Below, piece by piece: positions 1 to 64,000 of a stretch of 64,000 bases of DNA (position 1 is the stretch's first letter; each line of letters opens with the position of its first letter). The stretch is taken from NCBI GenBank assembly GCA_951812625.1, contig CATOSP010000003.1, positions 18,417-82,416 on the forward strand, in the 5' to 3' direction. Position numbers and translations under genes: made by a program. Below the pieces are notes generated by a model that was given only the letters and a program-made list of their open reading frames with translations, had not been told where the DNA came from and did not search any database. The DNA is from an uncultured Dehalococcoidia bacterium (GTDB lineage Bacteria; Chloroflexota; Dehalococcoidia; Lucifugimonadales; UBA3495).

Positions 1-46
1 CACATCCCCCACATTCTAAACAGGCAATAGCCAGCGGAGGTTCATC

Positions 47-1543
47 ATGCCAGACCCTTATGATGTCATAGTAGTCGGCGCAGGCAACGCGGCGCTCTGC
101 GCGGCCATCGCCGCCAGGGAACGCTGCGAGTCCGTGCTTGTGGTGGAGAAAGCCCCCGAGTATTTCCGGGGCGGCAACACCTACTTCACCGGCGGAATCA
201 TCCGCTTCGCCTTCGACGGCATCGAGGACATCCAGACTGTAATCCCCGACATGTCCCCCACCGAGGTGGCGTCCGTCGAGGTCGGCAGCTACACCCAGGA
301 CCAGTTCTACGACGACATGATGCGCGTCACCCAGGGCCTCACCGACCCCGACCTGGCCCAGATCCTCGTCAGCCAGTCGCTGCCCACCATGCAGTGGCTC
401 CAGAGCAAGGGCGTCCGATTCGTCCTGTCCTACGGGCGGCAGGCGTTCAAGGACGGCGACAAGTTCCGCTTCTGGGGCGGCTTGCTGGTCGAGGCCGTAG
501 GCGCGGGCAAGGGACTGTCCGACCAGCAGTTCGACGTTGCCGAGGCCGCGGGCATCGACATCCGCTACGCCACCCAGGGAATGAGCTTGCTCCAGGACGA
601 TGCCGGAAGGGTCTCGGGCCTGCGCGTGCTGGGCCCCGACGGCTTCGAGGACATCCCCGGCCGTACCGTGGTGCTGGCGGCGGGCGGCTTTGAGGCCAAC
701 GCCGAGATGCGCTGCCGCTACCTCGGACAGGGCTGGGAACTGGTCAAGGTGCGGGGCATCCCCTACAACACCGGCGACGGCATCAAGATGGCCCTGGACG
801 TCGGCGCGCAGGCCCACGGCCACTGGAGCAGTTGCCACGCCGTGGCCTGGGACATGAACGCGCCCCCATTCGGCGACCGGGTCATCACCGAGCTCTTCCA
901 GAAGCACTCCTACCCCTTCGGCATCATCGTCAACCTGGAGGGCAACCGCTTCCTCGACGAGGGCGCCGACTTCCGCAACTACACCTACGTCACCTACGGG
1001 CGCGCCCTGCTCACCCAGCCCCAGGGCCTCGCCTTCCAGATCTTCGACGACAAGGTGAAGCACCTGCTCCGCGACGAGTACCACATCCCCCAGGTAACCA
1101 TGGCCGAGGCCAACACCATCGAGGAACTAGCCCAACGGCTCGACATCGACCCCGAGGGTCTGGCCCAAACGGTCCGGGAGTACAACGCCGCCGTGCAGCA
1201 GGACGTTCCCTACAACCCCACCGTCAAGGACGGGCGCGGCACCGTGGGCATCACCCCTCCCAAGACCAACTGGGCGCAGCCCATAGACACCCCGCCCTAC
1301 CTGGGATACGCCGTCACCTGCGGCATCACCTTCACCTTCGGCGGCGTCAAGATCGACACCCGGGGGCAGGTGGTCACCAACGGCCAGGACCCCATCCCCG
1401 GCCTCTACGCCGCGGGCGAAATGGTCGGCGGCCTCTTCTACTACAACTACCCCGGCGGCTCCGGCCTCTCTTCCGGCATGGTCTTCGGCCGCCTCGCCGG
1501 CACCAGCGCAGCCCAGGACGCAATGGCCCTCAAGGACACCTAG
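47..1543 (+). CDS. tcuA: FAD-dependent tricarballylate dehydrogenase TcuA/CobZ-like flavoprotein
   Basis: VIVVGAGNAALCAA FAD motif, GGNTYF, GITFTFGG and PIPGLYAAGEMVGGLFYYNYPGGSGL, typical of the TcuA family; RBS GGAGG upstream. Confidence 0.8.
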   Translation: MPDPYDVIVVGAGNAALCAAIAARERCESVLVVEKAPEYFRGGNTYFTGGIIRFAFDGIEDIQTVIPDMSPTEVASVEVGSYTQDQFYDDMMRVTQGLTDPDLAQILVSQSLPTMQWLQSKGVRFVLSYGRQAFKDGDKFRFWGGLLVEAVGAGKGLSDQQFDVAEAAGIDIRYATQGMSLLQDDAGRVSGLRVLGPDGFEDIPGRTVVLAAGGFEANAEMRCRYLGQGWELVKVRGIPYNTGDGIKMALDVGAQAHGHWSSCHAVAWDMNAPPFGDRVITELFQKHSYPFGIIVNLEGNRFLDEGADFRNYTYVTYGRALLTQPQGLAFQIFDDKVKHLLRDEYHIPQVTMAEANTIEELAQRLDIDPEGLAQTVREYNAAVQQDVPYNPTVKDGRGTVGITPPKTNWAQPIDTPPYLGYAVTCGITFTFGGVKIDTRGQVVTNGQDPIPGLYAAGEMVGGLFYYNYPGGSGLSSGMVFGRLAGTSAAQDAMALKDT

Positions 1544-1573
1544 GCAAGAGCGCCTCCAGCCAGAGGTAACGGC

Positions 1574-1819
1574 ATGGCAAAAACATACGAGTTCCGGGTA
1601 GTGGTGGAACCTGATGAGGACCAGTGGATCGCGTATTGCCCTGCATTGGTGAAACAGGGCGCGGTGACGGGCGGTGAAACGCGCGAGCAGGCTTTCGAGA
1701 ACATCCAGGAAGCCTTGATCATGGTTATCGAGAGTCTGATTGATCTGGGCATCCCAATCCCTGAAGATGCCCATGATGGAGCCGCAGCGCCGGAGGAACG
1801 GCTTGTTGTAGCCGTATGA
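1574..1819 (+). CDS. hicB: HicB family antitoxin
   Basis: VVVEPDED-WIAYCPAL-GAVTGGETREQAFENIQEAL fold pattern; overlaps hicA by ATGA. Confidence 0.85.
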   Translation: MAKTYEFRVVVEPDEDQWIAYCPALVKQGAVTGGETREQAFENIQEALIMVIESLIDLGIPIPEDAHDGAAAPEERLVVAV

Positions 1820-2067
1820 GCGAGATTGATTTCTCGCGTCTACGGTCCTTGACCGCTCGTCAGATTATCCGGGCGCTCCGCAGAGACGGGTTCGAATTGG
1901 TCAGGCAGAGGGGCAGCCACCAGCACTATCATCATCAGGATGGAAGATTTGTCACCGTCGCATACCATCGCCCAGGCGATACGTATCGAGTCGCCAGGCT
2001 AAGGTACATGTTGCAGGTGCAAGCAGGATGGACCGCAGATGACCTGCGCCGGTTGGGGCTGCTGTGA
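1816..2067 (+). CDS. hicA: HicA family mRNA interferase toxin
   Basis: ALRRDGFELVRQRGSHQHYHHQDGRFVTVAYH, the HicA GSH motif. Confidence 0.88.
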   Translation: MSEIDFSRLRSLTARQIIRALRRDGFELVRQRGSHQHYHHQDGRFVTVAYHRPGDTYRVARLRYMLQVQAGWTADDLRRLGLL

Positions 2068-2082
2068 GGCAAGTGTTTTCTT

Positions 2083-2385
2083 GTGCGAGTGAGAGGCCCT
2101 TTCGTAGACAACCAGTTCCTTGTTCACCTCCTTTCAACAGGACCATTGGGTTACTGGCTGTCTGCGCACGCTGCAGGTGGCATAGTGCCCAACCTCAACA
2201 ACGTGGTACTTGGGAATACACCTGCCGTTCTTCCCGATATTGCTGAACAGCGCGAGATAGCTTCCACCCTGGACTCCATCGACCGCAAGATAGACCTTCA
2301 TCGTAGCAAGCACACCGACCTAGAGGAGTTGCTTAGGGCGCTGCTGCACAATCTGATGGCGGGAGAGGTGCGCTTGGGGAGCTGA
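2083..2385 (+). pseudogene. hsdS: C-terminal remnant of a type I restriction specificity subunit (HsdS)
   Basis: LPDIAEQREIASTLDSIDRKIDL...LEELLRALLHNLMAGEVR is the HsdS conserved-region helix; N-terminus, hsdM and hsdR are absent. Confidence 0.7.
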
Positions 2386-2411
2386 ATCTTCTTGACCCTA
2401 TGGAGGATTGA

Positions 2412-4055
2412 ATGGATCTGACCATACCCAAGATCTCAGGAGAGCCGTTGATCATACCCGTTGAAGTGGGCGAGCAACTGTATGTGATTGGCGCGAACGG
2501 TACTGGGAAATCTGCGTTATTCCAGCATTGGGTTTCGTCGATGGATGTCTCCGCTGTCAAACGTATCGCCGCACACAGACAGACTTGGCTTCCATCTGGG
2601 AACCTGGACTTCACAGCGCAAAGCCGTAAACAGTTCGAACAAAACAGGATGCACTGGGACAGCCAACAGAATGCCCGATGGATGGAGCAAAGCCCTGCTG
2701 AGCGTCAGTCGGCCGTCCTTTTTGATTTGGTGGCCAAAGACAACACCCGCTATCGCGTTATTGGTCAATACATCGACGATAAGAACCCGACAGAAGCGAC
2801 TAAATTCGCTGGAAAGTCTATGTCCCCTTTCAAGCAACTCAATGACTTGCTCAACTTGGGAACACTCAAGATTTCACTCAAGAATTCTAATGACGAAGAG
2901 ATTCTGGCGCAGCGTAATGATAACGATTTGAGTTACAGCATGGCTCAAATGTCAGACGGAGAGAGAGCCGCTGCAATAATGGCAGCTAGTGTTCTTGTGG
3001 CTGATCCTGGGACTGCGTTCTTGATTGATGAACCGGAGCGTCATCTTCATCGCTCCATCATTGAACCGTTTCTATCCGCTTTATTCAGTCAACGTCAAGA
3101 TTGCGCATTCGTTATCTCAACCCATGAGATTGCGCTGCCAATCGCAAATCCAACGGCCCGGGTTATGATTTTGCGTTCATGCAGGTGGCAAGGCAGCCAG
3201 CCTGTAGCATGGGACGCCGGGCTTCTGGATTCAGGCGAGCATTTGCCTGAAGACCTCAAGCGAGACATTCTGGGGTCAAGGCGAAGAATCCTATTCGTGG
3301 AAGGCAATCCCAACAGCCTTGACCTACCGTTGTATGGTGCCTTGTTTCCAGAGTTGTCGGTTATTTCGAAGGGGAGTTGTCACGAGGTCATCAGGGCGGT
3401 TAAGGGCTTACGCGGTTCCTACGAGCATCACCACGTCGAGGCAATTGGGCTGATCGATAAAGACGACCGTACTGAGGACAAGGTCAGTGATCTCGCCCAA
3501 GACAGTGTATTTGCTTTGGACGTGTACTCAGTAGAATCGTTGTACTACTGCTCGGACGCCATCGATGCCGTGGCTCGCAGGCAAGCAGATTCCTTGGGCC
3601 GCAAATCCGATGAAATGATTTCGACGGCAATACAAAGTGCATTTAAAGTTATTGCTGATACAGACGGCCTCTCCGAAAGAATGGCCGCAAGGCGGAGCGA
3701 AAGGCTCGTATGCAACCGCTTCGCGGTACGCCTACCAGATTGGAAGGAAATCGGTGCAACTGTTGGCCAACTGACAATCAACAAATCAATAGAGAACCCG
3801 TTCCAGGATGAATTAAAGCTTTTCAACGATCTCAAAGAAGCTGGAGATCTGGACAATCTCATTAGGCGTTACCCTCTCAGGGAGAGCCGCGTGTTTGACT
3901 CGATCGCGGCGGCTCTTGAGTGCGGGAACAAGAGGAACTATGAGCGTATGGTCGTAGCGCGCTTGCGTGACGACGAGAGTCTCGCCTGCAAGCTCAAGCA
4001 GCGAATCAGTCCCCTTGCAGAGTTACTCGATGCTCAGACAAGTCATGACTCTTGA
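2412..4055 (+). CDS. ABC/AAA_21-type ATPase fused to a DUF4435/TOPRIM-like domain (fused PARIS/OLD-like defence protein)
   Basis: Walker A GANGTGKS, signature MSDGERA, Walker B LIDEPERHLH, H-loop ISTHE; C-terminal ILFVEG...GLIDKD...VESLYY TOPRIM-like motifs; lower GC. Confidence 0.72.
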   Translation: MDLTIPKISGEPLIIPVEVGEQLYVIGANGTGKSALFQHWVSSMDVSAVKRIAAHRQTWLPSGNLDFTAQSRKQFEQNRMHWDSQQNARWMEQSPAERQSAVLFDLVAKDNTRYRVIGQYIDDKNPTEATKFAGKSMSPFKQLNDLLNLGTLKISLKNSNDEEILAQRNDNDLSYSMAQMSDGERAAAIMAASVLVADPGTAFLIDEPERHLHRSIIEPFLSALFSQRQDCAFVISTHEIALPIANPTARVMILRSCRWQGSQPVAWDAGLLDSGEHLPEDLKRDILGSRRRILFVEGNPNSLDLPLYGALFPELSVISKGSCHEVIRAVKGLRGSYEHHHVEAIGLIDKDDRTEDKVSDLAQDSVFALDVYSVESLYYCSDAIDAVARRQADSLGRKSDEMISTAIQSAFKVIADTDGLSERMAARRSERLVCNRFAVRLPDWKEIGATVGQLTINKSIENPFQDELKLFNDLKEAGDLDNLIRRYPLRESRVFDSIAAALECGNKRNYERMVVARLRDDESLACKLKQRISPLAELLDAQTSHDS

Positions 4056-4195
4056 AATCATCACATCCCTCGCCGCCTCCGGCAAGTCCGAAATGCTGGA
4101 GTTCAAGGATACGACTGGAACTCGCCGTGAGGCGACCATGACGATGTGTGCTTTTCTGAACTGGAGTGGCGGGCAAGTGCTGTCGGGCGTGAGGG
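4045..4195 (+). pseudogene. N-terminal fragment of a Schlafen/AlbA_2 domain protein
   Basis: MTLEIITSLAASGKSEMLEFKDTTG...MCAFLNWSGGQVLSGV matches the AlbA_2 pattern (E-EFK...CAFLN-GG-GV); similarity stops abruptly at about 4195. Confidence 0.65.
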
Positions 4196-4199
4196 GGGA

Positions 4200-4333
4200 A
4201 GGAGCCGTGCCTGGGGATGGTGGTCTGCCTCCCGTTTGCAGGGTTGAGCCAGATCTCATGGGAACCAGACCCCCTGGCGTTCGAAGATACAGCCCAGCCT
4301 TTCCAGCTTCCGGCGTAGCTCGCGGTAAGTCAC
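4200..4333 (-). pseudogene. hicA: Frameshifted and truncated HicA toxin
   Basis: GTG start MTYRELRRKLERLGCIFERQG; after one extra G it continues SGSHEIWLNPANGRQTTIPRHG, then runs into the Schlafen remnant. Confidence 0.7.
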
Positions 4334-4575
4334 GTGGCTACCGTCATGCTTCCCTCGTGGCTCTGTTGACAGGTGATCTCCGGCGGCAGAGGTTCCCCTT
4401 TCTCCTTGCGGAGCTGGAGCATGGTCTTGGCCACTTCCCTCAGCTCCTCCAGGGTTTCCGCCGGGGTGTCGCCCCACGCCATGCAACCCTGCAGGGCCGG
4501 GATTTCTGCCCGGTACATCCAGCCGTGGTCCTCCGTTGGTTCGTGAAGGATGTAGTCCAACTGGTAAATGTCCAT
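4330..4575 (-). CDS. hicB: HicB family antitoxin
   Basis: YRAEIPALQGCMAWGDTPAETLEELRE...GEPLP. Confidence 0.85.
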   Translation of the reverse strand: MDIYQLDYILHEPTEDHGWMYRAEIPALQGCMAWGDTPAETLEELREVAKTMLQLRKEKGEPLPPEITCQQSHEGSMTVAT

Positions 4576-4748
4576 CGCTTCTTCTCCGGCTCGTGCATCC
4601 CGGGCGGGGGGATTTCCCCCATTCTGCCCTCCTGCATTGTTCCGGTCAAAGCGCTGACCGTTGCTAGGAGTCTCTTTCCGGGAGTATCGCAACCCTCCCC
4701 ACGAGCCCCAGCCAACAGGCGGACCCGAAACCAGCTATAATCGCCGCA

Positions 4749-6062
4749 ATGTCCCAGTCCACGCAGGATAAAAGCCCCGTTTTCTACGGCTGGTACATCG
4801 TCGGCGCGGTGTTTTTCGTCGCCCTCGTGTCCACCGGAGCCCGCAGCGCCATGGGCAACTTCATCGTCCCCATGAGCGACGAATTCGGCTGGAGCCGCAC
4901 CACCATCTCCATCGCCGGGGTCATGGGCGCGCTGGTCAACGGACTCTCCCAGCCCTTCCTCGGCCAGCTCTTCGACCGCACCGGCGGGCGCCGGGTCATC
5001 CTCTGGGGCATCATCGTCATCGGACTGACCACCGCGCTCCTCAGCCTCACCTTCCACATCCTGTTCCTCATCTTCATGTTCGGCATCGTCGCGTCCATCG
5101 CCTCCAGCGCATCGGGGCTGAACAACGCCGGGGCGCTGCTGGCCCGCTGGTTCCGGCGGCGCAGGGCCACCGTCATGGGCATAAGCTCCGCCGGAGCGTC
5201 CATGGGCGGACTGCTCCTCGTGCCCTTCGCCATGTATCTGCTAAACGCCACCAACTGGAGGCTCACCTGGGTCGTCCTGGGACTGGCCATCCTCCTGCTG
5301 GCCTTCCCGGTGGCCTACTTCTTCCTCAAGGAAAACCCCTCCGACATGGGACTCCAGCCCGACGGAGACCCGGACCCGCAACTGGACGCGTCGGGCAATG
5401 CCCCTGCCGAGCGTCCCACCGGACCGCTGGAAGCCCATCGGTGGAGCGATTCCTTCCGCTCCATGCCCATCTGGCAGATGTCCGCCGCCTACTTCGTCTG
5501 CGGCGCGACCACCTTCCTGCTCTCGTTTCACTTCGTGCCCTACGCCCTGGAGCGCGGCGTCTCCCCCAACACGGCGGCCACGGTCTTCGGCGTGATGCTG
5601 GGGCTGAACGTCTTCGGCTCCGTTGGCTCGGGGATGCTCTCCGACAAGTTCGGCCGGAAGAACCTGCTGGGGCTGGTCTACTTCACCCGGGGCTGCGGCT
5701 ACATGCTCCTGCTGTTCGTTCCGGGCGACGCGTCCCTGTGGATATTCGCCGTGGTTGCCGGGTTCTCCTGGTTCGCCACCCCGACGCTGACCACGTCCCT
5801 CACCGCCGACATCTACGGACTGCGGGTGCTCGGCACCATCGCCGGGGTGTCCTTCCTGTTCCACCAGCTTGGCGGAGCGGCCAGTGTCCTGCTAGCCGGA
5901 GTCCTCTACGACATCACCGGCTCCTACACCGTCCCCTTCTTCATCGCCGGGGCAATGCTCTTCCCCGCCGCCCTCGCTTCCGCAACCATCCGCGAGCGCA
6001 AATACTCCGTGCGCTACCTCCCCCCAACCCCAGCGCCCGCCCCTGCCGCCGCAGGCGGCTGA
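4749..6062 (+). CDS. MFS transporter (OFA/MCT-like)
   Basis: About 12 hydrophobic segments, FYGWYIV start, motif A GQLFDRTGGRR and SDKFGRK. Confidence 0.9.
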   Translation: MSQSTQDKSPVFYGWYIVGAVFFVALVSTGARSAMGNFIVPMSDEFGWSRTTISIAGVMGALVNGLSQPFLGQLFDRTGGRRVILWGIIVIGLTTALLSLTFHILFLIFMFGIVASIASSASGLNNAGALLARWFRRRRATVMGISSAGASMGGLLLVPFAMYLLNATNWRLTWVVLGLAILLLAFPVAYFFLKENPSDMGLQPDGDPDPQLDASGNAPAERPTGPLEAHRWSDSFRSMPIWQMSAAYFVCGATTFLLSFHFVPYALERGVSPNTAATVFGVMLGLNVFGSVGSGMLSDKFGRKNLLGLVYFTRGCGYMLLLFVPGDASLWIFAVVAGFSWFATPTLTTSLTADIYGLRVLGTIAGVSFLFHQLGGAASVLLAGVLYDITGSYTVPFFIAGAMLFPAALASATIRERKYSVRYLPPTPAPAPAAAGG

Positions 6063-6513
6063 ATAAACGAAGCCAAGATGGGATGTACATATGGAGGAGG
6101 TCAAGAAGAACGGCCGAACCGCCCTCCAATTACAGATGGAAAGTTACAGATGGAAAGGCTTCACTGCGACGGCTTAGTCGGCTTTTGGGGTCCCACAAAT
6201 GCGGATTCCACTTCAATCTGATAAACAACGGAGGCTGCTAACAATCGCTTCCTAGCATACTCCGGGGTCTCTGTGGGTCGTTCATGGGTTGGTCATACGA
6301 GCGAGCCATTCGCATTCCCTAGGCGGTGCTGCCGGTGTGTGCGAGGAGTTGTTGAGGGACGATCAGTGTCAATGGGAGGATGACGTCCATATAGTTGTCA
6401 GGGCATCAATCTGCCGCCCTATTCTAAGCGTGTGGTACGATAATGGTGCCGTCGCCGTAGCTAAAAGTATCGCTCCGGCGGCTATTTAATTGGATATGAA
6501 AGGATTAATTGTT

Positions 6514-6642
6514 ATGCCACCAAAATTTTCGGTCAGACCTATGCCGTCAAGAAAGAAAGGAAAGATTACCTTGAAGGATGCCCGCAGGGCAGTCAAGGCC
6601 GTCCGGAAGGCCAAAGAAGCCAGAGCCAAGGCAGGCCGGTGA
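6514..6642 (+). CDS. Small very basic peptide (42 aa), not in the ORF track
   Basis: MPPKFSVRPMPSRKKGKITLKDARRAVKAVRKAKEARAKAGR; AAAGGA RBS upstream; stop 9 nt before the next ATG. Confidence 0.45.
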   Translation: MPPKFSVRPMPSRKKGKITLKDARRAVKAVRKAKEARAKAGR

Positions 6643-6651
6643 TTCCTTCGT

Positions 6652-7311
6652 ATGACGACCTCCGCCGAGCGTTTCGTCTTCGTCAATTGCCCGTTCGACG
6701 AAGAATACAAGGATATGTTTAGGGCGATGGTGTTTGTGATTTACAAATGCAACTTTCGTCCTCGATGCACCTTGGAGACGGACGATGCCGGAGAGAACCG
6801 TTTCGAGAAGATAGTGAAGATCGTCGGGGAGTGCGGGTATGGGATTCACGATATCTCAAGAACCGAGCTTAATGAGAACAATCTGCCCAGATTCAATATG
6901 CCTCTTGAATTGGGTGTTTTCCTAGGTGCCAGGAAATTTGGCACAGGACCCAACCAACTCAAGAAGTGTCTCATATTCGACCGGGAGCTATTCCGTTACC
7001 AGGAGTTCATATCAGATATTGCTGGGCAAGACATTAAATCCCACGATGGGTGTACCAGGAAATTGGTCATTGAAATTAGGAACTGGCTGGCTACTTACAA
7101 TCCCGGACTCGTGGGCGGCAACGCAATGTGGAGCGAGTATCAAGAGTTCCGTCAGGACCTTCCCGAGTTGTGCGAGGCTGTCAAATTAGTCGATGATGAA
7201 CTCACCTTCATGGACCACACTCGTCTAGTTTATGCATGGTTGCAGGACCGGGAGGCTTCGCAACCTGACATTTCTTTCGGCCCATTCGCTATACATCCCC
7301 CGAATGCCTAG
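6652..7311 (+). CDS. Nucleoside 2-deoxyribosyltransferase/TIR-like fold hypothetical protein
   Basis: VFVNCPFD...YGIHDISR...PRFNMPLELGVFLG resembles the NDT/TIR-like pattern (F..PF, D.S, N..ELG); lower GC. Confidence 0.55.
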   Translation: MTTSAERFVFVNCPFDEEYKDMFRAMVFVIYKCNFRPRCTLETDDAGENRFEKIVKIVGECGYGIHDISRTELNENNLPRFNMPLELGVFLGARKFGTGPNQLKKCLIFDRELFRYQEFISDIAGQDIKSHDGCTRKLVIEIRNWLATYNPGLVGGNAMWSEYQEFRQDLPELCEAVKLVDDELTFMDHTRLVYAWLQDREASQPDISFGPFAIHPPNA

Positions 7312-7334
7312 CCAGGCCGTCATCGAGCGACTCA

Positions 7335-7952
7335 ATGCCAATGAAACTCAAGGTGCGTTATGTTTACGTTCTGGCGGCGCTCCTGGTGGTAATCGGGGCG
7401 GTCACCGCAACCACCGCGTTATTGGCCGACCCGGGAGGTTGGCCGCCTATGCGGAAAGTCGACACGCCACAGGCCCCGCCCCAGACGCCTTTAACCGAGC
7501 AGGAGAAGCAGGACGCCGTAGATATCGTATCCGCGGCGGGCGTGGTCAAGGGCATCAACGGAGACCAGGAATGGAAGCACGAATACATCTTCCGGGCCAC
7601 GATTGCAGGGACTAACGGAATCCGCCTCGAAGCCGTATGGGAGAAGCCCATTGACAGTTCGGGCCCGTGGTGGTTGGTCCAATGCCAGGGGACACGGAAG
7701 ATAATGTCGACTAGACAATGGAGCGGCGTGATTCGCCTGATGTTGTGGGTCGATATGGACAGACGGTCTGTGGTTGGCTACGTACCTTTCAGTAGGCCAG
7801 AGGAGGAATCCCCCGTTGTAGGGCCGGCATCGGAGGGCAAGACAGCCGCAGTATATGACGTTGAGACCAACGAGGTCATATATGACGGCAGCCTGAGCGG
7901 CCTGCCCAAACACGAGAAATATTGTCCCCCTGGGACTTTATATCAAGACTAA
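7335..7952 (+). CDS. Secreted/membrane-anchored hypothetical protein (paralog of 10715..11311)
   Basis: N-terminal hydrophobic signal; shares the G(V/I)V..INGxQxW, WxxP(I/V)xSxGPW and terminal CPxG..YxD motifs with its paralog. Confidence 0.65.
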   Translation: MPMKLKVRYVYVLAALLVVIGAVTATTALLADPGGWPPMRKVDTPQAPPQTPLTEQEKQDAVDIVSAAGVVKGINGDQEWKHEYIFRATIAGTNGIRLEAVWEKPIDSSGPWWLVQCQGTRKIMSTRQWSGVIRLMLWVDMDRRSVVGYVPFSRPEEESPVVGPASEGKTAAVYDVETNEVIYDGSLSGLPKHEKYCPPGTLYQD

Positions 7953-8049
7953 CAACTCTACCATAACAATCTGCGCTGCGATTTTGCGGGCCCACCTTCC
8001 AAAACGCCCCCAACCCCCACAACGCAACCCCCACCCCTGAGTAAAACAC

Positions 8050-9774
8050 CTGCGGGTCAACGAACACATACGCTACGAGCCTGACGAGGCGTCGCCTCCC
8101 TTTGCAACGCTGGGCGTTGCGCTGCAGGGCGGGCTGCTTGCCCTGTCAAACTCCATCTCCCTCGTGACCATCTTCGCGGTGGCCTCCCACGGCAGCGAGA
8201 GCTACCTGTCCTGGGTGGTATTCGCATCCCTCGTCATCGGCGGGGCTGTCACGGCCCTGCAGGCAACCACCCTTGGCCGCCTGGGATCTGGTTACATCCT
8301 CCTGATGGGACCCGCCGCCCCCTTCATGGCGGTCTGCGTCCTGGCCGTGTCGGCAGGCGGACTCCCGCTGATGTCGAGCCTCATAGTCGCCGCCTCCCTG
8401 GTCCAGTTCGCCCTGGCGTTCTGGCTGGCCCAGCTTCGCCGCATCATCACGCCCGTCGTGTCCGGCGTCGCCTTCATGGTGATAGCCGCTTCCGCCATGC
8501 CTATAGGCGTTGCCAGGCTGGACGATGTGCCCGCTGGCCTGTCCCCGCTGGCGGGACCGGCGGTGGGAGCGGCCACACTGTTCGCCGCCGCGGTCCTGAT
8601 GCTGCGCGGCTCGGGTATCTGGCGGCTGCTGGCAATCCCCATAACCATACTTGTGGGCTGCGTTGTCGCCGTTCCCCTTGGCGCGTACGACTTCCGGGGA
8701 GCCCTCGACGCCCCGTGGTTTGCCCTCCCGGAGTTCTCGGCGTGGCCCGGCCTGGGCCATCTGGATACGCATTTCCTGGCCCTCCTGCCCGCGTTCCTCA
8801 TCGTCAGCGTCGTGGTGGCCATCAAGGCCGGCAACGAGGGCGCAGCGATTCAACAGGTCTCCTGGCGCAGACCCCGGGCCATCGACTTCCGCGGCGTGCA
8901 GGGCACGCTGAACGCGGGCGGCGTGGGAGTCCTGCTGTCCGGAATCGCGGGGATGCTTCCCGTGCTCATTTACCTGCCGTCATCCATGGCGTTGATCGGC
9001 TTTACAGGCGTCGCCGCGCGCCGTACGGGGTACGTCATCGGGGCCATGCTGATCGGCCTGGCCCTGCTGCCCAAGGTGGTGGCCCTCCTCCTGACAATAC
9101 CGCGACCGGTGACCGGGGCAATCCTGATGGTCGTGATGGGGCTGCTCTTCGTGGAGGGAGTCCGCACCGTCCTCCAGGACGGTTTCAATCAGCAGAAAGC
9201 CGTCATCGTCGCGGTTTCGCTCTCCATAGGTATCGGTTTACGGGCCGAGAACATCCTGACCGATGCTTTGGGCAGCCCCTGGGGTGTGGCCTTCGGGAAC
9301 AGCATCGTTGTCGGCGTGCTGGCCGCGGTCCTGATGTCCGTGGTCATGGACATGACCGTTTCCCGACGCAGGCGCATGGAGGCCGAGTTGGACATAGAGG
9401 CCCTGCCCGCAATCGACAGCTTCCTGCGTGAACTCGCCGGCAGGGTGGGATGGGACCAGGCCGCGACAGACCGGCTGTGCGCTGCGGGTGAGGAGACCCT
9501 GTCCAGCATGTTGCAATTGCGCGACGACTACGAGGAAGACCAGCCGCCGCGCCTCGTAATCATTGCCCGTCACCGCGCCGGGTCGGTGGAGATGGAATTT
9601 CTGGCGGTATCCCCCGAGGAGAACATCGAAGACCGCATCGCCTACATGAGCGAGCAGGCCGAGGCGCCCGACGTGAGCGAAATATCATTCCGCTTGCTGC
9701 GCCACTACGCATCTTCCGTGCGCCACAGAAAATATCACGGTATTGACATAGTAACGGTGCAGGTCGATGCTTAA
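8050..9774 (+). CDS. NCS2 (xanthine/uracil permease) family transporter with a C-terminal soluble HATPase/anti-sigma-like domain
   Basis: IRYEPDE N-terminal motif in frame upstream of the listed GTG; RRIITPVVSG, GFTGVAARR and IPRPVTGA NCS2 motifs; tail RLCAAGEETL...ISFRLLRHYASSVRHRKYHGIDIVTV; probable CTG start because there is an in-frame stop at 8038. Confidence 0.75.
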   Translation: MRVNEHIRYEPDEASPPFATLGVALQGGLLALSNSISLVTIFAVASHGSESYLSWVVFASLVIGGAVTALQATTLGRLGSGYILLMGPAAPFMAVCVLAVSAGGLPLMSSLIVAASLVQFALAFWLAQLRRIITPVVSGVAFMVIAASAMPIGVARLDDVPAGLSPLAGPAVGAATLFAAAVLMLRGSGIWRLLAIPITILVGCVVAVPLGAYDFRGALDAPWFALPEFSAWPGLGHLDTHFLALLPAFLIVSVVVAIKAGNEGAAIQQVSWRRPRAIDFRGVQGTLNAGGVGVLLSGIAGMLPVLIYLPSSMALIGFTGVAARRTGYVIGAMLIGLALLPKVVALLLTIPRPVTGAILMVVMGLLFVEGVRTVLQDGFNQQKAVIVAVSLSIGIGLRAENILTDALGSPWGVAFGNSIVVGVLAAVLMSVVMDMTVSRRRRMEAELDIEALPAIDSFLRELAGRVGWDQAATDRLCAAGEETLSSMLQLRDDYEEDQPPRLVIIARHRAGSVEMEFLAVSPEENIEDRIAYMSEQAEAPDVSEISFRLLRHYASSVRHRKYHGIDIVTVQVDA

Positions 9775-9867
9775 ATGTATCTGGGACTGACCGGAGCGCT
9801 GCCATCTTGCTGTGGACGCTCCGGGAGGACCAATTCGGAAACCGATAGGTGAGGAGAGGTTGTTGAC

Positions 9868-10155
9868 ATGGCAGCATACGCGATCGTTGACAGCGAGATT
9901 ACCGACCAGGCCCAGTTCGATGAATTCGCCAGTGCAATTGTCGGGGTCGTGGAGAGGTGCGGAGGCAAGTACCTGGTGCGCGGCGGCCCCACGGAAATAG
10001 TGTCGGGCAACCGGACGCCTCACCGGGTAGTAGTGATAGAGTTCGAAAACCTCGAGCGCGCGCAGGCCTATGCCAACGACCCCGAATCCAGGCGACTGGG
10101 CGAAATTCGGGACAGGAGCAGCGTTTCGACGACCATCATCGTCGATGGCGTGTAG
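9868..10155 (+). CDS. DUF1330 domain protein
   Basis: MAAYAIV...GGKYLVRGG...RVVVIEF..LERAQAY. Confidence 0.85.
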   Translation: MAAYAIVDSEITDQAQFDEFASAIVGVVERCGGKYLVRGGPTEIVSGNRTPHRVVVIEFENLERAQAYANDPESRRLGEIRDRSSVSTTIIVDGV

Positions 10156-10334
10156 CGCCCGCCCCTGCAGCCGCAGGCCCACCGCCACGGAACGACAGAC
10201 CGTGCGCCGGTGCAGGTCGATGCTTACAGGTCGATGCTTAAATGTATCTGGGACTGACCGGAGCGCTGCCATCTTGCTGTGGACGCTCCGGGAGGACCAA
10301 TTCGGAAACCGATAGGTGAGGAGAGGTTGTTGAC

Positions 10335-10622
10335 ATGGCAGCATACGTGATCGTTGATAACGAGATTACCGACCAGGCAGTGTTCGATGAGTACATCAGG
10401 GACATTCCCGCGGTCGTAGAGAGGAACGGGGGCAAGTACCTGGTGCGCGGCGGCCCCACGGAAATAGTGTCGGGCAGCCGGACGCCTCACCGGGTGGTGG
10501 TGATAGAGTTCGAAAACCTCGAGCGCGCGCAGGCCTATGCCAACGACCCCGAATCCAGGCGACTGGGCGAAATTCGGGACAGGAGCAGCGTTTCCACGAC
10601 CATCATCGTCGAGGGCTTGTAG
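10335..10622 (+). CDS. DUF1330 domain protein (second copy)
   Basis: Same motifs as the first copy. Confidence 0.85.
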   Translation: MAAYVIVDNEITDQAVFDEYIRDIPAVVERNGGKYLVRGGPTEIVSGSRTPHRVVVIEFENLERAQAYANDPESRRLGEIRDRSSVSTTIIVEGL

Positions 10623-10714
10623 CCGCTTAACGCTCCAGTCGCAGGTCAGCCAACACGAAATCCCGGACGGCAGATTCCTGGAAGACTTTCCTCCGCAGGA
10701 GATGGCGGTCGCTG

Positions 10715-11311
10715 GTGCTCGCCGCCTTTCTCCTGTTGGCTGCGGAGTTGGTGGCCGTGCGCCTGTGGGATGAATTCTATCCCGTGGAGTCGTGGCGTTC
10801 CGGTCCGATGCCGCCGCCCATCACCGAGGTGCAACAGCAATTTGCCGTCGAATTCGTGAGGGCATCGGGAATCGTGGAGCAAATCAACGGCGGCCAGGCT
10901 TGGAAAGTCACGGATGTGCGGGATGACACCCGGGGTCGGATTGTCAATGTATACGCCGAGTGGGACGAGCCCGTTGAAAGCAATGGGCCGTGGCTGACGA
11001 GCGGCGCGCCCGAATGGCTGGGCCGCAATTGCATCAACGTCCGCTCCCGCTTCCACCGGCCCATCAGCAACGTGCGTTTCCTGCGGCTCTCCGTCTCCCT
11101 CGAGGGCATGGAAGCCGTCAGGCTATGGCCCACCCCTCCACCGCAATTCATAGAACGGGACCTGGACGATGGGCCGAGGGCCGGCCGGGTAAACTTCCTG
11201 GGGAGCTACGAAATCTACAACCTGAAAGCCGGCCGGACCGTGTACAAGGGACCGATGCTGCTCTCTGCCTTCGTCCCCGGAACCTGCCCCCGCGGCGACC
11301 GCTACGACTAA
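10715..11311 (+). CDS. Secreted/membrane-anchored hypothetical protein (paralog of 7335..7952)
   Basis: Hydrophobic N-terminus; ASGIVEQINGGQAW, WDEPVESNGPW, TCPRGDRYD; start uncertain. Confidence 0.6.
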   Translation: MLAAFLLLAAELVAVRLWDEFYPVESWRSGPMPPPITEVQQQFAVEFVRASGIVEQINGGQAWKVTDVRDDTRGRIVNVYAEWDEPVESNGPWLTSGAPEWLGRNCINVRSRFHRPISNVRFLRLSVSLEGMEAVRLWPTPPPQFIERDLDDGPRAGRVNFLGSYEIYNLKAGRTVYKGPMLLSAFVPGTCPRGDRYD

Positions 11312-11371
11312 CCGCCAACCGCACCCGCCACAGGCACCTGACCTTTATACCCTGCAGGCTTCTTAACAAAC

Positions 11372-11397
11372 GTGGCCGCCCTGTTCAGGGCGGCCAC
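11372..11397. terminator. Hairpin between convergent genes
   Basis: gtggccgccctg-tt-cagggcggccac perfect inverted repeat. Confidence 0.6.
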
Positions 11398-11423
11398 TAT
11401 TCTTGATTCTTGGATGCCCCTGT

Positions 11424-11637
11424 TTATTCTTCAAGAAAGGCGCAAAACGCATCCATGTTCACTCCCTGCAACCCAGGGACGCTTGCAATAACTCAAAGGG
11501 TATGGCTCCTTGCTGTGGTCCACAACCACTGGGGCATCGGGCAACTCGGGATGTGCGTAGAAGGTTAGCCCATCCCGTTGACTCTCGATTGTATATCCCT
11601 GCCCCATGAGCGCGTGATCTATTTCAACCTCTCTCAC
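11424..11637 (-). pseudogene. HicA-like small protein, apparently frameshifted near its 3' end
   Basis: HALMGQGYTIESQRDGLTFYAHPELP..VVVDH dsRBD-like pattern; a plausible tail LQGVNMDAFCAFLEE lies in another frame; directly follows a HicB-like gene. Confidence 0.35.
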
Positions 11638-11641
11638 CAGC

Positions 11642-11962
11642 CTAACTGGTTGCAACGAGAGTCTCCTCCGTGTCCACGGTGAGATGCACAACCCAGCGCC
11701 GCTCGTCGTCCCTCGTGGTGTACTCTACTCCGTGCTTGTCCAAGTAGGACTGGAGGTAGGTCAGGCCATCTTCGTTCCGGTCGGTAATGTTGTCCATCGT
11801 GAAGTCCACGGCCACTCTCAGCCTCTTCACGGCGTCCTCTTTATTGTCGGCAAATACCATGATGCCGAGGCCCTTCTCGAAGGCCATCCAGTGCGGTCCT
11901 GTGTCCTGGACCCCCACGCGAAGGTCAAGCTCGAGGATTTGGTTACGCTTCAAATTAGCCAT
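11642..11962 (-). CDS. HicB-like antitoxin
   Basis: WMAFEKGLGIMVFADNKEDAVKRLRVAV partial RNase H-like HicB pattern; GGAG RBS. Confidence 0.5.
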   Translation of the reverse strand: MANLKRNQILELDLRVGVQDTGPHWMAFEKGLGIMVFADNKEDAVKRLRVAVDFTMDNITDRNEDGLTYLQSYLDKHGVEYTTRDDERRWVVHLTVDTEETLVATS

Positions 11963-12136
11963 GTTGCCTACTCCTGCACGGTCATCGTAGGTAGGTGTGC
12001 TATAGTTGTCAACGGCGACCAATGCGGCGGGGTCACCATTCGCTCGCTGCTTCCGCTGCTTGCATACTGCATCAGTCCTCGGAACCCTGTTGTAGAATTC
12101 GGATATACGAAGCAAGTTCAATCGGGGAAAACAACG

Positions 12137-12739
12137 GTGGGACGGTTCAACTGGGGCATCGAGGGGGCGCCCGACGAGGCTTATTCGCGGGTAACGGAGC
12201 CGGAACGGTTCAGGCCGTTGCACGAGTGGGCGCTCGAGTCCGTGGCGCGACTGCAATCGGAGTATGAAGTCAGCCTGGATGAAGGCGAGGGAATCGACGC
12301 CGGGTTGGAACGGGTCCCGCTTGCCAGGCCAACATTGAAGCTGATGCCCCTCCAGGATTCGTGTGCGCCCATCACGATCGCTTTTACCGACTTCCCCGGC
12401 CTTGGCGTCCGGGTAGGCCACTGCGTCATCGAATGGTTCCCGTCCTGCGGTTGCGATGCGTGCGACGAAATGCCGGACGACGAATTCGAGAGGTTCACGG
12501 AGCTATTGAGTGACGTCGTGGCCGGGCGCTTCCGGGAATCCCTGGACCTGGGACTCGCGGGTGACGGACGGAGCAGCATGGAACTGTGGAGTGGTAACCA
12601 CCGCCGCAGCTCCGGGGGAACGCGGGTGCTACGTGACGAAGCGTCCCGGATCTTGAATGGCAAGAAGAAAATTGCTCTGGCGTGGATGCCCTGGCACACA
12701 AAATCGCACGACATACCTACCCGCCAGCCGCAAATATAG
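12137..12739 (+). CDS. DUF6226-like hypothetical protein
   Basis: WGIEGAPDEAYSRVTEPERFRPLH...FPSCGCDACDE; GTG start. Confidence 0.6.
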   Translation: MGRFNWGIEGAPDEAYSRVTEPERFRPLHEWALESVARLQSEYEVSLDEGEGIDAGLERVPLARPTLKLMPLQDSCAPITIAFTDFPGLGVRVGHCVIEWFPSCGCDACDEMPDDEFERFTELLSDVVAGRFRESLDLGLAGDGRSSMELWSGNHRRSSGGTRVLRDEASRILNGKKKIALAWMPWHTKSHDIPTRQPQI

Positions 12740-12986
12740 CACCATGCTAGATAGTCGCCGCTTATGTGGCTCACTGGAGTCCGGCGCAAGGCTCGCTTGA
12801 CATGACATCGGGTGGACACTACCATCCTGTCCACTAACTGTCCATAAATTCAACGCAAGCCACTAAGTGAATTACGATAATCGTAGCGATGGCCAATGCC
12901 CGGTACACTTAACTGACGCCGGGTAGCCGCACCTCACCTTCCCTCCAACGGACAAAATCGCTTTAGGGCATGGAGAGCCTTCGCAC

Positions 12987-13403
12987 ATGAGCCAGCCCGC
13001 ACCCATTGTCGATTTCCCTGTTGACCATCAGGATGCCGTTGAATATCTGCGGGCCAACGGTCGGCCCATCCTTGCCGATAAACTGGTCACTTTGTTGCAA
13101 AACATAGACGAGGACCCGGACGAACCCGAGGTCAACATCGTCTCTCTGCGGGATATGGCCCGTTGCCTGGTGGAGCATGGTGATTTCGCAGACCCCTCAA
13201 TCGGCTCCGACAGATACAGTATGGTATATGCCCAGTGGCGAATCATGGGCGATGGGGTCCTGGTCCTGAGTTTCCTGGGGAACGGCGAGACTCTGCTGGT
13301 CGCCCAGGCTGACAGGGACGGGTCCCCAGTAGATGTCAGTGAGGAGGGAAGACTGCAGGACGTTATCAAGGAATATGAGTGTCTTGTACCCCGCCGCCAA
13401 TGA
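12987..13403 (+). CDS. Hypothetical protein, upstream partner of an ART-like gene
   Basis: Acidic 138-aa ORF, RBS GGAGAG, overlaps the next gene. Confidence 0.55.
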   Translation: MSQPAPIVDFPVDHQDAVEYLRANGRPILADKLVTLLQNIDEDPDEPEVNIVSLRDMARCLVEHGDFADPSIGSDRYSMVYAQWRIMGDGVLVLSFLGNGETLLVAQADRDGSPVDVSEEGRLQDVIKEYECLVPRRQ

Positions 13404-13842
13404 CCTTTCCAGCGGGGATAAACTTCCTGGCAGCGATGAAGTGGCTCGATACTGCAAACCCTCCGAGTACGACCTGGACGAAAACATGCCACTGGTCGGA
13501 GCGTTTCTCAGAAGGCAGGACGAACCCGACCTATCGGTCAATCGCCTGCAATTCTTTCAAGGCGCTGACAGGTCATCTGCGGTTGACTGTGTGAGGACCG
13601 AAGTCGGGGACCATTATCAACTCAGACGAAATGGACGGTTCGTGGTACTCAATGTGGGAGGTGTTCAGTCTGCCGCAAAGCAAAATGGGTTTGACGTGAG
13701 CATCATATACACACCCGAACTCCTTCGTCCCTCACACTCGTCCATTGTTGACTTGCCTCCAACCCGTAAGGATGAGTTGACGGTAGCCGCTGCTTTCTTG
13801 CGGTTGATCACCCCCGCCGACATCTATCCTGCCGTTCTCTGA
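13375..13842 (+). CDS. Hypothetical protein with an ADP-ribosyltransferase/RES-like R...S...H signature
   Basis: VARYC...AFLRR...DLSVN...PSHSSI. Confidence 0.5.
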   Translation: MSVLYPAANDLSSGDKLPGSDEVARYCKPSEYDLDENMPLVGAFLRRQDEPDLSVNRLQFFQGADRSSAVDCVRTEVGDHYQLRRNGRFVVLNVGGVQSAAKQNGFDVSIIYTPELLRPSHSSIVDLPPTRKDELTVAAAFLRLITPADIYPAVL

Positions 13843-13914
13843 CCACGCTGGTCTGCCGCTGCCCGCCCTGAATGTCCAACAGTCCCCCAACCAACCCGCA
13901 ACGGCCAAAAAAAC

Positions 13915-15216
13915 ATGAACACCACCGAAGCAAAACCGAAAGCCATCTTCCACGGCTGGTACATCCTGGCCGCCATCTTCTTCATCTCCGTGGTCAGCAA
14001 CGGCGCGCGCACCGCCTTTGGCGCGTTCGTCATCCCCATGGAGACCGACTTCGAATGGAGCCGTGGCACCATCTCCATGGCTGGCGCCGTCGGCTTCGTC
14101 ATTGGCGGACTCTCCCAGCCCTTCATGGGACAGGTCCTCGACCTGCTTGGCGGCAGAAAGGTGATCAGCATCAGCCTGGTCATCCTGGGAATCTCCACCG
14201 CCCTGCTCAGCTTCACCTTCCACCTGCTCTTCCTGGTCTTCGTGTTCGGGCTGGTGTCCTCCATCGCCCTCAGCGGCGCGTCCACCACCAACACCGGCGC
14301 GGTGCTGGCCCGGTGGTTCCGCCGCCGCCGCGCCACGGTCATGGGCCTCAACACCGGCGGCGTCTCCCTGGGCGGACTCATAATGGTCCCTTTCGCCGTC
14401 TACCTCATCCAGGCCGCAGACTGGCGTGTCGCCTGGGGCGCGCTGGGACTGATAATCCTGGTGCTGGCCGCCCCCCTGGCCTGGTTCGCCCTGCGCGACG
14501 ACCCGGCCCCCATGGGCCTCCAGCCCGACGGCGACCCCGATCCCAAGGAGCAAGGCGGACGCAACGCCCAGCCCCGGCAGCGGGGGCCGCTGGAAGTGGA
14601 AAAGTGGTCCGAGTCCTTCCGCTCCCTCCCCTTCTGGCAGCTCAGCGGCGCGCTCACCGTCTGCGGCACCACCACCGCTATCATCTCCTTCCACTTCATC
14701 GCCTTCGCCTCCGACAAGGGAGTCCCCGGCTCCACCGCTGCGGTGATCTTCGGCCTGATGATGTTCATGAACGCCACCGGCAGCATCAGCGTCGGCTTCC
14801 TGGCCGACAGGTTCAGCGCCAAGAACCTCCTGGCCCTCACCTACTTCACCCGTGGCCTGGCCTACGTCATCCTCCTCACCGTTCCCGGCGAGATGGGCAT
14901 GTGGATATTCGCCGTCGTTGCCGGAACGTCCTGGATTGCCACCAACCCGCCCACAACCTCCCTCACCGCCGACATCTACGGCGTCCGCGCCCTCGGCACC
15001 ATCGGCGGAATCTCCTTCCTGTTCCACCAGATAGGCGGCGCGGCCAGCATCCTCATGGCCGGTGTCCTCTACGACCTCACCGGCTCCTACCAGCTTCCCT
15101 TCGCCATCGCCGGGTCGCTGCTGTTCCCGGCTGCGCTGGCGGCGTTCACCATCAAGGAGAAGAAATACTCCATCCGCTACCAGCCGCCCGTCCCCGCTGG
15201 CGCGGCCTCCGGCTGA
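13915..15216 (+). CDS. MFS transporter (paralog of 4749..6062)
   Basis: FHGWYIL, LARWFRRRRATVMG, TTSLTADIYG, KYSIRY shared with the first copy. Confidence 0.9.
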   Translation: MNTTEAKPKAIFHGWYILAAIFFISVVSNGARTAFGAFVIPMETDFEWSRGTISMAGAVGFVIGGLSQPFMGQVLDLLGGRKVISISLVILGISTALLSFTFHLLFLVFVFGLVSSIALSGASTTNTGAVLARWFRRRRATVMGLNTGGVSLGGLIMVPFAVYLIQAADWRVAWGALGLIILVLAAPLAWFALRDDPAPMGLQPDGDPDPKEQGGRNAQPRQRGPLEVEKWSESFRSLPFWQLSGALTVCGTTTAIISFHFIAFASDKGVPGSTAAVIFGLMMFMNATGSISVGFLADRFSAKNLLALTYFTRGLAYVILLTVPGEMGMWIFAVVAGTSWIATNPPTTSLTADIYGVRALGTIGGISFLFHQIGGAASILMAGVLYDLTGSYQLPFAIAGSLLFPAALAAFTIKEKKYSIRYQPPVPAGAASG

Positions 15217-15343
15217 CCGGGGGAACTCCCATGAAACCAGCCCAAAACCGCACCCGGTCCGCCACCTCCCCCTTTCGCAAAAGTGGGATTGAGGGGGATT
15301 CCTCCGCACGCCAGCAGATTCGCGTGGACTTGAGATAGTTTCT

Positions 15344-15577
15344 ATGTGGGCCATCCTCCACTCCGTCGCCAGCCACCACGCCGACTCGGCAGACCCAACG
15401 CTGCTGGCCTGGATCAAGGAAGTGCTCGACCACTGGTTCGGCGTCGGACCCTGGGCTTTCGTCGCGGTGCTGGCCGTGATAATCCTGGCCATGCCCCTGG
15501 GCCTCATCGCCTTCTACCTGTCCCAGCGCCGCCGGGAGACCCACACCCCCCAACCCCCAATCTCCACCGACCGTTAA
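15344..15577 (+). CDS. Small membrane protein
   Basis: Hydrophobic stretch AFVAVLAVIILAMPLGLIAFYL; host-like codon usage. Confidence 0.6.
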   Translation: MWAILHSVASHHADSADPTLLAWIKEVLDHWFGVGPWAFVAVLAVIILAMPLGLIAFYLSQRRRETHTPQPPISTDR

Positions 15578-15855
15578 CCCCGCGTACACCCCCCACAATT
15601 CCCGCGAAAGCTTACCCTCGACCTGGCCGGGGCGGGATTCCACCGGCTCACATCAAGATTCCCCTGTGGATTCACCCCCATACCCTTGCCCATAGAACAG
15701 GAAGGGAGTAGACTATTCCAGCGCAGCAGGCGTGCCCACTGCCCCTGGGCCGGAAGCGCAGCCTTTTACTCGGGCAGCAGGGCTGATGAATGCCAAGACC
15801 GGTCTAAAAGCGGAGGAGGGCCGGTCCCACATACGGAGGTATGGAGTCACCAGCT

Positions 15856-16041
15856 ATGTTCGATAGAGAATCCTTGGAAGCGCTACATGAAGAGCTACGG
15901 GACGAATTCGAGCTTGAGCCGGAATGGGAAGACATCCAGCGGGACGCCCACCTGGGAGTAGCCCGCTCCGACGCGGGGGTGGACCTGGAAGGTATTGACG
16001 CCCGCGTGGTCGCCCTGATCGAAAAGCACAATCCCGACTAG
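15856..16041 (+). CDS. Small acidic hypothetical protein
   Basis: MFDRESLEALHEELRDEFELEPEW...; GGAG upstream; hairpin downstream. Confidence 0.55.
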   Translation: MFDRESLEALHEELRDEFELEPEWEDIQRDAHLGVARSDAGVDLEGIDARVVALIEKHNPD

Positions 16042-16142
16042 GTCCCCCGGACTCCTGGGCCGGCAAAAACGCCGGCCCCCCAGGGCGCATCGCGGACCAG
16101 GGAAGAACACTCCCGCCGTCCGCGAACCGCCAAACGGCAACC

Positions 16143-16188
16143 AAAAGACCCGCTTGAGAGGCTATGGGCCATCCTCAAGCGGGTTTTC
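16143..16188. terminator. Bidirectional terminator-like hairpin (repeat family T, copy 1)
   Basis: aaaagacccgcttgag...ctcaagcgggttttc. Confidence 0.6.
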
Positions 16189-16220
16189 GTGCTGTACCCT
16201 CGACAGGGAATCGGCATTTT

Positions 16221-16973
16221 ATGAAAACATTATTTCTCGATGAGTCGGGCGACCATAACTTATCCGAAATTGGTCCTGAATATCCCATATTTGTCCTTGG
16301 CGGGGTCATTGTAGAAGACTATGACGAACACCAATTGACGGAACGACTCAGCGAATTCAAGCGTGATATGTTCCGCGCCACCGACATCATACTGCACACT
16401 GCCGATATAACCCGCAATCGGAACGGGTTCGAGGCTCTCCAGGACTCGCGCTTTCGGGACCAGTTTCGTGACCGCTTGAATGAACTGATGCGGACTCTGT
16501 CATACTCAGTTGTGGCCTGCGCGATACAAAAGAAAGAACACCTTGGCCGATATGGAGCGACTGCCCCGGACCCTTATATGCTCAGCCTCGAGACCCTGGT
16601 AGAACGCTTTTGCTTTGACATCGGAGACGCCAATAAAGGCGGCTTCATCAGTAGAGGTGGGGTTATAGTTGCGGAAAAGAGGGGCCCGGCGTTGGACCAG
16701 GAGTTGGAGTTTGCATGGTCGAAGCTGAAAAGCGAAGGCACATACTGCGTTTCAGCAAGGGATATAGAAGAGCGGATATTGGGATTGGACTTGCGTTCCA
16801 AGAGGGACAATATCGCCGGATTACAGTTGGCCGACCTGGTGGTTTCTCCTATCGGACGCCACATCATGGGCAAGAGAGACCACGAGGATTGGGAAATCGT
16901 CAATCAGAAATTTTGCATCAGCCCCGTGACGGGACAGTCGGAAGGCTATGGCCTCGTAATACTGCCAAAATAA
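16221..16973 (+). CDS. DUF3800 domain protein (RNase H-like fold)
   Basis: LFLDESGDH, IILHTADI, IAGLQLADLVVSPIGR, GYGLVILP. Confidence 0.85.
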   Translation: MKTLFLDESGDHNLSEIGPEYPIFVLGGVIVEDYDEHQLTERLSEFKRDMFRATDIILHTADITRNRNGFEALQDSRFRDQFRDRLNELMRTLSYSVVACAIQKKEHLGRYGATAPDPYMLSLETLVERFCFDIGDANKGGFISRGGVIVAEKRGPALDQELEFAWSKLKSEGTYCVSARDIEERILGLDLRSKRDNIAGLQLADLVVSPIGRHIMGKRDHEDWEIVNQKFCISPVTGQSEGYGLVILPK

Positions 16974-17053
16974 AAAGGCTGGCTCCCGCTACGCAGTGGC
17001 CAACCTGTAGAGTTGCCGTGAGGCTGGCCCCCGCTACGCAGTAACCAGTCTGC
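16968..17053 (-). ncRNA. DUF3800-associated two-hairpin small RNA, convergent with the gene
   Basis: Two 31-nt units (16976-17006, 17021-17051) sharing the loop cccgctacgcagt; upstream promoter and terminal U-tract on the minus strand. Confidence 0.6.
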
Positions 17054-17059
17054 AAATAT

Positions 17060-17088
17060 ATGTTATGTGGGTAGCTGGAGTGTGTCAA
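17060..17088 (-). promoter_or_regulatory. sigma70-type promoter for the small RNA
   Basis: Minus strand TTGACA (17088-17083), 17-bp spacer, TAACAT (17065-17060). Confidence 0.6.
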
Positions 17089-17096
17089 GCGCCGAC

Positions 17097-17155
17097 AAAA
17101 AGACCCGCTGGAGGATGGCCCAACGCCCCCTCCAGCGGGTTCTTTCATGTGGAGA
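17097..17155. terminator. Terminator-like hairpin (repeat family T, copy 2)
   Basis: aaaaagacccgctggagg...cctccagcgggttctttcatg. Confidence 0.6.
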
Positions 17156-17246
17156 GCGTCCCTGCCCAGCTTGCCGGAAGGAATGGAGAGCAGGTAGACT
17201 CGGGCAAGAGTATTAGTGATTCACTAAAAGAGTGGCAGTCGAAGAG

Positions 17247-17522
17247 ATGAAGACCGTCAGCGTCACCGTGGATGACGACACCCACCGGAGGCTCAGGATC
17301 ATGGCGGCCGAGCGGGGGACTTCAGTCTCGGCAATGATCAGGGACCACATGCTCAGCGTCATAAACGGCCCGGCCCAGGGTGACGCGGGGGAAACAGAGC
17401 CCGAAAGACGCCGCCGCAGGCTGGCCGAGTTGACCGGGGAATTCCTCGACAAGGGCATCGGGCTCTCCATGTCCGACAACCTTGCCAGGGAGGAGATGTA
17501 CCAGGAGCGTGCGCCTCGCTGA
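17247..17522 (+). CDS. RHH/CopG-type antitoxin (VapB-like)
   Basis: MKTVSVTVDDDTHRRLRIMAAERGTSVSAMIRD...LAREEMY. Confidence 0.8.
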   Translation: MKTVSVTVDDDTHRRLRIMAAERGTSVSAMIRDHMLSVINGPAQGDAGETEPERRRRRLAELTGEFLDKGIGLSMSDNLAREEMYQERAPR

Positions 17523-17931
17523 TTCCAACATCCTCCTCTACGCCGTCAGCTCTGATCCGGCGGAGGCCGGCAAGCGCGCCAGGGCCATAGAGGTCCTGGG
17601 AGAGGACTCCCTGGCCTTGTCGGTCCAGGTCCTCCAGGAATTCTACTACCAGGCAACCCGCCAGTCCCGGCCAGGCAGGCTCAGCCACGCCGCCGCCCTG
17701 CGCTTCATAGACCGGCTGGCGGAAGTGCCCGTGCAACCGGTGACAACCCGGGTCTTCCGGAGGGCGGCGGAAATCAGCGACCGCTTCGGCATATCTTACT
17801 GGGACGCCGCCATCCTGGCGGCAGCACAGCTCATCGGGTGCGAGGCGGTCTACTCCGAAGACATGAACGACCAGCAAGACTACGGCGGACTAAGGGTAAT
17901 CAACCCCTTCAACCAGCAACACCCCGCCTGA
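17509..17931 (+). CDS. vapC: PIN domain toxin (VapC)
   Basis: ADSNILLYA, SVQVLQEFY, ISYWDAAILAAA, VYSEDM. Confidence 0.88.
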   Translation: MRLADSNILLYAVSSDPAEAGKRARAIEVLGEDSLALSVQVLQEFYYQATRQSRPGRLSHAAALRFIDRLAEVPVQPVTTRVFRRAAEISDRFGISYWDAAILAAAQLIGCEAVYSEDMNDQQDYGGLRVINPFNQQHPA

Positions 17932-18040
17932 GGACGCACCGAAGCCAACACCCCCTCCAGCGGGTTCTTTCATGCGGAGACTAACCCAGAAACGGAAAAG
18001 CCCCGGTAGGACTACCGAGGCCCCTTGCAGCACTGCTGAA

Positions 18041-18289
18041 TTACCGGATTAGACCCAGCCGTCTGGCGTCCTCTTCAGTCCACTGAGTGCCGTTCAATAC
18101 GTTGCCCAATGTCCCGCGTGGCAGGGTGTCGCTGCCCCGGTGGTAATGGATCAGGGCCTTTCTGCCGTCAGGATGTCGGTACATCCGGCTAGAACCTCTA
18201 GGCCGCTGATAAAGTCTGAATCCATCTCGTTCCAATGCCTGCACCAAGTCCCTTGCGGAGACGTTTCGCAGAAGATGGACCAGGTTCAT
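18041..18289 (-). CDS. hicA: HicA family toxin
   Basis: ALERDGF..RGSSRMYRHPDGRKALIHYH..DTLPRGTL; the usual GSH histidine is Ser. Confidence 0.75.
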   Translation of the reverse strand: MNLVHLLRNVSARDLVQALERDGFRLYQRPRGSSRMYRHPDGRKALIHYHRGSDTLPRGTLGNVLNGTQWTEEDARRLGLIR

Positions 18290-18513
18290 GGGTGAATCGC
18301 TACTGTGTCCTCAAACGCCTCTACTTCATCATTGGGAACAGGCTCGCCATACTCCAGCATACACTCGACGAACAAGGCCGTTCCCTCACGCAACGCTTCC
18401 AATGCCTCGTCCTTCGTATACCCCCAGGCGGCGCAACCGGGCAGCGAGTCAATCCACGCGCTCCAGCGCCCATCGGCCTCTTCTTGCAGCGAAACCTTGA
18501 ATGTATACGTCAT
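18286..18513 (-). CDS. hicB: HicB family antitoxin
   Basis: WSAWIDSLPGCAAWGYTKDEALEALRE...GEPVP. Confidence 0.85.
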   Translation of the reverse strand: MTYTFKVSLQEEADGRWSAWIDSLPGCAAWGYTKDEALEALREGTALFVECMLEYGEPVPNDEVEAFEDTVAIHP

Positions 18514-18638
18514 CGGAATTCGTCCTGACCGTTGACAGTGTACTTACGTCATTATACCCTTGAACAGTAAGAACCGGGCGGGGTTCCCTGCGGGAATCAC
18601 ATCTGGTTCTTTCTTTTCTTTGAAGATTCCCCTGAATC

Positions 18639-19247
18639 CTATTCCTCACTTGCCGGGTCAGTCGGTTTACAAATATCGGCGAAACAACCCAAGGCAAGGA
18701 AAACGAACCCGAAAAGGAAAGCCATCGTTGCAGCGCTAAGAGTCCAACGAGATAGGTCGAAATCTCCTTGTATATCCGAGCTCAAGCGTATCCCGAGAGC
18801 GACATCAATCGATCCCACGATACATGCTGTCAAGAGTGTGGCGCAGAACCCCAAGTGGAACGCTGAAAGAAAGTAGGATATTGTCCCCGTTTTCCTCCAA
18901 TATCTGGATTTAGATTCCGCATCTTTAGTCGGTCGTCGGCTAACATCCCGCAATAAGACCACAGTGTAATAGACGCCGGCGGACGCGCCGAGCCCCAATG
19001 TTATGATGACCTCAATATTCTGTACTAGGATCGGGTCGACTAAACCCATGGAAATTGTGGGCAAAATAGCAAGCACGGATAGCGCGAACACCACGCACAG
19101 CGGCGTTCGCATATCCCGTCGATCATCCGGTGATAATATTTGATTGTAGCGTAGAACCCCTCTCCACGCTGGTTGTATCAAGATAAAAGTGATGGCCAAC
19201 AGCGCTATTGAGATGACCACAATGTTCGTCGAGATGCCCTGCAGCAT
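18639..19247 (-). CDS. Hypothetical multi-pass membrane protein
   Basis: About five hydrophobic segments, lower GC. Confidence 0.55.
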   Translation of the reverse strand: MLQGISTNIVVISIALLAITFILIQPAWRGVLRYNQILSPDDRRDMRTPLCVVFALSVLAILPTISMGLVDPILVQNIEVIITLGLGASAGVYYTVVLLRDVSRRPTKDAESKSRYWRKTGTISYFLSAFHLGFCATLLTACIVGSIDVALGIRLSSDIQGDFDLSRWTLSAATMAFLFGFVFLALGCFADICKPTDPASEE

Positions 19248-19402
19248 AAGGTCTACCGCCTCTCCGAGTCTTATGGTTAGATATTAGCGTTTCAGGGCAC
19301 ATTATTCTCGGCCCGTCTGTCAGCACTCTACCCTACCCCCACATCCCCCACCCAGGTACCAAACCACCAGGTACAAACCCACCCCCCACTGACACGCGCC
19401 CA

Positions 19403-19432
19403 TTGACGGCCACCGCAACCAACCTCTAGCAT
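19403..19432 (+). promoter_or_regulatory. Putative sigma70 promoter of the packaging operon
   Basis: TTGACG (19403-08), 18-bp spacer, TAGCAT (19427-32). Confidence 0.45.
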
Positions 19433-19440
19433 GGTATTGC

Positions 19441-19484
19441 AGGGACGGACCCGGCTGATAAGTCGGCCCGTCCCTTTATTTTTT
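19441..19484 (+). terminator. Promoter-proximal intrinsic terminator/attenuator
   Basis: agggacgg-acccggct-gata-agtcgg-cccgtccct followed by ttatttttt. Confidence 0.7.
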
Positions 19485-19500
19485 GCCGAGGTGATCGCCA

Positions 19501-19671
19501 GTGCGCTGTAGACGCTGCTACTCCTCAAGCTTGCTCGTCCTCAACCGGAAGCACCCCGGGGACAACCACGTCGTCCGCTGCCGCGACTGCGGTTTCCTCT
19601 TCAGTCCCCCGGTGCCGGACAGCCACCCCGAAAACCCCGGCTCCGGCGCGGCCACGCCCGGACAGGCATAG
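19501..19671 (+). CDS. Small zinc-ribbon protein (56 aa, CxxC...CxxC), not in the ORF track
   Basis: GTG start after the GAGGTGA RBS: MRCRRCYSSSLLVLNRKHPGDNHVVRCRDCGFLFSPP...; stop 6 nt before the terminase start. Confidence 0.7.
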   Translation: MRCRRCYSSSLLVLNRKHPGDNHVVRCRDCGFLFSPPVPDSHPENPGSGAATPGQA

Positions 19672-19677
19672 GCCCGG

Positions 19678-21270
19678 TTGGCCCATGTATCGACCAACGG
19701 CAACCCGAACAACAAAACCCGGAACAACAAAACCCGGAACAACAAAACCCAGAGCAATAAAACCCAGAGCAATAAAACCCAGAGCAATAAAACCCCGGCC
19801 AATAAAACTCCGGCCAACAAAACCCCGGCCAACGGGACCCCGACCGGTCGGACCCCGGCCAGCCAAAAGCTGTTGCCCGTCGACTTCGCCAGGGAGGTGC
19901 TGGGAGTGACACTCTGGAGCAAGCAGGAAGAGGTGCTCAACGCCCTGCCCCACAACCGCCGCGTCGCCGTCAAGTCCGCCAACGGCATGGGCAAGGGCTT
20001 CTGCGCCGCCGTGGCCGTCCTATGGTTCCTCTACTACCACGAACAGGCCATCGTCCTCACCACCGCACCCACCTTCCGCCAGGTCCGCCACATCCTCTGG
20101 CGGCAGATCCGCCAGCTTCACAGCCAGGCCCGGCTCCCCGACCTGCTCGGCGGCGACATGTTCATCGCCCGCTGGGAGCTTTCCGGCGACCGCTACGCCA
20201 TCGGCCTCTCCGCCGGCAGCGCCGACCAGTTCCAGGGCTTCCACAGCGAGAACATGCTCATCGTCGTCGACGAGGCCGAGGGAGTCAGCGAGGAGATATA
20301 CGAGGCCATCGAGTCCGTCATGACCTCCGCCTCACCCCGCCTCCTCCTCATCGGCAACCCCACCACCATGACTGGCGCATTCCGCCGCGCCTTCGAGCGG
20401 GAACGCCGCCTCTACCACACCGTCACCATCTCCGCCCTGGAAAGCCCCAACATCTCTGAGGACACTGCTGCATACCTGCGGCCCGGCACGGGAGCGGCGG
20501 ATAGGACCCGTCCCCCGATTGAGGACAGGATAGTCATCCCCGGCCTGACCACCGGGGAATGGGTCGAGGAACGGCGGGAAATCTGGGGCGAGGACAGCTC
20601 CATCTACCGCTCCAGGGTCCTGGCCCAGTTCCCCGAGCAGGGCGACGATACCCTCATAAGGCTGTCCGACATCGAGGCCGCAGCCGTCGAGACCGAGAAC
20701 ACCATTGACCTCCCCGATCCTGCCACCGGCAAACTCCCCGGCGACGTGGTGCTGGCCGTGGACGTGGCCCGCTTCGGCTTCGACCGCAGCGTCATACTCC
20801 GCCGCCGGGGAGACCGGGTCGAGGACATTCAGACCCTCTCCGGCATGGACACCATGCAGGTCGCCGGACGGGTGATCGAAGCCATCCGGGAGTCCTCCCC
20901 CGACAGTGTGGTGATCGACGAGGTCGGTATCGGCGCGGGCGTCGTCGACCGCCTCCGCGAGCAGGGCTACACGGTCCGCGGCATCAACGTCGGGCGCAGG
21001 GCGCACCGGGACGACCGGTTCGTCAATCGCCGCGCCGAGGGCTACTGGCGTCTCCGCAGGTTGTTCGAGTCCCGGAGCATCCTGATTCCCCCGGACAACC
21101 GGCTCATGGGAGAGCTGTCCGGCCTCCGCTTCGACTATGACAGCCAGGGCCGGTTGAAAATGGAAAGCAAGGAGTCCATGCGCGCCCGCAACCTCCCGTC
21201 CCCCGACAGTGCCGACGCCCTGATGCTAGCCTTCCTCGACCCGCCCAACCGGGTCAAACTGTGGACGTGA
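19678..21270 (+). CDS. terL: Phage terminase large subunit
   Basis: Walker A VAVKSANGMGKG, Walker B LIVVDEA, motif III IGNP, nuclease LAVDVARFGFDRS, VIDEVGIGAGVVDRL and SPDSADALML. Confidence 0.9.
   Translation: MAHVSTNGNPNNKTRNNKTRNNKTQSNKTQSNKTQSNKTPANKTPANKTPANGTPTGRTPASQKLLPVDFAREVLGVTLWSKQEEVLNALPHNRRVAVKSANGMGKGFCAAVAVLWFLYYHEQAIVLTTAPTFRQVRHILWRQIRQLHSQARLPDLLGGDMFIARWELSGDRYAIGLSAGSADQFQGFHSENMLIVVDEAEGVSEEIYEAIESVMTSASPRLLLIGNPTTMTGAFRRAFERERRLYHTVTISALESPNISEDTAAYLRPGTGAADRTRPPIEDRIVIPGLTTGEWVEERREIWGEDSSIYRSRVLAQFPEQGDDTLIRLSDIEAAAVETENTIDLPDPATGKLPGDVVLAVDVARFGFDRSVILRRRGDRVEDIQTLSGMDTMQVAGRVIEAIRESSPDSVVIDEVGIGAGVVDRLREQGYTVRGINVGRRAHRDDRFVNRRAEGYWRLRRLFESRSILIPPDNRLMGELSGLRFDYDSQGRLKMESKESMRARNLPSPDSADALMLAFLDPPNRVKLWT
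19708..19860 (+). repeat. 15-bp tandem repeat (about 10 units) encoding xNKTx pentapeptides at the terminase N-terminus
   Basis: aacaacaaaacccgg x2, aacaacaaaacccag, agcaataaaacccag x2, then gccaa(t/c)aaaac(t/c)ccg variants. Confidence 0.9.
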
Positions 21271-21292
21271 GGCCCGAATACCGGATGAGCGG

Positions 21293-21367
21293 AATGTCCG
21301 GTCAGTCGGCCACGGACTACCATACTTGTCCGCATATGTCCGCAAAAACCGAAAAATCTCCCCCTTT
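21293..21367 (+). repeat. Dispersed repeat R, copy 1
   Basis: 33-bp core aatgtccggtcagtcggccacggactaccatac plus tail atgtccgcaaaaaccgaaaaatctccccc. Confidence 0.9.
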
Positions 21368-21475
21368 CGCAAGAGAGGGATCAGGGGCATTTTCGTCTAC
21401 CCCAGGGAAGAAACGTCAAAGGAGCAGCACCCGCCCAACAAGGTCAAACCGTGGACGTAAGGCCACAGGGCGGAA

Positions 21476-22132
21476 TCAGGTTGTCGTTAGGTTTCTGACC
21501 ACGATCACACGGGCCAGGATGTCAAATGCGTGGCGTCTATCCTCACGGATTATGACCATAATTCCCATCGGTATCACAACACAGCACATGGCAAGCCAAT
21601 GGATCATCCAGAAGGTTAGTGTGGCTGTCAGCATCACCAGCTCGAATGAGTCCAACGGCTCCAACCTGAACGTGAGCGCCACCAGGGACACGAGTGGGTC
21701 CAATATCCCTGAGATGAATGGGTCCAGTAGGTCCCCGGCTCCCATCGACAGGATAATCCACAAGATGCTCATCAGGACAAAGAGGCCCCACGGTGCAATG
21801 TCATACAACGAGCGGACTGCTGCCTGCCGGAGAGTGACCCTGCCTCCTGTACGTAAATCTCGGACCCGCCCGCCAAATACCAGGTGACCGAGGTGACCTC
21901 CCCAGGCTCGGTAACTCAAGACGTGGTACGAAAAATAGACCAATGCCAGCACTTCTCCCGAGAGAAAAGGGAGAGGCATTGAGGGGAGCGCAAACGGTGG
22001 CATACCGCCAAGGACCAGCCACGGGAGGTTGTCTAGAAGGCGCGCAAGGAGCCTCCTGCGTCGGTCCAGGGGCGCAGAATTGTCAGGGGTTACGTCTGAT
22101 GCACTGGACTCTTGAATGGTGCTGGCCCTCAT
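21476..22132 (-). CDS. RDD family membrane protein inserted between terminase and portal
   Basis: RRLLARLLD, GHLGHLVFGGRVRD, RQAAVR, RRHAFDILARVIVV. Confidence 0.75.
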   Translation of the reverse strand: MRASTIQESSASDVTPDNSAPLDRRRRLLARLLDNLPWLVLGGMPPFALPSMPLPFLSGEVLALVYFSYHVLSYRAWGGHLGHLVFGGRVRDLRTGGRVTLRQAAVRSLYDIAPWGLFVLMSILWIILSMGAGDLLDPFISGILDPLVSLVALTFRLEPLDSFELVMLTATLTFWMIHWLAMCCVVIPMGIMVIIREDRRHAFDILARVIVVRNLTTT

Positions 22133-22281
22133 TGGACAGGATGGGCATTGCCAAACAGGCTCTTTCGCCAGTGAAGCATTCAGGGGCACAACCGCGCCCC
22201 GCTTCTTGGAAGGGGCTGCCTTGGGTAGGAGACCTGTCTGGACCGGAAATCCAATCGCCACCATACTCTACAAGCAAACGA

Positions 22282-22356
22282 AATGTCCGGTCAGTCGGCC
22301 ACGGACTACCATACATGACCGGAAATGTCCGCAAAAACCAAAAAATCCCCCCTTTT
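22282..22356 (+). repeat. Dispersed repeat R, copy 2 (direct orientation with copy 1)
   Basis: Identical 33-bp core and similar tail. Confidence 0.9.
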
Positions 22357-22583
22357 CTCAAGGGGAAGACCAAGCGGGGATGTATCTTCATACCGGCAGG
22401 TCAACGAAGACCCGGGGTAGTTTTGTACAGCCTGTCCAAGCGGCAACCGGCAGCGGGCAGTACATACCCACCATCCACATATACCGTTCATATATACCAC
22501 ACAAACGATACATATATACCGCCCATATCGACCATCCAGAGATACCCCTACACATATACCCCATATATCAGTGAGGAAATACC

Positions 22584-23918
22584 ATGACAACCTCTACAGT
22601 CGGACCTACCCCCGGTAACTTGCAGGTTCCCTCATACCTCCGCCGCCTCCGCCACGGCGTCACCCGCAGCCTCCGGGCAACCTTCGGCTCCGTGTTCCGC
22701 TCCCTGCCCGTCCCGGCGGCACGCCGCAAGGCCAACCGCGCCGCCTCCCGCGACGTGGACTGGCTCGACGGCTACACCGGCGCCGGTTCCGGCTGGGCGC
22801 CCACCGGCTACGGCAGCTACTACGCCGGTTCCGCCCCCGTCTACTCCGCCATCAGGCTCCGCGCCGACGCCCTCACCCGCGCCCCGGTGGTCGTCCACCG
22901 CATGACCGGCGAGGGACCGGGCCTCTCCGTCGGTCCGTCCCACCCCGTCCAGCGCCTCCTCGACCGGGTCAACCCCTGGTACACCCGCGGCGACCTCTGG
23001 CGCGCCACCGAAATCTACCTCGACCTCTGGGGCGCGGCCTTCTGGGCCCTGGAGCGCGGCCAGGACGGCGAGTGGGAAATCTGGGCATTGCGCCCCGACC
23101 GCGTCAGCGTCGTCCCCGACCGGCAACGCTACATCCGTGGCTTCGTCTACCAGGGACGCACCGGCCCGGTGGCCTACACCCCCGACGAGATGGTCTGGCT
23201 CCGCTACTTCAACCCCCTGGACGAGTACGCCGGGCTCTCCCCCATCGCTCCCGCCCGCATGTCCGTGGACATGGGCCGCGACGGGCTGCGATTCAACCGC
23301 AACTTCCTCCGCAACTCCGCCCGCCCCGACTTCCTCTTCCTCACCAACGAGAGCATGAACGACGTGGAGGTCGAGGAGTTCTACAACCGCTGGGAGGCCC
23401 GTCACCGGGGCGTCGCCAACCCCAACCGCCCCGCCATCGCCAGCTTCATCCGCGACGTCAAGACCCTGGGCTTCAGCCACCGCGACATGGACTTCATCCA
23501 GGGTCTCCGCTGGAGCCTCGAGGACGTCAGCCGCGTCTTCGGCGTCCCCAAGCCCCTGCTCTCAGACCTGGAGCGCGCCACCTTCGCCAACATCAACGCC
23601 GCCGAGCGCATCTTCTGGCGCAACACCATGCTCCCCCAGGTCGGCTTCCTGGAAGAGCAGATCAACCGGATGCTCCTCCCCCGTCTCGGCTACCCCAACC
23701 TCGCCATCAAATTCGACCTCAGCAACATCGAGGCCCTGCGCGAGGACGAAAACAGCCGCGTAACCCGCGAGACCCAGCTCCTCGACCGTGGCGTCCTCAC
23801 CATCAACGAAGTCCGCCGCTCCCGCAACCTCCCCGAAGTCCCCTGGGGCCACCACTGGGCCGGCGCAACCCGCACGGACTCCCCGACCCCCGAAACCGCC
23901 AGTGATAAAATGGAATAA
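22584..23918 (+). CDS. Phage portal protein, HK97 family
   Basis: YFNPLDEYAGLSPI, DMDFIQGLRWSLEDVSRVFGVP, ATFANINA, GVLTINEVR..NLPEVPWG. Confidence 0.9.
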   Translation: MTTSTVGPTPGNLQVPSYLRRLRHGVTRSLRATFGSVFRSLPVPAARRKANRAASRDVDWLDGYTGAGSGWAPTGYGSYYAGSAPVYSAIRLRADALTRAPVVVHRMTGEGPGLSVGPSHPVQRLLDRVNPWYTRGDLWRATEIYLDLWGAAFWALERGQDGEWEIWALRPDRVSVVPDRQRYIRGFVYQGRTGPVAYTPDEMVWLRYFNPLDEYAGLSPIAPARMSVDMGRDGLRFNRNFLRNSARPDFLFLTNESMNDVEVEEFYNRWEARHRGVANPNRPAIASFIRDVKTLGFSHRDMDFIQGLRWSLEDVSRVFGVPKPLLSDLERATFANINAAERIFWRNTMLPQVGFLEEQINRMLLPRLGYPNLAIKFDLSNIEALREDENSRVTRETQLLDRGVLTINEVRRSRNLPEVPWGHHWAGATRTDSPTPETASDKME

Positions 23919-23941
23919 GCATCGCAACAGGAGAACAAACA

Positions 23942-24205
23942 ATGGACAAGACCAGGAAAATCCGCGACGAAGACTTCCCCACCGAGGTCGCCTTCTGGGA
24001 AGCCAACAAAGAGGAACTGCGCAAGCAATATCTGGGCAAGTACCTCATAATCCGCGGCGAAGAAATACAAGGAGTCCTGGACACAATCGGCGACCTGATG
24101 ATCGCGGAAGAACAGGAACTGGCGGAAAACCCGGCCCTCGTCCGCTACGTCAACGATGGTAAGCCCGAGTTCAGCCCATTCTCGCTAGAGGTAGATCGTG
24201 CCTGA
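23942..24205 (+). CDS. DUF5678-like small protein
   Basis: FWEANKEELRKQYLGKYLIIRGEEIQG; coupled to an aspartyl protease gene. Confidence 0.6.
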   Translation: MDKTRKIRDEDFPTEVAFWEANKEELRKQYLGKYLIIRGEEIQGVLDTIGDLMIAEEQELAENPALVRYVNDGKPEFSPFSLEVDRA

Positions 24206-24614
24206 ATTCACAGGCCAGATCGAGAACGGAGCGAGGGTCAGGGTTAGATTCACAACAACCCGCGTTGGCAGCATCCCAATGACAGGGATGGGTCTCATAG
24301 ACACCGGTGCGACCTATACCCACGTCGACCAGGAAACCGCTGAAATCCATCGGTTCAGACGACTCGACACGGTAACAGTGAACACCGCGAGTCAGAGGGG
24401 TGCAGAAGTGCCAACATACGCCATGGTGGTCGAAATCCTGGACCTGCCTGGGCATAGGGAGCAACTTCGGGTCAGAGGATTTACCGGTCCTGCGCCAAGG
24501 CCGGGACAGCCTCCAACAGAGAGGCTGATAGCCCTGGTAGGCTGTGACATCCTAAACCGCGGCCGCTTCACCTACGACGGAGCAGCCGGCACCTTCACAT
24601 TAGATCTACCGTAA
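24198..24614 (+). CDS. Retropepsin-like aspartyl protease
   Basis: GLIDTGAT active-site motif and ALVGCDIL. Confidence 0.75.
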   Translation: MPEFTGQIENGARVRVRFTTTRVGSIPMTGMGLIDTGATYTHVDQETAEIHRFRRLDTVTVNTASQRGAEVPTYAMVVEILDLPGHREQLRVRGFTGPAPRPGQPPTERLIALVGCDILNRGRFTYDGAAGTFTLDLP

Positions 24615-24826
24615 CCCGTTCCATGTCGGACCGCGGTGAAGGCGAGGGAGAATAAACTTGTCGCGGATAATCATATGGTTGCCCGGTTTGAGATTTATCT
24701 GCACCCACAATCATGGACTTTTGCATCCTCTGCCGTGAAAGCTGTATCCTAAGTCCCTCTCGTAAGTAGAGACTGTTGAGTCCTAGCTTCGATTGCGACC
24801 AAGCCACCAGTTGGCAAGGAACGCGA

Positions 24827-25468
24827 ATGACCACGCAGACCATACCGCCAGAAGCCATAAGCGTTAGCGATTGGCAGCAGCTTTTCACCCATGAGGTGGA
24901 TGCTGGTGACGTGGCGTGGAGGTTCCATCTGCCGGAACCAACCGTCACGGTCCACCCGTCCACGCCTGAAACACCCCCAGAACCCGAACAAAGTCATGAC
25001 CACCCCGACAGCCGGGAAATCAGCAAAACCGTGGGCCGCATTGCAATGTCTGTCCTCATGACGGACTCTGACGAAAGGCTCGACTACTTGCAGACGTTGA
25101 ACCCCAACCTGACCGAAGACCACCTGGACCAGATCGCCCTGACAACAGACCGATGGCTGGATCACCCGGCGAGGGACCGAATGAGAGCCATCGTCCGCCG
25201 CTGCCATGATAGCCAGTCCTACCCAAAGAATATGCTGATCGAGTGGACCACGCCCGAGGAGGTCCAAAGGCTGGTCGACTTGCTCCTGGAAACCTCAATT
25301 CCGGACCCGACCCTCGCTATGTGCTATGCGATGTGCGCAGCCCACGACACGGCTTACGCCGCATTCCGCATCCACGAGAATCGTGCACACCGCCAGGCAG
25401 ACTTCTCCAACATTGAGCAGACCCCGGAAGAAATCGCAGGTGACCTGCGCTTCGTCAACGCCGAATAG
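24827..25468 (+). CDS. Hypothetical protein upstream of a double-PemK gene
   Basis: AAGGA RBS; 12-nt gap to the next gene. Confidence 0.55.
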   Translation: MTTQTIPPEAISVSDWQQLFTHEVDAGDVAWRFHLPEPTVTVHPSTPETPPEPEQSHDHPDSREISKTVGRIAMSVLMTDSDERLDYLQTLNPNLTEDHLDQIALTTDRWLDHPARDRMRAIVRRCHDSQSYPKNMLIEWTTPEEVQRLVDLLLETSIPDPTLAMCYAMCAAHDTAYAAFRIHENRAHRQADFSNIEQTPEEIAGDLRFVNAE

Positions 25469-25480
25469 GAGACGGACCCG

Positions 25481-26170
25481 GTGCCGCCCGCCGTCAGGGG
25501 TAGCGTCTATTGGTATGACTACGGCCCCGTCATAGGCAACGAACTCTCCGGCAGACGGCCCGCGCTGATAATCAGCAACACGGAATTGAACCTCCAACTT
25601 TCTACCGCCATAACCATCCCAATGTCCTCTACCATCCCTTCAGGCAGGCGCCTCCAGAACCATGCGCCCGTAGAAGCAGCAGACTCATGGGCATCTGTTC
25701 GACAGATCAAGGCGGTAGACCAGCGGAGACTGGGGGCCAAAATCGCCGATGCAACACCGCACGAGTTGGAAAGGATTTGGGAAATCCTCGTAGCTCGCCT
25801 GGACAGCAGGAGAAACCGTCCCGGCACTATTCAGACCCCATCAGGCGACGAACAGATCGGCCCTGGCACAATCTGGGAGGTCGAGTTTCACGCTCCTGAT
25901 GGCTCTGTCTTGCCCGCCCAAATGTTGGTGCTGGACTACAACGATGGAAACAAGATGGCCATTGCAGTCGAGGTCGAACACCGCGGGTCGCCGGATTCAC
26001 CGGTCCTAATACCCATCAACATGATCGGCGGGACTCAACCCGCGTCCGCCCTCGTTCACCGGGTAAGGTCAATCGACGTAGAGGCCAGAACCGTGAGCAA
26101 GACCGGAGTGGCAGATGAAGCCAGCCTGGTATCAGTCGGCCAAGCTCTCTTGTCCCTGATAGATCGGTAG
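25481..26170 (+). CDS. PemK/MazF family toxin with a second degenerate PemK domain
   Basis: RGSVYWYDYGPVIGNELSGRRPALIISN...QIKAVDQRRL; second unit PGTIWEVEF...SALVHRVRSID. Confidence 0.75.
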   Translation: MPPAVRGSVYWYDYGPVIGNELSGRRPALIISNTELNLQLSTAITIPMSSTIPSGRRLQNHAPVEAADSWASVRQIKAVDQRRLGAKIADATPHELERIWEILVARLDSRRNRPGTIQTPSGDEQIGPGTIWEVEFHAPDGSVLPAQMLVLDYNDGNKMAIAVEVEHRGSPDSPVLIPINMIGGTQPASALVHRVRSIDVEARTVSKTGVADEASLVSVGQALLSLIDR

Positions 26171-26236
26171 AATCCAACTCAAGCCCGGATACAACTACAC
26201 TGCGATCCTCGACAGGTTGAAGCGAGGGATCAAACA

Positions 26237-27424
26237 ATGCCATACAAGACCAGTGACGTGGTGGTTATCGGAGGCGGGGTCATCGGCACCAGCATCGCCA
26301 TGCACCTGGCCCGCATGGGGGCTGGCAGGGTGCTGCTCGTCGAAAAAGGATACCTGGCTTCGGGCACCAGCGGCAGGTCGGGAGCAATGGTCCGGGAGCA
26401 CTACCTCCACCCCGTCCTGGTCAGAATGGCTATGGAGAGCAGCGGTATTTTCCACAACTTCAGAGAGGCGGTGGGCGGTGACGCTTGGTTCATCCAGACC
26501 GGTAGGCTGCTACTGTTCGGGCAGCACGATATGGAGGCTGCACAGGCCAACGTGGCAATGAACCGGGAGTTGGGAGTCAACATCGAGACCCTGGCTCCAT
26601 CCGATATTGCCAACTTGGTCCCGCAACTGTCCACCGAAGGCGTTGCTATAGGGGTGTACGAGCCAACCTCTGGCTATGCCGACCCGCTGGCCACGGCCTA
26701 TGCCTTCGCCGGGCAGGCCGCGAACCTGGGAGCCGAGATTGTGACCGGTTGCGAGGTCACCGGCATCAACGTCTCCGGCGGGCGGGTTGTCGGCGTGGAC
26801 ACTGAGCACGGGACAATCGAGGCTGGCGCAGTGGTGGCTGCAACCGGCGCCTGGTCCACCCGGCTGGCCGCGCCCTTGGGGGAAGCCCTTCCCATCAAGC
26901 CCATACGGGTGCAGATGGTCCACCTCCGGCGTCCCCCGGCCCTGGAGTCGCTGACCACCACCGTGATTGACCGCACAAACGGTGCCTACTTCCGGGCCAA
27001 TGCGGGAGTCAACACCCTGCTGGGCGGTGAAGCTCCGGAAGACCTGACCGAGGTGGTGAACCCCGACGCCTACGGCCTCAATGCCGACCACGACACCATC
27101 ACCCGGTTCTGGGAACGGGCGCGGATGCGCATCCCCGGATTCGCCGCGACCACGCCGTTGGGCGGCTACGGGTCGCTGTACGACATGACGCCGGACGGGA
27201 ACCCGATACTGGACAGGTCGGAAGTCGTCGACGGGTTATACTGGGCGACCGGGTTCAGCGGCCACGGCTTCAAGCTGTCCCCGGTGGTGGGCCGGATGGT
27301 GGCGGAGCTGGTGCTGCGCGGTGAAAGCAGCGGCCATCCAGTCCACGCCTTCCGGGCCAGCCGCTTCCGTGAAGGCGACCTCCTCAAGCCCGACTTCCCC
27401 TACACAGAAGCCAGCCACCCCTAG
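26237..27424 (+). CDS. FAD-dependent oxidoreductase (DAO/sarcosine oxidase beta-like)
   Basis: VIGGGVIG, SGTSGRSGA, MTPDGNPIL, GFSGHGFKLSP. Confidence 0.88.
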   Translation: MPYKTSDVVVIGGGVIGTSIAMHLARMGAGRVLLVEKGYLASGTSGRSGAMVREHYLHPVLVRMAMESSGIFHNFREAVGGDAWFIQTGRLLLFGQHDMEAAQANVAMNRELGVNIETLAPSDIANLVPQLSTEGVAIGVYEPTSGYADPLATAYAFAGQAANLGAEIVTGCEVTGINVSGGRVVGVDTEHGTIEAGAVVAATGAWSTRLAAPLGEALPIKPIRVQMVHLRRPPALESLTTTVIDRTNGAYFRANAGVNTLLGGEAPEDLTEVVNPDAYGLNADHDTITRFWERARMRIPGFAATTPLGGYGSLYDMTPDGNPILDRSEVVDGLYWATGFSGHGFKLSPVVGRMVAELVLRGESSGHPVHAFRASRFREGDLLKPDFPYTEASHP

Positions 27425-27867
27425 CGTATAGTCGACCGGCGGGACACGAAGGCCACGAACAGTTGCACCGCCAGCACCAGCCAGATGAACGCTCCCAGGT
27501 ACAGCACCAGGTCGAAGAGCCACCCCGACTCTCCCAGGAAGCCGAAGATGTCATTGACCCACGTCCTCCACGCCACCGAGAAGGTGACCACCAGCCCGAT
27601 GAGCAGCGACACCCGGTGCCCCCGCGAGTTCCTGAAGGACGTGATCAACCTCCGCAGCGGCGACGGCAGCAGGAACTCGATCAGGAAGATGGCCGAAATC
27701 GCCATGCAGACCAACGCCACCAGCAACGGCAGGTGCTCCAGCCACCCCATGGCCATGTTGGGACCCGCATTCACGTAGTGAATCATGATGGGGGATGCCA
27801 GCAGAAACCACGTCGCGCTCAACGTCGCATCCAGCGCGCGGAACCGCCCTCCAACCCCTCGTATCAT
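27421..27867 (-). CDS. Hypothetical membrane protein
   Basis: Four hydrophobic helices; start uncertain. Confidence 0.5.
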   Translation of the reverse strand: MIRGVGGRFRALDATLSATWFLLASPIMIHYVNAGPNMAMGWLEHLPLLVALVCMAISAIFLIEFLLPSPLRRLITSFRNSRGHRVSLLIGLVVTFSVAWRTWVNDIFGFLGESGWLFDLVLYLGAFIWLVLAVQLFVAFVSRRSTIR

Positions 27868-27969
27868 GCCAGGACCTCCCCAATTCACCGGTATCGTTCC
27901 CCTTGCAAGGGGTCTCTTTGTACTGGTTGTACTGTGGCGACCCCGTCCGACTGTACCGGGCAACCGGAG

Positions 27970-28533
27970 CTAGCGGGGGAATATGTCCCTCACGGCGCAG
28001 GTAAAGCCGGGGAGAACGTCCCCGCCGTCCAGGTTGTCCTGCTCACCCAGCAGAACGGGAGGGCCGGATGCGGGATGGACTTCCACGGTGCGGGACTCAG
28101 GGAACACGACCCACACCAGCGCAACGCCGAAGCGCAGCCACATCTGCGCCTTGTCGTTCACCGCGGCCAAACTGTCGGAAGGAGAAGCGATCTCAACCAC
28201 CAGGTCGGGCGCACCCTCGTAGAATCCGGGAGCATCCACGTCCAGCGGCAGCTTCTCCGCGCAGATATATGCAATGTCCGGCTCCCGCACCGTGTCCGGG
28301 CCGCGTTCCAGCATCATCCCGGCGTCGGAAGCAACAAGCCGGCCTAGACGCAGAGGCCGGATAAATGATAACAACAAGAAAATCAGAGTCGTTACGATCT
28401 CGCCGTGCCTTATTCCTGCCGACACTTTCTCTACCAGCACCCCTCTTATCAACTCGCCGCCGGTGCCCTCGCTGTAGAGACGGAGCAGGTCGTCAGCCGT
28501 CAGCAGTTTCGGTCTTGCCTTCGATGTAGTCAT
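27970..28533 (-). CDS. Uma2 family endonuclease
   Basis: ELIRGVL, REPDIAY, APDLVVEIASPSD, VWVVFP, LPGF. Confidence 0.88.
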   Translation of the reverse strand: MTTSKARPKLLTADDLLRLYSEGTGGELIRGVLVEKVSAGIRHGEIVTTLIFLLLSFIRPLRLGRLVASDAGMMLERGPDTVREPDIAYICAEKLPLDVDAPGFYEGAPDLVVEIASPSDSLAAVNDKAQMWLRFGVALVWVVFPESRTVEVHPASGPPVLLGEQDNLDGGDVLPGFTCAVRDIFPR

Positions 28534-28547
28534 AGTTTTGCAGTGCC

Positions 28548-30548
28548 CTATGCGTCCGAATTGAACAGGTGCTTCTGGAACCACCCCAGCGTGCGGGCCA
28601 GGTACTCTTCCCGCATCTTCGGGTGTCCCAGCCGGGTGAAGGAGTGGGAAGACCCGGGGAACCGCACGAACTCCACCTCCTTGCCCAGCCGCTTCAGCAG
28701 GGTGTAATACTCCTCGCTCTGGGAGATGGGGCAGCGGTAGTCCGACTCCCCGTGCAGCAACAGCACCGGCGCGGTGACGTTGCCCGCGTAGGTGATGGGC
28801 GAGCGGAAGAGCAACTCCTGGGCGGCATCGGCCACCGTCCCGCCCCACTGGACCTCGCCGAAGCTGGCGCCTATGTCGGAGGTGCCGTACATGCTGTAGA
28901 GGTCGGTGCAGGGCGCGCCCACCACGCCGGCCACGAACCGGTCGGTGTGGCCCAGGGTCCAGCTGGTCATGAACCCGCCGTAGCTATAGCCGTGTACTCC
29001 CAGCCGCGCCGGGTCCACATAGGGACGCTCCGCCACCAGGTCAACTGCGGCCATCAGGTCCAGGTAGTCCTCGCCGCCCCAGTCCTCCAGCACCGCCGTC
29101 ATGAACCCGTCGCCGTAGGTCGAGGAACCACGGGGGTTGACCGCCAGCACCAGGCAGCCCGCAGTGGCCAGCACCTGCTGCACCGTGGCGAAGGCGTCGT
29201 AGAACGCCCCGTTGGGGCCGCCGTGAATGTCGATCACCAGCGGGTACTGCCGCGACGGGTCGAAGTCCGGCGGGAACCACAACCTAGACTCAATGGGGAA
29301 CCCGCCCCGCTCGAAGGTGAACTTCTCCATGGTTGCCGGTGGGCACTCAGCAAGGTACTCGGCGTTGACCTCGGTAAGCTGCTTGCTGGCACCGGTGTCC
29401 AGGTCCAGCAGCAACAGGTCTCCGGGAGAGGACGGCGACGCCGACAGTTCGACGGCGCGGCGGGCGTCCCGGTCCAGGGCCAGGCCCGAGGTCTGCCGAG
29501 AGCCGCCGTAAAGCTCGTGGACGCCTCCATCATCGACATTGGCCTCGAAGAGGTATGACTCGCCCCGGCGCTCCCCCAAGAACAGGATGCGGCCGTCTTC
29601 CTGCCAGCGTATCGACGGGCCGGGATTCATCGGAGGGAAGCTGACGAAGGGCTTGATGGAGTCGTCGGTGATCCGTTGCGGTTCATGGCCGGGTTGGATG
29701 ACATATAGCCAGGACTGCCATGACACCATGCCTGTGGGGACATCGGTGGCGGCGGCCAGGAGCCTGTCCCCGTCGGGCGACCATGCCAGGGCTCCGACCC
29801 CGCGCAGCCCCTCCGACCATAGCTCCGGTGTTCCGCCTCCAGCGCCACCCCCGGACTGAATGGACGGGCCACTAGCGGACACCACGTAAGCCTCGGTCAA
29901 GGCGTAGATGTCGCGGTCGTCCCGACGCCCGGAGATGAAGGCAACCCGTGAGCCGTCGGGAGACCATGCCCCGGCGTAGTCGTCCCAGTCCCCGTCGGTA
30001 AGCTGGCTGGTCTTTCCATCAGCCGCGTTCACGGTGAACAGGTGGAAGTGGGCATCCCCGCGCCAGCCCAGGGTGTCGTAGCGGTACCTGATGCGGTGGA
30101 TTTCCGTAACTCTCGGGACCGACTCGGGAAGGCCATCGCCCTCAGGGGAGTCCTCCGGAACGTCGGCGCACACCAGCAGCCGCGCGCCGTCTGGAGACCA
30201 TGAGAAGTCCGACGCGCCGCCCGCAAGCGACGTGAGCTGCCGAGCCTCGCCGCCGCCCGCCCCCATGAGCCAGACCTGCCGCTTGTCCCTGTCGTCGGGC
30301 CGCAGGAACCCCAGGGTCTGGCCGTCGGGCGAGAACTTGGGCGCACCGTCCCTCGTCCCCTGCGTGAACTCCACGGTCTGACCGGACTCCAGGTCCATGA
30401 GCATGATCCGGGAGCGGCCTTCCATCTTCTCAGCGTCCACCCACGACAGGGCGTAGGCCAACCGGGACCCGTCGGGAGACAGGGCCGGGTCTCCCACATT
30501 CTTCAGCTTGTAGATAACGTCAGGCGCAATGGGGCTGGTCATGGCCAT
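28548..30548 (-). CDS. S9 family peptidase (acylaminoacyl peptidase) with beta-propeller
   Basis: SPDG repeats, IHGGP, GYSYGG nucleophile, HGESDYRC, FPGSSH. Confidence 0.92.
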   Translation of the reverse strand: MAMTSPIAPDVIYKLKNVGDPALSPDGSRLAYALSWVDAEKMEGRSRIMLMDLESGQTVEFTQGTRDGAPKFSPDGQTLGFLRPDDRDKRQVWLMGAGGGEARQLTSLAGGASDFSWSPDGARLLVCADVPEDSPEGDGLPESVPRVTEIHRIRYRYDTLGWRGDAHFHLFTVNAADGKTSQLTDGDWDDYAGAWSPDGSRVAFISGRRDDRDIYALTEAYVVSASGPSIQSGGGAGGGTPELWSEGLRGVGALAWSPDGDRLLAAATDVPTGMVSWQSWLYVIQPGHEPQRITDDSIKPFVSFPPMNPGPSIRWQEDGRILFLGERRGESYLFEANVDDGGVHELYGGSRQTSGLALDRDARRAVELSASPSSPGDLLLLDLDTGASKQLTEVNAEYLAECPPATMEKFTFERGGFPIESRLWFPPDFDPSRQYPLVIDIHGGPNGAFYDAFATVQQVLATAGCLVLAVNPRGSSTYGDGFMTAVLEDWGGEDYLDLMAAVDLVAERPYVDPARLGVHGYSYGGFMTSWTLGHTDRFVAGVVGAPCTDLYSMYGTSDIGASFGEVQWGGTVADAAQELLFRSPITYAGNVTAPVLLLHGESDYRCPISQSEEYYTLLKRLGKEVEFVRFPGSSHSFTRLGHPKMREEYLARTLGWFQKHLFNSDA

Positions 30549-30606
30549 TTACCTCACGAGTGATGACTATTTTAATGCTGAGGTGGAATTTACATTGTGG
30601 CAAACC

Positions 30607-31485
30607 TTAGAGCCAAAGATTTCCATTGCGGACGACCCGAGCTTTGCCATGATTTGGGCGTAGGCCAAGGTTGCGGCGTACCGAAACTACGTTTCTCTTT
30701 AGCGTGGTCTCTGCCCAGCGCGACTGGAAGGTACCATCCAGCCCCCATACTTGGCACGGCGGCAGAAAGATGTCACCGTACTGGGGGTCACCGACGCCAA
30801 CGTACTTGTTCTCGGCCACGCACAGAGCAGCGAGGGCGCAGATGAAAGCGGCTCGGTGGTCGTGGTCAGTAATGGAATCGAGGGGCCTGGCCAACAGCGT
30901 TCCGGGGGCCAGATGCTCGATTAGCTTTAGCAAGTAACCATTCTTGACCGCAATTTCCCAAAACACATCAGATTTCTTGCCACGTTTAATGGGTTTTTTG
31001 ATGTTTTGAAAATCGTCATCAGAAAGGAGAACGCCCAGGAAGGCATTGGGGAAGACTTCTACAATTCGTGACGGGTGAATCCGATCCGGATGGCTGGCGA
31101 TACCCAGATTGAGGTGTTTACTACTCTGGAGTCTTAGGACCAAATTCGCCAATTCTGTGGCGTGTTGGTGGAGGGCCTGCCCGTTGTTAGAGTTGGTTGG
31201 GCCAGGTTTACAACGAGATTGGAAACTCCCCCTTGAAAGCAGCGCTTCGGTGGCCCGATAACAGTTAACAATCTGCAAGTCCGAGGCGAGAGGGCCATCT
31301 ATGCCGACGGCGGCCAAGGCTGTGCCGGCAGGGACAAGTCGCCGGATGTCTACTAATCGCTTGTCGTCCTGGGTGACAGTGTTGCAACACTGCCATTGGA
31401 GCTTGGTCTGGTCTAAGGTGATTAGACACAGTCCTGTCGTGGGTTTGGATTCAGAATGGCCAACGTCTATGCCCATGTAATTCAT
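30607..31485 (-). CDS. DUF429 family predicted nuclease
   Basis: GIDVG, VGIDGPL, IVEVFPNA, DHDHRAA. Confidence 0.7.
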   Translation of the reverse strand: MNYMGIDVGHSESKPTTGLCLITLDQTKLQWQCCNTVTQDDKRLVDIRRLVPAGTALAAVGIDGPLASDLQIVNCYRATEALLSRGSFQSRCKPGPTNSNNGQALHQHATELANLVLRLQSSKHLNLGIASHPDRIHPSRIVEVFPNAFLGVLLSDDDFQNIKKPIKRGKKSDVFWEIAVKNGYLLKLIEHLAPGTLLARPLDSITDHDHRAAFICALAALCVAENKYVGVGDPQYGDIFLPPCQVWGLDGTFQSRWAETTLKRNVVSVRRNLGLRPNHGKARVVRNGNLWL

Positions 31486-31746
31486 GGCAGATCCTGTTTT
31501 AGACAGTCTAGTCAACTGACAGTGGCGGTGGATTCCTGCTCCCGCGAGAATCGTAGACAACCCCTGTGTAGCCGGGCGAGACCATGAAGATCACCTATCT
31601 TCATGGTAATGATGGGTTGGGGCCATGAATAACACCACAAGAGGTGTTGTGCTATTAGGGAACGGGGCCGGCGCTGCAGCCGACCCCATTTGTTAATGTA
31701 GTGTTCTGTTTCGGCTGGTCTCGCCAACTCGCGCCTACAGACGCCC

Positions 31747-32406
31747 CTAGAGCTGGAAGGTCTTCTTCCAGATGCCGGGCGAACCTTCGGCGTGGGTCAT
31801 CAGGTCGCGCATCCTGGGATTGTCGGGGTTGATGTCCCGCTGCGCCTGCCACGGGTCCGTGTCGGACACGCCCTCGTGCTCGAACTCGTAGACCACGGCG
31901 TACTTGGGCTGGCCCCGGACCGCCCGCCAGCGGCGGCCCCGGATGCAGCCGGGCACCTTCTCGTAGTTGGGCACGTAGACGCCGCTGTACCAGCGGTTCC
32001 ACTCGTCCTCGTTCTCCGGGGAAATGTCCATCCTGCCGATCTGCAGTGCGGGGGCCATGTCGCTGTTGGCGATGCTATCGTTCAGCTCTGCGGGGTGGAC
32101 CATCTCGTAGACGTTGTTGATGAAGTTGGTGCCGATGATGCTGGGGCTGACCCGCGAGCCCCACTCGGTGCGGGGCCGGTTCTTGAAGGCGTCGGTCTCG
32201 ATGACCGCGGGGCTTTCAAGCTCGTAGCAGGCCAGGTGCTTCGGGCCGCTCCTGACCGCCTCGTACCGGGCCGCGTTCAGGATTCCGGGGACTGACAGCA
32301 GTTCCTTCAGGTGCTCCTCGTTGTACCAGCGGTTGAAGTCGTCCTCCTTGTCGGCCGGAATGTCGGCCCAGACCATCATCAGCGCGGTGCCTTTCTTGTT
32401 CGCCAT
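31747..32406 (-). CDS. DUF4286/EthD-like tandem-domain protein
   Basis: FNRWYNEEHL..LLSVPG and WNRWYSGVYVP..KVPG duplicated units. Confidence 0.7.
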   Translation of the reverse strand: MANKKGTALMMVWADIPADKEDDFNRWYNEEHLKELLSVPGILNAARYEAVRSGPKHLACYELESPAVIETDAFKNRPRTEWGSRVSPSIIGTNFINNVYEMVHPAELNDSIANSDMAPALQIGRMDISPENEDEWNRWYSGVYVPNYEKVPGCIRGRRWRAVRGQPKYAVVYEFEHEGVSDTDPWQAQRDINPDNPRMRDLMTHAEGSPGIWKKTFQL

Positions 32407-32431
32407 AGTTCCCTCCTTATATATGCGCTAC

Positions 32432-32710
32432 TTAATTAACGTACTCCCTGGCGTTTTCCTCGGCCTGGCGGCGGGCTACAGACAGTTCATAGCTGGCCTG
32501 CCGGCGCATCCAGAATTCGGCGGTGGACCAGCCGATGCGCTCCAGGGCCAAGGCAACGGAAGGCGATATGCCGCAGTGCCCGTTCAGCAGCCGCGAAGCG
32601 GTCGTGCGGCTGATTCCCAGCCGCTCCGCGAATTCATTGACGCTCCAGCCTGCGGCTTCGAGGCTGTCCTTGAGGTTGGCCCCGGGATGTGTGCGGACAC
32701 GGACAGACAT
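32432..32710 (-). CDS. higA: HigA family antitoxin (HTH)
   Basis: HPGANL...FAERLGISRTTASRLLNG..GISPSVALAL...AEFWMRRQASYEL. Confidence 0.88.
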   Translation of the reverse strand: MSVRVRTHPGANLKDSLEAAGWSVNEFAERLGISRTTASRLLNGHCGISPSVALALERIGWSTAEFWMRRQASYELSVARRQAEENAREYVN

Positions 32711-32721
32711 GGGCGATCCCC

Positions 32722-32810
32722 CTAGTGGTAATCTTCCAGGTCTATGTCTACGGCGTAACTTGTAGTTTCCCCGTCCTCTAACCTGAAAGTCAGCCGCCGG
32801 TTGCCGGATC
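32722..32810 (-). pseudogene. higB: C-terminal remnant of a HigB (RelE-type) toxin
   Basis: SGNRRLTFRLEDGETTSYAVDIDLEDYH-stop matches the HigB C-terminus; 5' part missing. Confidence 0.7.
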
Positions 32811-32884
32811 ACCTTCCCTTGAGCAGCTTACCCAACTACCCCCACCGGGCATCCATCACGAACCGGACTATGGGAAGTGCCTCC

Positions 32885-33490
32885 TTAAAGCCCGTACTTT
32901 TGATATTCTTGCGACTGCACTAAGCTCAATGAACCGTCTAGTTTTTCTCTGAATACACTCCATAGGTTCAGCAGCAACGTACTATCTGGCTGTCGTTTGA
33001 GCAATTCTTGGATTATCACGAGTATGGCTATGTCGAAGTCTTTGAAGTTAAGTGAGTATCTTCTGTTCCGCTCATACAAGTACCGTGACTCTTCGAACAT
33101 CAGCCTGTATTCCCCCAAAAACTCCTCGTACGATAGACTCTGAGCGGCTGCGCTACGGCCGCTTGCATTTTGCCATCTGGAACGTATTCGACTCTTGACA
33201 TCTTTTCCCAGAGATTCGAAGAGCCTCAACAAATCATGAGTGTTCTCAGGGTTACTATTGGGATTCAGGCTTCTATACAGAGCTTTTATCGCAATCTCCA
33301 ATGTGAATGATTGAGAAAGCTCCATTATCTGCGACAGTCCTACTATCCGATGCTCAAGGCCGGAGCGTAACCCAGTTACTGAGGTAGTGAGGTTATTCTG
33401 GTGTGTAGCCAACAACTTCCCTAGTATGCTGCCAATGGTTTGTGAACCTGCCCATAGTTGTACGATTTCAGTTTCGATATCTACTGGCAT
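32885..33490 (-). CDS. HEPN-like domain protein
   Basis: FTLEIAIKAL...THDLLRLFESL...FEESRYLYE; low GC. Confidence 0.55.
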   Translation of the reverse strand: MPVDIETEIVQLWAGSQTIGSILGKLLATHQNNLTTSVTGLRSGLEHRIVGLSQIMELSQSFTLEIAIKALYRSLNPNSNPENTHDLLRLFESLGKDVKSRIRSRWQNASGRSAAAQSLSYEEFLGEYRLMFEESRYLYERNRRYSLNFKDFDIAILVIIQELLKRQPDSTLLLNLWSVFREKLDGSLSLVQSQEYQKYGL

Positions 33491-33554
33491 GGCTTGTCCT
33501 TACGGCTACCAACACTTGAACTCGTTAGAGTTAACTCTAACAAGCTGATCCTCG

Positions 33555-33962
33555 TTAGACCAGCTTTCGCAGCATCGCCAGGTCTTCCTTCGCCGATGGG
33601 TCCAGCCTTCCCTCGTGCTTCCCCAACGATTCCAGGTAATCGCTCAGACTTGTGAGAAGGTCAAATACGGCAGTGTGCCACGTGGAGCCGCCCCCGTATT
33701 CCTCAAATGCCAGGGGGAAACCAACCAGGACCTGCTGGCACTCAAAGCATTCACGCACTTCGACGTGCAGATCATCCAACAATTCCCAGGACTCCTCCCA
33801 TCCATCCTCCCAGGAATAGCGCGCCGGGATGACGAACTTCTTGACCAGCAGCCTTTCCCTGCATCCCGGATGTTCCTGATCGCATGGCAGCAGGGGCAAT
33901 TGGGCTTCCAGCTTATACTGGGCCAAAGCCTCAGACTCCGGGCTGCGCACTTCATCGGCCAT
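33555..33962 (-). CDS. Hypothetical protein with a HicB-like C-terminal domain
   Basis: FEEYGGGSTWHTAVFDLLTSLSDYLESL. Confidence 0.45.
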   Translation of the reverse strand: MADEVRSPESEALAQYKLEAQLPLLPCDQEHPGCRERLLVKKFVIPARYSWEDGWEESWELLDDLHVEVRECFECQQVLVGFPLAFEEYGGGSTWHTAVFDLLTSLSDYLESLGKHEGRLDPSAKEDLAMLRKLV

Positions 33963-34066
33963 TCCAGTCCCTCCCAAGTGAGGCGGCTAACCCAATTCTA
34001 TACCAACGTCAACTCCGCCGCCTGAACCCAATGAGGAGTCGGGGAAAAATTCATTTTTCCGGTCAA

Positions 34067-34099
34067 GTATGGTAGTCCGTGGCCGACTGACCGGACATT
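34067..34099 (-). repeat. Dispersed repeat R, copy 3
   Basis: Exact reverse complement of the 33-bp core. Confidence 0.9.
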
Positions 34100-34383
34100 C
34101 CCGCTTGCCGCTGAGCGGGGCTGGAGCCGGAAAATTTGGAGTTTCCTCTCAAATCCGCTCATTTCCGCTCACTTTTACGAATTCCGGCGCTCCGGCGCAT
34201 TGGCAGAATTCCTGGTGAGGCTGCGGGATAGTACCGCGCGCATAGGGGTCCGTCACCCGACCGGTGGATGGGACCTGGCCCTCGTCAGGTTGGCGAACCA
34301 GTCCTGACGGGCACAGGACTATGATAGGGGAGTGTGTCCGGGGTTGGAAAGCGGCAAATGCCACTGAGGCGGCTGACCCAATT

Positions 34384-34767
34384 CTATACCGACGCCAGCC
34401 TCTCGGCGTCCTCGATGTACTGGGCAGCTTCCCTGATGCGCCTCTCAGTATCATCCAACGGCTCGCAGTTGCCGTTGTAGAAGCAATCATTATGCAGGAA
34501 GCGGGCGGTAGCCCCGAACCGGTCCTGCAGCGACCTCGACGCCTCGCTGCCTCGACCCAAAGCACGAAGTCTGCCGGAGACCTGTGTGGTGGTGGTCAGA
34601 GCCTCGTTGGTGGAAGCGAGGATCAGGGCCTCTGTAGCCCGCCTTACCGCACACCACGCCTTCTCTGCCGCATCCCGGATGTCCCCGGCTTCCAGGCGTG
34701 CCAGCGCCTCGGCATGGACAGCCCTGGCGTCGGCAAAGATGTCCGCTGGTGACCTCGTCGTTGTCAT
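34384..34767 (-). CDS. PaREP1/HEPN-like protein
   Basis: LEAGDIRDAAEKAWCA..RAT.ALIL...LHNDCFYNGNCEP. Confidence 0.65.
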   Translation of the reverse strand: MTTTRSPADIFADARAVHAEALARLEAGDIRDAAEKAWCAVRRATEALILASTNEALTTTTQVSGRLRALGRGSEASRSLQDRFGATARFLHNDCFYNGNCEPLDDTERRIREAAQYIEDAERLASV

Positions 34768-34913
34768 GGCCCTTCCTTATGTGTGGCATTGGATATAGTG
34801 TCCAATTCTATACCCGCGCAGACTCCACGGCCCGCACCAACGGCAACACAAAAGACCGCTGGCGGGAGCAGTGCCTCCACCGCCCCCGCCAGCAGCAATC
34901 ATCGACGCGGCAA

Positions 34914-36566
34914 CTAGGCCCGGAACTGGTCTATGCCCACCGTTGCCGGGGTGGGACCGCTGGGATGCACCAGCGACTTGGCCCGGTCCGCGCCGACCAC
35001 CACGATGTAGTAGCGGTTGGCGTTGTCCAGCACCGGCACATTGATGTTCAGCCGCTGCTCCTCAGTGAGACCTTCCAGCCATTTCCAGTTGGCGGCTACC
35101 CGCGCCTCGCCAGCCAGCGGCATGTACTGGATCATCTTGCCCAGGCTGGTGTTGGCGTGGAAGTGGAGGAACTCCTTGGCCGCCCGTTTCGAGAAGCCCT
35201 CGGCCCCCACGATGCGCGCCACGTCCGGGGGCATCAGGATCAGACGCTCCGCCCCGTGGCTCTCACCCAGGCTGCGGGTGCCGAAAGTCGCGCCGTAGGC
35301 GATGGTCTTCAGCAGCCCATCGGCGGTGGTGTTCCCCTGGTCCTGCACGTCCAGTTCACCGTCTGTGGTGAACACGCTGACCGCGCTGTCCCGGTCATTG
35401 AACCCCTGGTTCACGTGGAACGGCTCCCAGGGACTCATCTCCTCGTTCTCCGCGATGCAGTGGACGAACTTGCGAGGAGTCCCCACCGTGTCCATGTCCA
35501 TCTGGTTCGGGTACCAGTAGCCGATATTCCGCAGGCACAGGGAGAACGCCCGGCCTATGGTGATGTTCACCCGGTTGTCCCGGCCCGGACCCAGGGCGGC
35601 ACGGGGATTCAGCCCCACCTCTTTGGCAATGGGGCCGTTCACCACCAGCATCGGTGCGTGGGCGCTGGTGGACATCAGCAGCGACTTGCCGCCGTACCCT
35701 CCGACCTGGGAAAGCGCCTTGACCGCCGCGATTATCACCGGCATGTGCTCCGGTTTGGCTCCGGCCATCGCCGCGTTGATGGCGATCTTCTCCACCGTGG
35801 CCAGCCCGAAGCCTGGCGGCATATCGCAGACCAGGTGGTCGGCGGGCAGGCACGTCCCCGCGATCAGCGCGTCCACGTCCTCCCGCGTCGCGGGCAGCAG
35901 CGGGAAGCTGTCGCCCCAGTCCCTGCCGATGAAATCCTCGTTCATCCGCAGCACCGCATCGAAGCGGTCGTCGCCCTCGAAGCGGAACGCGCCCTCGGTG
36001 TCGATGCCATGCTGCCCGACGGTCCCGTCCGTCTCGTCCGTCAACGCCTGGACCAGGTCGTCGAAGGCCAATTCCGTCTGCCGGACGCACTCGTCGTTGG
36101 GCAGGTTGCGGTAGATGCGGGGCACCAGCACGAAGCGCAGGTCGGGCATGGCAAAGGCGCGGGAGCTGGAGATGGCGTCTCCCTCGAACCTGCCCGACAC
36201 GATGGGGACTGCGGGCTTGCCCATCTTTTCGACTTCAATCATGTCGTGGACCATCCACGAACAGCAGGTCCCTCAATCCGCCGTGGCCCCGATGACCACG
36301 TCGCACTCCTCGGCGGCCGCCCTGACCAGGGGCGGCGAGATGGGATAGCCGGAACCGGCGTAGAAACGGGTCTCGCAGTTCTCGAACCGCTCCTCCAGCA
36401 TCTCCCCCACCCTTTTCAGGGCCAGGTCGCCGCCGTGGGTGCCGCTCCAGAGCAGCCCCACCTTGAGGTTGTTCAGGCTCTCCGGCCTGGGGTTAATGGG
36501 CCGCGCCGTGACCACTCCCCGCTGCTCCGCCACCGGGTTCAAAACTTCCAACAGGTGCATTGCCAT
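34914..36566 (-). CDS. UGSC-family selenoprotein (in-frame UGA, U-G-T-C) fused to its usual partner domain
   Basis: GGAGGT RBS; ATAD-TGA-GTCCSWMVHD reads in frame into ORF 34914..36254; hairpin just downstream of the UGA. Confidence 0.8.
36242..36263 (-). promoter_or_regulatory. Putative bacterial SECIS element
   Basis: UGU-U(bulge)-CGUGGA-UGG-UCCACG-ACA, apical loop about 19 nt 3' of the UGA. Confidence 0.6.
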
Positions 36567-36654
36567 ACCTCCATAACATGCAACTTTGACCAAGAATTAT
36601 GCCGTAACATCCAAGCTGAGGGACGCTGTAGATCCTCTCCGTGGCGACTTTCCC

Positions 36655-37323
36655 TTATGCCGCCACCCTCTGCCCAGTAATCTTGTACACTAACGTGTCC
36701 ATCTTGCTGAAAGCGCGCCCCAGTTTTCGAGTGTTCAAAGTAAACCCATTGATCAAGTCATGCGAATTCAAAGGCTGTTCAAGTTGGTATATTATCCTGT
36801 CAATTCTCAAAAGGTACACCCACTGGACACCGGCGCATATCAAAGAATACGACGCCCCGAATACCAACACCGGGACATACTGAGACACAGTGTAAACGTC
36901 AACCTGCAAGTCAATGACCGCCATGATGACTCCACCAGTGAAGGCCACTATCCCAACTGGAGTAGTGACAATGCAGAACCCTGCGATGGTCAACCAGACC
37001 GTTGACGCCGGGCGGGCGGACCGATGGTCTTGCGCTTGGTCATTGCTTTGCCCTAACCGTGATTCCAATAGTGCGTCCAATCGTACTTCCAACGAGTCCA
37101 GCCGTTTCTCGACGAGAAGCAGCACGACGCGGCACATCTTCAGGCCGAGCCAGATTGCCATAGTAACCACAATGGACATTGCAATGCCCTGAGCAGTGGC
37201 TTCATCAGCGGAGTCGCCTAATTTTGAGAGTCCGTACAGAACACCGATGACGGAGCCGTATAGCAGCAGGCGAAAGTCAACAGGACTTGCTTTGTTGACA
37301 TTACTCAAGCTCCGGCGGTTCAT
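36655..37323 (-). CDS. Hypothetical membrane protein
   Basis: Four hydrophobic segments, lower GC. Confidence 0.5.
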   Translation of the reverse strand: MNRRSLSNVNKASPVDFRLLLYGSVIGVLYGLSKLGDSADEATAQGIAMSIVVTMAIWLGLKMCRVVLLLVEKRLDSLEVRLDALLESRLGQSNDQAQDHRSARPASTVWLTIAGFCIVTTPVGIVAFTGGVIMAVIDLQVDVYTVSQYVPVLVFGASYSLICAGVQWVYLLRIDRIIYQLEQPLNSHDLINGFTLNTRKLGRAFSKMDTLVYKITGQRVAA

Positions 37324-37327
37324 GGGT

Positions 37328-37615
37328 TCACTCCCTTCTGCCGGACATCGAATCCCGGGTGGATACGATGGTGTCCCAGACTACAATGAAGGCCCCACAT
37401 GCGGCAATCACCACCGCGCCGTACACCAGAGATACGTCAAGGACAACCTTGACGATCTGGTAAGACTTGGACTCCTTCGGTAGAGTGAGGCCGACTAACC
37501 ATTCCAGCGCCATACCGGACAGTACCAGCACTGCGGCCAGCACCAAAGACCGCAGGAACGGTATGATGACACGTATTACCGAGTATACAGCATCCCGAAA
37601 TTCTCTCCGCAGCAT
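37328..37615 (-). CDS. Small membrane protein
   Basis: Two hydrophobic helices; 4 nt from the next gene. Confidence 0.5.
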   Translation of the reverse strand: MLRREFRDAVYSVIRVIIPFLRSLVLAAVLVLSGMALEWLVGLTLPKESKSYQIVKVVLDVSLVYGAVVIAACGAFIVVWDTIVSTRDSMSGRRE

Positions 37616-37694
37616 TACGAAGAGTTATCCTGGCCCGTGGCAGTCCCGCCAACCTCGCAAACTGCGGCGACATTAGAATCCGGTTTCCATGACT

Positions 37695-38924
37695 TCACAC
37701 CGGCAGAATTGGCGGCGTGTTCTCGTCCTTGGGGGTGTCGCGGAGGGAGCAGCTTGAGCCGTCGGTGAACCAGGGGATCCTGGGGTTGCGGGAAGGGAGC
37801 ATGACGGTGGCGTAACCGGGGGCGGTTACCTCGCCGCGCTGGTTCTCGGCCCAGATTTCCAGGTCCACCAGGGGGGCTTCGTTGCTGAGGTACTTGCGGA
37901 CGACTTTCCCCTTGCACCACTGGGTGTCGCCGTAGACGTTGAAGCGGCGGCATTCGACGCGGAGCCGCTTCAGGAAGGCGTCGTCCCCCATCCAGTTGGT
38001 GAGTAGCGTGCCCATCCACGACACTCGCTGGGGGCCGTAGTCGTAGGCTCCCGGCACGCCCACGGCCTCGGCAACGGAGTCGCGCAGGTGGCCGATGCCA
38101 GTGTATTCCAGGCCGCCGCCCGCCTCCGGGTTGCGGAAGAAGTGGTCCGGGTGGCGCATGGCCTCCCGCAGCAGCACCCCGTGGGCGCTGGACCTGCCGG
38201 TGCCTACGAGGAAGGCGCTCACGTCCTGCAGGGACAGGGGGCCGCGCACGATGGGTTCCATCTCCTCGCCGACCTGGGTGTCCTCCCAGTAGCGGGGGAC
38301 GCCGCCCCTGGCGGTTTCGTTCAGGACCTGCTGGTCGATGGCCTCCAGTTCCTCCGGCTCGTAGTGGTGGCGGCGTGGGACGTCGGCGTACTTGCCCCGT
38401 TCCCTGGAGGCGCGCCGCTGGTGGCGGGTGCACCAGCCGACGACGCGGGCCAGAAGCTCGTCCCGCTGGTTGGTGTACAGGGTCTCGACGTACTGGATGA
38501 CCAGCGTGGCCGAATAGCGGCTCTGCTTCTCCTGTACGTCCAGCACCCGCTCGACGCAGTTGACGGCGTCGCCGGGACGCAGCACGCGGAAGAACTCCCA
38601 GTCGTTGCCGGCGAAGAAGCCGTGGACTCCGGGCAGTCCCCAGCGGGTGCGTCCCGACCAGTGGCGCATGTAGGGGGCGCACGGGTGCCCGACGACCGAG
38701 CCGTACTTGGAATAAGAAGCGTACTCCAGATCGCGGAACAGGGGGTTGGCGTCGCCAATGCCGTTGGCGAAGTTAATGAGCGCCCCCAGGGAGGCGTCGC
38801 GGGTGAACTGCTCGGTCCGAAGGCGCATCCCGATCATGTCCCTGGCCTTTTCGATGGCCTCGCGGGAGATGTCCTCTACCTCGGGTAGGGTTTCGACTAC
38901 CTGTTCTTGTTCGTCGGTAGGCAT
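37695..38924 (-). CDS. Double hot-dog (MaoC/FAS1-like) dehydratase
   Basis: FANGIGDANPLF, FFAGNDWEFF..RPGD, RYWEDTQVGEEM, TNWMGDDAFL, RFNVYGDT. Confidence 0.82.
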   Translation of the reverse strand: MPTDEQEQVVETLPEVEDISREAIEKARDMIGMRLRTEQFTRDASLGALINFANGIGDANPLFRDLEYASYSKYGSVVGHPCAPYMRHWSGRTRWGLPGVHGFFAGNDWEFFRVLRPGDAVNCVERVLDVQEKQSRYSATLVIQYVETLYTNQRDELLARVVGWCTRHQRRASRERGKYADVPRRHHYEPEELEAIDQQVLNETARGGVPRYWEDTQVGEEMEPIVRGPLSLQDVSAFLVGTGRSSAHGVLLREAMRHPDHFFRNPEAGGGLEYTGIGHLRDSVAEAVGVPGAYDYGPQRVSWMGTLLTNWMGDDAFLKRLRVECRRFNVYGDTQWCKGKVVRKYLSNEAPLVDLEIWAENQRGEVTAPGYATVMLPSRNPRIPWFTDGSSCSLRDTPKDENTPPILPV

Positions 38925-38944
38925 CGCTTACCTCCACAGTCCTG

Positions 38945-39304
38945 TCAAGGCGTAGTCATTTTTTCAAAGACATCAATGAAGAATATTATCGCCAAAAACC
39001 ATACCTGCCAAAACAACTGGGTGAGCGGTCCATCCGCAACATCCTCACCGGCTGCGCTGTCCCCCATCTTTAAGATCCCCCTGACTGACGCGAACACCAA
39101 CACGTACTGCGCGAGTACCATCACTCCGCAGATTGCCTTCGCGGCCATTAGCATAATCCTGGGTTCTGCCAGAAGACCAGATGGAGTTGTTGATGGGACC
39201 TCGCTATCGAAAAAGTCACTCCCGAAGAGACCGAACCCAACGACCGCTGTGGCGATAGCCAATATGGCTATGGCTTGTTCCTGTCCTCGGGATTGGGGAT
39301 TCAT
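38945..39304 (-). CDS. Small membrane protein
   Basis: Three hydrophobic helices; ATGA overlap with the upstream gene. Confidence 0.5.
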   Translation of the reverse strand: MNPQSRGQEQAIAILAIATAVVGFGLFGSDFFDSEVPSTTPSGLLAEPRIMLMAAKAICGVMVLAQYVLVFASVRGILKMGDSAAGEDVADGPLTQLFWQVWFLAIIFFIDVFEKMTTP

Positions 39305-39549
39305 GCCTCACTGTCTCCGGGACGAGTGGGTTCTTCCTTCGGACTGCGTCGTATCTCGAATATCAGAAACACCAAGCTGGTAAGCGTTACCGCAACACTC
39401 AGAAACAACAGCACCAATAAGGGCTGCTTCTCGCCCGAAACCTCCGTTATGGCCTGAAGTGATGCTAGGACCATGATTAACCCGACTACCAAGCTCACGG
39501 TCGCGGCCATACTGTTCGCGATGCGGTAGTCCCGACTTTTGGATCCCAT
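39301..39549 (-). CDS. Small membrane protein
   Basis: Two hydrophobic helices; AGGAG RBS. Confidence 0.5.
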   Translation of the reverse strand: MGSKSRDYRIANSMAATVSLVVGLIMVLASLQAITEVSGEKQPLLVLLFLSVAVTLTSLVFLIFEIRRSPKEEPTRPGDSEA

Positions 39550-39606
39550 CCTAGACTCCTCTATACGGAGTAGCCACCACGTATGAATAGCCCACAATAA
39601 TCGAAG

Positions 39607-40851
39607 CTAATAAACGATCTGCCGTTCTTCCAGGTCGGACAGTTGGGGTTCGCTCAAGCCCAGCATATCACACAGGATTTGCCGGTTGTGCTGACCGAGG
39701 GTTGGGGCATGGCCTCGGATGGACGGCGGGGTCTTGTCGAGGTTCCACATGAGGTTGAAGATCGGCTCGACGCCCAGGGCAGGGTGCTCGATTTCCTGGT
39801 ACAGACCCCGCTCCCGGTTGTGGCGGTCGTACAGACGCTCCTCGGCGTCCATCACGGGCATGGCGGCTACGCCCTGGGACTGGAGAAGCCCGGTGATCTC
39901 CCAGGCGTCGCGGGCGGAGGTCCACTCCGTTACCAGAGTGTCCAGCTCGTGGCGGTTCTGGTGCCTCCGGTAGCGGCTGGCGAAACGCTCTTCCGCGGCC
40001 CAGGCGGGCGAACCCATTGCCTCCACCAGTCCGCGCCACTCCTCGTCGTTGGCCACGGCTATGGAGACCCAGCGCTGGTCTTCCGGGGTCTGGCCCTGGC
40101 AGGGGTAGTTGCCGTAGGGGGCCATGGTCGGGTCGTAGTTGCCCATCGGACCCAGCACGCGGCCCGTGGCCTCGTATTCCATAAGGCCCGCGCCCAGGGT
40201 TGCGACGGTAGCCTTGAGCATGGACAGGTCTATGTACTGGCCCTGGCCCGTCCTGCGCCTTTGGTAGAGGGCCGAGACTATGGCGAAGACGGCATGGAGC
40301 GCGCCCGCGATGTCGGCGTAGGCATGTTTGAGGCCAAGGGGACGCTCTCCCTCGTATCCAAGGGTGCTGTCGAGGCCTGCCATCGCCCCGATTGACGGAG
40401 CGTAGGCCCGCAGGTCCCGCAGCGGCCCGGTCTGCCCGTTTGACGATATGGACACCATGACAATGTCGTCCCGGACTGCCCTGAGGTCGTTGTAGGACAG
40501 GCCCAGCCGGTCCATGACGCCCGGAGAGAAGTTCTCAATCACAACGTCGCAGTGGGCAACGAGACTGCGGGCCAGGTCCACCGCCTCCGGGTGGTTGGTG
40601 TTGAGCGTGACGCTGAGCTTGCCCCGGTTCACGTTGTGGAACATGGGGTGCTGCTCCGGGTCGCGCTCGGTGCCGATGATGGGGCGGCCCTGGCGCATGT
40701 AGTCCAGCCGCTGCCGGGTCTCGACCTTGATGACCTCGGCCCCCATGTCGGCGAGGACCATGCCCGGAATGGCCCCGGCTAGCACCCAGCCGAAGTCCAG
40801 GACACGGTACCCGGCCAGGGGGCCTTTATTTTCCTGCTGCTGTTCCTGCAA
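39607..40851 (-). CDS. CoA transferase family III (CaiB/BaiF)
   Basis: PLAGYRVLDF, LADMGAEVIKVE, NRGKLSVTL, ENFSPG, APTLGQHN. Confidence 0.92.
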   Translation of the reverse strand: MQEQQQENKGPLAGYRVLDFGWVLAGAIPGMVLADMGAEVIKVETRQRLDYMRQGRPIIGTERDPEQHPMFHNVNRGKLSVTLNTNHPEAVDLARSLVAHCDVVIENFSPGVMDRLGLSYNDLRAVRDDIVMVSISSNGQTGPLRDLRAYAPSIGAMAGLDSTLGYEGERPLGLKHAYADIAGALHAVFAIVSALYQRRRTGQGQYIDLSMLKATVATLGAGLMEYEATGRVLGPMGNYDPTMAPYGNYPCQGQTPEDQRWVSIAVANDEEWRGLVEAMGSPAWAAEERFASRYRRHQNRHELDTLVTEWTSARDAWEITGLLQSQGVAAMPVMDAEERLYDRHNRERGLYQEIEHPALGVEPIFNLMWNLDKTPPSIRGHAPTLGQHNRQILCDMLGLSEPQLSDLEERQIVY

Positions 40852-40887
40852 TGTGTTTCACCCCCTGGAATGGGTTGGGGAGATGTT

Positions 40888-40957
40888 TAGACCCTCTCCA
40901 CCATAAGATGAGACCGCTGGTATCGAGATAAATCAGGCCAGACGGAGGAAGGGTCAC
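40888..40957 (-). pseudogene. N-terminal stub of a PIN/VapC toxin
   Basis: GTG overlapping the antitoxin stop: MTLPPSGLIYLDTSGLI, then similarity is lost. Confidence 0.55.
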
Positions 40958-41187
40958 CGGTCCCACGACGCCCGCTCCTCCGCGATGTAGTCATCAACTT
41001 CCTTTGCGGTCTTGAAGAGACGTTGCCCTGGCCCCGCAGAGATAATTTGCCAAGCCGAACGAGCCGATGGAGTCGGCGTCGGGGATATTACCACGTCCAC
41101 CGTCTGCCCCTCTTCCAACTCCGGGCTGGCAATCTCCACCTTGCCGCCCGGCAATACAGTTGTCCTTATGTGCAGCGCTTTCTGCAT
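40954..41187 (-). CDS. Orphan antitoxin-like protein
   Basis: TTVLPGGKVEI..PEL.EGQTVDVVI...EVDDYIAEERASWDR, typical partner of PIN toxins. Confidence 0.65.
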   Translation of the reverse strand: MQKALHIRTTVLPGGKVEIASPELEEGQTVDVVISPTPTPSARSAWQIISAGPGQRLFKTAKEVDDYIAEERASWDR

Positions 41188-41346
41188 ATTTTCGCCTTCC
41201 TTGCGCCTGTGGCAAATGATCCAGGAGCACGTCCGTTTGCCGCGAGGGAGCATCCCCTTCTAGCTCATGTAACACCTGGCACGGCAAATTGCAACCGGGC
41301 TTGACCGGCGGCCTGAGTGGGACACTCTCCCGCGGAGTTCCGGCGT

Positions 41347-42621
41347 CTATGTCGCCCGGAGCTGCGACGGCGAGGGATGAGGGTCGCCCATCCACAGTTG
41401 CACCAAGGCCCCCAATGTACCCAGCGCTGCAACGGTGGCCAGGGGGATCATGAAACCACCCGTAGCGTCATATGCCATTCCGACCAAAACCGGTTCGCCT
41501 AAGGCAAGAAGGTTCGCCAGGGTGAGCGATACGCCAATTATCGTGGCATAGTTGCGGCGGCCGAAATAGGCTCCCCGGGCGGCGAATGCCAACGGGGCCA
41601 TGCCGCCGGAACCTGCGCCCATCAACACCGCAACAACATAGAACATCGGCAAAGTCCCGGCAAATGCCAGGACACCTCCAGCGATACATTGCAGCAGGGC
41701 GAAGAAGCACAACGCCCAGCGGATGGGGATCCGGTCCCCAGCCAGGCCTCCGACCAACACAAAAGGCATTGCCACGAGGCCCGGCGTCGCGCTGGCCGCC
41801 AGCGCCAACTCGATCGGAGAAAAACCCAGGTCGTACATCCGTAATGCTTGGAGGAAGTCCATAGCGCTCATGGTCATCGTCGCGCTGGCGCCGCCCACGA
41901 TCATGAGCCAGAAGGCCCGGGTCCGCAACGCCTCCCGCCAGCCGTAGTCGGGGGCTGGTGCATCTTCGGCCAGGGCCGGTGGGGGAGTGCCATCAGGATG
42001 CTGTCCGTGGTCTTCGGGCCGGTTTCGGACCAGTTTCGAATAGACCCAGGCCAGGGCCAGCATTACCGCTGCGGGTAACAGGAACGCCGGGGCGTTGGCC
42101 AATACCGCAACCCCCACGCCAAGCAGGTTGGTCACGAAAAAGGCCGCCACGGACGACAGCATCATCACCGCGATGGCGGTAGCCCGCCGCCGCAGGAACC
42201 AGTTGTTCACCGCCGCCATCATCGGCAACTGGGAGCCGGACGTAGAGCCAAGGACCAGTAACATGACGGACAAATAGAACAAGGGCGCCATATGCGCAGC
42301 CACGTGCAGGGCAAAACCGATGCCCATCAGCGTCGCTCCCCACACAACCATCCGGCGGGGCCCCCAACGGTCAACCGCACAACCGATGAACGGCAGGAGC
42401 AGCAACGGAAATAAACTGGTCAATAGCGGATAGAACGCCGCAGTCCAGCTGCGTCCGATGAGCTCCCGGGTATCGCCAAGCAGGACCCTTGCGAGAGTAG
42501 GCAGACCCGCGCCTTCGCCGCCGATGGCCAGGATGAATGCCCCGGCTATCACCAGCCTCCAGCCCCAGAAGCGCGGGACGGAGGGTTGCGGCTCGGGGGT
42601 AGGGGCATCAGAATCATGCAT
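41347..42621 (-). CDS. MFS transporter
   Basis: FWGWRLV, AVDRWGPRR, NWFLRRRATA, YFGRRNYA. Confidence 0.85.
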   Translation of the reverse strand: MHDSDAPTPEPQPSVPRFWGWRLVIAGAFILAIGGEGAGLPTLARVLLGDTRELIGRSWTAAFYPLLTSLFPLLLLPFIGCAVDRWGPRRMVVWGATLMGIGFALHVAAHMAPLFYLSVMLLVLGSTSGSQLPMMAAVNNWFLRRRATAIAVMMLSSVAAFFVTNLLGVGVAVLANAPAFLLPAAVMLALAWVYSKLVRNRPEDHGQHPDGTPPPALAEDAPAPDYGWREALRTRAFWLMIVGGASATMTMSAMDFLQALRMYDLGFSPIELALAASATPGLVAMPFVLVGGLAGDRIPIRWALCFFALLQCIAGGVLAFAGTLPMFYVVAVLMGAGSGGMAPLAFAARGAYFGRRNYATIIGVSLTLANLLALGEPVLVGMAYDATGGFMIPLATVAALGTLGALVQLWMGDPHPSPSQLRAT

Positions 42622-42733
42622 CAGAAGTTGCCTCGCAGGTCCTGCTACGAACCCACACCCAGAAGCGGTCAACCACTCCGGGATGGCCTGATGAGACGCT
42701 CAGGAGTCCCTTTGGGGTGTTGAAAGCCGGGCT

Positions 42734-43966
42734 TCAGATAATCCCGGTCTGGGACAGGGCCACCAGTTGCTCGTGGGTGAAGCCCAGCTCTCCGGTGTAG
42801 ACCTCTTCATTGTGCTGGCCCAGGGACGGGGCGGGAGTCGTGGCAGTGGACGGCGCATCGGGGAGGGTGTAGGGCGCGTTGGGGTAGGAGAGGGCGCGGG
42901 CTCCGGGGCGCTCGATTTCCTCGAACCAGTCGGACAGGCCGGGGTCGTTGCGCACCTCGTCGAAGCCCCGGACAGGCCCCAGGGGAATCCTGTGCTCCAT
43001 CGCCATTTCCAGGAGCTCGGCCTTGGTGTGCTGTAACAGCCACTCTTCCATGTAGCCGTCTAACTCGTCGGCGTACTCGTTGTTCATCACCGTGCGGCTG
43101 GTGAAGCGCGGGTCACGGGACCACTCGGGAGAGCCCATCAGCTCCAGGAGCCTGCGCCACTGGCGGCCCTCGGGGGAGCCGGCGAAGACGTAGCCGTCCT
43201 TGCAGCGGAGGATGCAGTTGGGGTAGGGGAAGTCCAGGGAGTGGTGCCCGGTGCGGCGGGTCATGCGCCACTCGTACACGGCCATCAATGCCTCGGGGCC
43301 GTTGTAGACCCCGGACATGGTCTCGACCTCGGCAATGTCGATGTGCTGGCCGCCCACGGGCGCGCCTCCGGCATCTACTGACTCCCCGGCCAGCAGGGCC
43401 ATGACGATGGATGAGGCAGCGGCCATTCCGGCGAAGTACCCGACTTCCGCCGTGCCGAAGGTCAGCGGCTCACGCTCCGCCTCTCCAAGTCCCTGGGAAA
43501 TGCCCCCGGCGGCAGAGAGGTTGATGTCGTGCGCCTTGTAATACTTGTACGGACCTGTAAGTCCGAAGGGGGTGATGGATGCCATTACCAGCGCGGGGTT
43601 CCTCTCTGCCAGCGGCTCGTAGGAGAGGTTGACCCTGTCCATCTCCCGTGGGTGCAGGTTGTGGACCAGCACGTGGGAGTTTGCTGCCAGGTCTCTTAGG
43701 ATTCCCATGCCTGTGGGTGTGGCGATGTCGAGGGTGAGGCCCCGCTTGCCGGTGTTCAGGTACAGGAACATCCCGCTGCGTTCCTGGTGGGGGTCATCGT
43801 CGATGAAAGGGCCGTAGCTACGGTGGGTGTCCCCGGTAACGGGGGTCTCGATCTTGGCTACCTGCGCCCCCATCCCGGCCAGGAGCTTGCCGCAGTAGGC
43901 CGCGGAGATCCCGTTTCCCAGTTCCAGTACCCGGACGTCTTCCAACAGGCTGTATGTCATGCGCAT
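42734..43966 (-). CDS. CoA transferase family III
   Basis: LEDVRVLEL, LNTGKRGLTLD, SITPFGLTGPY, APSLGQHN. Confidence 0.9.
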   Translation of the reverse strand: MRMTYSLLEDVRVLELGNGISAAYCGKLLAGMGAQVAKIETPVTGDTHRSYGPFIDDDPHQERSGMFLYLNTGKRGLTLDIATPTGMGILRDLAANSHVLVHNLHPREMDRVNLSYEPLAERNPALVMASITPFGLTGPYKYYKAHDINLSAAGGISQGLGEAEREPLTFGTAEVGYFAGMAAASSIVMALLAGESVDAGGAPVGGQHIDIAEVETMSGVYNGPEALMAVYEWRMTRRTGHHSLDFPYPNCILRCKDGYVFAGSPEGRQWRRLLELMGSPEWSRDPRFTSRTVMNNEYADELDGYMEEWLLQHTKAELLEMAMEHRIPLGPVRGFDEVRNDPGLSDWFEEIERPGARALSYPNAPYTLPDAPSTATTPAPSLGQHNEEVYTGELGFTHEQLVALSQTGII

Positions 43967-44033
43967 CCGCCCCCAGTCATGTCTGGCCGGTCAACAACCC
44001 AAACCTTCGTGCATTTCTTCCGTCTGTCCCGCG

Positions 44034-44273
44034 CTAACCGTTCTGGACTATCAGTACCACCAGGGCAGCGATGATGCCCAGCATGGCAGCCATCATCCCG
44101 CCCCCGATGGCCAGCATTGCCACCATCAGCTTGTCAATCCGGGAGTTGACCTGCTGAAAGCCCGCGTTCATGTCGGCGTGAAGCTGGTGGAGCAACGCGC
44201 CCTGTTCTTCCACGCGCCCTTCCAGTTTGCCGAGGGTCCGCTCCAGGTTGTCCGCATTGTCTACGGTGGTCAT
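44034..44273 (-). CDS. Small coiled-coil + C-terminal TM protein (DUF1640-like)
   Basis: LGKLEGRVEEQ...QVNSRIDKL followed by a hydrophobic tail. Confidence 0.55.
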   Translation of the reverse strand: MTTVDNADNLERTLGKLEGRVEEQGALLHQLHADMNAGFQQVNSRIDKLMVAMLAIGGGMMAAMLGIIAALVVLIVQNG

Positions 44274-44336
44274 TCGCGTTCTCCCGGTGTGCTTGAGGGA
44301 AATGAGAATCTCATAATAGCAGCCATTCCCGCGCCC

Positions 44337-45077
44337 CTACTCCAGCAGCGCGTCCCGGAGGGTTTGGAGTGTATCCGGGGTGACGCCGTGGGCCAGGACG
44401 AACCCCTCTGGCCCGCCCCAGCCGTCGTTCAGGTCGGACAGGGCGCGTTCCATCGCCCTGGGTTGGGCCTCGAACATGTGCAGAGGGCGGTCCTCGTTGC
44501 CGGGGCGCTGCCGTAGCCGTTCTCCGAGAACGCCGATGACCTGGTTGGTCAGGGAGTAGTCGGCCATGATCTGCTCCTCGTCCACGCCCAGCAGTCCGAG
44601 GATGATGGCCGACAGTACGCCCGTCCGGTCCTTGCCCGCAGTGCAGTGGACCACGGCGGGCAGGGTTTGGTCCCCGGCCAGCAGATTGAGGGCCTGGGCC
44701 ACCCGCTCCCCGGCGTTGGCGATTATCCAGGTGTATATCTCGGTGAGCCGTACCACCGGGTCCACTCCCGCAACGGGGTGGGATATATCGCGGTCTTCCA
44801 GGAAGGGGATGTTGCGGTATCGGACGGCGGAACCATCCCGTGGCCAGCGTCCGGCATCGGAGGCTTCGTCGGGGTTGCGCAGGTCGATGACGGTGGAAAG
44901 CCCCAGCGACGATTGCACCAAGGCCATGTCGTCCGGCATCATAAAATGAAGTGCGTCCGACCGGAACAGCACCCCGCTCCTGACCGTGCGCCCCTCCCGC
45001 GTACGGTAGCCGCCAAGGTCGCGGAAGTTGAAACAACCCCGCAGGGGGATGAAGTGGCCGGTGTTGCTGTCAGTCAT
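44337..45077 (-). CDS. Tyrosine-protein phosphatase (Y_phosphatase3)
   Basis: NFRDLGGY, HCTAGKDRTG. Confidence 0.9.
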   Translation of the reverse strand: MTDSNTGHFIPLRGCFNFRDLGGYRTREGRTVRSGVLFRSDALHFMMPDDMALVQSSLGLSTVIDLRNPDEASDAGRWPRDGSAVRYRNIPFLEDRDISHPVAGVDPVVRLTEIYTWIIANAGERVAQALNLLAGDQTLPAVVHCTAGKDRTGVLSAIILGLLGVDEEQIMADYSLTNQVIGVLGERLRQRPGNEDRPLHMFEAQPRAMERALSDLNDGWGGPEGFVLAHGVTPDTLQTLRDALLE

Positions 45078-45093
45078 GTTGCGTAAACCCCGT

Positions 45094-45981
45094 TTAGTCT
45101 GTCTCCGGCGTGTGCTCCGTGATGATGCGGCGGAATTGGGCTAGCCTTTCGTGAAGCCAATCGGCCATCTGAGGCCAGTTGTCGCGGTCCTGGGAATCTA
45201 TCCATAGAGACCTGTTGCGGTTGCCGATCTCCGCGGTTACGGTGGCTTCGTATCTCATTGCCAAATCTTTAGTCTGAACGTCGTAATCACTATTACTCTT
45301 ATCGATATACAAGCCGGTGCCGTCCCGCGATAGTGATTGGTGGACAATTACGCCTCCGATCAGGTGTTTGACCGTATGGTCAGAGTAGTTCGGCGGCGTA
45401 TCGTCGCCTTGGTGACGCTCAGCATAGAAACTCCAGAACTCCCGACGGAACGGTCGTAGGTCGGCCCGTCTGCCGTTAACTCTGGTCTCAGCCATATCTC
45501 TTACTCGGCGGTCCCAATCGTTTGGTCGTTCCAGCACCTCGAACAGCGGGGCGACGGGGGCTGGGGCATCGGCGATACGTACGGCCCGGACTTTGACGGC
45601 AAAGAACGCGAAGGGGTCTATCGTGTGGGAGTTGAGCCAGCGGATGGCGGAGAGGTGAGGCCCTTGAAATTCACGGGCAATCCATATAACGGTCTGCGCT
45701 TCCAGTCCTGCCAGATAAGTTAATACCTGCCCCAGGTGCGTGTGGTCGGTATTCTCCAACTGGTTCTCAATCACCACCACGCTATTGTCGGATGGAATGC
45801 GGGCCAGTATGTCCGCGGAGAATCCCTCAACCGATACTTCCGTCTCCTCCAATTCCAGGTCTACGCCGATGGCCTGGGACAGCCGGTGCAGGTTATCGGC
45901 CAGCCAGGGGGTGAAGTCGTTGGCCTCGTGGGGCCAGGCTTCACGCAGAGGGACGTCCTTGAGTTCCCCGAACTCCATCAT
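45094..45981 (-). CDS. NucS/DUF4268-like PD-(D/E)xK nuclease domain protein
   Basis: LREAWPHEANDFTPWL, ADIL...VVIENQLE.TDHTHLGQVLTY. Confidence 0.75.
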   Translation of the reverse strand: MMEFGELKDVPLREAWPHEANDFTPWLADNLHRLSQAIGVDLELEETEVSVEGFSADILARIPSDNSVVVIENQLENTDHTHLGQVLTYLAGLEAQTVIWIAREFQGPHLSAIRWLNSHTIDPFAFFAVKVRAVRIADAPAPVAPLFEVLERPNDWDRRVRDMAETRVNGRRADLRPFRREFWSFYAERHQGDDTPPNYSDHTVKHLIGGVIVHQSLSRDGTGLYIDKSNSDYDVQTKDLAMRYEATVTAEIGNRNRSLWIDSQDRDNWPQMADWLHERLAQFRRIITEHTPETD

Positions 45982-46139
45982 GGCTGTCCTACGGTAGAAT
46001 TAGAGACCATCTCAAACCGTCCCGTCCGTTCCTTCTTCCCTTCCCATCAGTTTCCGGAATAGTCCTCCCCTCATCGACCTATCAGGCGACATCCTGGCGC
46101 GGTTCAAAGTAGCTTGTTAAGAAAGCAACGCACACGCCA

Positions 46140-46520
46140 TCAGACAACCAGAGTCTCGGCATCACTGATATAGGCAATGGTAGTTCGGATGAGGTTCGCC
46201 ATTTCAACCTCTGGTTCACAGTTGCCGTCATAGAAACAATTGACGTGCAATAACTCCGACCGAGTGTGGTACTGGCCTTGCAAAGTCTCAAACTTGGGTG
46301 AAGTGGCGCTCAATCGTAAGAGGGCGCGTCGTGCTTGCCCTGCCGACTGAGGTTCGGCCCCTTCCAATGCCAGGACCAGGGCATCCGTTGCCCGTTTGGT
46401 GGCGCCCCAAGCCTTCTCTGCCGCATTGCGGATTCTGTTCTGGTCCAGCATTTCCAGAGCATCTGCGTAGAGGACCCGCGCATCGGTAAAAAGTTCACCC
46501 ACGCGGTCGGTAGTTGTCAT
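46140..46520 (-). CDS. PaREP1/HEPN-like protein
   Basis: IRNAAEKAWGATKRATDAL...LHVNCFYDGNCEP. Confidence 0.65.
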   Translation of the reverse strand: MTTTDRVGELFTDARVLYADALEMLDQNRIRNAAEKAWGATKRATDALVLALEGAEPQSAGQARRALLRLSATSPKFETLQGQYHTRSELLHVNCFYDGNCEPEVEMANLIRTTIAYISDAETLVV

Positions 46521-46572
46521 GGTGTCATCTTCCTACTGTGGGTTGGGAGATAGGCGGGGCAATGGCCGACCC

Positions 46573-47127
46573 TCAGGCCGGGAATATCTCCTCTACCCGG
46601 AAGCTCAAGCCTTCCAGGGTGGGTGAAGTCACGGTGTCGCCTTCCCTGTAGACGCCCGCCTCCGTGAAATCGCCGTCGCCCAGCAGCAGGACAGTCACCG
46701 TCCGGGTCTCGGGGTCAATGGGCCAATACTCCTTCACTCCGTGCCTGGCGTACAGCTCCCGCTTGGCCGTCAGGTCGCGCTGGGCCGTGGACGGGGAGTG
46801 GATTTCCGCCACCAGGTCAGGCGCGCCCTGGACGTTGAGAGTCGCAATGATGCCCATGCGCTCACTGGAGATGAACAGCAGGTCCGGCTCCACAACGTCG
46901 GTGTCCGACAGCACAACGTCCGTGGGCAGATGGAATACGCTCCCCATGTCTCTGTTGTCCACGAATCGGGCTACACGCAGCAACAGACACCCCAAAGTCC
47001 TCTGGTGGGCGACATTGGGCGATGGCATCCTGAACAACTCCCCGTCAATCAGCTCCCACCGCTCGTCGTCAGGAGTCTTGGCGTAGTCCTCGTAGGTCAA
47101 CTTGGCCTTGGGTTTCGGGCTGACCAT
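46573..47127 (-). CDS. Uma2 family endonuclease
   Basis: RWELIDGEL, VEPDLLF, APDLVAEIHSPST, GVKEYWPIDP. Confidence 0.88.
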   Translation of the reverse strand: MVSPKPKAKLTYEDYAKTPDDERWELIDGELFRMPSPNVAHQRTLGCLLLRVARFVDNRDMGSVFHLPTDVVLSDTDVVEPDLLFISSERMGIIATLNVQGAPDLVAEIHSPSTAQRDLTAKRELYARHGVKEYWPIDPETRTVTVLLLGDGDFTEAGVYREGDTVTSPTLEGLSFRVEEIFPA

Positions 47128-47312
47128 CTTCGCCCTCCGGTGGCGCAGCGCATTCCGGCCCGATTATCCCACAATCCCGGCCCGGTTGTTCGCTCCTACG
47201 TTCACTTATGTACGTTCACATACAATAGGAAGGCCCCATCGTCCGGGGCGCGATATGGTACAATCCAGCCGTACCGCAACCGACACTACTTCCCTATAAA
47301 GAGGTAACTGCA

Positions 47313-49550
47313 ATGGTCCAGAATGTTGTTCTGTCAAACACTGATTACAAGGTCGTGGGCACCCGCCCGATCCGCCACGACGGCACGGATAAAGTGACCG
47401 GCCGGGCCAAGTACGGCGCGGACTTCGAATCATCCGGAATGCTCTACGCCAAGGTGCTGCGAAGCCCCCACGCCCACGCGCGCATCAAGTCCATCGACGC
47501 CTCCAGGGCGCTGGCCCTGTCCGGCGTGCGGGCGGTGATCACCGCCGAGGACATGCCGGTGGACAACGCCGCCAGCCGCAAGGTCCTGGCCCGCGACAAG
47601 GCCCTGTACAAGGGGCACCCGGTGGCCGCCGTAGCCGCCACCAGCGCCCACATCGCGGAGAACGCGCTGGCGCTCATCAACGTGGACTACGAAGTGCTGA
47701 CCGCGGCCACGGAAGTCCGCGATGCCATGCGCGAGGACGCTCCCCTGATCCAGGAGGAGCAGACCACCAATGAGCTGGGCGAGACGACCGACAAGCACAG
47801 CAACATCGCCACCCACTTCCGCTACGAGCAGGGCGACCTGGACCAGGGCTTCGCCGCCGCCGACGTGATAGTGGAGCGGGAATTCAACACCGCCACCGTC
47901 CACCAGGGCTACATCGAGCCCCAGAACGGCGCGGCCATGTGGAACGCCGACGGCAACCTGACCATCTGGACCAGCACCCAGGGCGCATTCGTTGTCAGGG
48001 ACGCCCTGGCCGGCGTGCTGGATATGCCCGTGTCCCGGATCAAGGTTGTCCCCATGGAGATCGGCGGCGGGTTTGGCGGGAAGATTCCCATATACCTGGA
48101 GCCTCTGACCGCGCTGCTGTCCAAGAAGACCGGCGCGAGCGTCAAGAGCGCCATGACCCGGGCCGAGGTCTTCGAGGCCACCGGCCCCACTTCCGGCTCC
48201 TACATGAAGGTGAAGATGGGCGCCGACAACTCCGGCAAGATCGTCGCCGCCGAGGCCTACCTGGCCTTCGACGCGGGCGCGTTCCCCGGCTCCCCGGTGA
48301 CGGCGGGCGCGCAGTGCGCCTTCGCCTGCTACGAGATCGAGAACGCACGGGTTGACGGCTACGACGTGGTGGTCAACAAGCCCGCCGTTGCGGCCTACCG
48401 CGCCCCCGGCGCGCCCATCGCCGCCTTTGCCTGCGAGACCGTGGTTGATGAACTGGCCGGGAAGCTGGGCATCGACCCCATCGAGTTCCGGGCCCGCAAC
48501 GCCTCCAAGGAGGGCACCCGCCGCGTTGACGGCCCGGTGTTCCCCCGCATCGGCAACATAGAGTGCCTGGAAGCCGCCAGGGACAGCGACCACTACAAGT
48601 CCAGGCTCGAAGGGCCCAACCGGGGCCGGGGCGTCGCCTCCGGGTTCTGGTTCAACATCGGGCTGGCCTCCAGCGCGTCCATCGGCGTCAACGCCGACGG
48701 CACCATCACCCTGGTCGAGGGTTCCACCGACATCGGCGGCACCCGCGCCTCCATCGCCATGCAGGCTGCGGAAGTCCTGGGCATCGCCGCCGAGGACGTT
48801 CATCCCAGCGTCGGCGACACCGACTCGGTGGGCTACACCTTCCTCACCGGCGGCAGCCGCACCACCTTCGCCACCGGCTGGGCCGCCTACGAGTGCGCCC
48901 AGGACATCAAGAACAAGATGATCGACCGCGCCGCCACCATCTGGGAGGTGGACAAGGCCGACGTTGACCTGGTCGACGGCGTGTTCCAGCACCAGTCCGA
49001 CCCCGACCTGAAGATGACCTTCAAGGAACTGTCCGGGCGTCTCGCCGGGTCCGGCGGCCCCATCTCCAGCCAGGTCAGCGTTGACCCCAGGGGCGCTGGC
49101 GGAGCGTTCGCCACCCACATCGTCGACGTGGAAGTGGACCCGGAGACGGGCAAGGTCGATATCCTCAACTACACCGCCGTCCAGGATGCCGGCAAGGCTA
49201 TCCACCCCAGCTACGTTGAGGGGCAGATACAGGGCGGCGTGGTACAGGGCATCGGCTGGGCGCTCAACGAAGAGTACTTCATGGACAGGGAAGGCCGGAT
49301 GGCCAACTCCAGCTTCCTTGACTACCGGATGCCCACCAGCCTCGACCTGCCCATGATCGGCACCGTAATCGTCGAGGTGGCCAACCCCGGCCATCCCTAC
49401 GGGGTCAGGGGCGTGGGCGAGGTGCCCATAGTCCCGCCGATGGCCGCAGTCGCCAACGCCATCCACGACGCGGTCGGCGTGCGCATGGACCAGCTACCCA
49501 TGAGCCCCGGCGCAGTCCTCGACGCGGTCCTGGAGAAGAACGGCAGCTAG
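47313..49550 (+). CDS. Xanthine dehydrogenase/CoxL family molybdopterin-binding subunit
   Basis: KVTGRAKY, GGGFGGK, AYRAPG, VEGQIQGG, RGVGE. Confidence 0.92.
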   Translation: MVQNVVLSNTDYKVVGTRPIRHDGTDKVTGRAKYGADFESSGMLYAKVLRSPHAHARIKSIDASRALALSGVRAVITAEDMPVDNAASRKVLARDKALYKGHPVAAVAATSAHIAENALALINVDYEVLTAATEVRDAMREDAPLIQEEQTTNELGETTDKHSNIATHFRYEQGDLDQGFAAADVIVEREFNTATVHQGYIEPQNGAAMWNADGNLTIWTSTQGAFVVRDALAGVLDMPVSRIKVVPMEIGGGFGGKIPIYLEPLTALLSKKTGASVKSAMTRAEVFEATGPTSGSYMKVKMGADNSGKIVAAEAYLAFDAGAFPGSPVTAGAQCAFACYEIENARVDGYDVVVNKPAVAAYRAPGAPIAAFACETVVDELAGKLGIDPIEFRARNASKEGTRRVDGPVFPRIGNIECLEAARDSDHYKSRLEGPNRGRGVASGFWFNIGLASSASIGVNADGTITLVEGSTDIGGTRASIAMQAAEVLGIAAEDVHPSVGDTDSVGYTFLTGGSRTTFATGWAAYECAQDIKNKMIDRAATIWEVDKADVDLVDGVFQHQSDPDLKMTFKELSGRLAGSGGPISSQVSVDPRGAGGAFATHIVDVEVDPETGKVDILNYTAVQDAGKAIHPSYVEGQIQGGVVQGIGWALNEEYFMDREGRMANSSFLDYRMPTSLDLPMIGTVIVEVANPGHPYGVRGVGEVPIVPPMAAVANAIHDAVGVRMDQLPMSPGAVLDAVLEKNGS

Positions 49551-49576
49551 ACCGACGGTTAAACCAGGGAATCAGA

Positions 49577-49609
49577 AGGCCAGGCTGCATTCGCGGCCTG
49601 GCCTTTTTG
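49577..49609 (+). terminator. Intrinsic terminator
   Basis: aggccaggctgc-attc-gcggcctggcct followed by tttt. Confidence 0.75.
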
Positions 49610-49645
49610 TGTGCGGATTATTTTCCGGTCTGGCCCCTCTGGGGT

Positions 49646-50023
49646 TCAGGCTAGTTGCTGGGCGTCACGGATGTACTCCGAAGTTGTCCTTATGATTTCG
49701 GAGATCAGTTCCTCCGGTTCACAATGGCCGTCATAGAAGCAATCGCCGTGTAGCTCCTGGATGCAGGTGTTGTACCTGGAGCGGAGAGACTGAAACCTGT
49801 CGTCGTTGTGCGCCAGAACCCGCAAGTCACGGGAAGTCTGACTGGTCCTGTTTGGCATATGGCCCATTCTGGTCAGAATCAATGCGTCCGTGGCCCGCTT
49901 CGTCGCGCACCACGCTTTCTCAGCGGCGTCACGAATATCCCCGGCCTCCAACCGTTCCACAGCCGAGGCGTGAACAGCCCACGCATCGTTGAATATCTCC
50001 CGTGGGGTATAGGCCGAAGTCAT
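49646..50023 (-). CDS. PaREP1/HEPN-like protein
   Basis: LEAGDIRDAAEKAWCATKRATDALIL...LHGDCFYDGHCEP. Confidence 0.65.
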   Translation of the reverse strand: MTSAYTPREIFNDAWAVHASAVERLEAGDIRDAAEKAWCATKRATDALILTRMGHMPNRTSQTSRDLRVLAHNDDRFQSLRSRYNTCIQELHGDCFYDGHCEPEELISEIIRTTSEYIRDAQQLA

Positions 50024-50170
50024 AGCTTCCTCCGAATCGGCGCTGTAAGGCCAGTCTAACATGCTTCGGTAAGGCGGCAATATATACAAGTGGCGTAATT
50101 CTCGAGTGATAAAGAAACGGCCCAAGCACACTGTATGTGCTCGGGCCGCTCAACTAGGGTTCCAATACGA

Positions 50171-50434
50171 TCAGCAGGACGGTAGGTAGTCGAGATTGTT
50201 TACTCCGCTCCCATCCGGGTCTGTGCGCAAATGCTTTCCGTGCAGACCTTGAACCACGTGGACGTCCACTGCCGCCCCGTTCTGCATCAACACATAATAG
50301 CGGTGGATGCGGTTCTCGATATCGTAGATAGCTTGCGCTTTGCTAACCGATGAGTTGGGAACCCAATTCCCGCAGAGAGCGACGATGTCGCCGTCCAAGG
50401 CCTTTCTGGAATGTGTGACTCTGAGATTCGCCAT
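50171..50434 (-). CDS. DUF3892 domain protein
   Basis: GDIVALC...AIYDIE...YYV...KHLRTDPDG..NNLDYLP. Confidence 0.75.
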   Translation of the reverse strand: MANLRVTHSRKALDGDIVALCGNWVPNSSVSKAQAIYDIENRIHRYYVLMQNGAAVDVHVVQGLHGKHLRTDPDGSGVNNLDYLPSC

Positions 50435-50940
50435 TGTGTTCACTCCGAAATATCGATTTGCACCCGAAGGCGCTCGGGCCGCCGGGTAAGTGCGAGTTGG
50501 GTGGGTTCTACTTGTTGGCCGTCACACTCTCCTTGTACGAACTCCCCGGAACGGTATACTGTTCGACCCTACAGCTTGACCCCACGGCAACCGCTTGGCA
50601 CAATGGCAGCGGTCTCGTTAGGACCGTGGGAGTCCCGTTCCGGTGGGATTTCCAAAAGCAACGGCCTCGTTTGCACGGCGAGGCCGTTGGCATTCGGCTA
50701 CTGAATGGTACACCTCGTTATTGCTATCGGTCTGGAATCGCATGTAGCACACAAGTTTCGGATTCGTATAAGGATTCTATGCACTTAGCCTACACCCAAA
50801 TCAAAGCCATGACAAGCCCTGACGCTACTGAATAGTGTATGCCACAGCAAAACGCATACATTCTGTTGTACATCCATCTGGAACTCTAGGCTCAGGGTCG
50901 TCACCACCGTTGTAGAACACATCTCACAGAATTACCAGAC

Positions 50941-51303
50941 ATGAGCACCTTCAACGTCAACATAGGCATAGGCAATATGGACAGCCGCGAGCACGTCTAT
51001 GCCGACGCTCTCGTGGATACTGGCGCGACCTACTCCATATTCCCCGAGGGCTTCCTGCGCGACGTTCAGATAGAACCGTTCGATTGGACTGTGGATGTGG
51101 TCCTTGCCGACGGTTCGCAGACTACCCAGCGCATCGGTCCCGCCTACCTGCAAGTGATGGACAGGGAAGCTCCCTGCGTTGTCGTGTTCGGCAATCCCGG
51201 AGTATTCTTGCTAGGCGCTACCGCCTTGGAGAACCTCGGGCTTGCGGCAGACCCGGTGAACAAGTCCCTGATACCAGCCGTGGTCAATGGACGGCCCTTC
51301 TAG
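50941..51303 (+). CDS. Retropepsin-like aspartyl protease
   Basis: ALVDTGATYS, LADG, LLGATALENLGL..DPVN. Confidence 0.82.
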   Translation: MSTFNVNIGIGNMDSREHVYADALVDTGATYSIFPEGFLRDVQIEPFDWTVDVVLADGSQTTQRIGPAYLQVMDREAPCVVVFGNPGVFLLGATALENLGLAADPVNKSLIPAVVNGRPF

Positions 51304-51335
51304 CCATACCCGGTACACCGACAGAGTACAAGTTC

Positions 51336-51698
51336 ATGCTATCGACGACAATCGGTACGGTAGATAGCTGGTTCAAGAACCTCGAAAGCGACGCCGCCGA
51401 TGCCGGCAACCCCACGCCGGCCCAGGACGTTATCGATGAAGCCAAGCGCATAGTGCTTGGCTTGCGTCCTTACCTGCCGCCCGATTCTGACGTGTATACC
51501 TTGGAAAAGGGGAAAATCGCCGTTGAGATATTCGGCCAACATGGCCGGGGGTTCCTGCTGATTTGTGAGCCAGGCGGCAGCGCACTGTGCATAGTCACAA
51601 TTGATAGCGTATCCCGCAGGGCCAGATACGAGAGTTCCGCCGCCTTGCCCGACGGGTTTCTTAAAGAGGGCCTGCAAGAAGTCCGGGCTGCGTCCTGA
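51336..51698 (+). CDS. Hypothetical protein, upstream partner of an ART-like gene
   Basis: PTPAQDVIDEAKRIV...PDSDVY..KGKIAVE...LICEPGG. Confidence 0.55.
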   Translation: MLSTTIGTVDSWFKNLESDAADAGNPTPAQDVIDEAKRIVLGLRPYLPPDSDVYTLEKGKIAVEIFGQHGRGFLLICEPGGSALCIVTIDSVSRRARYESSAALPDGFLKEGLQEVRAAS

Positions 51699-51724
51699 AC
51701 GGGCCCCTCTGACGCGGCGCAACA

Positions 51725-52123
51725 ATGGTAGCGAACAGAGTCAACGACCTTGAACCATTGGGAAGGTGTTGCTTTGCATCAAGCGATGCCGGACGCAGAA
51801 ATCCTCGGACAAGATTCATCAGGACCTCGTTTCTGGATGGACTGATGTCGGTTGACCTGCTTCTCCAGGCCGATACCCAACAGTTGAGTCGTGTTCATGA
51901 TGCTGAGGCGATACTCCGCAACCCGCCTCGGACCTTTCACGGTTGGTACGTCTTTATTGCTGCAATTGTCCGGTCAGTCGGTTGGGAAGTAACGCCTGAC
52001 CCGACCGGTGATAATCCCTGGCACGCCGAAGTCAGTCTTTCCGGAAGTATGGACGAAGAGGACGCTTTCATCCAGGACTGTGAGAAAGTTGCAGCCAATG
52101 CCTCCTGGCAAGCGCGGCCATGA
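51725..52123 (+). CDS. Hypothetical protein with an ART/RES-like R...S...H signature
   Basis: LGRCCF...MSVD...PDPTGDNPWHAEV. Confidence 0.5.
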   Translation: MVANRVNDLEPLGRCCFASSDAGRRNPRTRFIRTSFLDGLMSVDLLLQADTQQLSRVHDAEAILRNPPRTFHGWYVFIAAIVRSVGWEVTPDPTGDNPWHAEVSLSGSMDEEDAFIQDCEKVAANASWQARP

Positions 52124-52273
52124 GCGTTTCCGATGAAAGGTCCCCTGAAAGGTCCCTTGGTTGAGTAGCTGATGAGTTTGATAAGGAAACGTAGATTCGC
52201 GTTGCATCATGGACAATAGGGCCCGACAATAGTTGGGCACCCTGATGTTTCTTTCATACTAGGAGAAAGCACC

Positions 52274-52846
52274 ATGGCCAGAGTACCGTTTGCTACGCGA
52301 GAGAGCATGACGCCCGAGGGGCAGAAGGTCTGGGACGAAATCGAGACCAGCCGGGGAGGCGTTGCCCGCAACTACGCCGCGCTGCTGAACAACCCCAATG
52401 CCGCGAGTAACCTGGCAACCCTGGGCGGGTACGCCCGGTTCGAGACTCCGCTGGACCCGCGAGTCAAGGCGTTGGCGGTGCTGGCCGCGGCGCGGGAGGC
52501 CCACGGTCATTACGTCTGGACGGTCAACCAGCGGGCCGCGCATGAGGCCGGCATCGGCGACGACGTGATCGCCGCCATCCACGAGTTCCGCGCCCCGGTG
52601 GGGCTGGCCCCCGATGACGCCGCCGTGGTCCAGTTCGTGCTGGAGCTGCTGCGCCAGCACCGGGTGTCGGACGACACCTTCGAGGCGCTGCGCTCCCGGA
52701 TCGGGGACGCCGGGGTCGTCGACGTGCTGGTGGTCAGCGGCTACTACCACACCCTGGCCCACGCCCTGCAAGCCCTGGAGGTGGACCTGCCCGAGGGCAC
52801 CGAGTCGGCCCTGAGCTACCAGACCGGCCCGGCTCCGGGGGCGTAA
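52274..52846 (+). CDS. Carboxymuconolactone decarboxylase/AhpD family protein
   Basis: ALLNNP, LDPRVKALAVL, RVSDDTF, GDAGVVD. Confidence 0.8.
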   Translation: MARVPFATRESMTPEGQKVWDEIETSRGGVARNYAALLNNPNAASNLATLGGYARFETPLDPRVKALAVLAAAREAHGHYVWTVNQRAAHEAGIGDDVIAAIHEFRAPVGLAPDDAAVVQFVLELLRQHRVSDDTFEALRSRIGDAGVVDVLVVSGYYHTLAHALQALEVDLPEGTESALSYQTGPAPGA

Positions 52847-53214
52847 GTCCGGGGCAAAGAAGGAGCGGCCGGCCCTGACAAGTCAGGGGGGTCGCTGAAG
52901 GAGCGGCCCGCAACCGGTCGCTGAGAGCCAAATTCTACGCCCTGCCGTCTCGCGGGTCAACCTGCGGAGGCAGCAGGGCCGGGAGCCCTGCAATTTGGAG
53001 ACTGCTCCCGGCCCGACGGGGGTGGTCTCATCCCCTCGCTTCTCGCCGGGTTACAAACTACTGACACTTGCCCCTTTCAAATTCCGGCCACGCTGCCCTA
53101 TCATATCCTTGCGGGGAACGGACGGGGTGATGGGCGCTGCGGGGAATGTGCCTTTCACGAGCAACCCGGCCAATGCAACGGTCAGTCGGCAACGGACTGC
53201 CAAGCTTCGTAACA

Positions 53215-53330
53215 GTGAGCAGGAATGAGCGGATTTGAGAGGGAAACAAAAAATGCCCCAGCCCCACTCAGTAGCGAGGGGGAATGTCCGCAAATGTCCA
53301 GATGTGACCGGAAAAACGGGATTTTTCCCG
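53215..53330 (+). repeat. Relative of repeat R flanks, lacking the hairpin core
   Basis: gtgagc..aatgagcggatttgagagg...cagcccc.ctcag...ggaatgtccg...tgaccggaaaaa aligns with the reverse complement of about 34042-34172. Confidence 0.7.
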
Positions 53331-53425
53331 CCAGTCAGCCATACTGCCCGGCATGGAACGCCGTCAGGCGCGGGTCAGGCGTTTGGCCCAGGCGTCCCTC
53401 GATAACGGGGGTGACGGCCTGACGC

Positions 53426-53659
53426 CTAACCGGCGGTGACGCAGGTTATCGTCTTGAGGACGCCGCGGATGCTCTGCACCTGCCCGGTAACAAGGTCGGC
53501 TACGGCAGCCATGTTGGGGGCCTCGATCAGGGCTATGGCGTCGAAGGGGCCGGTGATGGCGTCTGCGGAGCGCACCCCGTCCATCTGCCTCAGCATCCGG
53601 ACCACCTCAACGACCCGGCCCACCTGTACCTCTACGAGGATGTATGCGTTTGTGCCCAC
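53426..53659 (-). CDS. Lrp/AsnC ligand-binding (RAM) domain protein
   Basis: AYILVEV..G...GVRSADAITGPFDAIA...IRGVLKTITC. Confidence 0.82.
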   Translation of the reverse strand: MGTNAYILVEVQVGRVVEVVRMLRQMDGVRSADAITGPFDAIALIEAPNMAAVADLVTGQVQSIRGVLKTITCVTAG

Positions 53660-53810
53660 GGGCTACTCCTGGGTGCGCCGGTCCACCTCTAGCGACGGAT
53701 TCTAAGCGGGCGTACCGGCCCACATGTCGGCATGGGGCGACGTTTTCAGTGTGACGCCCTCCCGGTCTCGCGGTCAGGTCCGGGCGCTGTGGCGGCTCGG
53801 CCTCTGAGGG

Positions 53811-54197
53811 TTAGTCCGGGATGCAGGCGGTGGAGGTCACTTCCACCAGGTTGTCGGCAGCGCCGAACTGGACGATGATGGCCGTCCTGGCCGGGCGGTC
53901 TTCCGTGAAGAACTCCCCGTAGACCTCGTTGAAGCCCTCAAGGTCCTCCGCCTTGGTGACGTAGCAGGTGTTGGTGAGCACGTTGTCAATCGACGTGCCC
54001 GCTGCCTCCAGGATCAGCTTGATGCGCTCCAGCGTGTAGCGGGTCTGCTCCCGGATGTCCTTCCCCACCTCCCCGGTGGTGGGATGGCGTCCGGTGCATC
54101 CCTGGACGTAGACCATGTTGCCGAAGCGGGTGGCATGGGACAGCAGGCCGCGTCCGGGAGCGAGCTTGTCACAGGTGATGATCTCTTTGCGGGGCAT
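53811..54197 (-). CDS. RidA/YjgF family protein
   Basis: DIREQT..LERIK.ILEAAG, FNEVYGEFF..RPART, LVEV. Confidence 0.85.
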   Translation of the reverse strand: MPRKEIITCDKLAPGRGLLSHATRFGNMVYVQGCTGRHPTTGEVGKDIREQTRYTLERIKLILEAAGTSIDNVLTNTCYVTKAEDLEGFNEVYGEFFTEDRPARTAIIVQFGAADNLVEVTSTACIPD

Positions 54198-54508
54198 GGC
54201 GCACATCCTCCGGCTGCTTCGACCGGGAACAGCGGACTCCCGGCAGCGGCCTGATATCGGTCTGGGATTCGCCTCATTATAGGCGCAGGGCAAGGGCTGT
54301 CAAACAGCCCCGGCGAATGCGCCGCGTGAGTGTGCGCGAGCCGCAGGAAACGGGATTGCCCGGACATTGCCAGCGCCCTCCTCTTGACCCAATAAATGTG
54401 CCATTTCCCGTACTGGCGGATATGGTTTGAGGGGAAGCGGCGGTGATACATTGGGAATGTCCACAGGCGGGGCCGGGTTTCCATTCCAGTCCGGGTAGAG
54501 GAGGCAAT

Positions 54509-54919
54509 ATGCCTATACTCATGCGATTGATCGGAGCCTACCTCGTGCTGGTGGCGGTGGCGGTGGCCGTCCATTTCATCATCACGCCGCTGTACCACCC
54601 GGGAGGGGACGCCCCGTTTCCGGTCTGGGATGTCCTCAACTGGTTCATGGCGGCGGGCATGATCATCACCGTGATCGCCTCCTATATGGAGAAGCGGCGC
54701 ACGGACGGGGACAGCAACGCCGACCTGAAGCGCTACCTGGAAACGAACGTGGTCTTCTACGGCGCTGCCGCCATATTCATCGTGTTCTTCTGGAACTGGT
54801 TCAGCAACCTGGACCCGGACAACGTTCCCGACAGCCAAATGTGGATCGTGATAGACACCATGATGCCCATCGTAATGGGCGTCGCCGGGTGCCGCCTCTG
54901 GCGGAACGCCGGCGCTTAA
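54509..54919 (+). CDS. Four-TM hypothetical membrane protein
   Basis: GAGGAGG RBS; four hydrophobic segments. Confidence 0.65.
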   Translation: MPILMRLIGAYLVLVAVAVAVHFIITPLYHPGGDAPFPVWDVLNWFMAAGMIITVIASYMEKRRTDGDSNADLKRYLETNVVFYGAAAIFIVFFWNWFSNLDPDNVPDSQMWIVIDTMMPIVMGVAGCRLWRNAGA

Positions 54920-54967
54920 ACGCCACTCCGGCCCCCCAATAACCTGAGTATACCTGGACGCTATGCC

Positions 54968-56794
54968 ATGCATGCTTTCTTGAAATGCGCCTTGTTCCTG
55001 GCAGCCCTGTTCCTGTTCATCGGCTGCAGCGACCCCGCCACACTGACCCCCACAGCCGCGCCTCCGGCACCGACCGAGGCGCCCACGGCTGTTCCCACTT
55101 CTACCCCTGTACCCACAGCAACAACCCCTCCCGAAACACCGCAAGCGGGAACCCCGGACGATGAGAAAGTCCTGACCATCCTGTACTGGCAGGCGCCCAC
55201 TCTGCCCGGCCCGTACCTGTCGCCGGGGAACAAGGACGAGGACGCCGGGGCGATTACGCTGGAGCCGCTGGCCAAGTATGACCCGGACGGCAACCTGGTA
55301 CCGGCATTGGCCGCGGAGATACCGACTGTCGAGAACGGCAGCGTGAACAAGGACCTGACCTCGATCACGTGGAGGCTCAAGGAGGGCCTGAAGTGGTCGG
55401 ACGGCACCAACATGACTGCCCATGACGTGGTGTTCACCTGGCGCTACTGCACTGAGGAAGACACCGGATGCACGGCCAGCGCCGCGTTCACCGGCATATC
55501 CACGGTGAGGGCCTTCAGTGATACAACCGTCTGGATCGGTTTCGACGCGCCCACCCCCTATCCCTATACCGCCTTCGTGGGATACGGAACGCCCATCATC
55601 AGTCAAGCGCAGTTCGCCGACTGTGTGGGCGAGGTCTCGGAATCTGAGCCATGCCACGAGCAGAACATAGCGCCGCTGGGCACCGGCCCATACAGGATCA
55701 CCAGCTTCACAACCAACGAGGAGGCGGTCTTCGAGCGCAATCCCTTCTACCGGGGGCCCGAACCCTACTTCGACCGGGTGGTGATGAAAGGCGGCGGCGA
55801 CGCAATCTCGGCGGCCCGCGCGGTGTTGCAGGACGGGACAGCAGACTACGCCTGGAATCTGCAGGTTGATCCGGAGGTCCTGGCGAGGATGGAAGCCGAG
55901 GGAGAGGGGAAGGTTGTCTCAGGCTTCGCCGGTTTGGTGGAACAGATCATCGTTAACCAGACCAATCCCGACCCAGCGTTGGGCGAGGATCGGTCCGAAT
56001 TTCTGGACGGGCAGAACCCGCACCCCTTCCTGAGATTCACAGCCATTCTCCAGGCCATGTCGATGGCCATCGACCGTGCCCACATTGCCGGGGAGCTATA
56101 CGGGTTTGCCGGGAAGCCCACCTGCAACCTGATCTCGGGGCCGGCGCATTACACCTCGACCGCCAACGATGGATGCCTGGAGCAGGACATCAGGCGGGCA
56201 AACATCCTGCTCGACGAGCACTTCGTGATCGATAGCGACGGGGACGGCATCCGGGAACACAACGGCATCCCGCTGCGGATTACCTATCAGACCTCGACCA
56301 ACTCCATCCGGCAACAGACCCAGGAACTGATACGCGACTGGTGGCGCCAGATAGGCATCGAGACGGAGCTGATACACCACGACGCCAGCCTCTTCTTCGG
56401 CAGCGAGCATGAGGTCAACGCGGAAGCCTCGCTCCGGAGGTTCTTCACCGACCTGCAGATGTATACGGACCTTACCAGTATTGACCCCCAGGAATACCTG
56501 TCGGGCCAGCTCTGCGACCAGGTCCCGACCAGGGACAACCACTGGGCCGGGAGGAACGTAGCCCGTGCCTGCAACCCGGAGTACGACGCTCTGTATGCCG
56601 AACTGTCACAGACGGAAACCGGCCCGGAGCGCGAGAGACTGGTCAAAGAGCTGAACGACATCCTGGTCCAGAACTACTACCAGATCCCGCTGGTGAACCG
56701 TGGCCTGGTGTCCGCCCATCTGAACACGCTCAAGGGCGTTGAGATCAACGGGTGGGACAGCGAGTTGTGGAACATTGAGGAGTGGCGGCGGTAA
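54968..56794 (+). CDS. Peptide ABC transporter substrate-binding lipoprotein (family 5)
   Basis: Lipobox FIGC, PT-rich linker, LKEGLKWSDG..MTAHDVVFTW, GTGPY. Confidence 0.9.
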   Translation: MHAFLKCALFLAALFLFIGCSDPATLTPTAAPPAPTEAPTAVPTSTPVPTATTPPETPQAGTPDDEKVLTILYWQAPTLPGPYLSPGNKDEDAGAITLEPLAKYDPDGNLVPALAAEIPTVENGSVNKDLTSITWRLKEGLKWSDGTNMTAHDVVFTWRYCTEEDTGCTASAAFTGISTVRAFSDTTVWIGFDAPTPYPYTAFVGYGTPIISQAQFADCVGEVSESEPCHEQNIAPLGTGPYRITSFTTNEEAVFERNPFYRGPEPYFDRVVMKGGGDAISAARAVLQDGTADYAWNLQVDPEVLARMEAEGEGKVVSGFAGLVEQIIVNQTNPDPALGEDRSEFLDGQNPHPFLRFTAILQAMSMAIDRAHIAGELYGFAGKPTCNLISGPAHYTSTANDGCLEQDIRRANILLDEHFVIDSDGDGIREHNGIPLRITYQTSTNSIRQQTQELIRDWWRQIGIETELIHHDASLFFGSEHEVNAEASLRRFFTDLQMYTDLTSIDPQEYLSGQLCDQVPTRDNHWAGRNVARACNPEYDALYAELSQTETGPERERLVKELNDILVQNYYQIPLVNRGLVSAHLNTLKGVEINGWDSELWNIEEWRR

Positions 56795-56899
56795 GGGAAG
56801 CGCCGGGCTGCCAACTCCCTTCTCTCCGCTGACCCACTCGGCTATAATCCGCTTCAACCGGGGGCTCCGATGCCTCCGCCCCGATTGCTGAGGCTTGCC

Positions 56900-57676
56900 A
56901 TGACCACGCCCACTACTGCCATGCTGCCCTACAGGCGAAGGGGCGAAATAGACTACGACAGCCTTGACTTCAACCCCTTCGTATCGGACCACCCGGAAGA
57001 CGCTATGGACCAGAACGATGAGATGGACGAAATCATCGGCGTCCTCCGTGCCCGTTTCACATCATTCGGCAGCAGGCCGGATGTCTTTCTCAATCGTGAG
57101 ACCAACATCTGCTACGACCCAAACGACCTTAACGTCCGCATCTCCCCTGACATATACATGGCTTTCGGCGTAGATGCGCAGGCAATACGCGAGCGCAGGC
57201 TTTACCTGCCCTGGGAAGCGGGCAAGCCGCCGGACTGGGTCCTGGAGATCGCGTCGCCAGCCACGGCACGGGAAGACGTGAATCGGAAGCCGGGAATCTA
57301 CGCCCGTATCGGTGTCCCGGAATACTGGCGGCTCGACCCCAGCGGGGGACGCAATCATGTTACAGCCCTGTACGGCGGCATCCTGGCCGGTGGCGAGTAC
57401 CGGGCCGTGGAGTTGACCACGGAACCCGACCGCATTCTCAAGGGACACAGCCCTGCCCTGGGTTTGAGCCTGTGCTGGGACGAAGGCTGGCCCCGGTTCT
57501 ACGACCCGGCCACCGGACTTTACCTGGAGAACTGGCGGGCCGAAGCTGCTGCCCGTGCCGAGGCCGAACTTCGCGCCGCCGGGGCCGAACTTCGCGCCGC
57601 CGAGGCAGAGGCCCGCGCCAATGCCGCTGAGGCTGAGGCGCGCCGCCTGCGTGAGCAGGTCCGCCGCCAGCAGTAG
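56900..57676 (+). CDS. Uma2 family endonuclease with a coiled-coil tail
   Basis: ISPDIYMAFG, PPDWVLEIASP, GVPEYWRLDP; AEAELRA repeats. Confidence 0.85.
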   Translation: MTTPTTAMLPYRRRGEIDYDSLDFNPFVSDHPEDAMDQNDEMDEIIGVLRARFTSFGSRPDVFLNRETNICYDPNDLNVRISPDIYMAFGVDAQAIRERRLYLPWEAGKPPDWVLEIASPATAREDVNRKPGIYARIGVPEYWRLDPSGGRNHVTALYGGILAGGEYRAVELTTEPDRILKGHSPALGLSLCWDEGWPRFYDPATGLYLENWRAEAAARAEAELRAAGAELRAAEAEARANAAEAEARRLREQVRRQQ

Positions 57677-57799
57677 GGATGACCGTACTGGCGCCGGGCT
57701 GCCATTGACTGAGGGTATGGGCTGGCATACAATAGCGCCCTAGCTTGGCAGGACTTGTCTCCACCTGTTGCCGTTTCCCGGTGGAGTCTTTAACAACAG

Positions 57800-57980
57800 T
57801 GAATTCAGCCTGGTGGTGGCCCCGGTGAAGGGGCTTGAAAGGGAAGCCGGTGGGAGTCCGGCGCGGTCCCGCCACTGTAACCGGCGCGGGAAGTGTCCGT
57901 TGCCCTGCAAACCCTGTCTGGGAGGTTGGCAGCGGATGGAATCCCGGGACCGGGAGCCAGGAAACCTGCCTCCAGGCCCG
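57800..57980 (+). ncRNA. Cobalamin riboswitch
   Basis: aaagggaagccggtg..a.tccggcgcggtcccgccactgtaa and the B12 box gagccaggaaacctgcc; P1 gcctgg/ccaggc; upstream of cob genes. Confidence 0.92.
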
Positions 57981-58028
57981 ACTTGATACACTTCGCGGAC
58001 AAAGGGTATGAGTCTTCTCTGGGCAGCC

Positions 58029-58056
58029 GCCCGGCCGTGAAGCCGGGCCTTTTTTG
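58029..58056 (+). terminator. Riboswitch expression-platform terminator
   Basis: gcccggc-cgtgaa-gccgggc-c-tttttt. Confidence 0.8.
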
Positions 58057-58088
58057 TTTCGCCGACTGCATCCGTTTTGGAGGGTAAC

Positions 58089-58487
58089 ATGGTCCAAGGG
58101 AGTAACGTAGTACGCCAGGTGCTCGATGACTGTCAACCCGGCTTCGCCGAGGTGGTGCTGATGCTGGCCAACGCCAGCGCAACCGCCGAGGTGTATACCA
58201 TGTTCGAGGACCTCCAGTTCACCGACGACGGGAAGATTGTGACCTTCATGGCCGCCGACGGGACCCACCTGCACATGCAGATGGACGACGTGCGGGAGAT
58301 GAGGTTCATCCACAACACCAACGCGCAGGGCCTTCCCAGCTATTCGGTGTGGTTCATCGACGAGAACGATGAGCCAATGCTGCGCGTCTACCTGCGCAAG
58401 TCAGATGTTGAAGAGACCAACCCGCCGCGCCACAACCTGTTCATGAGCCTGGTCGACAAGTACGGCGAGAGCATGAAGGTGGCATAG
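58089..58487 (+). CDS. HutX/ChuX/HemS-like tetrapyrrole carrier protein
   Basis: N.SATAEV...THLHMQMDDVREMRF...SYSVWFIDENDEPMLRVYL. Confidence 0.62.
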   Translation: MVQGSNVVRQVLDDCQPGFAEVVLMLANASATAEVYTMFEDLQFTDDGKIVTFMAADGTHLHMQMDDVREMRFIHNTNAQGLPSYSVWFIDENDEPMLRVYLRKSDVEETNPPRHNLFMSLVDKYGESMKVA

Positions 58488-58559
58488 GCGGGACGCCATC
58501 TATCGGGGGCGCCAGGACGCTCCGAAAGGCGGACCGCATCAAGAACGGCCAGGCACAGT

Positions 58560-59323
58560 ATGGTAGTCCGTAACCGGCTGATCCAGCCTCTTGGCATTCG
58601 CGGCGCGAGCCTGTGCCGCGGCGGACACCATTATGTGCTGCGGCTGGATGCCCCCTGCTCGTTCCTCTCCTCAGCCCCGTTGGGCGAAGGTGTCCTGGAG
58701 AGCCGGTGGGTATTGAGCCTGGAGGTAACCCCCGACGCCGACATTTCCTGTCCACAGCAATACCTGTTGGAACGGCCGAAGGCTTCGGCGTTCCTCACGA
58801 TGAGCCGTTCATCGGGCTGCTTACCGCCGTGCGCACTGGGACCTCCAGGTATGCGTCCGGTCGGAGGGCGGCGTGACCGTTGCGACGCTGGCAACCGCAG
58901 GCGTCTCCAACGCTTCCAGCCCGAAGCAGAGGGACGTTGACCCCCGCCGGTGACCCACAACCGCCAAATGGAGCTTCACCCACACCGGGCACCATTAACC
59001 TCGTGACATTGGTTGACGCCGACCTCTCTCCCGGCGCGCTGGTGCGGGCTTCGACGATGGCTACCGAGGCCAAGACCCTGGCATTGGCTGAAGCCGGAGT
59101 AGTAACCCGCAACGGCAGCAAGGCCACTGGCACCTCAACAGACGTTACCGTGGTGGGTCACTCCGGCCAGGGAGTCCACTTCGACTACGCCGGCTCCCCG
59201 ACGCTGGTGGGCTGGCTGGTTGCGGCGACGGCCCACGAGGCGGTTGGCCGGGGTATAGCAGCGTATACCAAGAGGAAGCAGGCCGACAAACAACGCGAAT
59301 CAACAACAGCAACTGCGGGTTGA
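58560..59323 (+). CDS. cbiZ: Adenosylcobinamide amidohydrolase CbiZ (three apparent homopolymer frameshifts)
   Basis: LSSAPLG, IGLLTAV, ATAGVSNA, PGTINL, ATEAK, ATGTSTD spread over three frames. Confidence 0.75.
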
Positions 59324-59360
59324 ATATGAAGGACTGTCACACGTTCCGGGAGAAGTTGTC

Positions 59361-60740
59361 TTGACGCCGACGGTAGTCATTGCCGGTGTGCGCAGCGGGG
59401 TGGGCAAGACCACCATCGCCACCGGGATAATGGGCGCGCTGGCACGCCGGGGAAACCGGGTGCAACCCTTCAAAGGCCGGGCCGGACTATATCGACCCGT
59501 CGTACCATCAACTGGCCTGTGGCGTCCCCTCCCGGAACCTGGACACCTGGCTGCTGCCCCACCCCACGGTGCTTGAGCTCTTCCAGCGGGCCGGGTCCCG
59601 GAGCGACGTTTGCGTCGTAGAGGGTGTGATGGGGGTGTTCGACGGCCATTCCAGCCTGTCCGAGGATGGTTCCACCGCCGAGCTTGCCAAGCTGATTGAC
59701 GCTCCGGTTGTGCTGATTGCCGACGCATCCAAGGTCGCCCGCAGCGTGGCGGCAGAGGTGCTGGGATACCAGCAGTTCGACCCCGACCTGCGAATTGCCG
59801 GGGTGGTCCTGAACGGGGTGGGCGGCCCGCGTCACCTGGAGTTCTGCCAGCCGCAGGTCGAGGCCACCACCGGCCTGCCGGTGCTGGGGTACATGCCCCG
59901 CCGTCCCGACCTGGTGCAGCCGGAGCGTCACCTGGGCCTGATACCCACCGTCGAGGGGACGGTGGCCCGGCAGTGGTACGATACCCTCATCGAACAGGTT
60001 GAGGAGACCATTGACCTGGACGCCATCCTGCGCCTGGCCGCCGGGTCCAACTCTCCCCCTGCCCCGCCGGTGGTGTACCCGGCGGAGGAGGTGCCGAAGC
60101 GCGCCCGCATCGGCGTGGCCCAGGACATGGCGTTCAGCTTCTACTACCAGGACTCGCTGGACCTGCTCGAAGCCTGGGGTGCGGAGATCGTGCCCTTCAG
60201 CCCCATAGAGGACGAGGGCCTGCCGCCGGGGGTTGGAGGTCTCTACCTGGGGGGCGGGTTCCCGGAGCTGTTCGCCAGGGAGCTTTCCGAAAACAGGCCG
60301 ATGCACACCGCCATACGAAACGCTGTGGACCGGGGCGTTCCGGTGTACGCCGAGTGCGGCGGGCTGATGTACCTGGGCGACAGCCTGGCGGACCAGGATG
60401 GGGTTAACCATCCCATGATCGGGCTCATCCCGGCGGCGTCGGGGATGTCCAACGCACGCCTGACCCTGGGCTACCGGGAGGTCGAGGGCGCGGACCGACG
60501 GCCCGCTGCTCCGGGAGGGACAGCGGGTGCGGGGGGCACGAGTTCCACTGGTCAACGCTGGAGCGGGAACCGGACCCGCAGCAGTCGGTCTACCGTGTGG
60601 TGGACCAGGGCAACCGGCCCGACGGTTTCCAGTCGGGCAGCGTCTGGGCATCGTACATCCACATCCACCTGGGCAGCGACCCGTCGCTGGCCCAGCGGTT
60701 CGTCGACGCCTGCGCCGAACATTCGGGTACGGTGGGGTAA
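59361..60740 (+). CDS. cobB: Cobyrinate a,c-diamide synthase (apparent frameshifts)
   Basis: SGVGKTT, PFK/AGPDYIDP, VEGVMG.FDG, ERHLGL, AFSFYY, GGGFPE, YAECGG.MYL, HEFHWS. Confidence 0.85.
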
Positions 60741-60840
60741 AGCCGGTCTTAGTCTCGTCCATTCCCTATACGTGATACATTGATGACAGGGCGTGTCCTG
60801 AAATAGGTTCCCAGTCAATCTCTCCGGAGGTCTACCGGCC

Positions 60841-61420
60841 ATGAGCACGGACGCAAACGCAAGCGCAAAAGAGGAGCCGCAGTCGGTAAAGGGCCCTCGC
60901 ATCAACAAGGGCCTGGTCATCGTCAACACTGGCAACGGCAAGGGCAAGACCACCGCCGCAATGGGGGGTCTTGTTCCGGGCCTGGGGCCGGGATTTCCGG
61001 GTGATCATGCTCCAGTTCATCAAGCACTCGACCGCCAACTTCGGCGAGCAGCGAGCTGCGAAGAAGATCGGCGTGGAGATGCGGGCCATGGGAGACGGGT
61101 TCACCTGGCGCTCCCGTGACCTGGACCAGACCGCCGACCTGGCCCGCGCCCACTGGGAGGACTGCAAGGACATCATCGCGTCCGGGGAGTACGACGTGGT
61201 CGTACTGGACGAGTTCACCTACCCGATGCACTACGGCTGGATACCGGTAGAGGAGGTTCTTGAAGTGCTGGAGAACCGGCCGGAGATGCAGCACGTGATC
61301 ATCACGGGCCGGCACGCTCCGGAAGCCCTGGTTGAGTACGCGGACCTGGTGACCGAGATGAACGTGGTCAAGCACCCCTACCGGGAGGGCATCAAGGCCC
61401 AGCCGGGTATAGAGTTCTAG
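60841..61420 (+). CDS. cobO: Cob(I)yrinate adenosyltransferase (one extra G in a G-run)
   Basis: [50 protein letters not shown]. Confidence 0.88.
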
Positions 61421-61437
61421 CAAGCGGAGATTCCGAC

Positions 61438-61707
61438 ATGAGAGAACCGCACCGTATCGTCGCAGACCGGGAAATCTGCGGCGGCAAACCGACCATACGA
61501 GGCACCCGCATCATGGTGTGGAATATCCTCGGCCAGTTCGCCGGAGGAGCCACAATGGACGACATTCTGAAGGACTATCCGAAGTTGACCAAAGAGGACA
61601 TAGTTGCATCCTTGGAATACGTTATGGACCTGCTGGATGAGGATGCCATAATTTTCCGGGACTGGGGCGATCTTGATACCAGCGCCAATCAGAGTTCTGC
61701 TAGATGA
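61438..61707 (+). CDS. DUF433 antitoxin
   Basis: ICGGKPTIRGTRI..ILKDYPKLTKEDI. Confidence 0.85.
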   Translation: MREPHRIVADREICGGKPTIRGTRIMVWNILGQFAGGATMDDILKDYPKLTKEDIVASLEYVMDLLDEDAIIFRDWGDLDTSANQSSAR

Positions 61708-62065
61708 GAATGTCCAAGTACGTCTGCGGGACTGGCTCCAAGAACGCAAACCCCTGTGGAACGTGTTCCACGTATATGATGTCGGGCTTGAACATCGACC
61801 GGACTCCGAGGTATTTGCATGGGCGCAGGCCAGCGGCTGCCTGATAATTACCTTCGATAAGACCTTTGCCAACGGCCGGGACTTTGAGGTTGGTAGGCAC
61901 TACGGGTTGATACGGTTGAGAATTACGCCTAACAGCTTGGACGTGACCATAGCTGCCCTTGAATCGTTGTTCGAGAAGGTCTACGAAGAGGCGCTGCCGG
62001 GTTCGGAGACTATCGTGAGGAACAACAGTATCCGGGTATTCCTGGGCCTGCCGCTGGAGGAGTGA
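61673..62065 (+). CDS. DUF5615 PIN-like toxin (VapC45-type)
   Basis: VLLDENV, DSEVFAWA, IITFDKTF. Confidence 0.8.
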   Translation: MIPAPIRVLLDENVQVRLRDWLQERKPLWNVFHVYDVGLEHRPDSEVFAWAQASGCLIITFDKTFANGRDFEVGRHYGLIRLRITPNSLDVTIAALESLFEKVYEEALPGSETIVRNNSIRVFLGLPLEE

Positions 62066-62074
62066 AGGAGAGAC

Positions 62075-63163
62075 ATGCCTATTTCGACGCTGATTGACGA
62101 GACCCTGGCCCGCATCGCCCCCCTGAACGGGGAGGCAATGGCGGCGGCGCGCGCCCGCCAGGACACCCTCACCAAGCCCCTGGGCAGCCTGGGGCGGCTG
62201 GAGGACATCTCCATCCTGCTGGCGGGAATGTTCGGCGAGGTCACGCCCAGCATCGGGCGCAAGGCGACCATCCTGGCCGCCGGAGACCACGGCGTTGTCG
62301 AGGAAGGCGTCAGCGCCTACCCGCAGGCCGTGACGCCTCAGATGGTGTTCAACTTCCTCAACGGAGGCGCGGCCATCAACGTGCTTGCCCGTCACGTCGG
62401 GGCGGAGATCGTTATCCTGGACGCCGGAGTCGCCGAAGACCTGCCCCCTAACCCGGCGCTGCGCTCCGTCAAGGTGGGATACGGCACGGCCAACATGGCC
62501 AGGGGACCGGCTATGACCCGCGAGCAGGCCATCCAGTGCCTGGAGACGGGTATCGAGGCCGCCGGGGAACAGATAGCCGAGGGCGCGGACCTGATTGCAT
62601 TCGGAGACATGGGCATCGGCAATACCACTCCTTCAAGCGCCATAACGTCCGTGTTTACCGGTGCAGACCCGTCGGTAACCACCGGGCGAGGCACCGGTCT
62701 GGACGATCCGGGGCTTGAGCGAAAGGCCCAGGTGGTCCGCACTGCCATAGACGTGAACCGTCCTGACCCCGCCGACGGCATGGACGTGCTGACCAAGGTC
62801 GGCGGGTTCGAGATCGGGGTGCTGGCTGGAGCGATGCTGGCCACAGCCGCCGGACGCCGCCCCGCAGTGGTTGACGGGTTCATATCCGGGGCCGCCGCGC
62901 TGATCGCGTGGTCGCTGTCCCCAGCCGCCGCGCAGTACATGATCGCTTCCCACCAGTCGGTGGAGCCGGGGCACCGGCTGGCCCTCGGTCACATGGGGCT
63001 GTCGCCGCTGCTGGACATGGGAATGCGGCTGGGCGAGGGCACCGGCGCGGTGCTGGCCATGCCGATAATCGAGGCCGCCGCACGGTGCCTGTCCGAGATG
63101 GCCACCTTCGCCGATGCCGGTGTGTCGGAGCGCATCGAAGACGAAGACGGCGGCGGGACCTAA
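62075..63163 (+). CDS. cobT: Nicotinate-nucleotide--dimethylbenzimidazole phosphoribosyltransferase
   Basis: LTKPLGSLGRLE, DHGV, GDMGIGNTT, GGFEIG, MRLGEGTGA. Confidence 0.93.
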   Translation: MPISTLIDETLARIAPLNGEAMAAARARQDTLTKPLGSLGRLEDISILLAGMFGEVTPSIGRKATILAAGDHGVVEEGVSAYPQAVTPQMVFNFLNGGAAINVLARHVGAEIVILDAGVAEDLPPNPALRSVKVGYGTANMARGPAMTREQAIQCLETGIEAAGEQIAEGADLIAFGDMGIGNTTPSSAITSVFTGADPSVTTGRGTGLDDPGLERKAQVVRTAIDVNRPDPADGMDVLTKVGGFEIGVLAGAMLATAAGRRPAVVDGFISGAAALIAWSLSPAAAQYMIASHQSVEPGHRLALGHMGLSPLLDMGMRLGEGTGAVLAMPIIEAAARCLSEMATFADAGVSERIEDEDGGGT

Positions 63164-63165
63164 CC

Positions 63166-64000
63166 CTGACCTCCCTCCTGCTGGCCCTAAGCTTCCTGAC
63201 CGTATGTCCCGCGCCCAGACTGAGAAGGGACGATGAAGGCGACGGTGGCGCGCCGGGTCAGAGGGCCATCAGCAACTCCCGCGCCTGGTATCCGGTGGTG
63301 GGCCTGCTCATTGGCCTGGTGTTGGCGGGCGTGGAATTGGGCTGTTCCAGGGTATTTCCCGTCCCGCTCACCGCCGCCATCCTGCTGGCAGTCACCACCG
63401 TCGTCACCCGCGCCCTGCACCTGGACGGACTGATGGACGTCTGCGATGGGGTTTTCGGCGGCGGCTCACCGGAACGCCGGCTCGAAATCATGAAAGACCC
63501 CCGTGTGGGCGCGTTCGGCGTGGCGGGCGGCGTCACTATTCTGTTACTGAAATACGGCGCACTGGTGTCCTTGCTGGACCCGAGACTGGCTCCAACTACC
63601 GCAATGGGAGCCACCGCATTGCTGAAGGCCGTCCATCTGGCCTTGCCATCGGCGGCGTGGGTGCTCCTCCTCTTTCCGGCGCTCTCCCGTTGGGCAATGG
63701 TGGTCGCGCTCGGGGCATTCCCGTATGCCAGGAGCAGCGGGCTTGGGTCGCCGTTTCATCAAGGGGGCGCAAGGTTGGCCACCGTCTTCGCCGGGGTGAT
63801 GGCGCTTGCTGCGAGCTTCCTCCTGGGGGGCCCCTTCGGGGTTGCGCTCCTGGTAGGGGTGACGGTGCTGGCGTTGGGTCTCGGGTGGGCTATGACCAGG
63901 GCGCTTGGGGGGCTGACAGGGGACAGCTACGGCGCGATCAATGAAATCTCGGAAGTAGTGGTGCTGGCAGCCGCCGCTGCTCTCGCCATATATGGCTGGC
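63166..64000 (+). CDS. cobS: Cobalamin synthase CobS (runs off the window; probable CTG start)
   Basis: ALSFLT, LHLDGLMDVCDG, RRLEIMKDPRVGAFG, GGLTGDSYGAINE in one open frame. Confidence 0.9.
   Translation, partial: MTSLLLALSFLTVCPAPRLRRDDEGDGGAPGQRAISNSRAWYPVVGLLIGLVLAGVELGCSRVFPVPLTAAILLAVTTVVTRALHLDGLMDVCDGVFGGGSPERRLEIMKDPRVGAFGVAGGVTILLLKYGALVSLLDPRLAPTTAMGATALLKAVHLALPSAAWVLLLFPALSRWAMVVALGAFPYARSSGLGSPFHQGGARLATVFAGVMALAASFLLGGPFGVALLVGVTVLALGLGWAMTRALGGLTGDSYGAINEISEVVVLAAAAALAIYGW

Follow-up and report, generated by a model that had tools for sequence, protein, structure and literature searches.

The packaging genes and the DNA around them

The window, i.e. the whole stretch of 64,000 nucleotides that was analysed, belongs to a Dehalococcoidia genome designated G000 (its contigs are referred to as C1, C2, and C3, and its relatives as G001 and so forth). 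At 19501–23918, all on the + strand, it contains an intact trio of genes, encoding a Zn-ribbon protein (Znr), the large terminase subunit (TerL), and an HK97-type portal.

For Znr (19501–19671, + strand, 56 aa), the gene has a GTG start and encodes a CRRC...CRDC pattern and a variable tail rich in Pro, Gly, and Ala. The four Cys residues were unchanged in all 17 aligned sequences, the within-genus dN/dS was 0.40, and the sole Pfam match, to CPxCG_zf, was weak (7e-4) and under the cut-off. The stop codon of Znr is separated from the TerL ORF by a gap of 7 nt, and the gene was located 5' of TerL in 16 of 17 relatives' loci as well as in 69 of the 80 related Dehalococcoidia/SAR202 loci (all records titled Dehalococcoidia, Chloroflexota/Chloroflexi, or SAR202). 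This gene linkage suggests that Znr is a partner of TerL.

For TerL (19678–21270, + strand, 530 aa), which is composed of an ATPase and an RNase-H-like nuclease, the protein matched phrog_2, "terminase large subunit" (2.7e-39), and its C-terminal domain matched PDB entry 8dkr, "Large terminase protein" (3e-6); matches to the Pfam terminase models were all under the cut-off. The window copy retains the ATPase motifs (the Walker-A-like KSxNGxGKG, Walker B VVDEA, and GNPTT) and the nuclease motifs (DVARFG, DExGxGxGVxDRL, and SPDxADAL). Judged by these motifs, TerL would possess both the Walker A/B ATPase and the acidic nuclease residues that characterize its family. The motifs were retained in 11–12 of 14 aligned orthologues, the exceptions being G025 and G035 (several motifs), G007 (one residue), and G015 (without the last motif). 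The start position of TerL is doubtful: the core begins at about residue 62, a TTG at 19873 is a possible alternative start, and the orthologues are ~450 aa long, compared to 530 aa here. The 5' region carries an in-frame 15-nt tandem repeat of 8.3 copies (19702–19825, + strand; TRF), which encodes (N/S/A)NKT(R/Q/P) units as residues 9–49. The repeat is specific to G000 and absent from the orthologues, and its copy number varies, as one public contig jumps from 19738 to 19799 (60 nt, in frame).

For the portal (22584–23918, + strand, 444 aa), the match to PF04860 (6.4e-66) reached 223 bits against a cut-off of 39.1 and covered profile positions 3–320 of 321; this was the sole match over the Pfam portal cut-off in the G000 genome. 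The portal also matched phrog_2662 (4.5e-79), and a profile built from 11 portal orthologues found, beside ordinary phage portals, the RcGTA portal 6tba as its best PDB match (E 6.6e-35).

The trio is flanked by host genes: upstream by an MFS transporter (13915–15216, + strand; PF07690, 9.8e-46), and downstream by a gene of the S9 prolyl-oligopeptidase family (28548–30548, minus strand; PF00326, 1.5e-49). Of 18 loci examined in relatives, 5, from different genera, had an MFS homologue 5' of the trio, counting matches to the gene and to its antisense frame. The S9 gene adjoins the portal in 7 of 17 such loci, which belong to four genus-mates and to three other genera. The minus-strand frame orf591m (13732–15507), which first seemed to be a conserved unknown neighbour, is the antisense frame of the MFS gene. 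The GC3 values of Znr, the TerL core, and the portal were 0.86, 0.89, and 0.91, similar to those of the MFS (0.90) and S9 (0.86) genes, compared to 0.55–0.66 for the cassette genes and a genome median of 0.74 (560 long ORFs).

Between TerL and the portal lies an accessory cassette of ~1.3 kb with low GC3 (21271–22583). It contains two 84-nt direct repeats (21290–21373 and 22279–22362), of which ~20 copies occur across the G000 genome, a duplicate of the final 36 nt of TerL (21429–21464), a minus-strand gene for an RDD-family membrane protein (21476–22264; PF06271, 1e-6; GC3 0.64), and short repeats of the CATATATACC type (22463–22560). The insert most likely encodes this single membrane protein; two + strand ORFs (21261–21887 and 21943–22587) matched no family, their GC pattern over the codon positions was poor, and the RDD gene was preferred. 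The TerL–portal spacing was ~13 nt in G002 and G004 and ~370 nt in G001, the three genus-mates with both ORFs called. A cassette-free form exists, because public contigs from two of the four sequencing runs examined join 21301 to 22315, omitting 1013 nt.

Further accessory genes (orf138, orf230, and a MazF-like gene at 25481–26170 matching PemK_toxin with 3.5e-24) are located downstream of the portal, outside the module, at 24198–26218 on the + strand, with GC3 values of 0.60–0.71. The segment 24616–26218 is missing in G003 and G005 and is omitted by public contigs in two of the four runs. Many cassettes of defence and toxin–antitoxin (TA) types surround the module, with PIN, MazF, AAA_21/DUF4435, Uma2, and DUF3800 families. 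Separate scans of 16, 13, and 43 window ORFs yielded no match to families of integrase, capsid, tail, lysis, or replication proteins.

These results agree with the original prediction in most respects: the terminase and portal ORFs are intact, the preference for C- or G-ending codons resembles that of the host genes and differs from that of the cassettes, the 56-aa CxxC gene is tightly coupled to terL, the profile scans of the window recovered none of the other phage functions that had been reported missing, and the TerL–portal pair is split by an accessory cassette. The insertion itself stands; the + strand genes proposed for it gave way to the one minus-strand RDD gene.

The capsid operon and the common leader

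The module had been described as an orphan, which does not hold: the dispersed partners that were to be sought, the protease, capsid, and adaptor genes, were found in an operon on contig C1 of G000 (~525.2–530.0 kb), which encodes a prohead protease, the capsid protein, small proteins, and a head-tail adaptor. The protease is S78-like (phrog_80, 2.6e-15). The capsid protein, of the HK97 fold and with an N-terminal delta-like region, matched PF05065 with 27 bits (cut-off 24.2) and phrog_10 with 4e-10. The adaptor matched phrog_442 (8e-11) and is retained in the tail-less clade. Among the small proteins, two jelly-roll paralogues (137 and 143 aa) are clade-specific and encoded beside the adaptor. 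A model of the 143-aa protein (pLDDT 83) gave generic jelly-roll matches only in Foldseek (E ~1e-3, TM 0.4–0.5); these include the cement protein of phage KHP40, which may serve as a weak lead. The idea that the paralogues are disguised tube proteins was rejected, as hhalign against the major tail protein family gave a probability of 0.65%, i.e. no relation.

Portal and capsid genes were both present in 21 of 40 relatives and both missing in 16; two relatives had the portal only, and one had a capsid stub only. The capsid gene was located <10 kb from the portal in just 1 of the 80 loci, and no integration, replication, or lysogeny gene was found in the 20 kb around the capsid locus. In G003, the packaging and capsid loci lie ~10 kb apart, in a surrounding gene order that differs from that of G000. 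A contiguous C1–C3 join in G000 is not inferable from G003, given this difference in order. A separate small island on C2 of G000 contains an integrase and head genes.

Upstream of Znr, a consensus scan located a sigma-70-like promoter sequence (19403–19432, + strand) with TTGACG, an 18-nt spacer, and TAGCAT. TTGAC(A/G) and TAGNNT were aligned in 9 of 11 genomes, with TAG..T invariant; of the two exceptions, G002 is without the -35 element and the G018 sequence begins within it. The 19403–19432 segment probably acts as a promoter. It is followed by a leader hairpin (19442–19484, + strand; GGGACGGACCC...GGCCCGTCCC, then TTTATTTTTT) with a folding energy of -22.3 kcal/mol, and by a Shine-Dalgarno sequence (GAGGTGAT) 5 nt before the GTG. 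In RNAalifold, the 11 genomes shared 12 base pairs, 4 of which exhibited changes on both sides that preserve the pairing.

A TTGACA/TANNNT promoter, a GGGAC-NN-AC(C)C...G(G)T-NN-GTCC hairpin, and a T-run precede both operons in many genera, with covarying stems. In G000, the hairpin and the T-rich tail are combined at two sites only, in the Znr–TerL and the protease–capsid leaders; a strict promoter-plus-hairpin pattern caught the Znr leader alone, and a looser pattern revealed the protease leader. A third similar hairpin (C1:396563) was identified as an ordinary terminator behind an unrelated gene. The leader may serve as a terminator or attenuator of the operon; alternatively, the hairpin and T-run could simply end transcription in the usual way or stabilise the RNA.

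Inheritance, selection, and loss

In several genera (four on the S9 side), the trio is enclosed by the MFS and S9 peptidase genes seen here, and TerL is located <4 kb 5' of the portal in 75 of the 80 loci. The well-supported groups of the RpoB tree reappear in the trees of the capsid, the portal, and TerL: (G025,G035), G011 with G019 (joined by G017 in the portal tree), and the genus clade, with G000 sister to the others. The co-divergence of the genes with RpoB reaches the order level. Spearman coefficients between identity to G000 and RpoB identity were 0.97 for the capsid (n = 17), 0.90 for the portal (n = 15), and 0.95 for TerL (n = 14), figures that overstate the agreement because kin are not independent.

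The within-genus median dN/dS values were 0.084 for the capsid, 0.126 for the portal, 0.155 for TerL, 0.16 for the protease, and 0.17 for the adaptor, compared to 0.098 for the host S9 gene, with dS of 0.8–1.2 for all six alike. TerL pairs that include G000 gave a dN/dS of 0.23; the G000 TerL lineage evolved faster and gained the N-terminal repeat.

Of the 24 family genomes, 17 contained a portal and 7 had no portal match. In G003 and G005, the two nearest species (95% RpoB identity), both loci are deleted and stubs are left: the scar at the portal site consists of the flanks and the last ~120 nt of the portal gene, and that at the capsid site of the protease gene and the first ~190 nt of the capsid gene. 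The distribution would thus reflect loss, not gain, because the gene trees follow RpoB and the nearest species carry deletion stubs. The module is also dispensable, because these two species have lost it and seven family genomes are without a portal match. The portal match contained stops or was split in 6 of 23 portal-bearing relatives, many of which are long-read MAGs, where errors and decay are indistinguishable.

The deeper relatives have tail genes. In G025, a compact cluster of ~17 kb comprises TerL, the portal, an IS element, the protease, the capsid, further genes, the adaptor, and, after it, a tail terminator, a major tail protein, and a 653-aa protein. The tail families of the deeper relatives, i.e. 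the tail terminator (phrog_17840), the major tail protein (phrog_10528), and a ~660-aa protein, had no match in G000 (hmmsearch against all ORFs, best E 0.21), and the same three families were not found in the clade of G000. PF10145, PF04984, and PF06199 (tape-measure, sheath, and Phage_tail_2) had no G000 match either, and lysis and small-terminase genes were not found in G000. This assembly is 94.9% complete, in 5 contigs, and genes that were not found could sit in its gaps. The G032 locus was rejected as an orthologue, being a prophage fragment with a T4-type terminase and transposases. No close phage relative was found: among the matches listed against 50,697 phage records, the best identities were ~27% for the portal and ~24% for the capsid, and IMG/VR yielded just four short contigs at 44–51% and one fragment at 77%.

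The original prediction, of a vertically kept packaging system rather than a recent prophage, is therefore supported by synteny, RpoB-congruent trees, and dN/dS: syntenic Znr, terL, and portal orthologues exist, and the TerL tree matches the RpoB groups. Four observations had been named as speaking against it. Close relatives in active phages did not appear among the matches listed, selection is not relaxed (dN/dS of 0.08–0.16 compared to 0.10 for S9, at similar dS), and the DNA beside the trio consists of host genes conserved across genera, not of a complete prophage just outside the window. The fourth, a patchy distribution, was seen in part, the portal being confined to 17 of 24 family genomes, in a pattern of loss and not of gain.

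Origin and possible role of the module

These comparisons establish that the module has a fixed position, co-diverges with its host, is under purifying selection, retains its catalytic motifs, consists of two co-occurring halves, and has a common leader element. We consider it to be, with a probability of roughly 0.6, a GTA-like system for head packaging that was domesticated long ago, is vertically inherited, and is tail-less in the clade of G000. The trio is probably the DNA-packaging half of a phage-derived head module that became fixed in the chromosome of SAR202-type Dehalococcoidia, with its capsid half elsewhere. GTAs are described in general terms in PMC5721377. As in a GTA, the phage-like structural genes are chromosomal and vertically inherited, as indicated by synteny, trees, and dN/dS, and genes for own integration, replication, and lysogeny were found neither in the window nor in the 20 kb around the capsid locus; a tail, the delivery apparatus of a GTA, was "not found" in the 94.9% complete G000 assembly, which is not to say "absent".

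In the proposed mechanism, some signal would cause both operons to be transcribed from sigma-70-type promoters, and transcription would pass, or be stabilised by, the conserved 5' hairpin with its U-run. The protease and the capsid protein would assemble a prohead upon the portal, TerL would pump DNA into it and cut the DNA, with Znr probably substituting for the small terminase, and the adaptor would seal the portal. The ancestor presumably bore a siphovirus-type tail, the genes of which would persist in the deeper relatives. Because tail genes were not found in the clade, the product would be a DNA-filled, tail-less head, and the system would therefore resemble a GTA in its origin and its control by the host, and a cf-PICI in its output. 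This reading does not account for release and delivery, given that G000 yielded neither tail nor lysis nor small-terminase genes. The dispensability of the module, the portal stops in some relatives, and the faster evolution of the G000 TerL also weigh against it.

Alternatively, the head and packaging machine may have been co-opted for some purpose besides gene transfer, e.g. anti-phage interference, through DNA competition or mis-packaging, or as a protein or DNA compartment. The continued purifying selection on the head genes after loss of the tail, the many defence- and TA-type cassettes around the module, and the clade-specific jelly-roll paralogues added beside the adaptor would all be consistent with such a use. 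However, the neighbouring cassettes vary from strain to strain and have not been conserved along with the module, and the retained nuclease and ATPase motifs of TerL, together with the adaptor, are expected of real DNA packaging and head closure. No case of an entire head module serving in defence is known to us, and we regard this explanation as unlikely.

It is very unlikely that the genes are a cryptic prophage remnant, i.e. leftovers of an old infection persisting by chance and without benefit to the host, since neutral leftovers would not last so long. The dN/dS of 0.08–0.17 at dS ~1 equals that of the host enzyme, the catalytic motifs are intact across genera, the genes co-diverge with RpoB to the order level, the two unlinked halves are kept or lost together, and the promoter and leader are conserved. 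These findings stand against the features that a remnant would display: the tail, lysis, integrase, and replication genes that were not found, the scattering of the genes over loci broken up by cassettes, the loss in the two nearest species, and the portal stops or frameshifts in some relatives.

A phage satellite of the cf-PICI type, with its own small heads, self-packaging, borrowed helper tails, and continued mobility, is hardly likely either. cf-PICIs are mobile, self-packaging islands with integrase, regulation, and replication genes. According to bioRxiv 10.1101/2025.02.11.637232, they encode a TerL, portal, protease, capsid, and head-tail connector of their own but no tail, and release tail-less, DNA-filled capsids able to acquire foreign phage tails. 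The gene content of the module fits this packaging part, the adaptor is retained in the tail-less clade, and G000 also carries the C2 island with its integrase and head genes. In contrast to cf-PICIs, the module has none of these mobility genes: no integrase, repressor, primase, regulation or replication module, or att site was found near either locus. Its halves are unlinked, and the element cannot package itself as a unit because it is split over two loci. It is fixed between host genes, has host-like codon usage, and its trees are congruent with those of the host. An intact or recent prophage is contradicted by the host genes that directly flank the trio in relatives, by the host-like composition of the trio, and by the integrase, replication, lysis, and tail genes that were sought in the window or the genome and not found.

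Among known systems, the GTA-like module resembles RcGTA of Rhodobacter capsulatus in its chromosomal phage-derived head genes with long vertical inheritance and purifying selection, in being without integrase and replication genes, in having parts at several loci, and in the HK97-like gene order TerL, portal, protease, capsid, adaptor; the comparison with RcGTA genes covered the portal, for which 6tba was the best PDB match, beside ordinary phage portals. It differs from RcGTA in belonging to Chloroflexota and not to Alphaproteobacteria, in having the Zn-ribbon gene in place of the small terminase, in the separation of the packaging and capsid operons in nearly all genomes, and in the few tail genes of the deeper relatives (terminator, tube protein, and ~660-aa protein), with none found in this clade. 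PBSX of Bacillus subtilis likewise consists of chromosomal, non-replicating, host-controlled genes for a phage-derived particle. However, elements of the PBSX type form contiguous clusters that include lysis genes and a complete set of tail genes, whereas the module here is dispersed and tail genes were not found in its clade. HK97-like siphoviruses share the PF04860 portal, the PF05065 capsid, the S78-like protease, and the phrog_442 adaptor, and, with the deeper relatives, the phrog_17840 tail terminator and phrog_10528 major tail protein, but the identity among the matches listed is low (~27% portal, ~24% capsid) and the module has no phage genome context.

A more specific and tentative proposal is that purifying selection in the host maintains a head-only machine, a domesticated set of capsid, portal, and terminase that shed its tail and would release DNA-filled, tail-less heads, i.e. 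a host-owned "tail-borrowing" GTA. The heads may be armed by the tails of unrelated phages in the community, as with cf-PICIs, or the adaptor, the C-terminal part of which is fibre-like, and the new jelly-roll proteins may provide an alternative means to reach cells. The unlinked loci would be co-regulated through the common 5' hairpin, which would require read-through.

Known GTAs are confined to a handful of lineages, and the long-lived vertical ones are best documented in Alphaproteobacteria. SAR202-type Dehalococcoidia are abundant and uncultured, and to our knowledge nothing is known of their gene exchange. In the accessible parts of the literature on GTAs in SAR202, Dehalococcoidia, or Chloroflexi and on SAR202 prophages and capsids, such a system is not described. 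If the interpretation is correct, the module would represent an independent, order-wide domestication in Chloroflexota, and, if tails are indeed borrowed, a host-owned GTA of that kind in an abundant uncultured lineage of ocean, soil, and sponge. The common leader hairpin offers a concrete entry point to its regulation. The lineage also contains a natural series, from the compact tailed cluster through split loci and the tail-less form to deletion, and the steps of phage domestication and decay are therefore directly comparable within it.

The packaging trio and its partners on a second contig

The window is C3:18417-82416 of genome G000 (4.03 Mb, 5 contigs, GC ~60%) and carries three genes on the plus strand at 19501-23918, encoding a Zn-ribbon protein, a terminase and a portal. 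The gene for the Zn-ribbon protein (Znr; 56 aa, CRRC...CRDC) is separated by 7 nt from that of the large terminase (TerL), a coupling as close as the original prediction had stated. The TerL ORF (530 aa) matches phrog_2 ("terminase large subunit", 2.7e-39), with every Pfam match under the cut-off; the alignment shows that it shares the motifs for ATPase and nuclease with its orthologues, and its C-terminal domain resembles the solved large terminase 8dkr in a PDB search (3e-6). The portal (444 aa) belongs to the HK97 family (PF04860, 6.4e-66; phrog_2662, 4.5e-79). These matches establish the gene identities, and both ORFs are intact, as had been claimed. The TerL ORF is unusual over its initial 60 residues, where a 15-nt tandem repeat (8.3 copies) encodes NKT-type pentapeptides that are missing from the ~450-aa orthologues; in one public contig the repeat is shorter by four units with the frame preserved. 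Translation of TerL may begin at TTG 19678 or further on, for example at TTG 19873.

The claim of a host-like codon style was likewise borne out. The GC3 values of Znr (0.86), the TerL core (0.89) and the portal (0.91) are of the same style as those of the host flanks, an MFS transporter (0.90) and an S9 peptidase (0.86), whereas the interleaved accessory genes (DUF3800, an unknown 202-aa gene, an RDD gene, orf138, orf230 and a MazF-like gene) range from 0.55 to 0.71.

For the relatives G006 (locus extract L018, ~7750-9300) and G009 (L022, ~11036-12650), the Znr ORF and TerL share a reading frame that is interrupted by one stop codon, which could represent a readthrough fusion or a coincidence. 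For G011 (L024, 4686-9232), TerL is split: the N-terminal 232 aa stop at 5384 and the C-terminal part restarts at ~8249 within a 712-aa ORF beginning at 7094, indicating that ~2.9 kb, which may be an intein, an intron or a mobile element, was inserted in the gene.

Two capsid-family matches were found in G000, on contigs C1 and C2. The partner of the window genes is the C1 capsid (C1:526116-527444), which is preceded by a prohead protease (phrog_80, 2.6e-15). On its 3' side come four genes (163, 93, 137 and 143 aa) and, after them, a head-tail adaptor of 274 aa (phrog_442, 8e-11; weak tail-fibre matches in its C-terminal part). This capsid type is present in 23 of the 41 genomes. Across the 40 relatives, portal and capsid occur together in 21 and neither occurs in 16; the portal stands alone in two (G020 and G036), and the capsid in one, as a 47-aa stub (G003). 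The co-occurrence of the two halves is thus established, and the packaging module is not the orphan for which it had been taken, since its protease, capsid and adaptor partners reside on C1. The distance between the portal and capsid loci is 4-5 kb in G025 and G032 (the latter locus being a T4-type-terminase prophage fragment), 10-25 kb in others, and up to >400 kb or on separate contigs; among the best 80 of 184 portal matches in one-genome-per-species contigs, a single locus has the capsid within 10 kb of the portal. The separation of the packaging and capsid loci is old and general.

On C2, an island at G000:C2:867386-876620 (L004:4387-13621) adjoins an acetyl-CoA synthetase gene. It encodes a tyrosine integrase with Arm-binding, central and catalytic domains, a TerL-like protein, an HK97 capsid, an S78-like protease, a head-completion protein and a portal-like protein (PF04860, 37.9 bits, slightly below the cut-off), and looks like a capsid-forming satellite or a mini-prophage.

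Accessory cassettes in the window

Three family searches of the window ORFs (16, 13 and 43 ORFs) returned no integrase or other phage family, in agreement with the earlier statement that no integrase, capsid, tail, lysis or replication gene is recognisable there. The low-GC3 genes of the window are of the toxin-antitoxin or defence type (PIN with an RHH partner, MazF, AAA_21/DUF4435, Uma2, PaREP1 and DUF3800).

The TerL-portal pair is split by an accessory cassette, as proposed: the gap is 1313 nt in G000 versus ~13 nt in the genus-mates G002 and G004, and ~370 nt between called ORFs in G001. The cassette contains an RDD-family membrane gene on the minus strand and is flanked by an 84-nt direct repeat with the core ATGTCCGGTCAGTCGGCCACGGACTACCATAC (21290-21373 and 22279-22362, copies 89% identical), of which the genome holds ~20 copies, including one in the window at ~34060-34101. 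This repeat may mark a cassette-insertion or recombination system. In contigs of two of the four public runs, 21301 is joined to 22315 across the 84-nt copies, giving a cassette-free form, and the MazF cassette (24616-26218) is skipped in contigs of two of the four. These contigs indicate that the cassettes are strain-variable, whereas TerL and the portal are constant.

The last 36 nt of TerL are duplicated in the cassette (21239-21274 and 21429-21464, 89% identity), and the 3' end of the adaptor gene (40 codons) is duplicated beside another accessory cassette (L005:12516-12635 and 13510-13629, 90% identity). The duplications suggest insertions that target and regenerate gene 3' ends. Within the inserted DNA, immediately 5' of the portal start, at least five copies of a 13-15-nt motif resembling CCATCCACATATACC are spaced by 13-26 nt (22463-22560); these copies might form a binding array, or supply the separated portal gene with a new promoter.

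Elsewhere in the window, low-GC3 accessory genes crowd among host metabolic genes at 2083-4055, 27970-28848, 34384-34767, 46140-47127, 49646-50131 and 56870-57676, and comprise an AAA_21/DUF4435 ATPase, a type I R-M S-subunit fragment, four Uma2-family endonuclease genes and three PaREP1-family genes. Two neighbouring ORFs at 34914-36593 (minus strand) match positions 1-92 and 101-171 of the UGSC family profile, possibly as parts of a single gene interrupted by a frameshift or by an assembly error. A cobalamin riboswitch (RF00174, 86.9 bits; 57797-57987, plus strand) lies 5' of a ChuX/HutX-like gene, with CobQ-like, CobA/BtuR and CobT genes downstream.

Inheritance, selection and loss of the module

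The search of 41 genomes, among them G000, gave a portal match in 24, and 17 of the 24 same-family relatives have one; most relatives are MAGs (completeness 82-99%, several of them long-read assemblies), for which "not found" does not equal "absent". Portal identity to G000 falls from 80-82% within the genus to 67-72% within the family and 38-62% within the order. TerL adjoins the portal in all 17 relatives' loci and Znr is present in 16. The S9 peptidase is adjacent in seven of the 17 (four genus-mates and three other genera), and the MFS gene lies 5' in 5 of 18. Among the best 80 of the 184 matches in the one-genome-per-species contigs, 75 have TerL <4 kb 5' of the portal, and 69 have a Zn ribbon upstream.

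The capsid, portal and TerL trees (LG+G4, "quick" mode, without a mixture model) reproduce the supported RpoB groups, with G000 sister to the rest of its genus, which bears out the predicted vertical inheritance. Identity to G000 tracks RpoB identity (Spearman 0.97 for the capsid, 0.90 for the portal and 0.95 for TerL), values that are descriptive because related genomes are not independent. Co-divergence of the module genes with the host is thus established.

The within-genus NG86 dN/dS medians are 0.084 for the capsid, 0.126 for the portal, 0.155 for TerL (0.23 in pairs with G000), 0.16 for the protease, 0.17 for the adaptor and 0.40 for Znr, compared to 0.098 for the host S9 gene. dS is similar across the module genes and S9, and is ~1, close to saturation, for the G000 pairs; in closer pairs (G002-G004, dS 0.1-0.3) the ratios are equally low for the capsid, portal and TerL. 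The alignments left out split or broken genes (TerL of G011, G028 and G019; portal of G015 and G018; protease of G035). The portals of six of the 23 portal-bearing relatives contain stops, which may be errors. Purifying selection is evident in these values, and relaxed selection, which the original prediction had named as refuting it, does not fit the five larger genes.

For G003 and G005, whose RpoB is 95% identical to that of G000, no portal match was obtained. Their MFS-to-S9 region is collinear with the window, with 16159-23794 replaced by ~1.9 kb of unrelated DNA, and only the final ~120 nt of the portal gene remain. At their capsid locus, the protease gene and the initial ~190 nt of the capsid gene are kept, and ~3.6 kb is deleted through the 3' end of the adaptor gene. 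The stubs at both loci indicate that the module sat at these fixed sites in the common ancestor, and the deletion indicates that it is dispensable. The distribution is partly patchy within the family, another of the refuting conditions named, but in G003 and G005 the patchiness reflects loss from ancestral sites.

Close relatives in active phages were not found among the phage and IMG/VR records searched. A portal match occurs in 1768 phage records, each of them <60% identical (~25-27% among the matches listed), and the capsid is ~24% identical to phage records among the matches listed. Of 102 IMG/VR candidates, 94 are portal relatives; identity is 44-51% in just four short contigs and 77% in one fragment, the others being at or below 34%. 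One short IMG/VR contig carries the 143-aa protein gene, the adaptor and the portal, and resembles a piece of chromosome. Of 150 other genomes sampled evenly across the class, four have a strong portal match (E <=1e-110); one belongs to the same order and three to one family of another order.

Leaders, tail genes and relation to known systems

The two operons share a leader. Upstream of Znr, 9 of 11 genomes (7 genera) have TTGAC(A/G) in alignment with a TAGNNT -10 element after it; the -10 element is kept in all 11. It is followed by a GC-rich hairpin, GGGAC...GTCC(C), a T-rich run, GGAGGTG and the start codon; RNAalifold gives 12 pairs, four with two-sided pair-preserving changes. Upstream of the protease gene, a similar layout of TTGACA, ~18 nt and, in most, TAACCT is aligned in 9 of the 11 genomes compared. 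The hairpin, GGGAC-NN-AC(C)C...G(G)T-NN-GTC(C/T), is present in all 11, its NN positions covarying (GC, AG, CG and AA with matching partners), and is followed in most by T-rich sequence and then the SD. In G000 the hairpin pattern occurs at 23 sites, and only the two leaders combine a stable stem with at least 8 T in the next 14 nt. We infer from this pattern that both operons would share their regulation, via read-through of, or binding to, the leader hairpin. Alternatively, the hairpin could be an RNA-stabilising element or a plain terminator; a related hairpin at C1:396563 merely ends an unrelated gene.

In the order-level relative G025, the whole cluster fits into ~17 kb. TerL and the portal come first, followed by two small genes, an IS element, the protease and the capsid; next are five or six small or unknown genes, one of them for a LamG-domain protein, and the adaptor. 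Behind the adaptor stand the tail terminator (phrog_17840, 3.6e-16), the major tail protein (phrog_10528, 6.4e-30), further small genes and the gene of a 653-aa protein. The terminator, tube and ~660-aa genes are likewise placed 3' of the adaptor in G007, G011, G018, G019 and G024. Profiles of the tube and ~660-aa proteins match 9 and 10 of the 41 genomes, respectively (G007, G011, G013, G017, G018, G019, G024, G025 and G035, plus a broken match in G036), and gave no match in G000, its six genus-mates, G009, G012, G014, G015, G021, G028 and G037. When every G000 ORF of at least 50 aa was searched for tail proteins with hmmsearch at full sensitivity, the best E value was 0.21; none of the Pfam models for tape-measure, sheath and Phage_tail_2 matched. 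Of the dispersed partners sought in G000, the capsid, protease and adaptor were located on C1, and tail genes were not found.

On the RpoB tree, the tail-less clade has tailed genomes on either side, for which the simplest reading is at least two tail losses, one in the clade of G000 and another in G028/G037. Tandem 137/143-aa paralogues lie next to the adaptor in G000, G001, G002, G004, G006, G012 and G015, and are a gain of the tail-less clade. The adaptor of this clade has also diverged sharply, being 33-41% identical to that of the tailed genomes, compared to 67-72% for the capsid of the same genomes. The 143-aa protein is predicted to form an eight-stranded jelly roll (pLDDT 83); the structural matches of the model are weak and generic, one being a phage cement protein.

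The module proteins would assemble a prohead on the portal, TerL would package and cut DNA, and the adaptor would close the head. The Zn-ribbon protein may be a small-terminase stand-in or a TerL regulator, as suggested by its position, its conservation, the 7-nt gap to TerL and the shared frame in G006 and G009. No description of such a system in SAR202, Dehalococcoidia or Chloroflexi was found among the titles and abstract openings of the papers searched. In its expected output in the clade of G000, tail-less heads, the module would resemble the capsid-forming PICI phage satellites (cf-PICIs) portrayed in one abstract (bioRxiv 10.1101/2025.02.11.637232), but it is without the defining features of cf-PICIs. 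It is like a GTA in its origin, in its fixation in the chromosome, in the selection acting on it and in having no mobility genes. We file the module, on its gene content, as probably of the GTA or domesticated-phage kind, outside any assignment to the RcGTA family, the comparison with RcGTA being the portal's PDB match.
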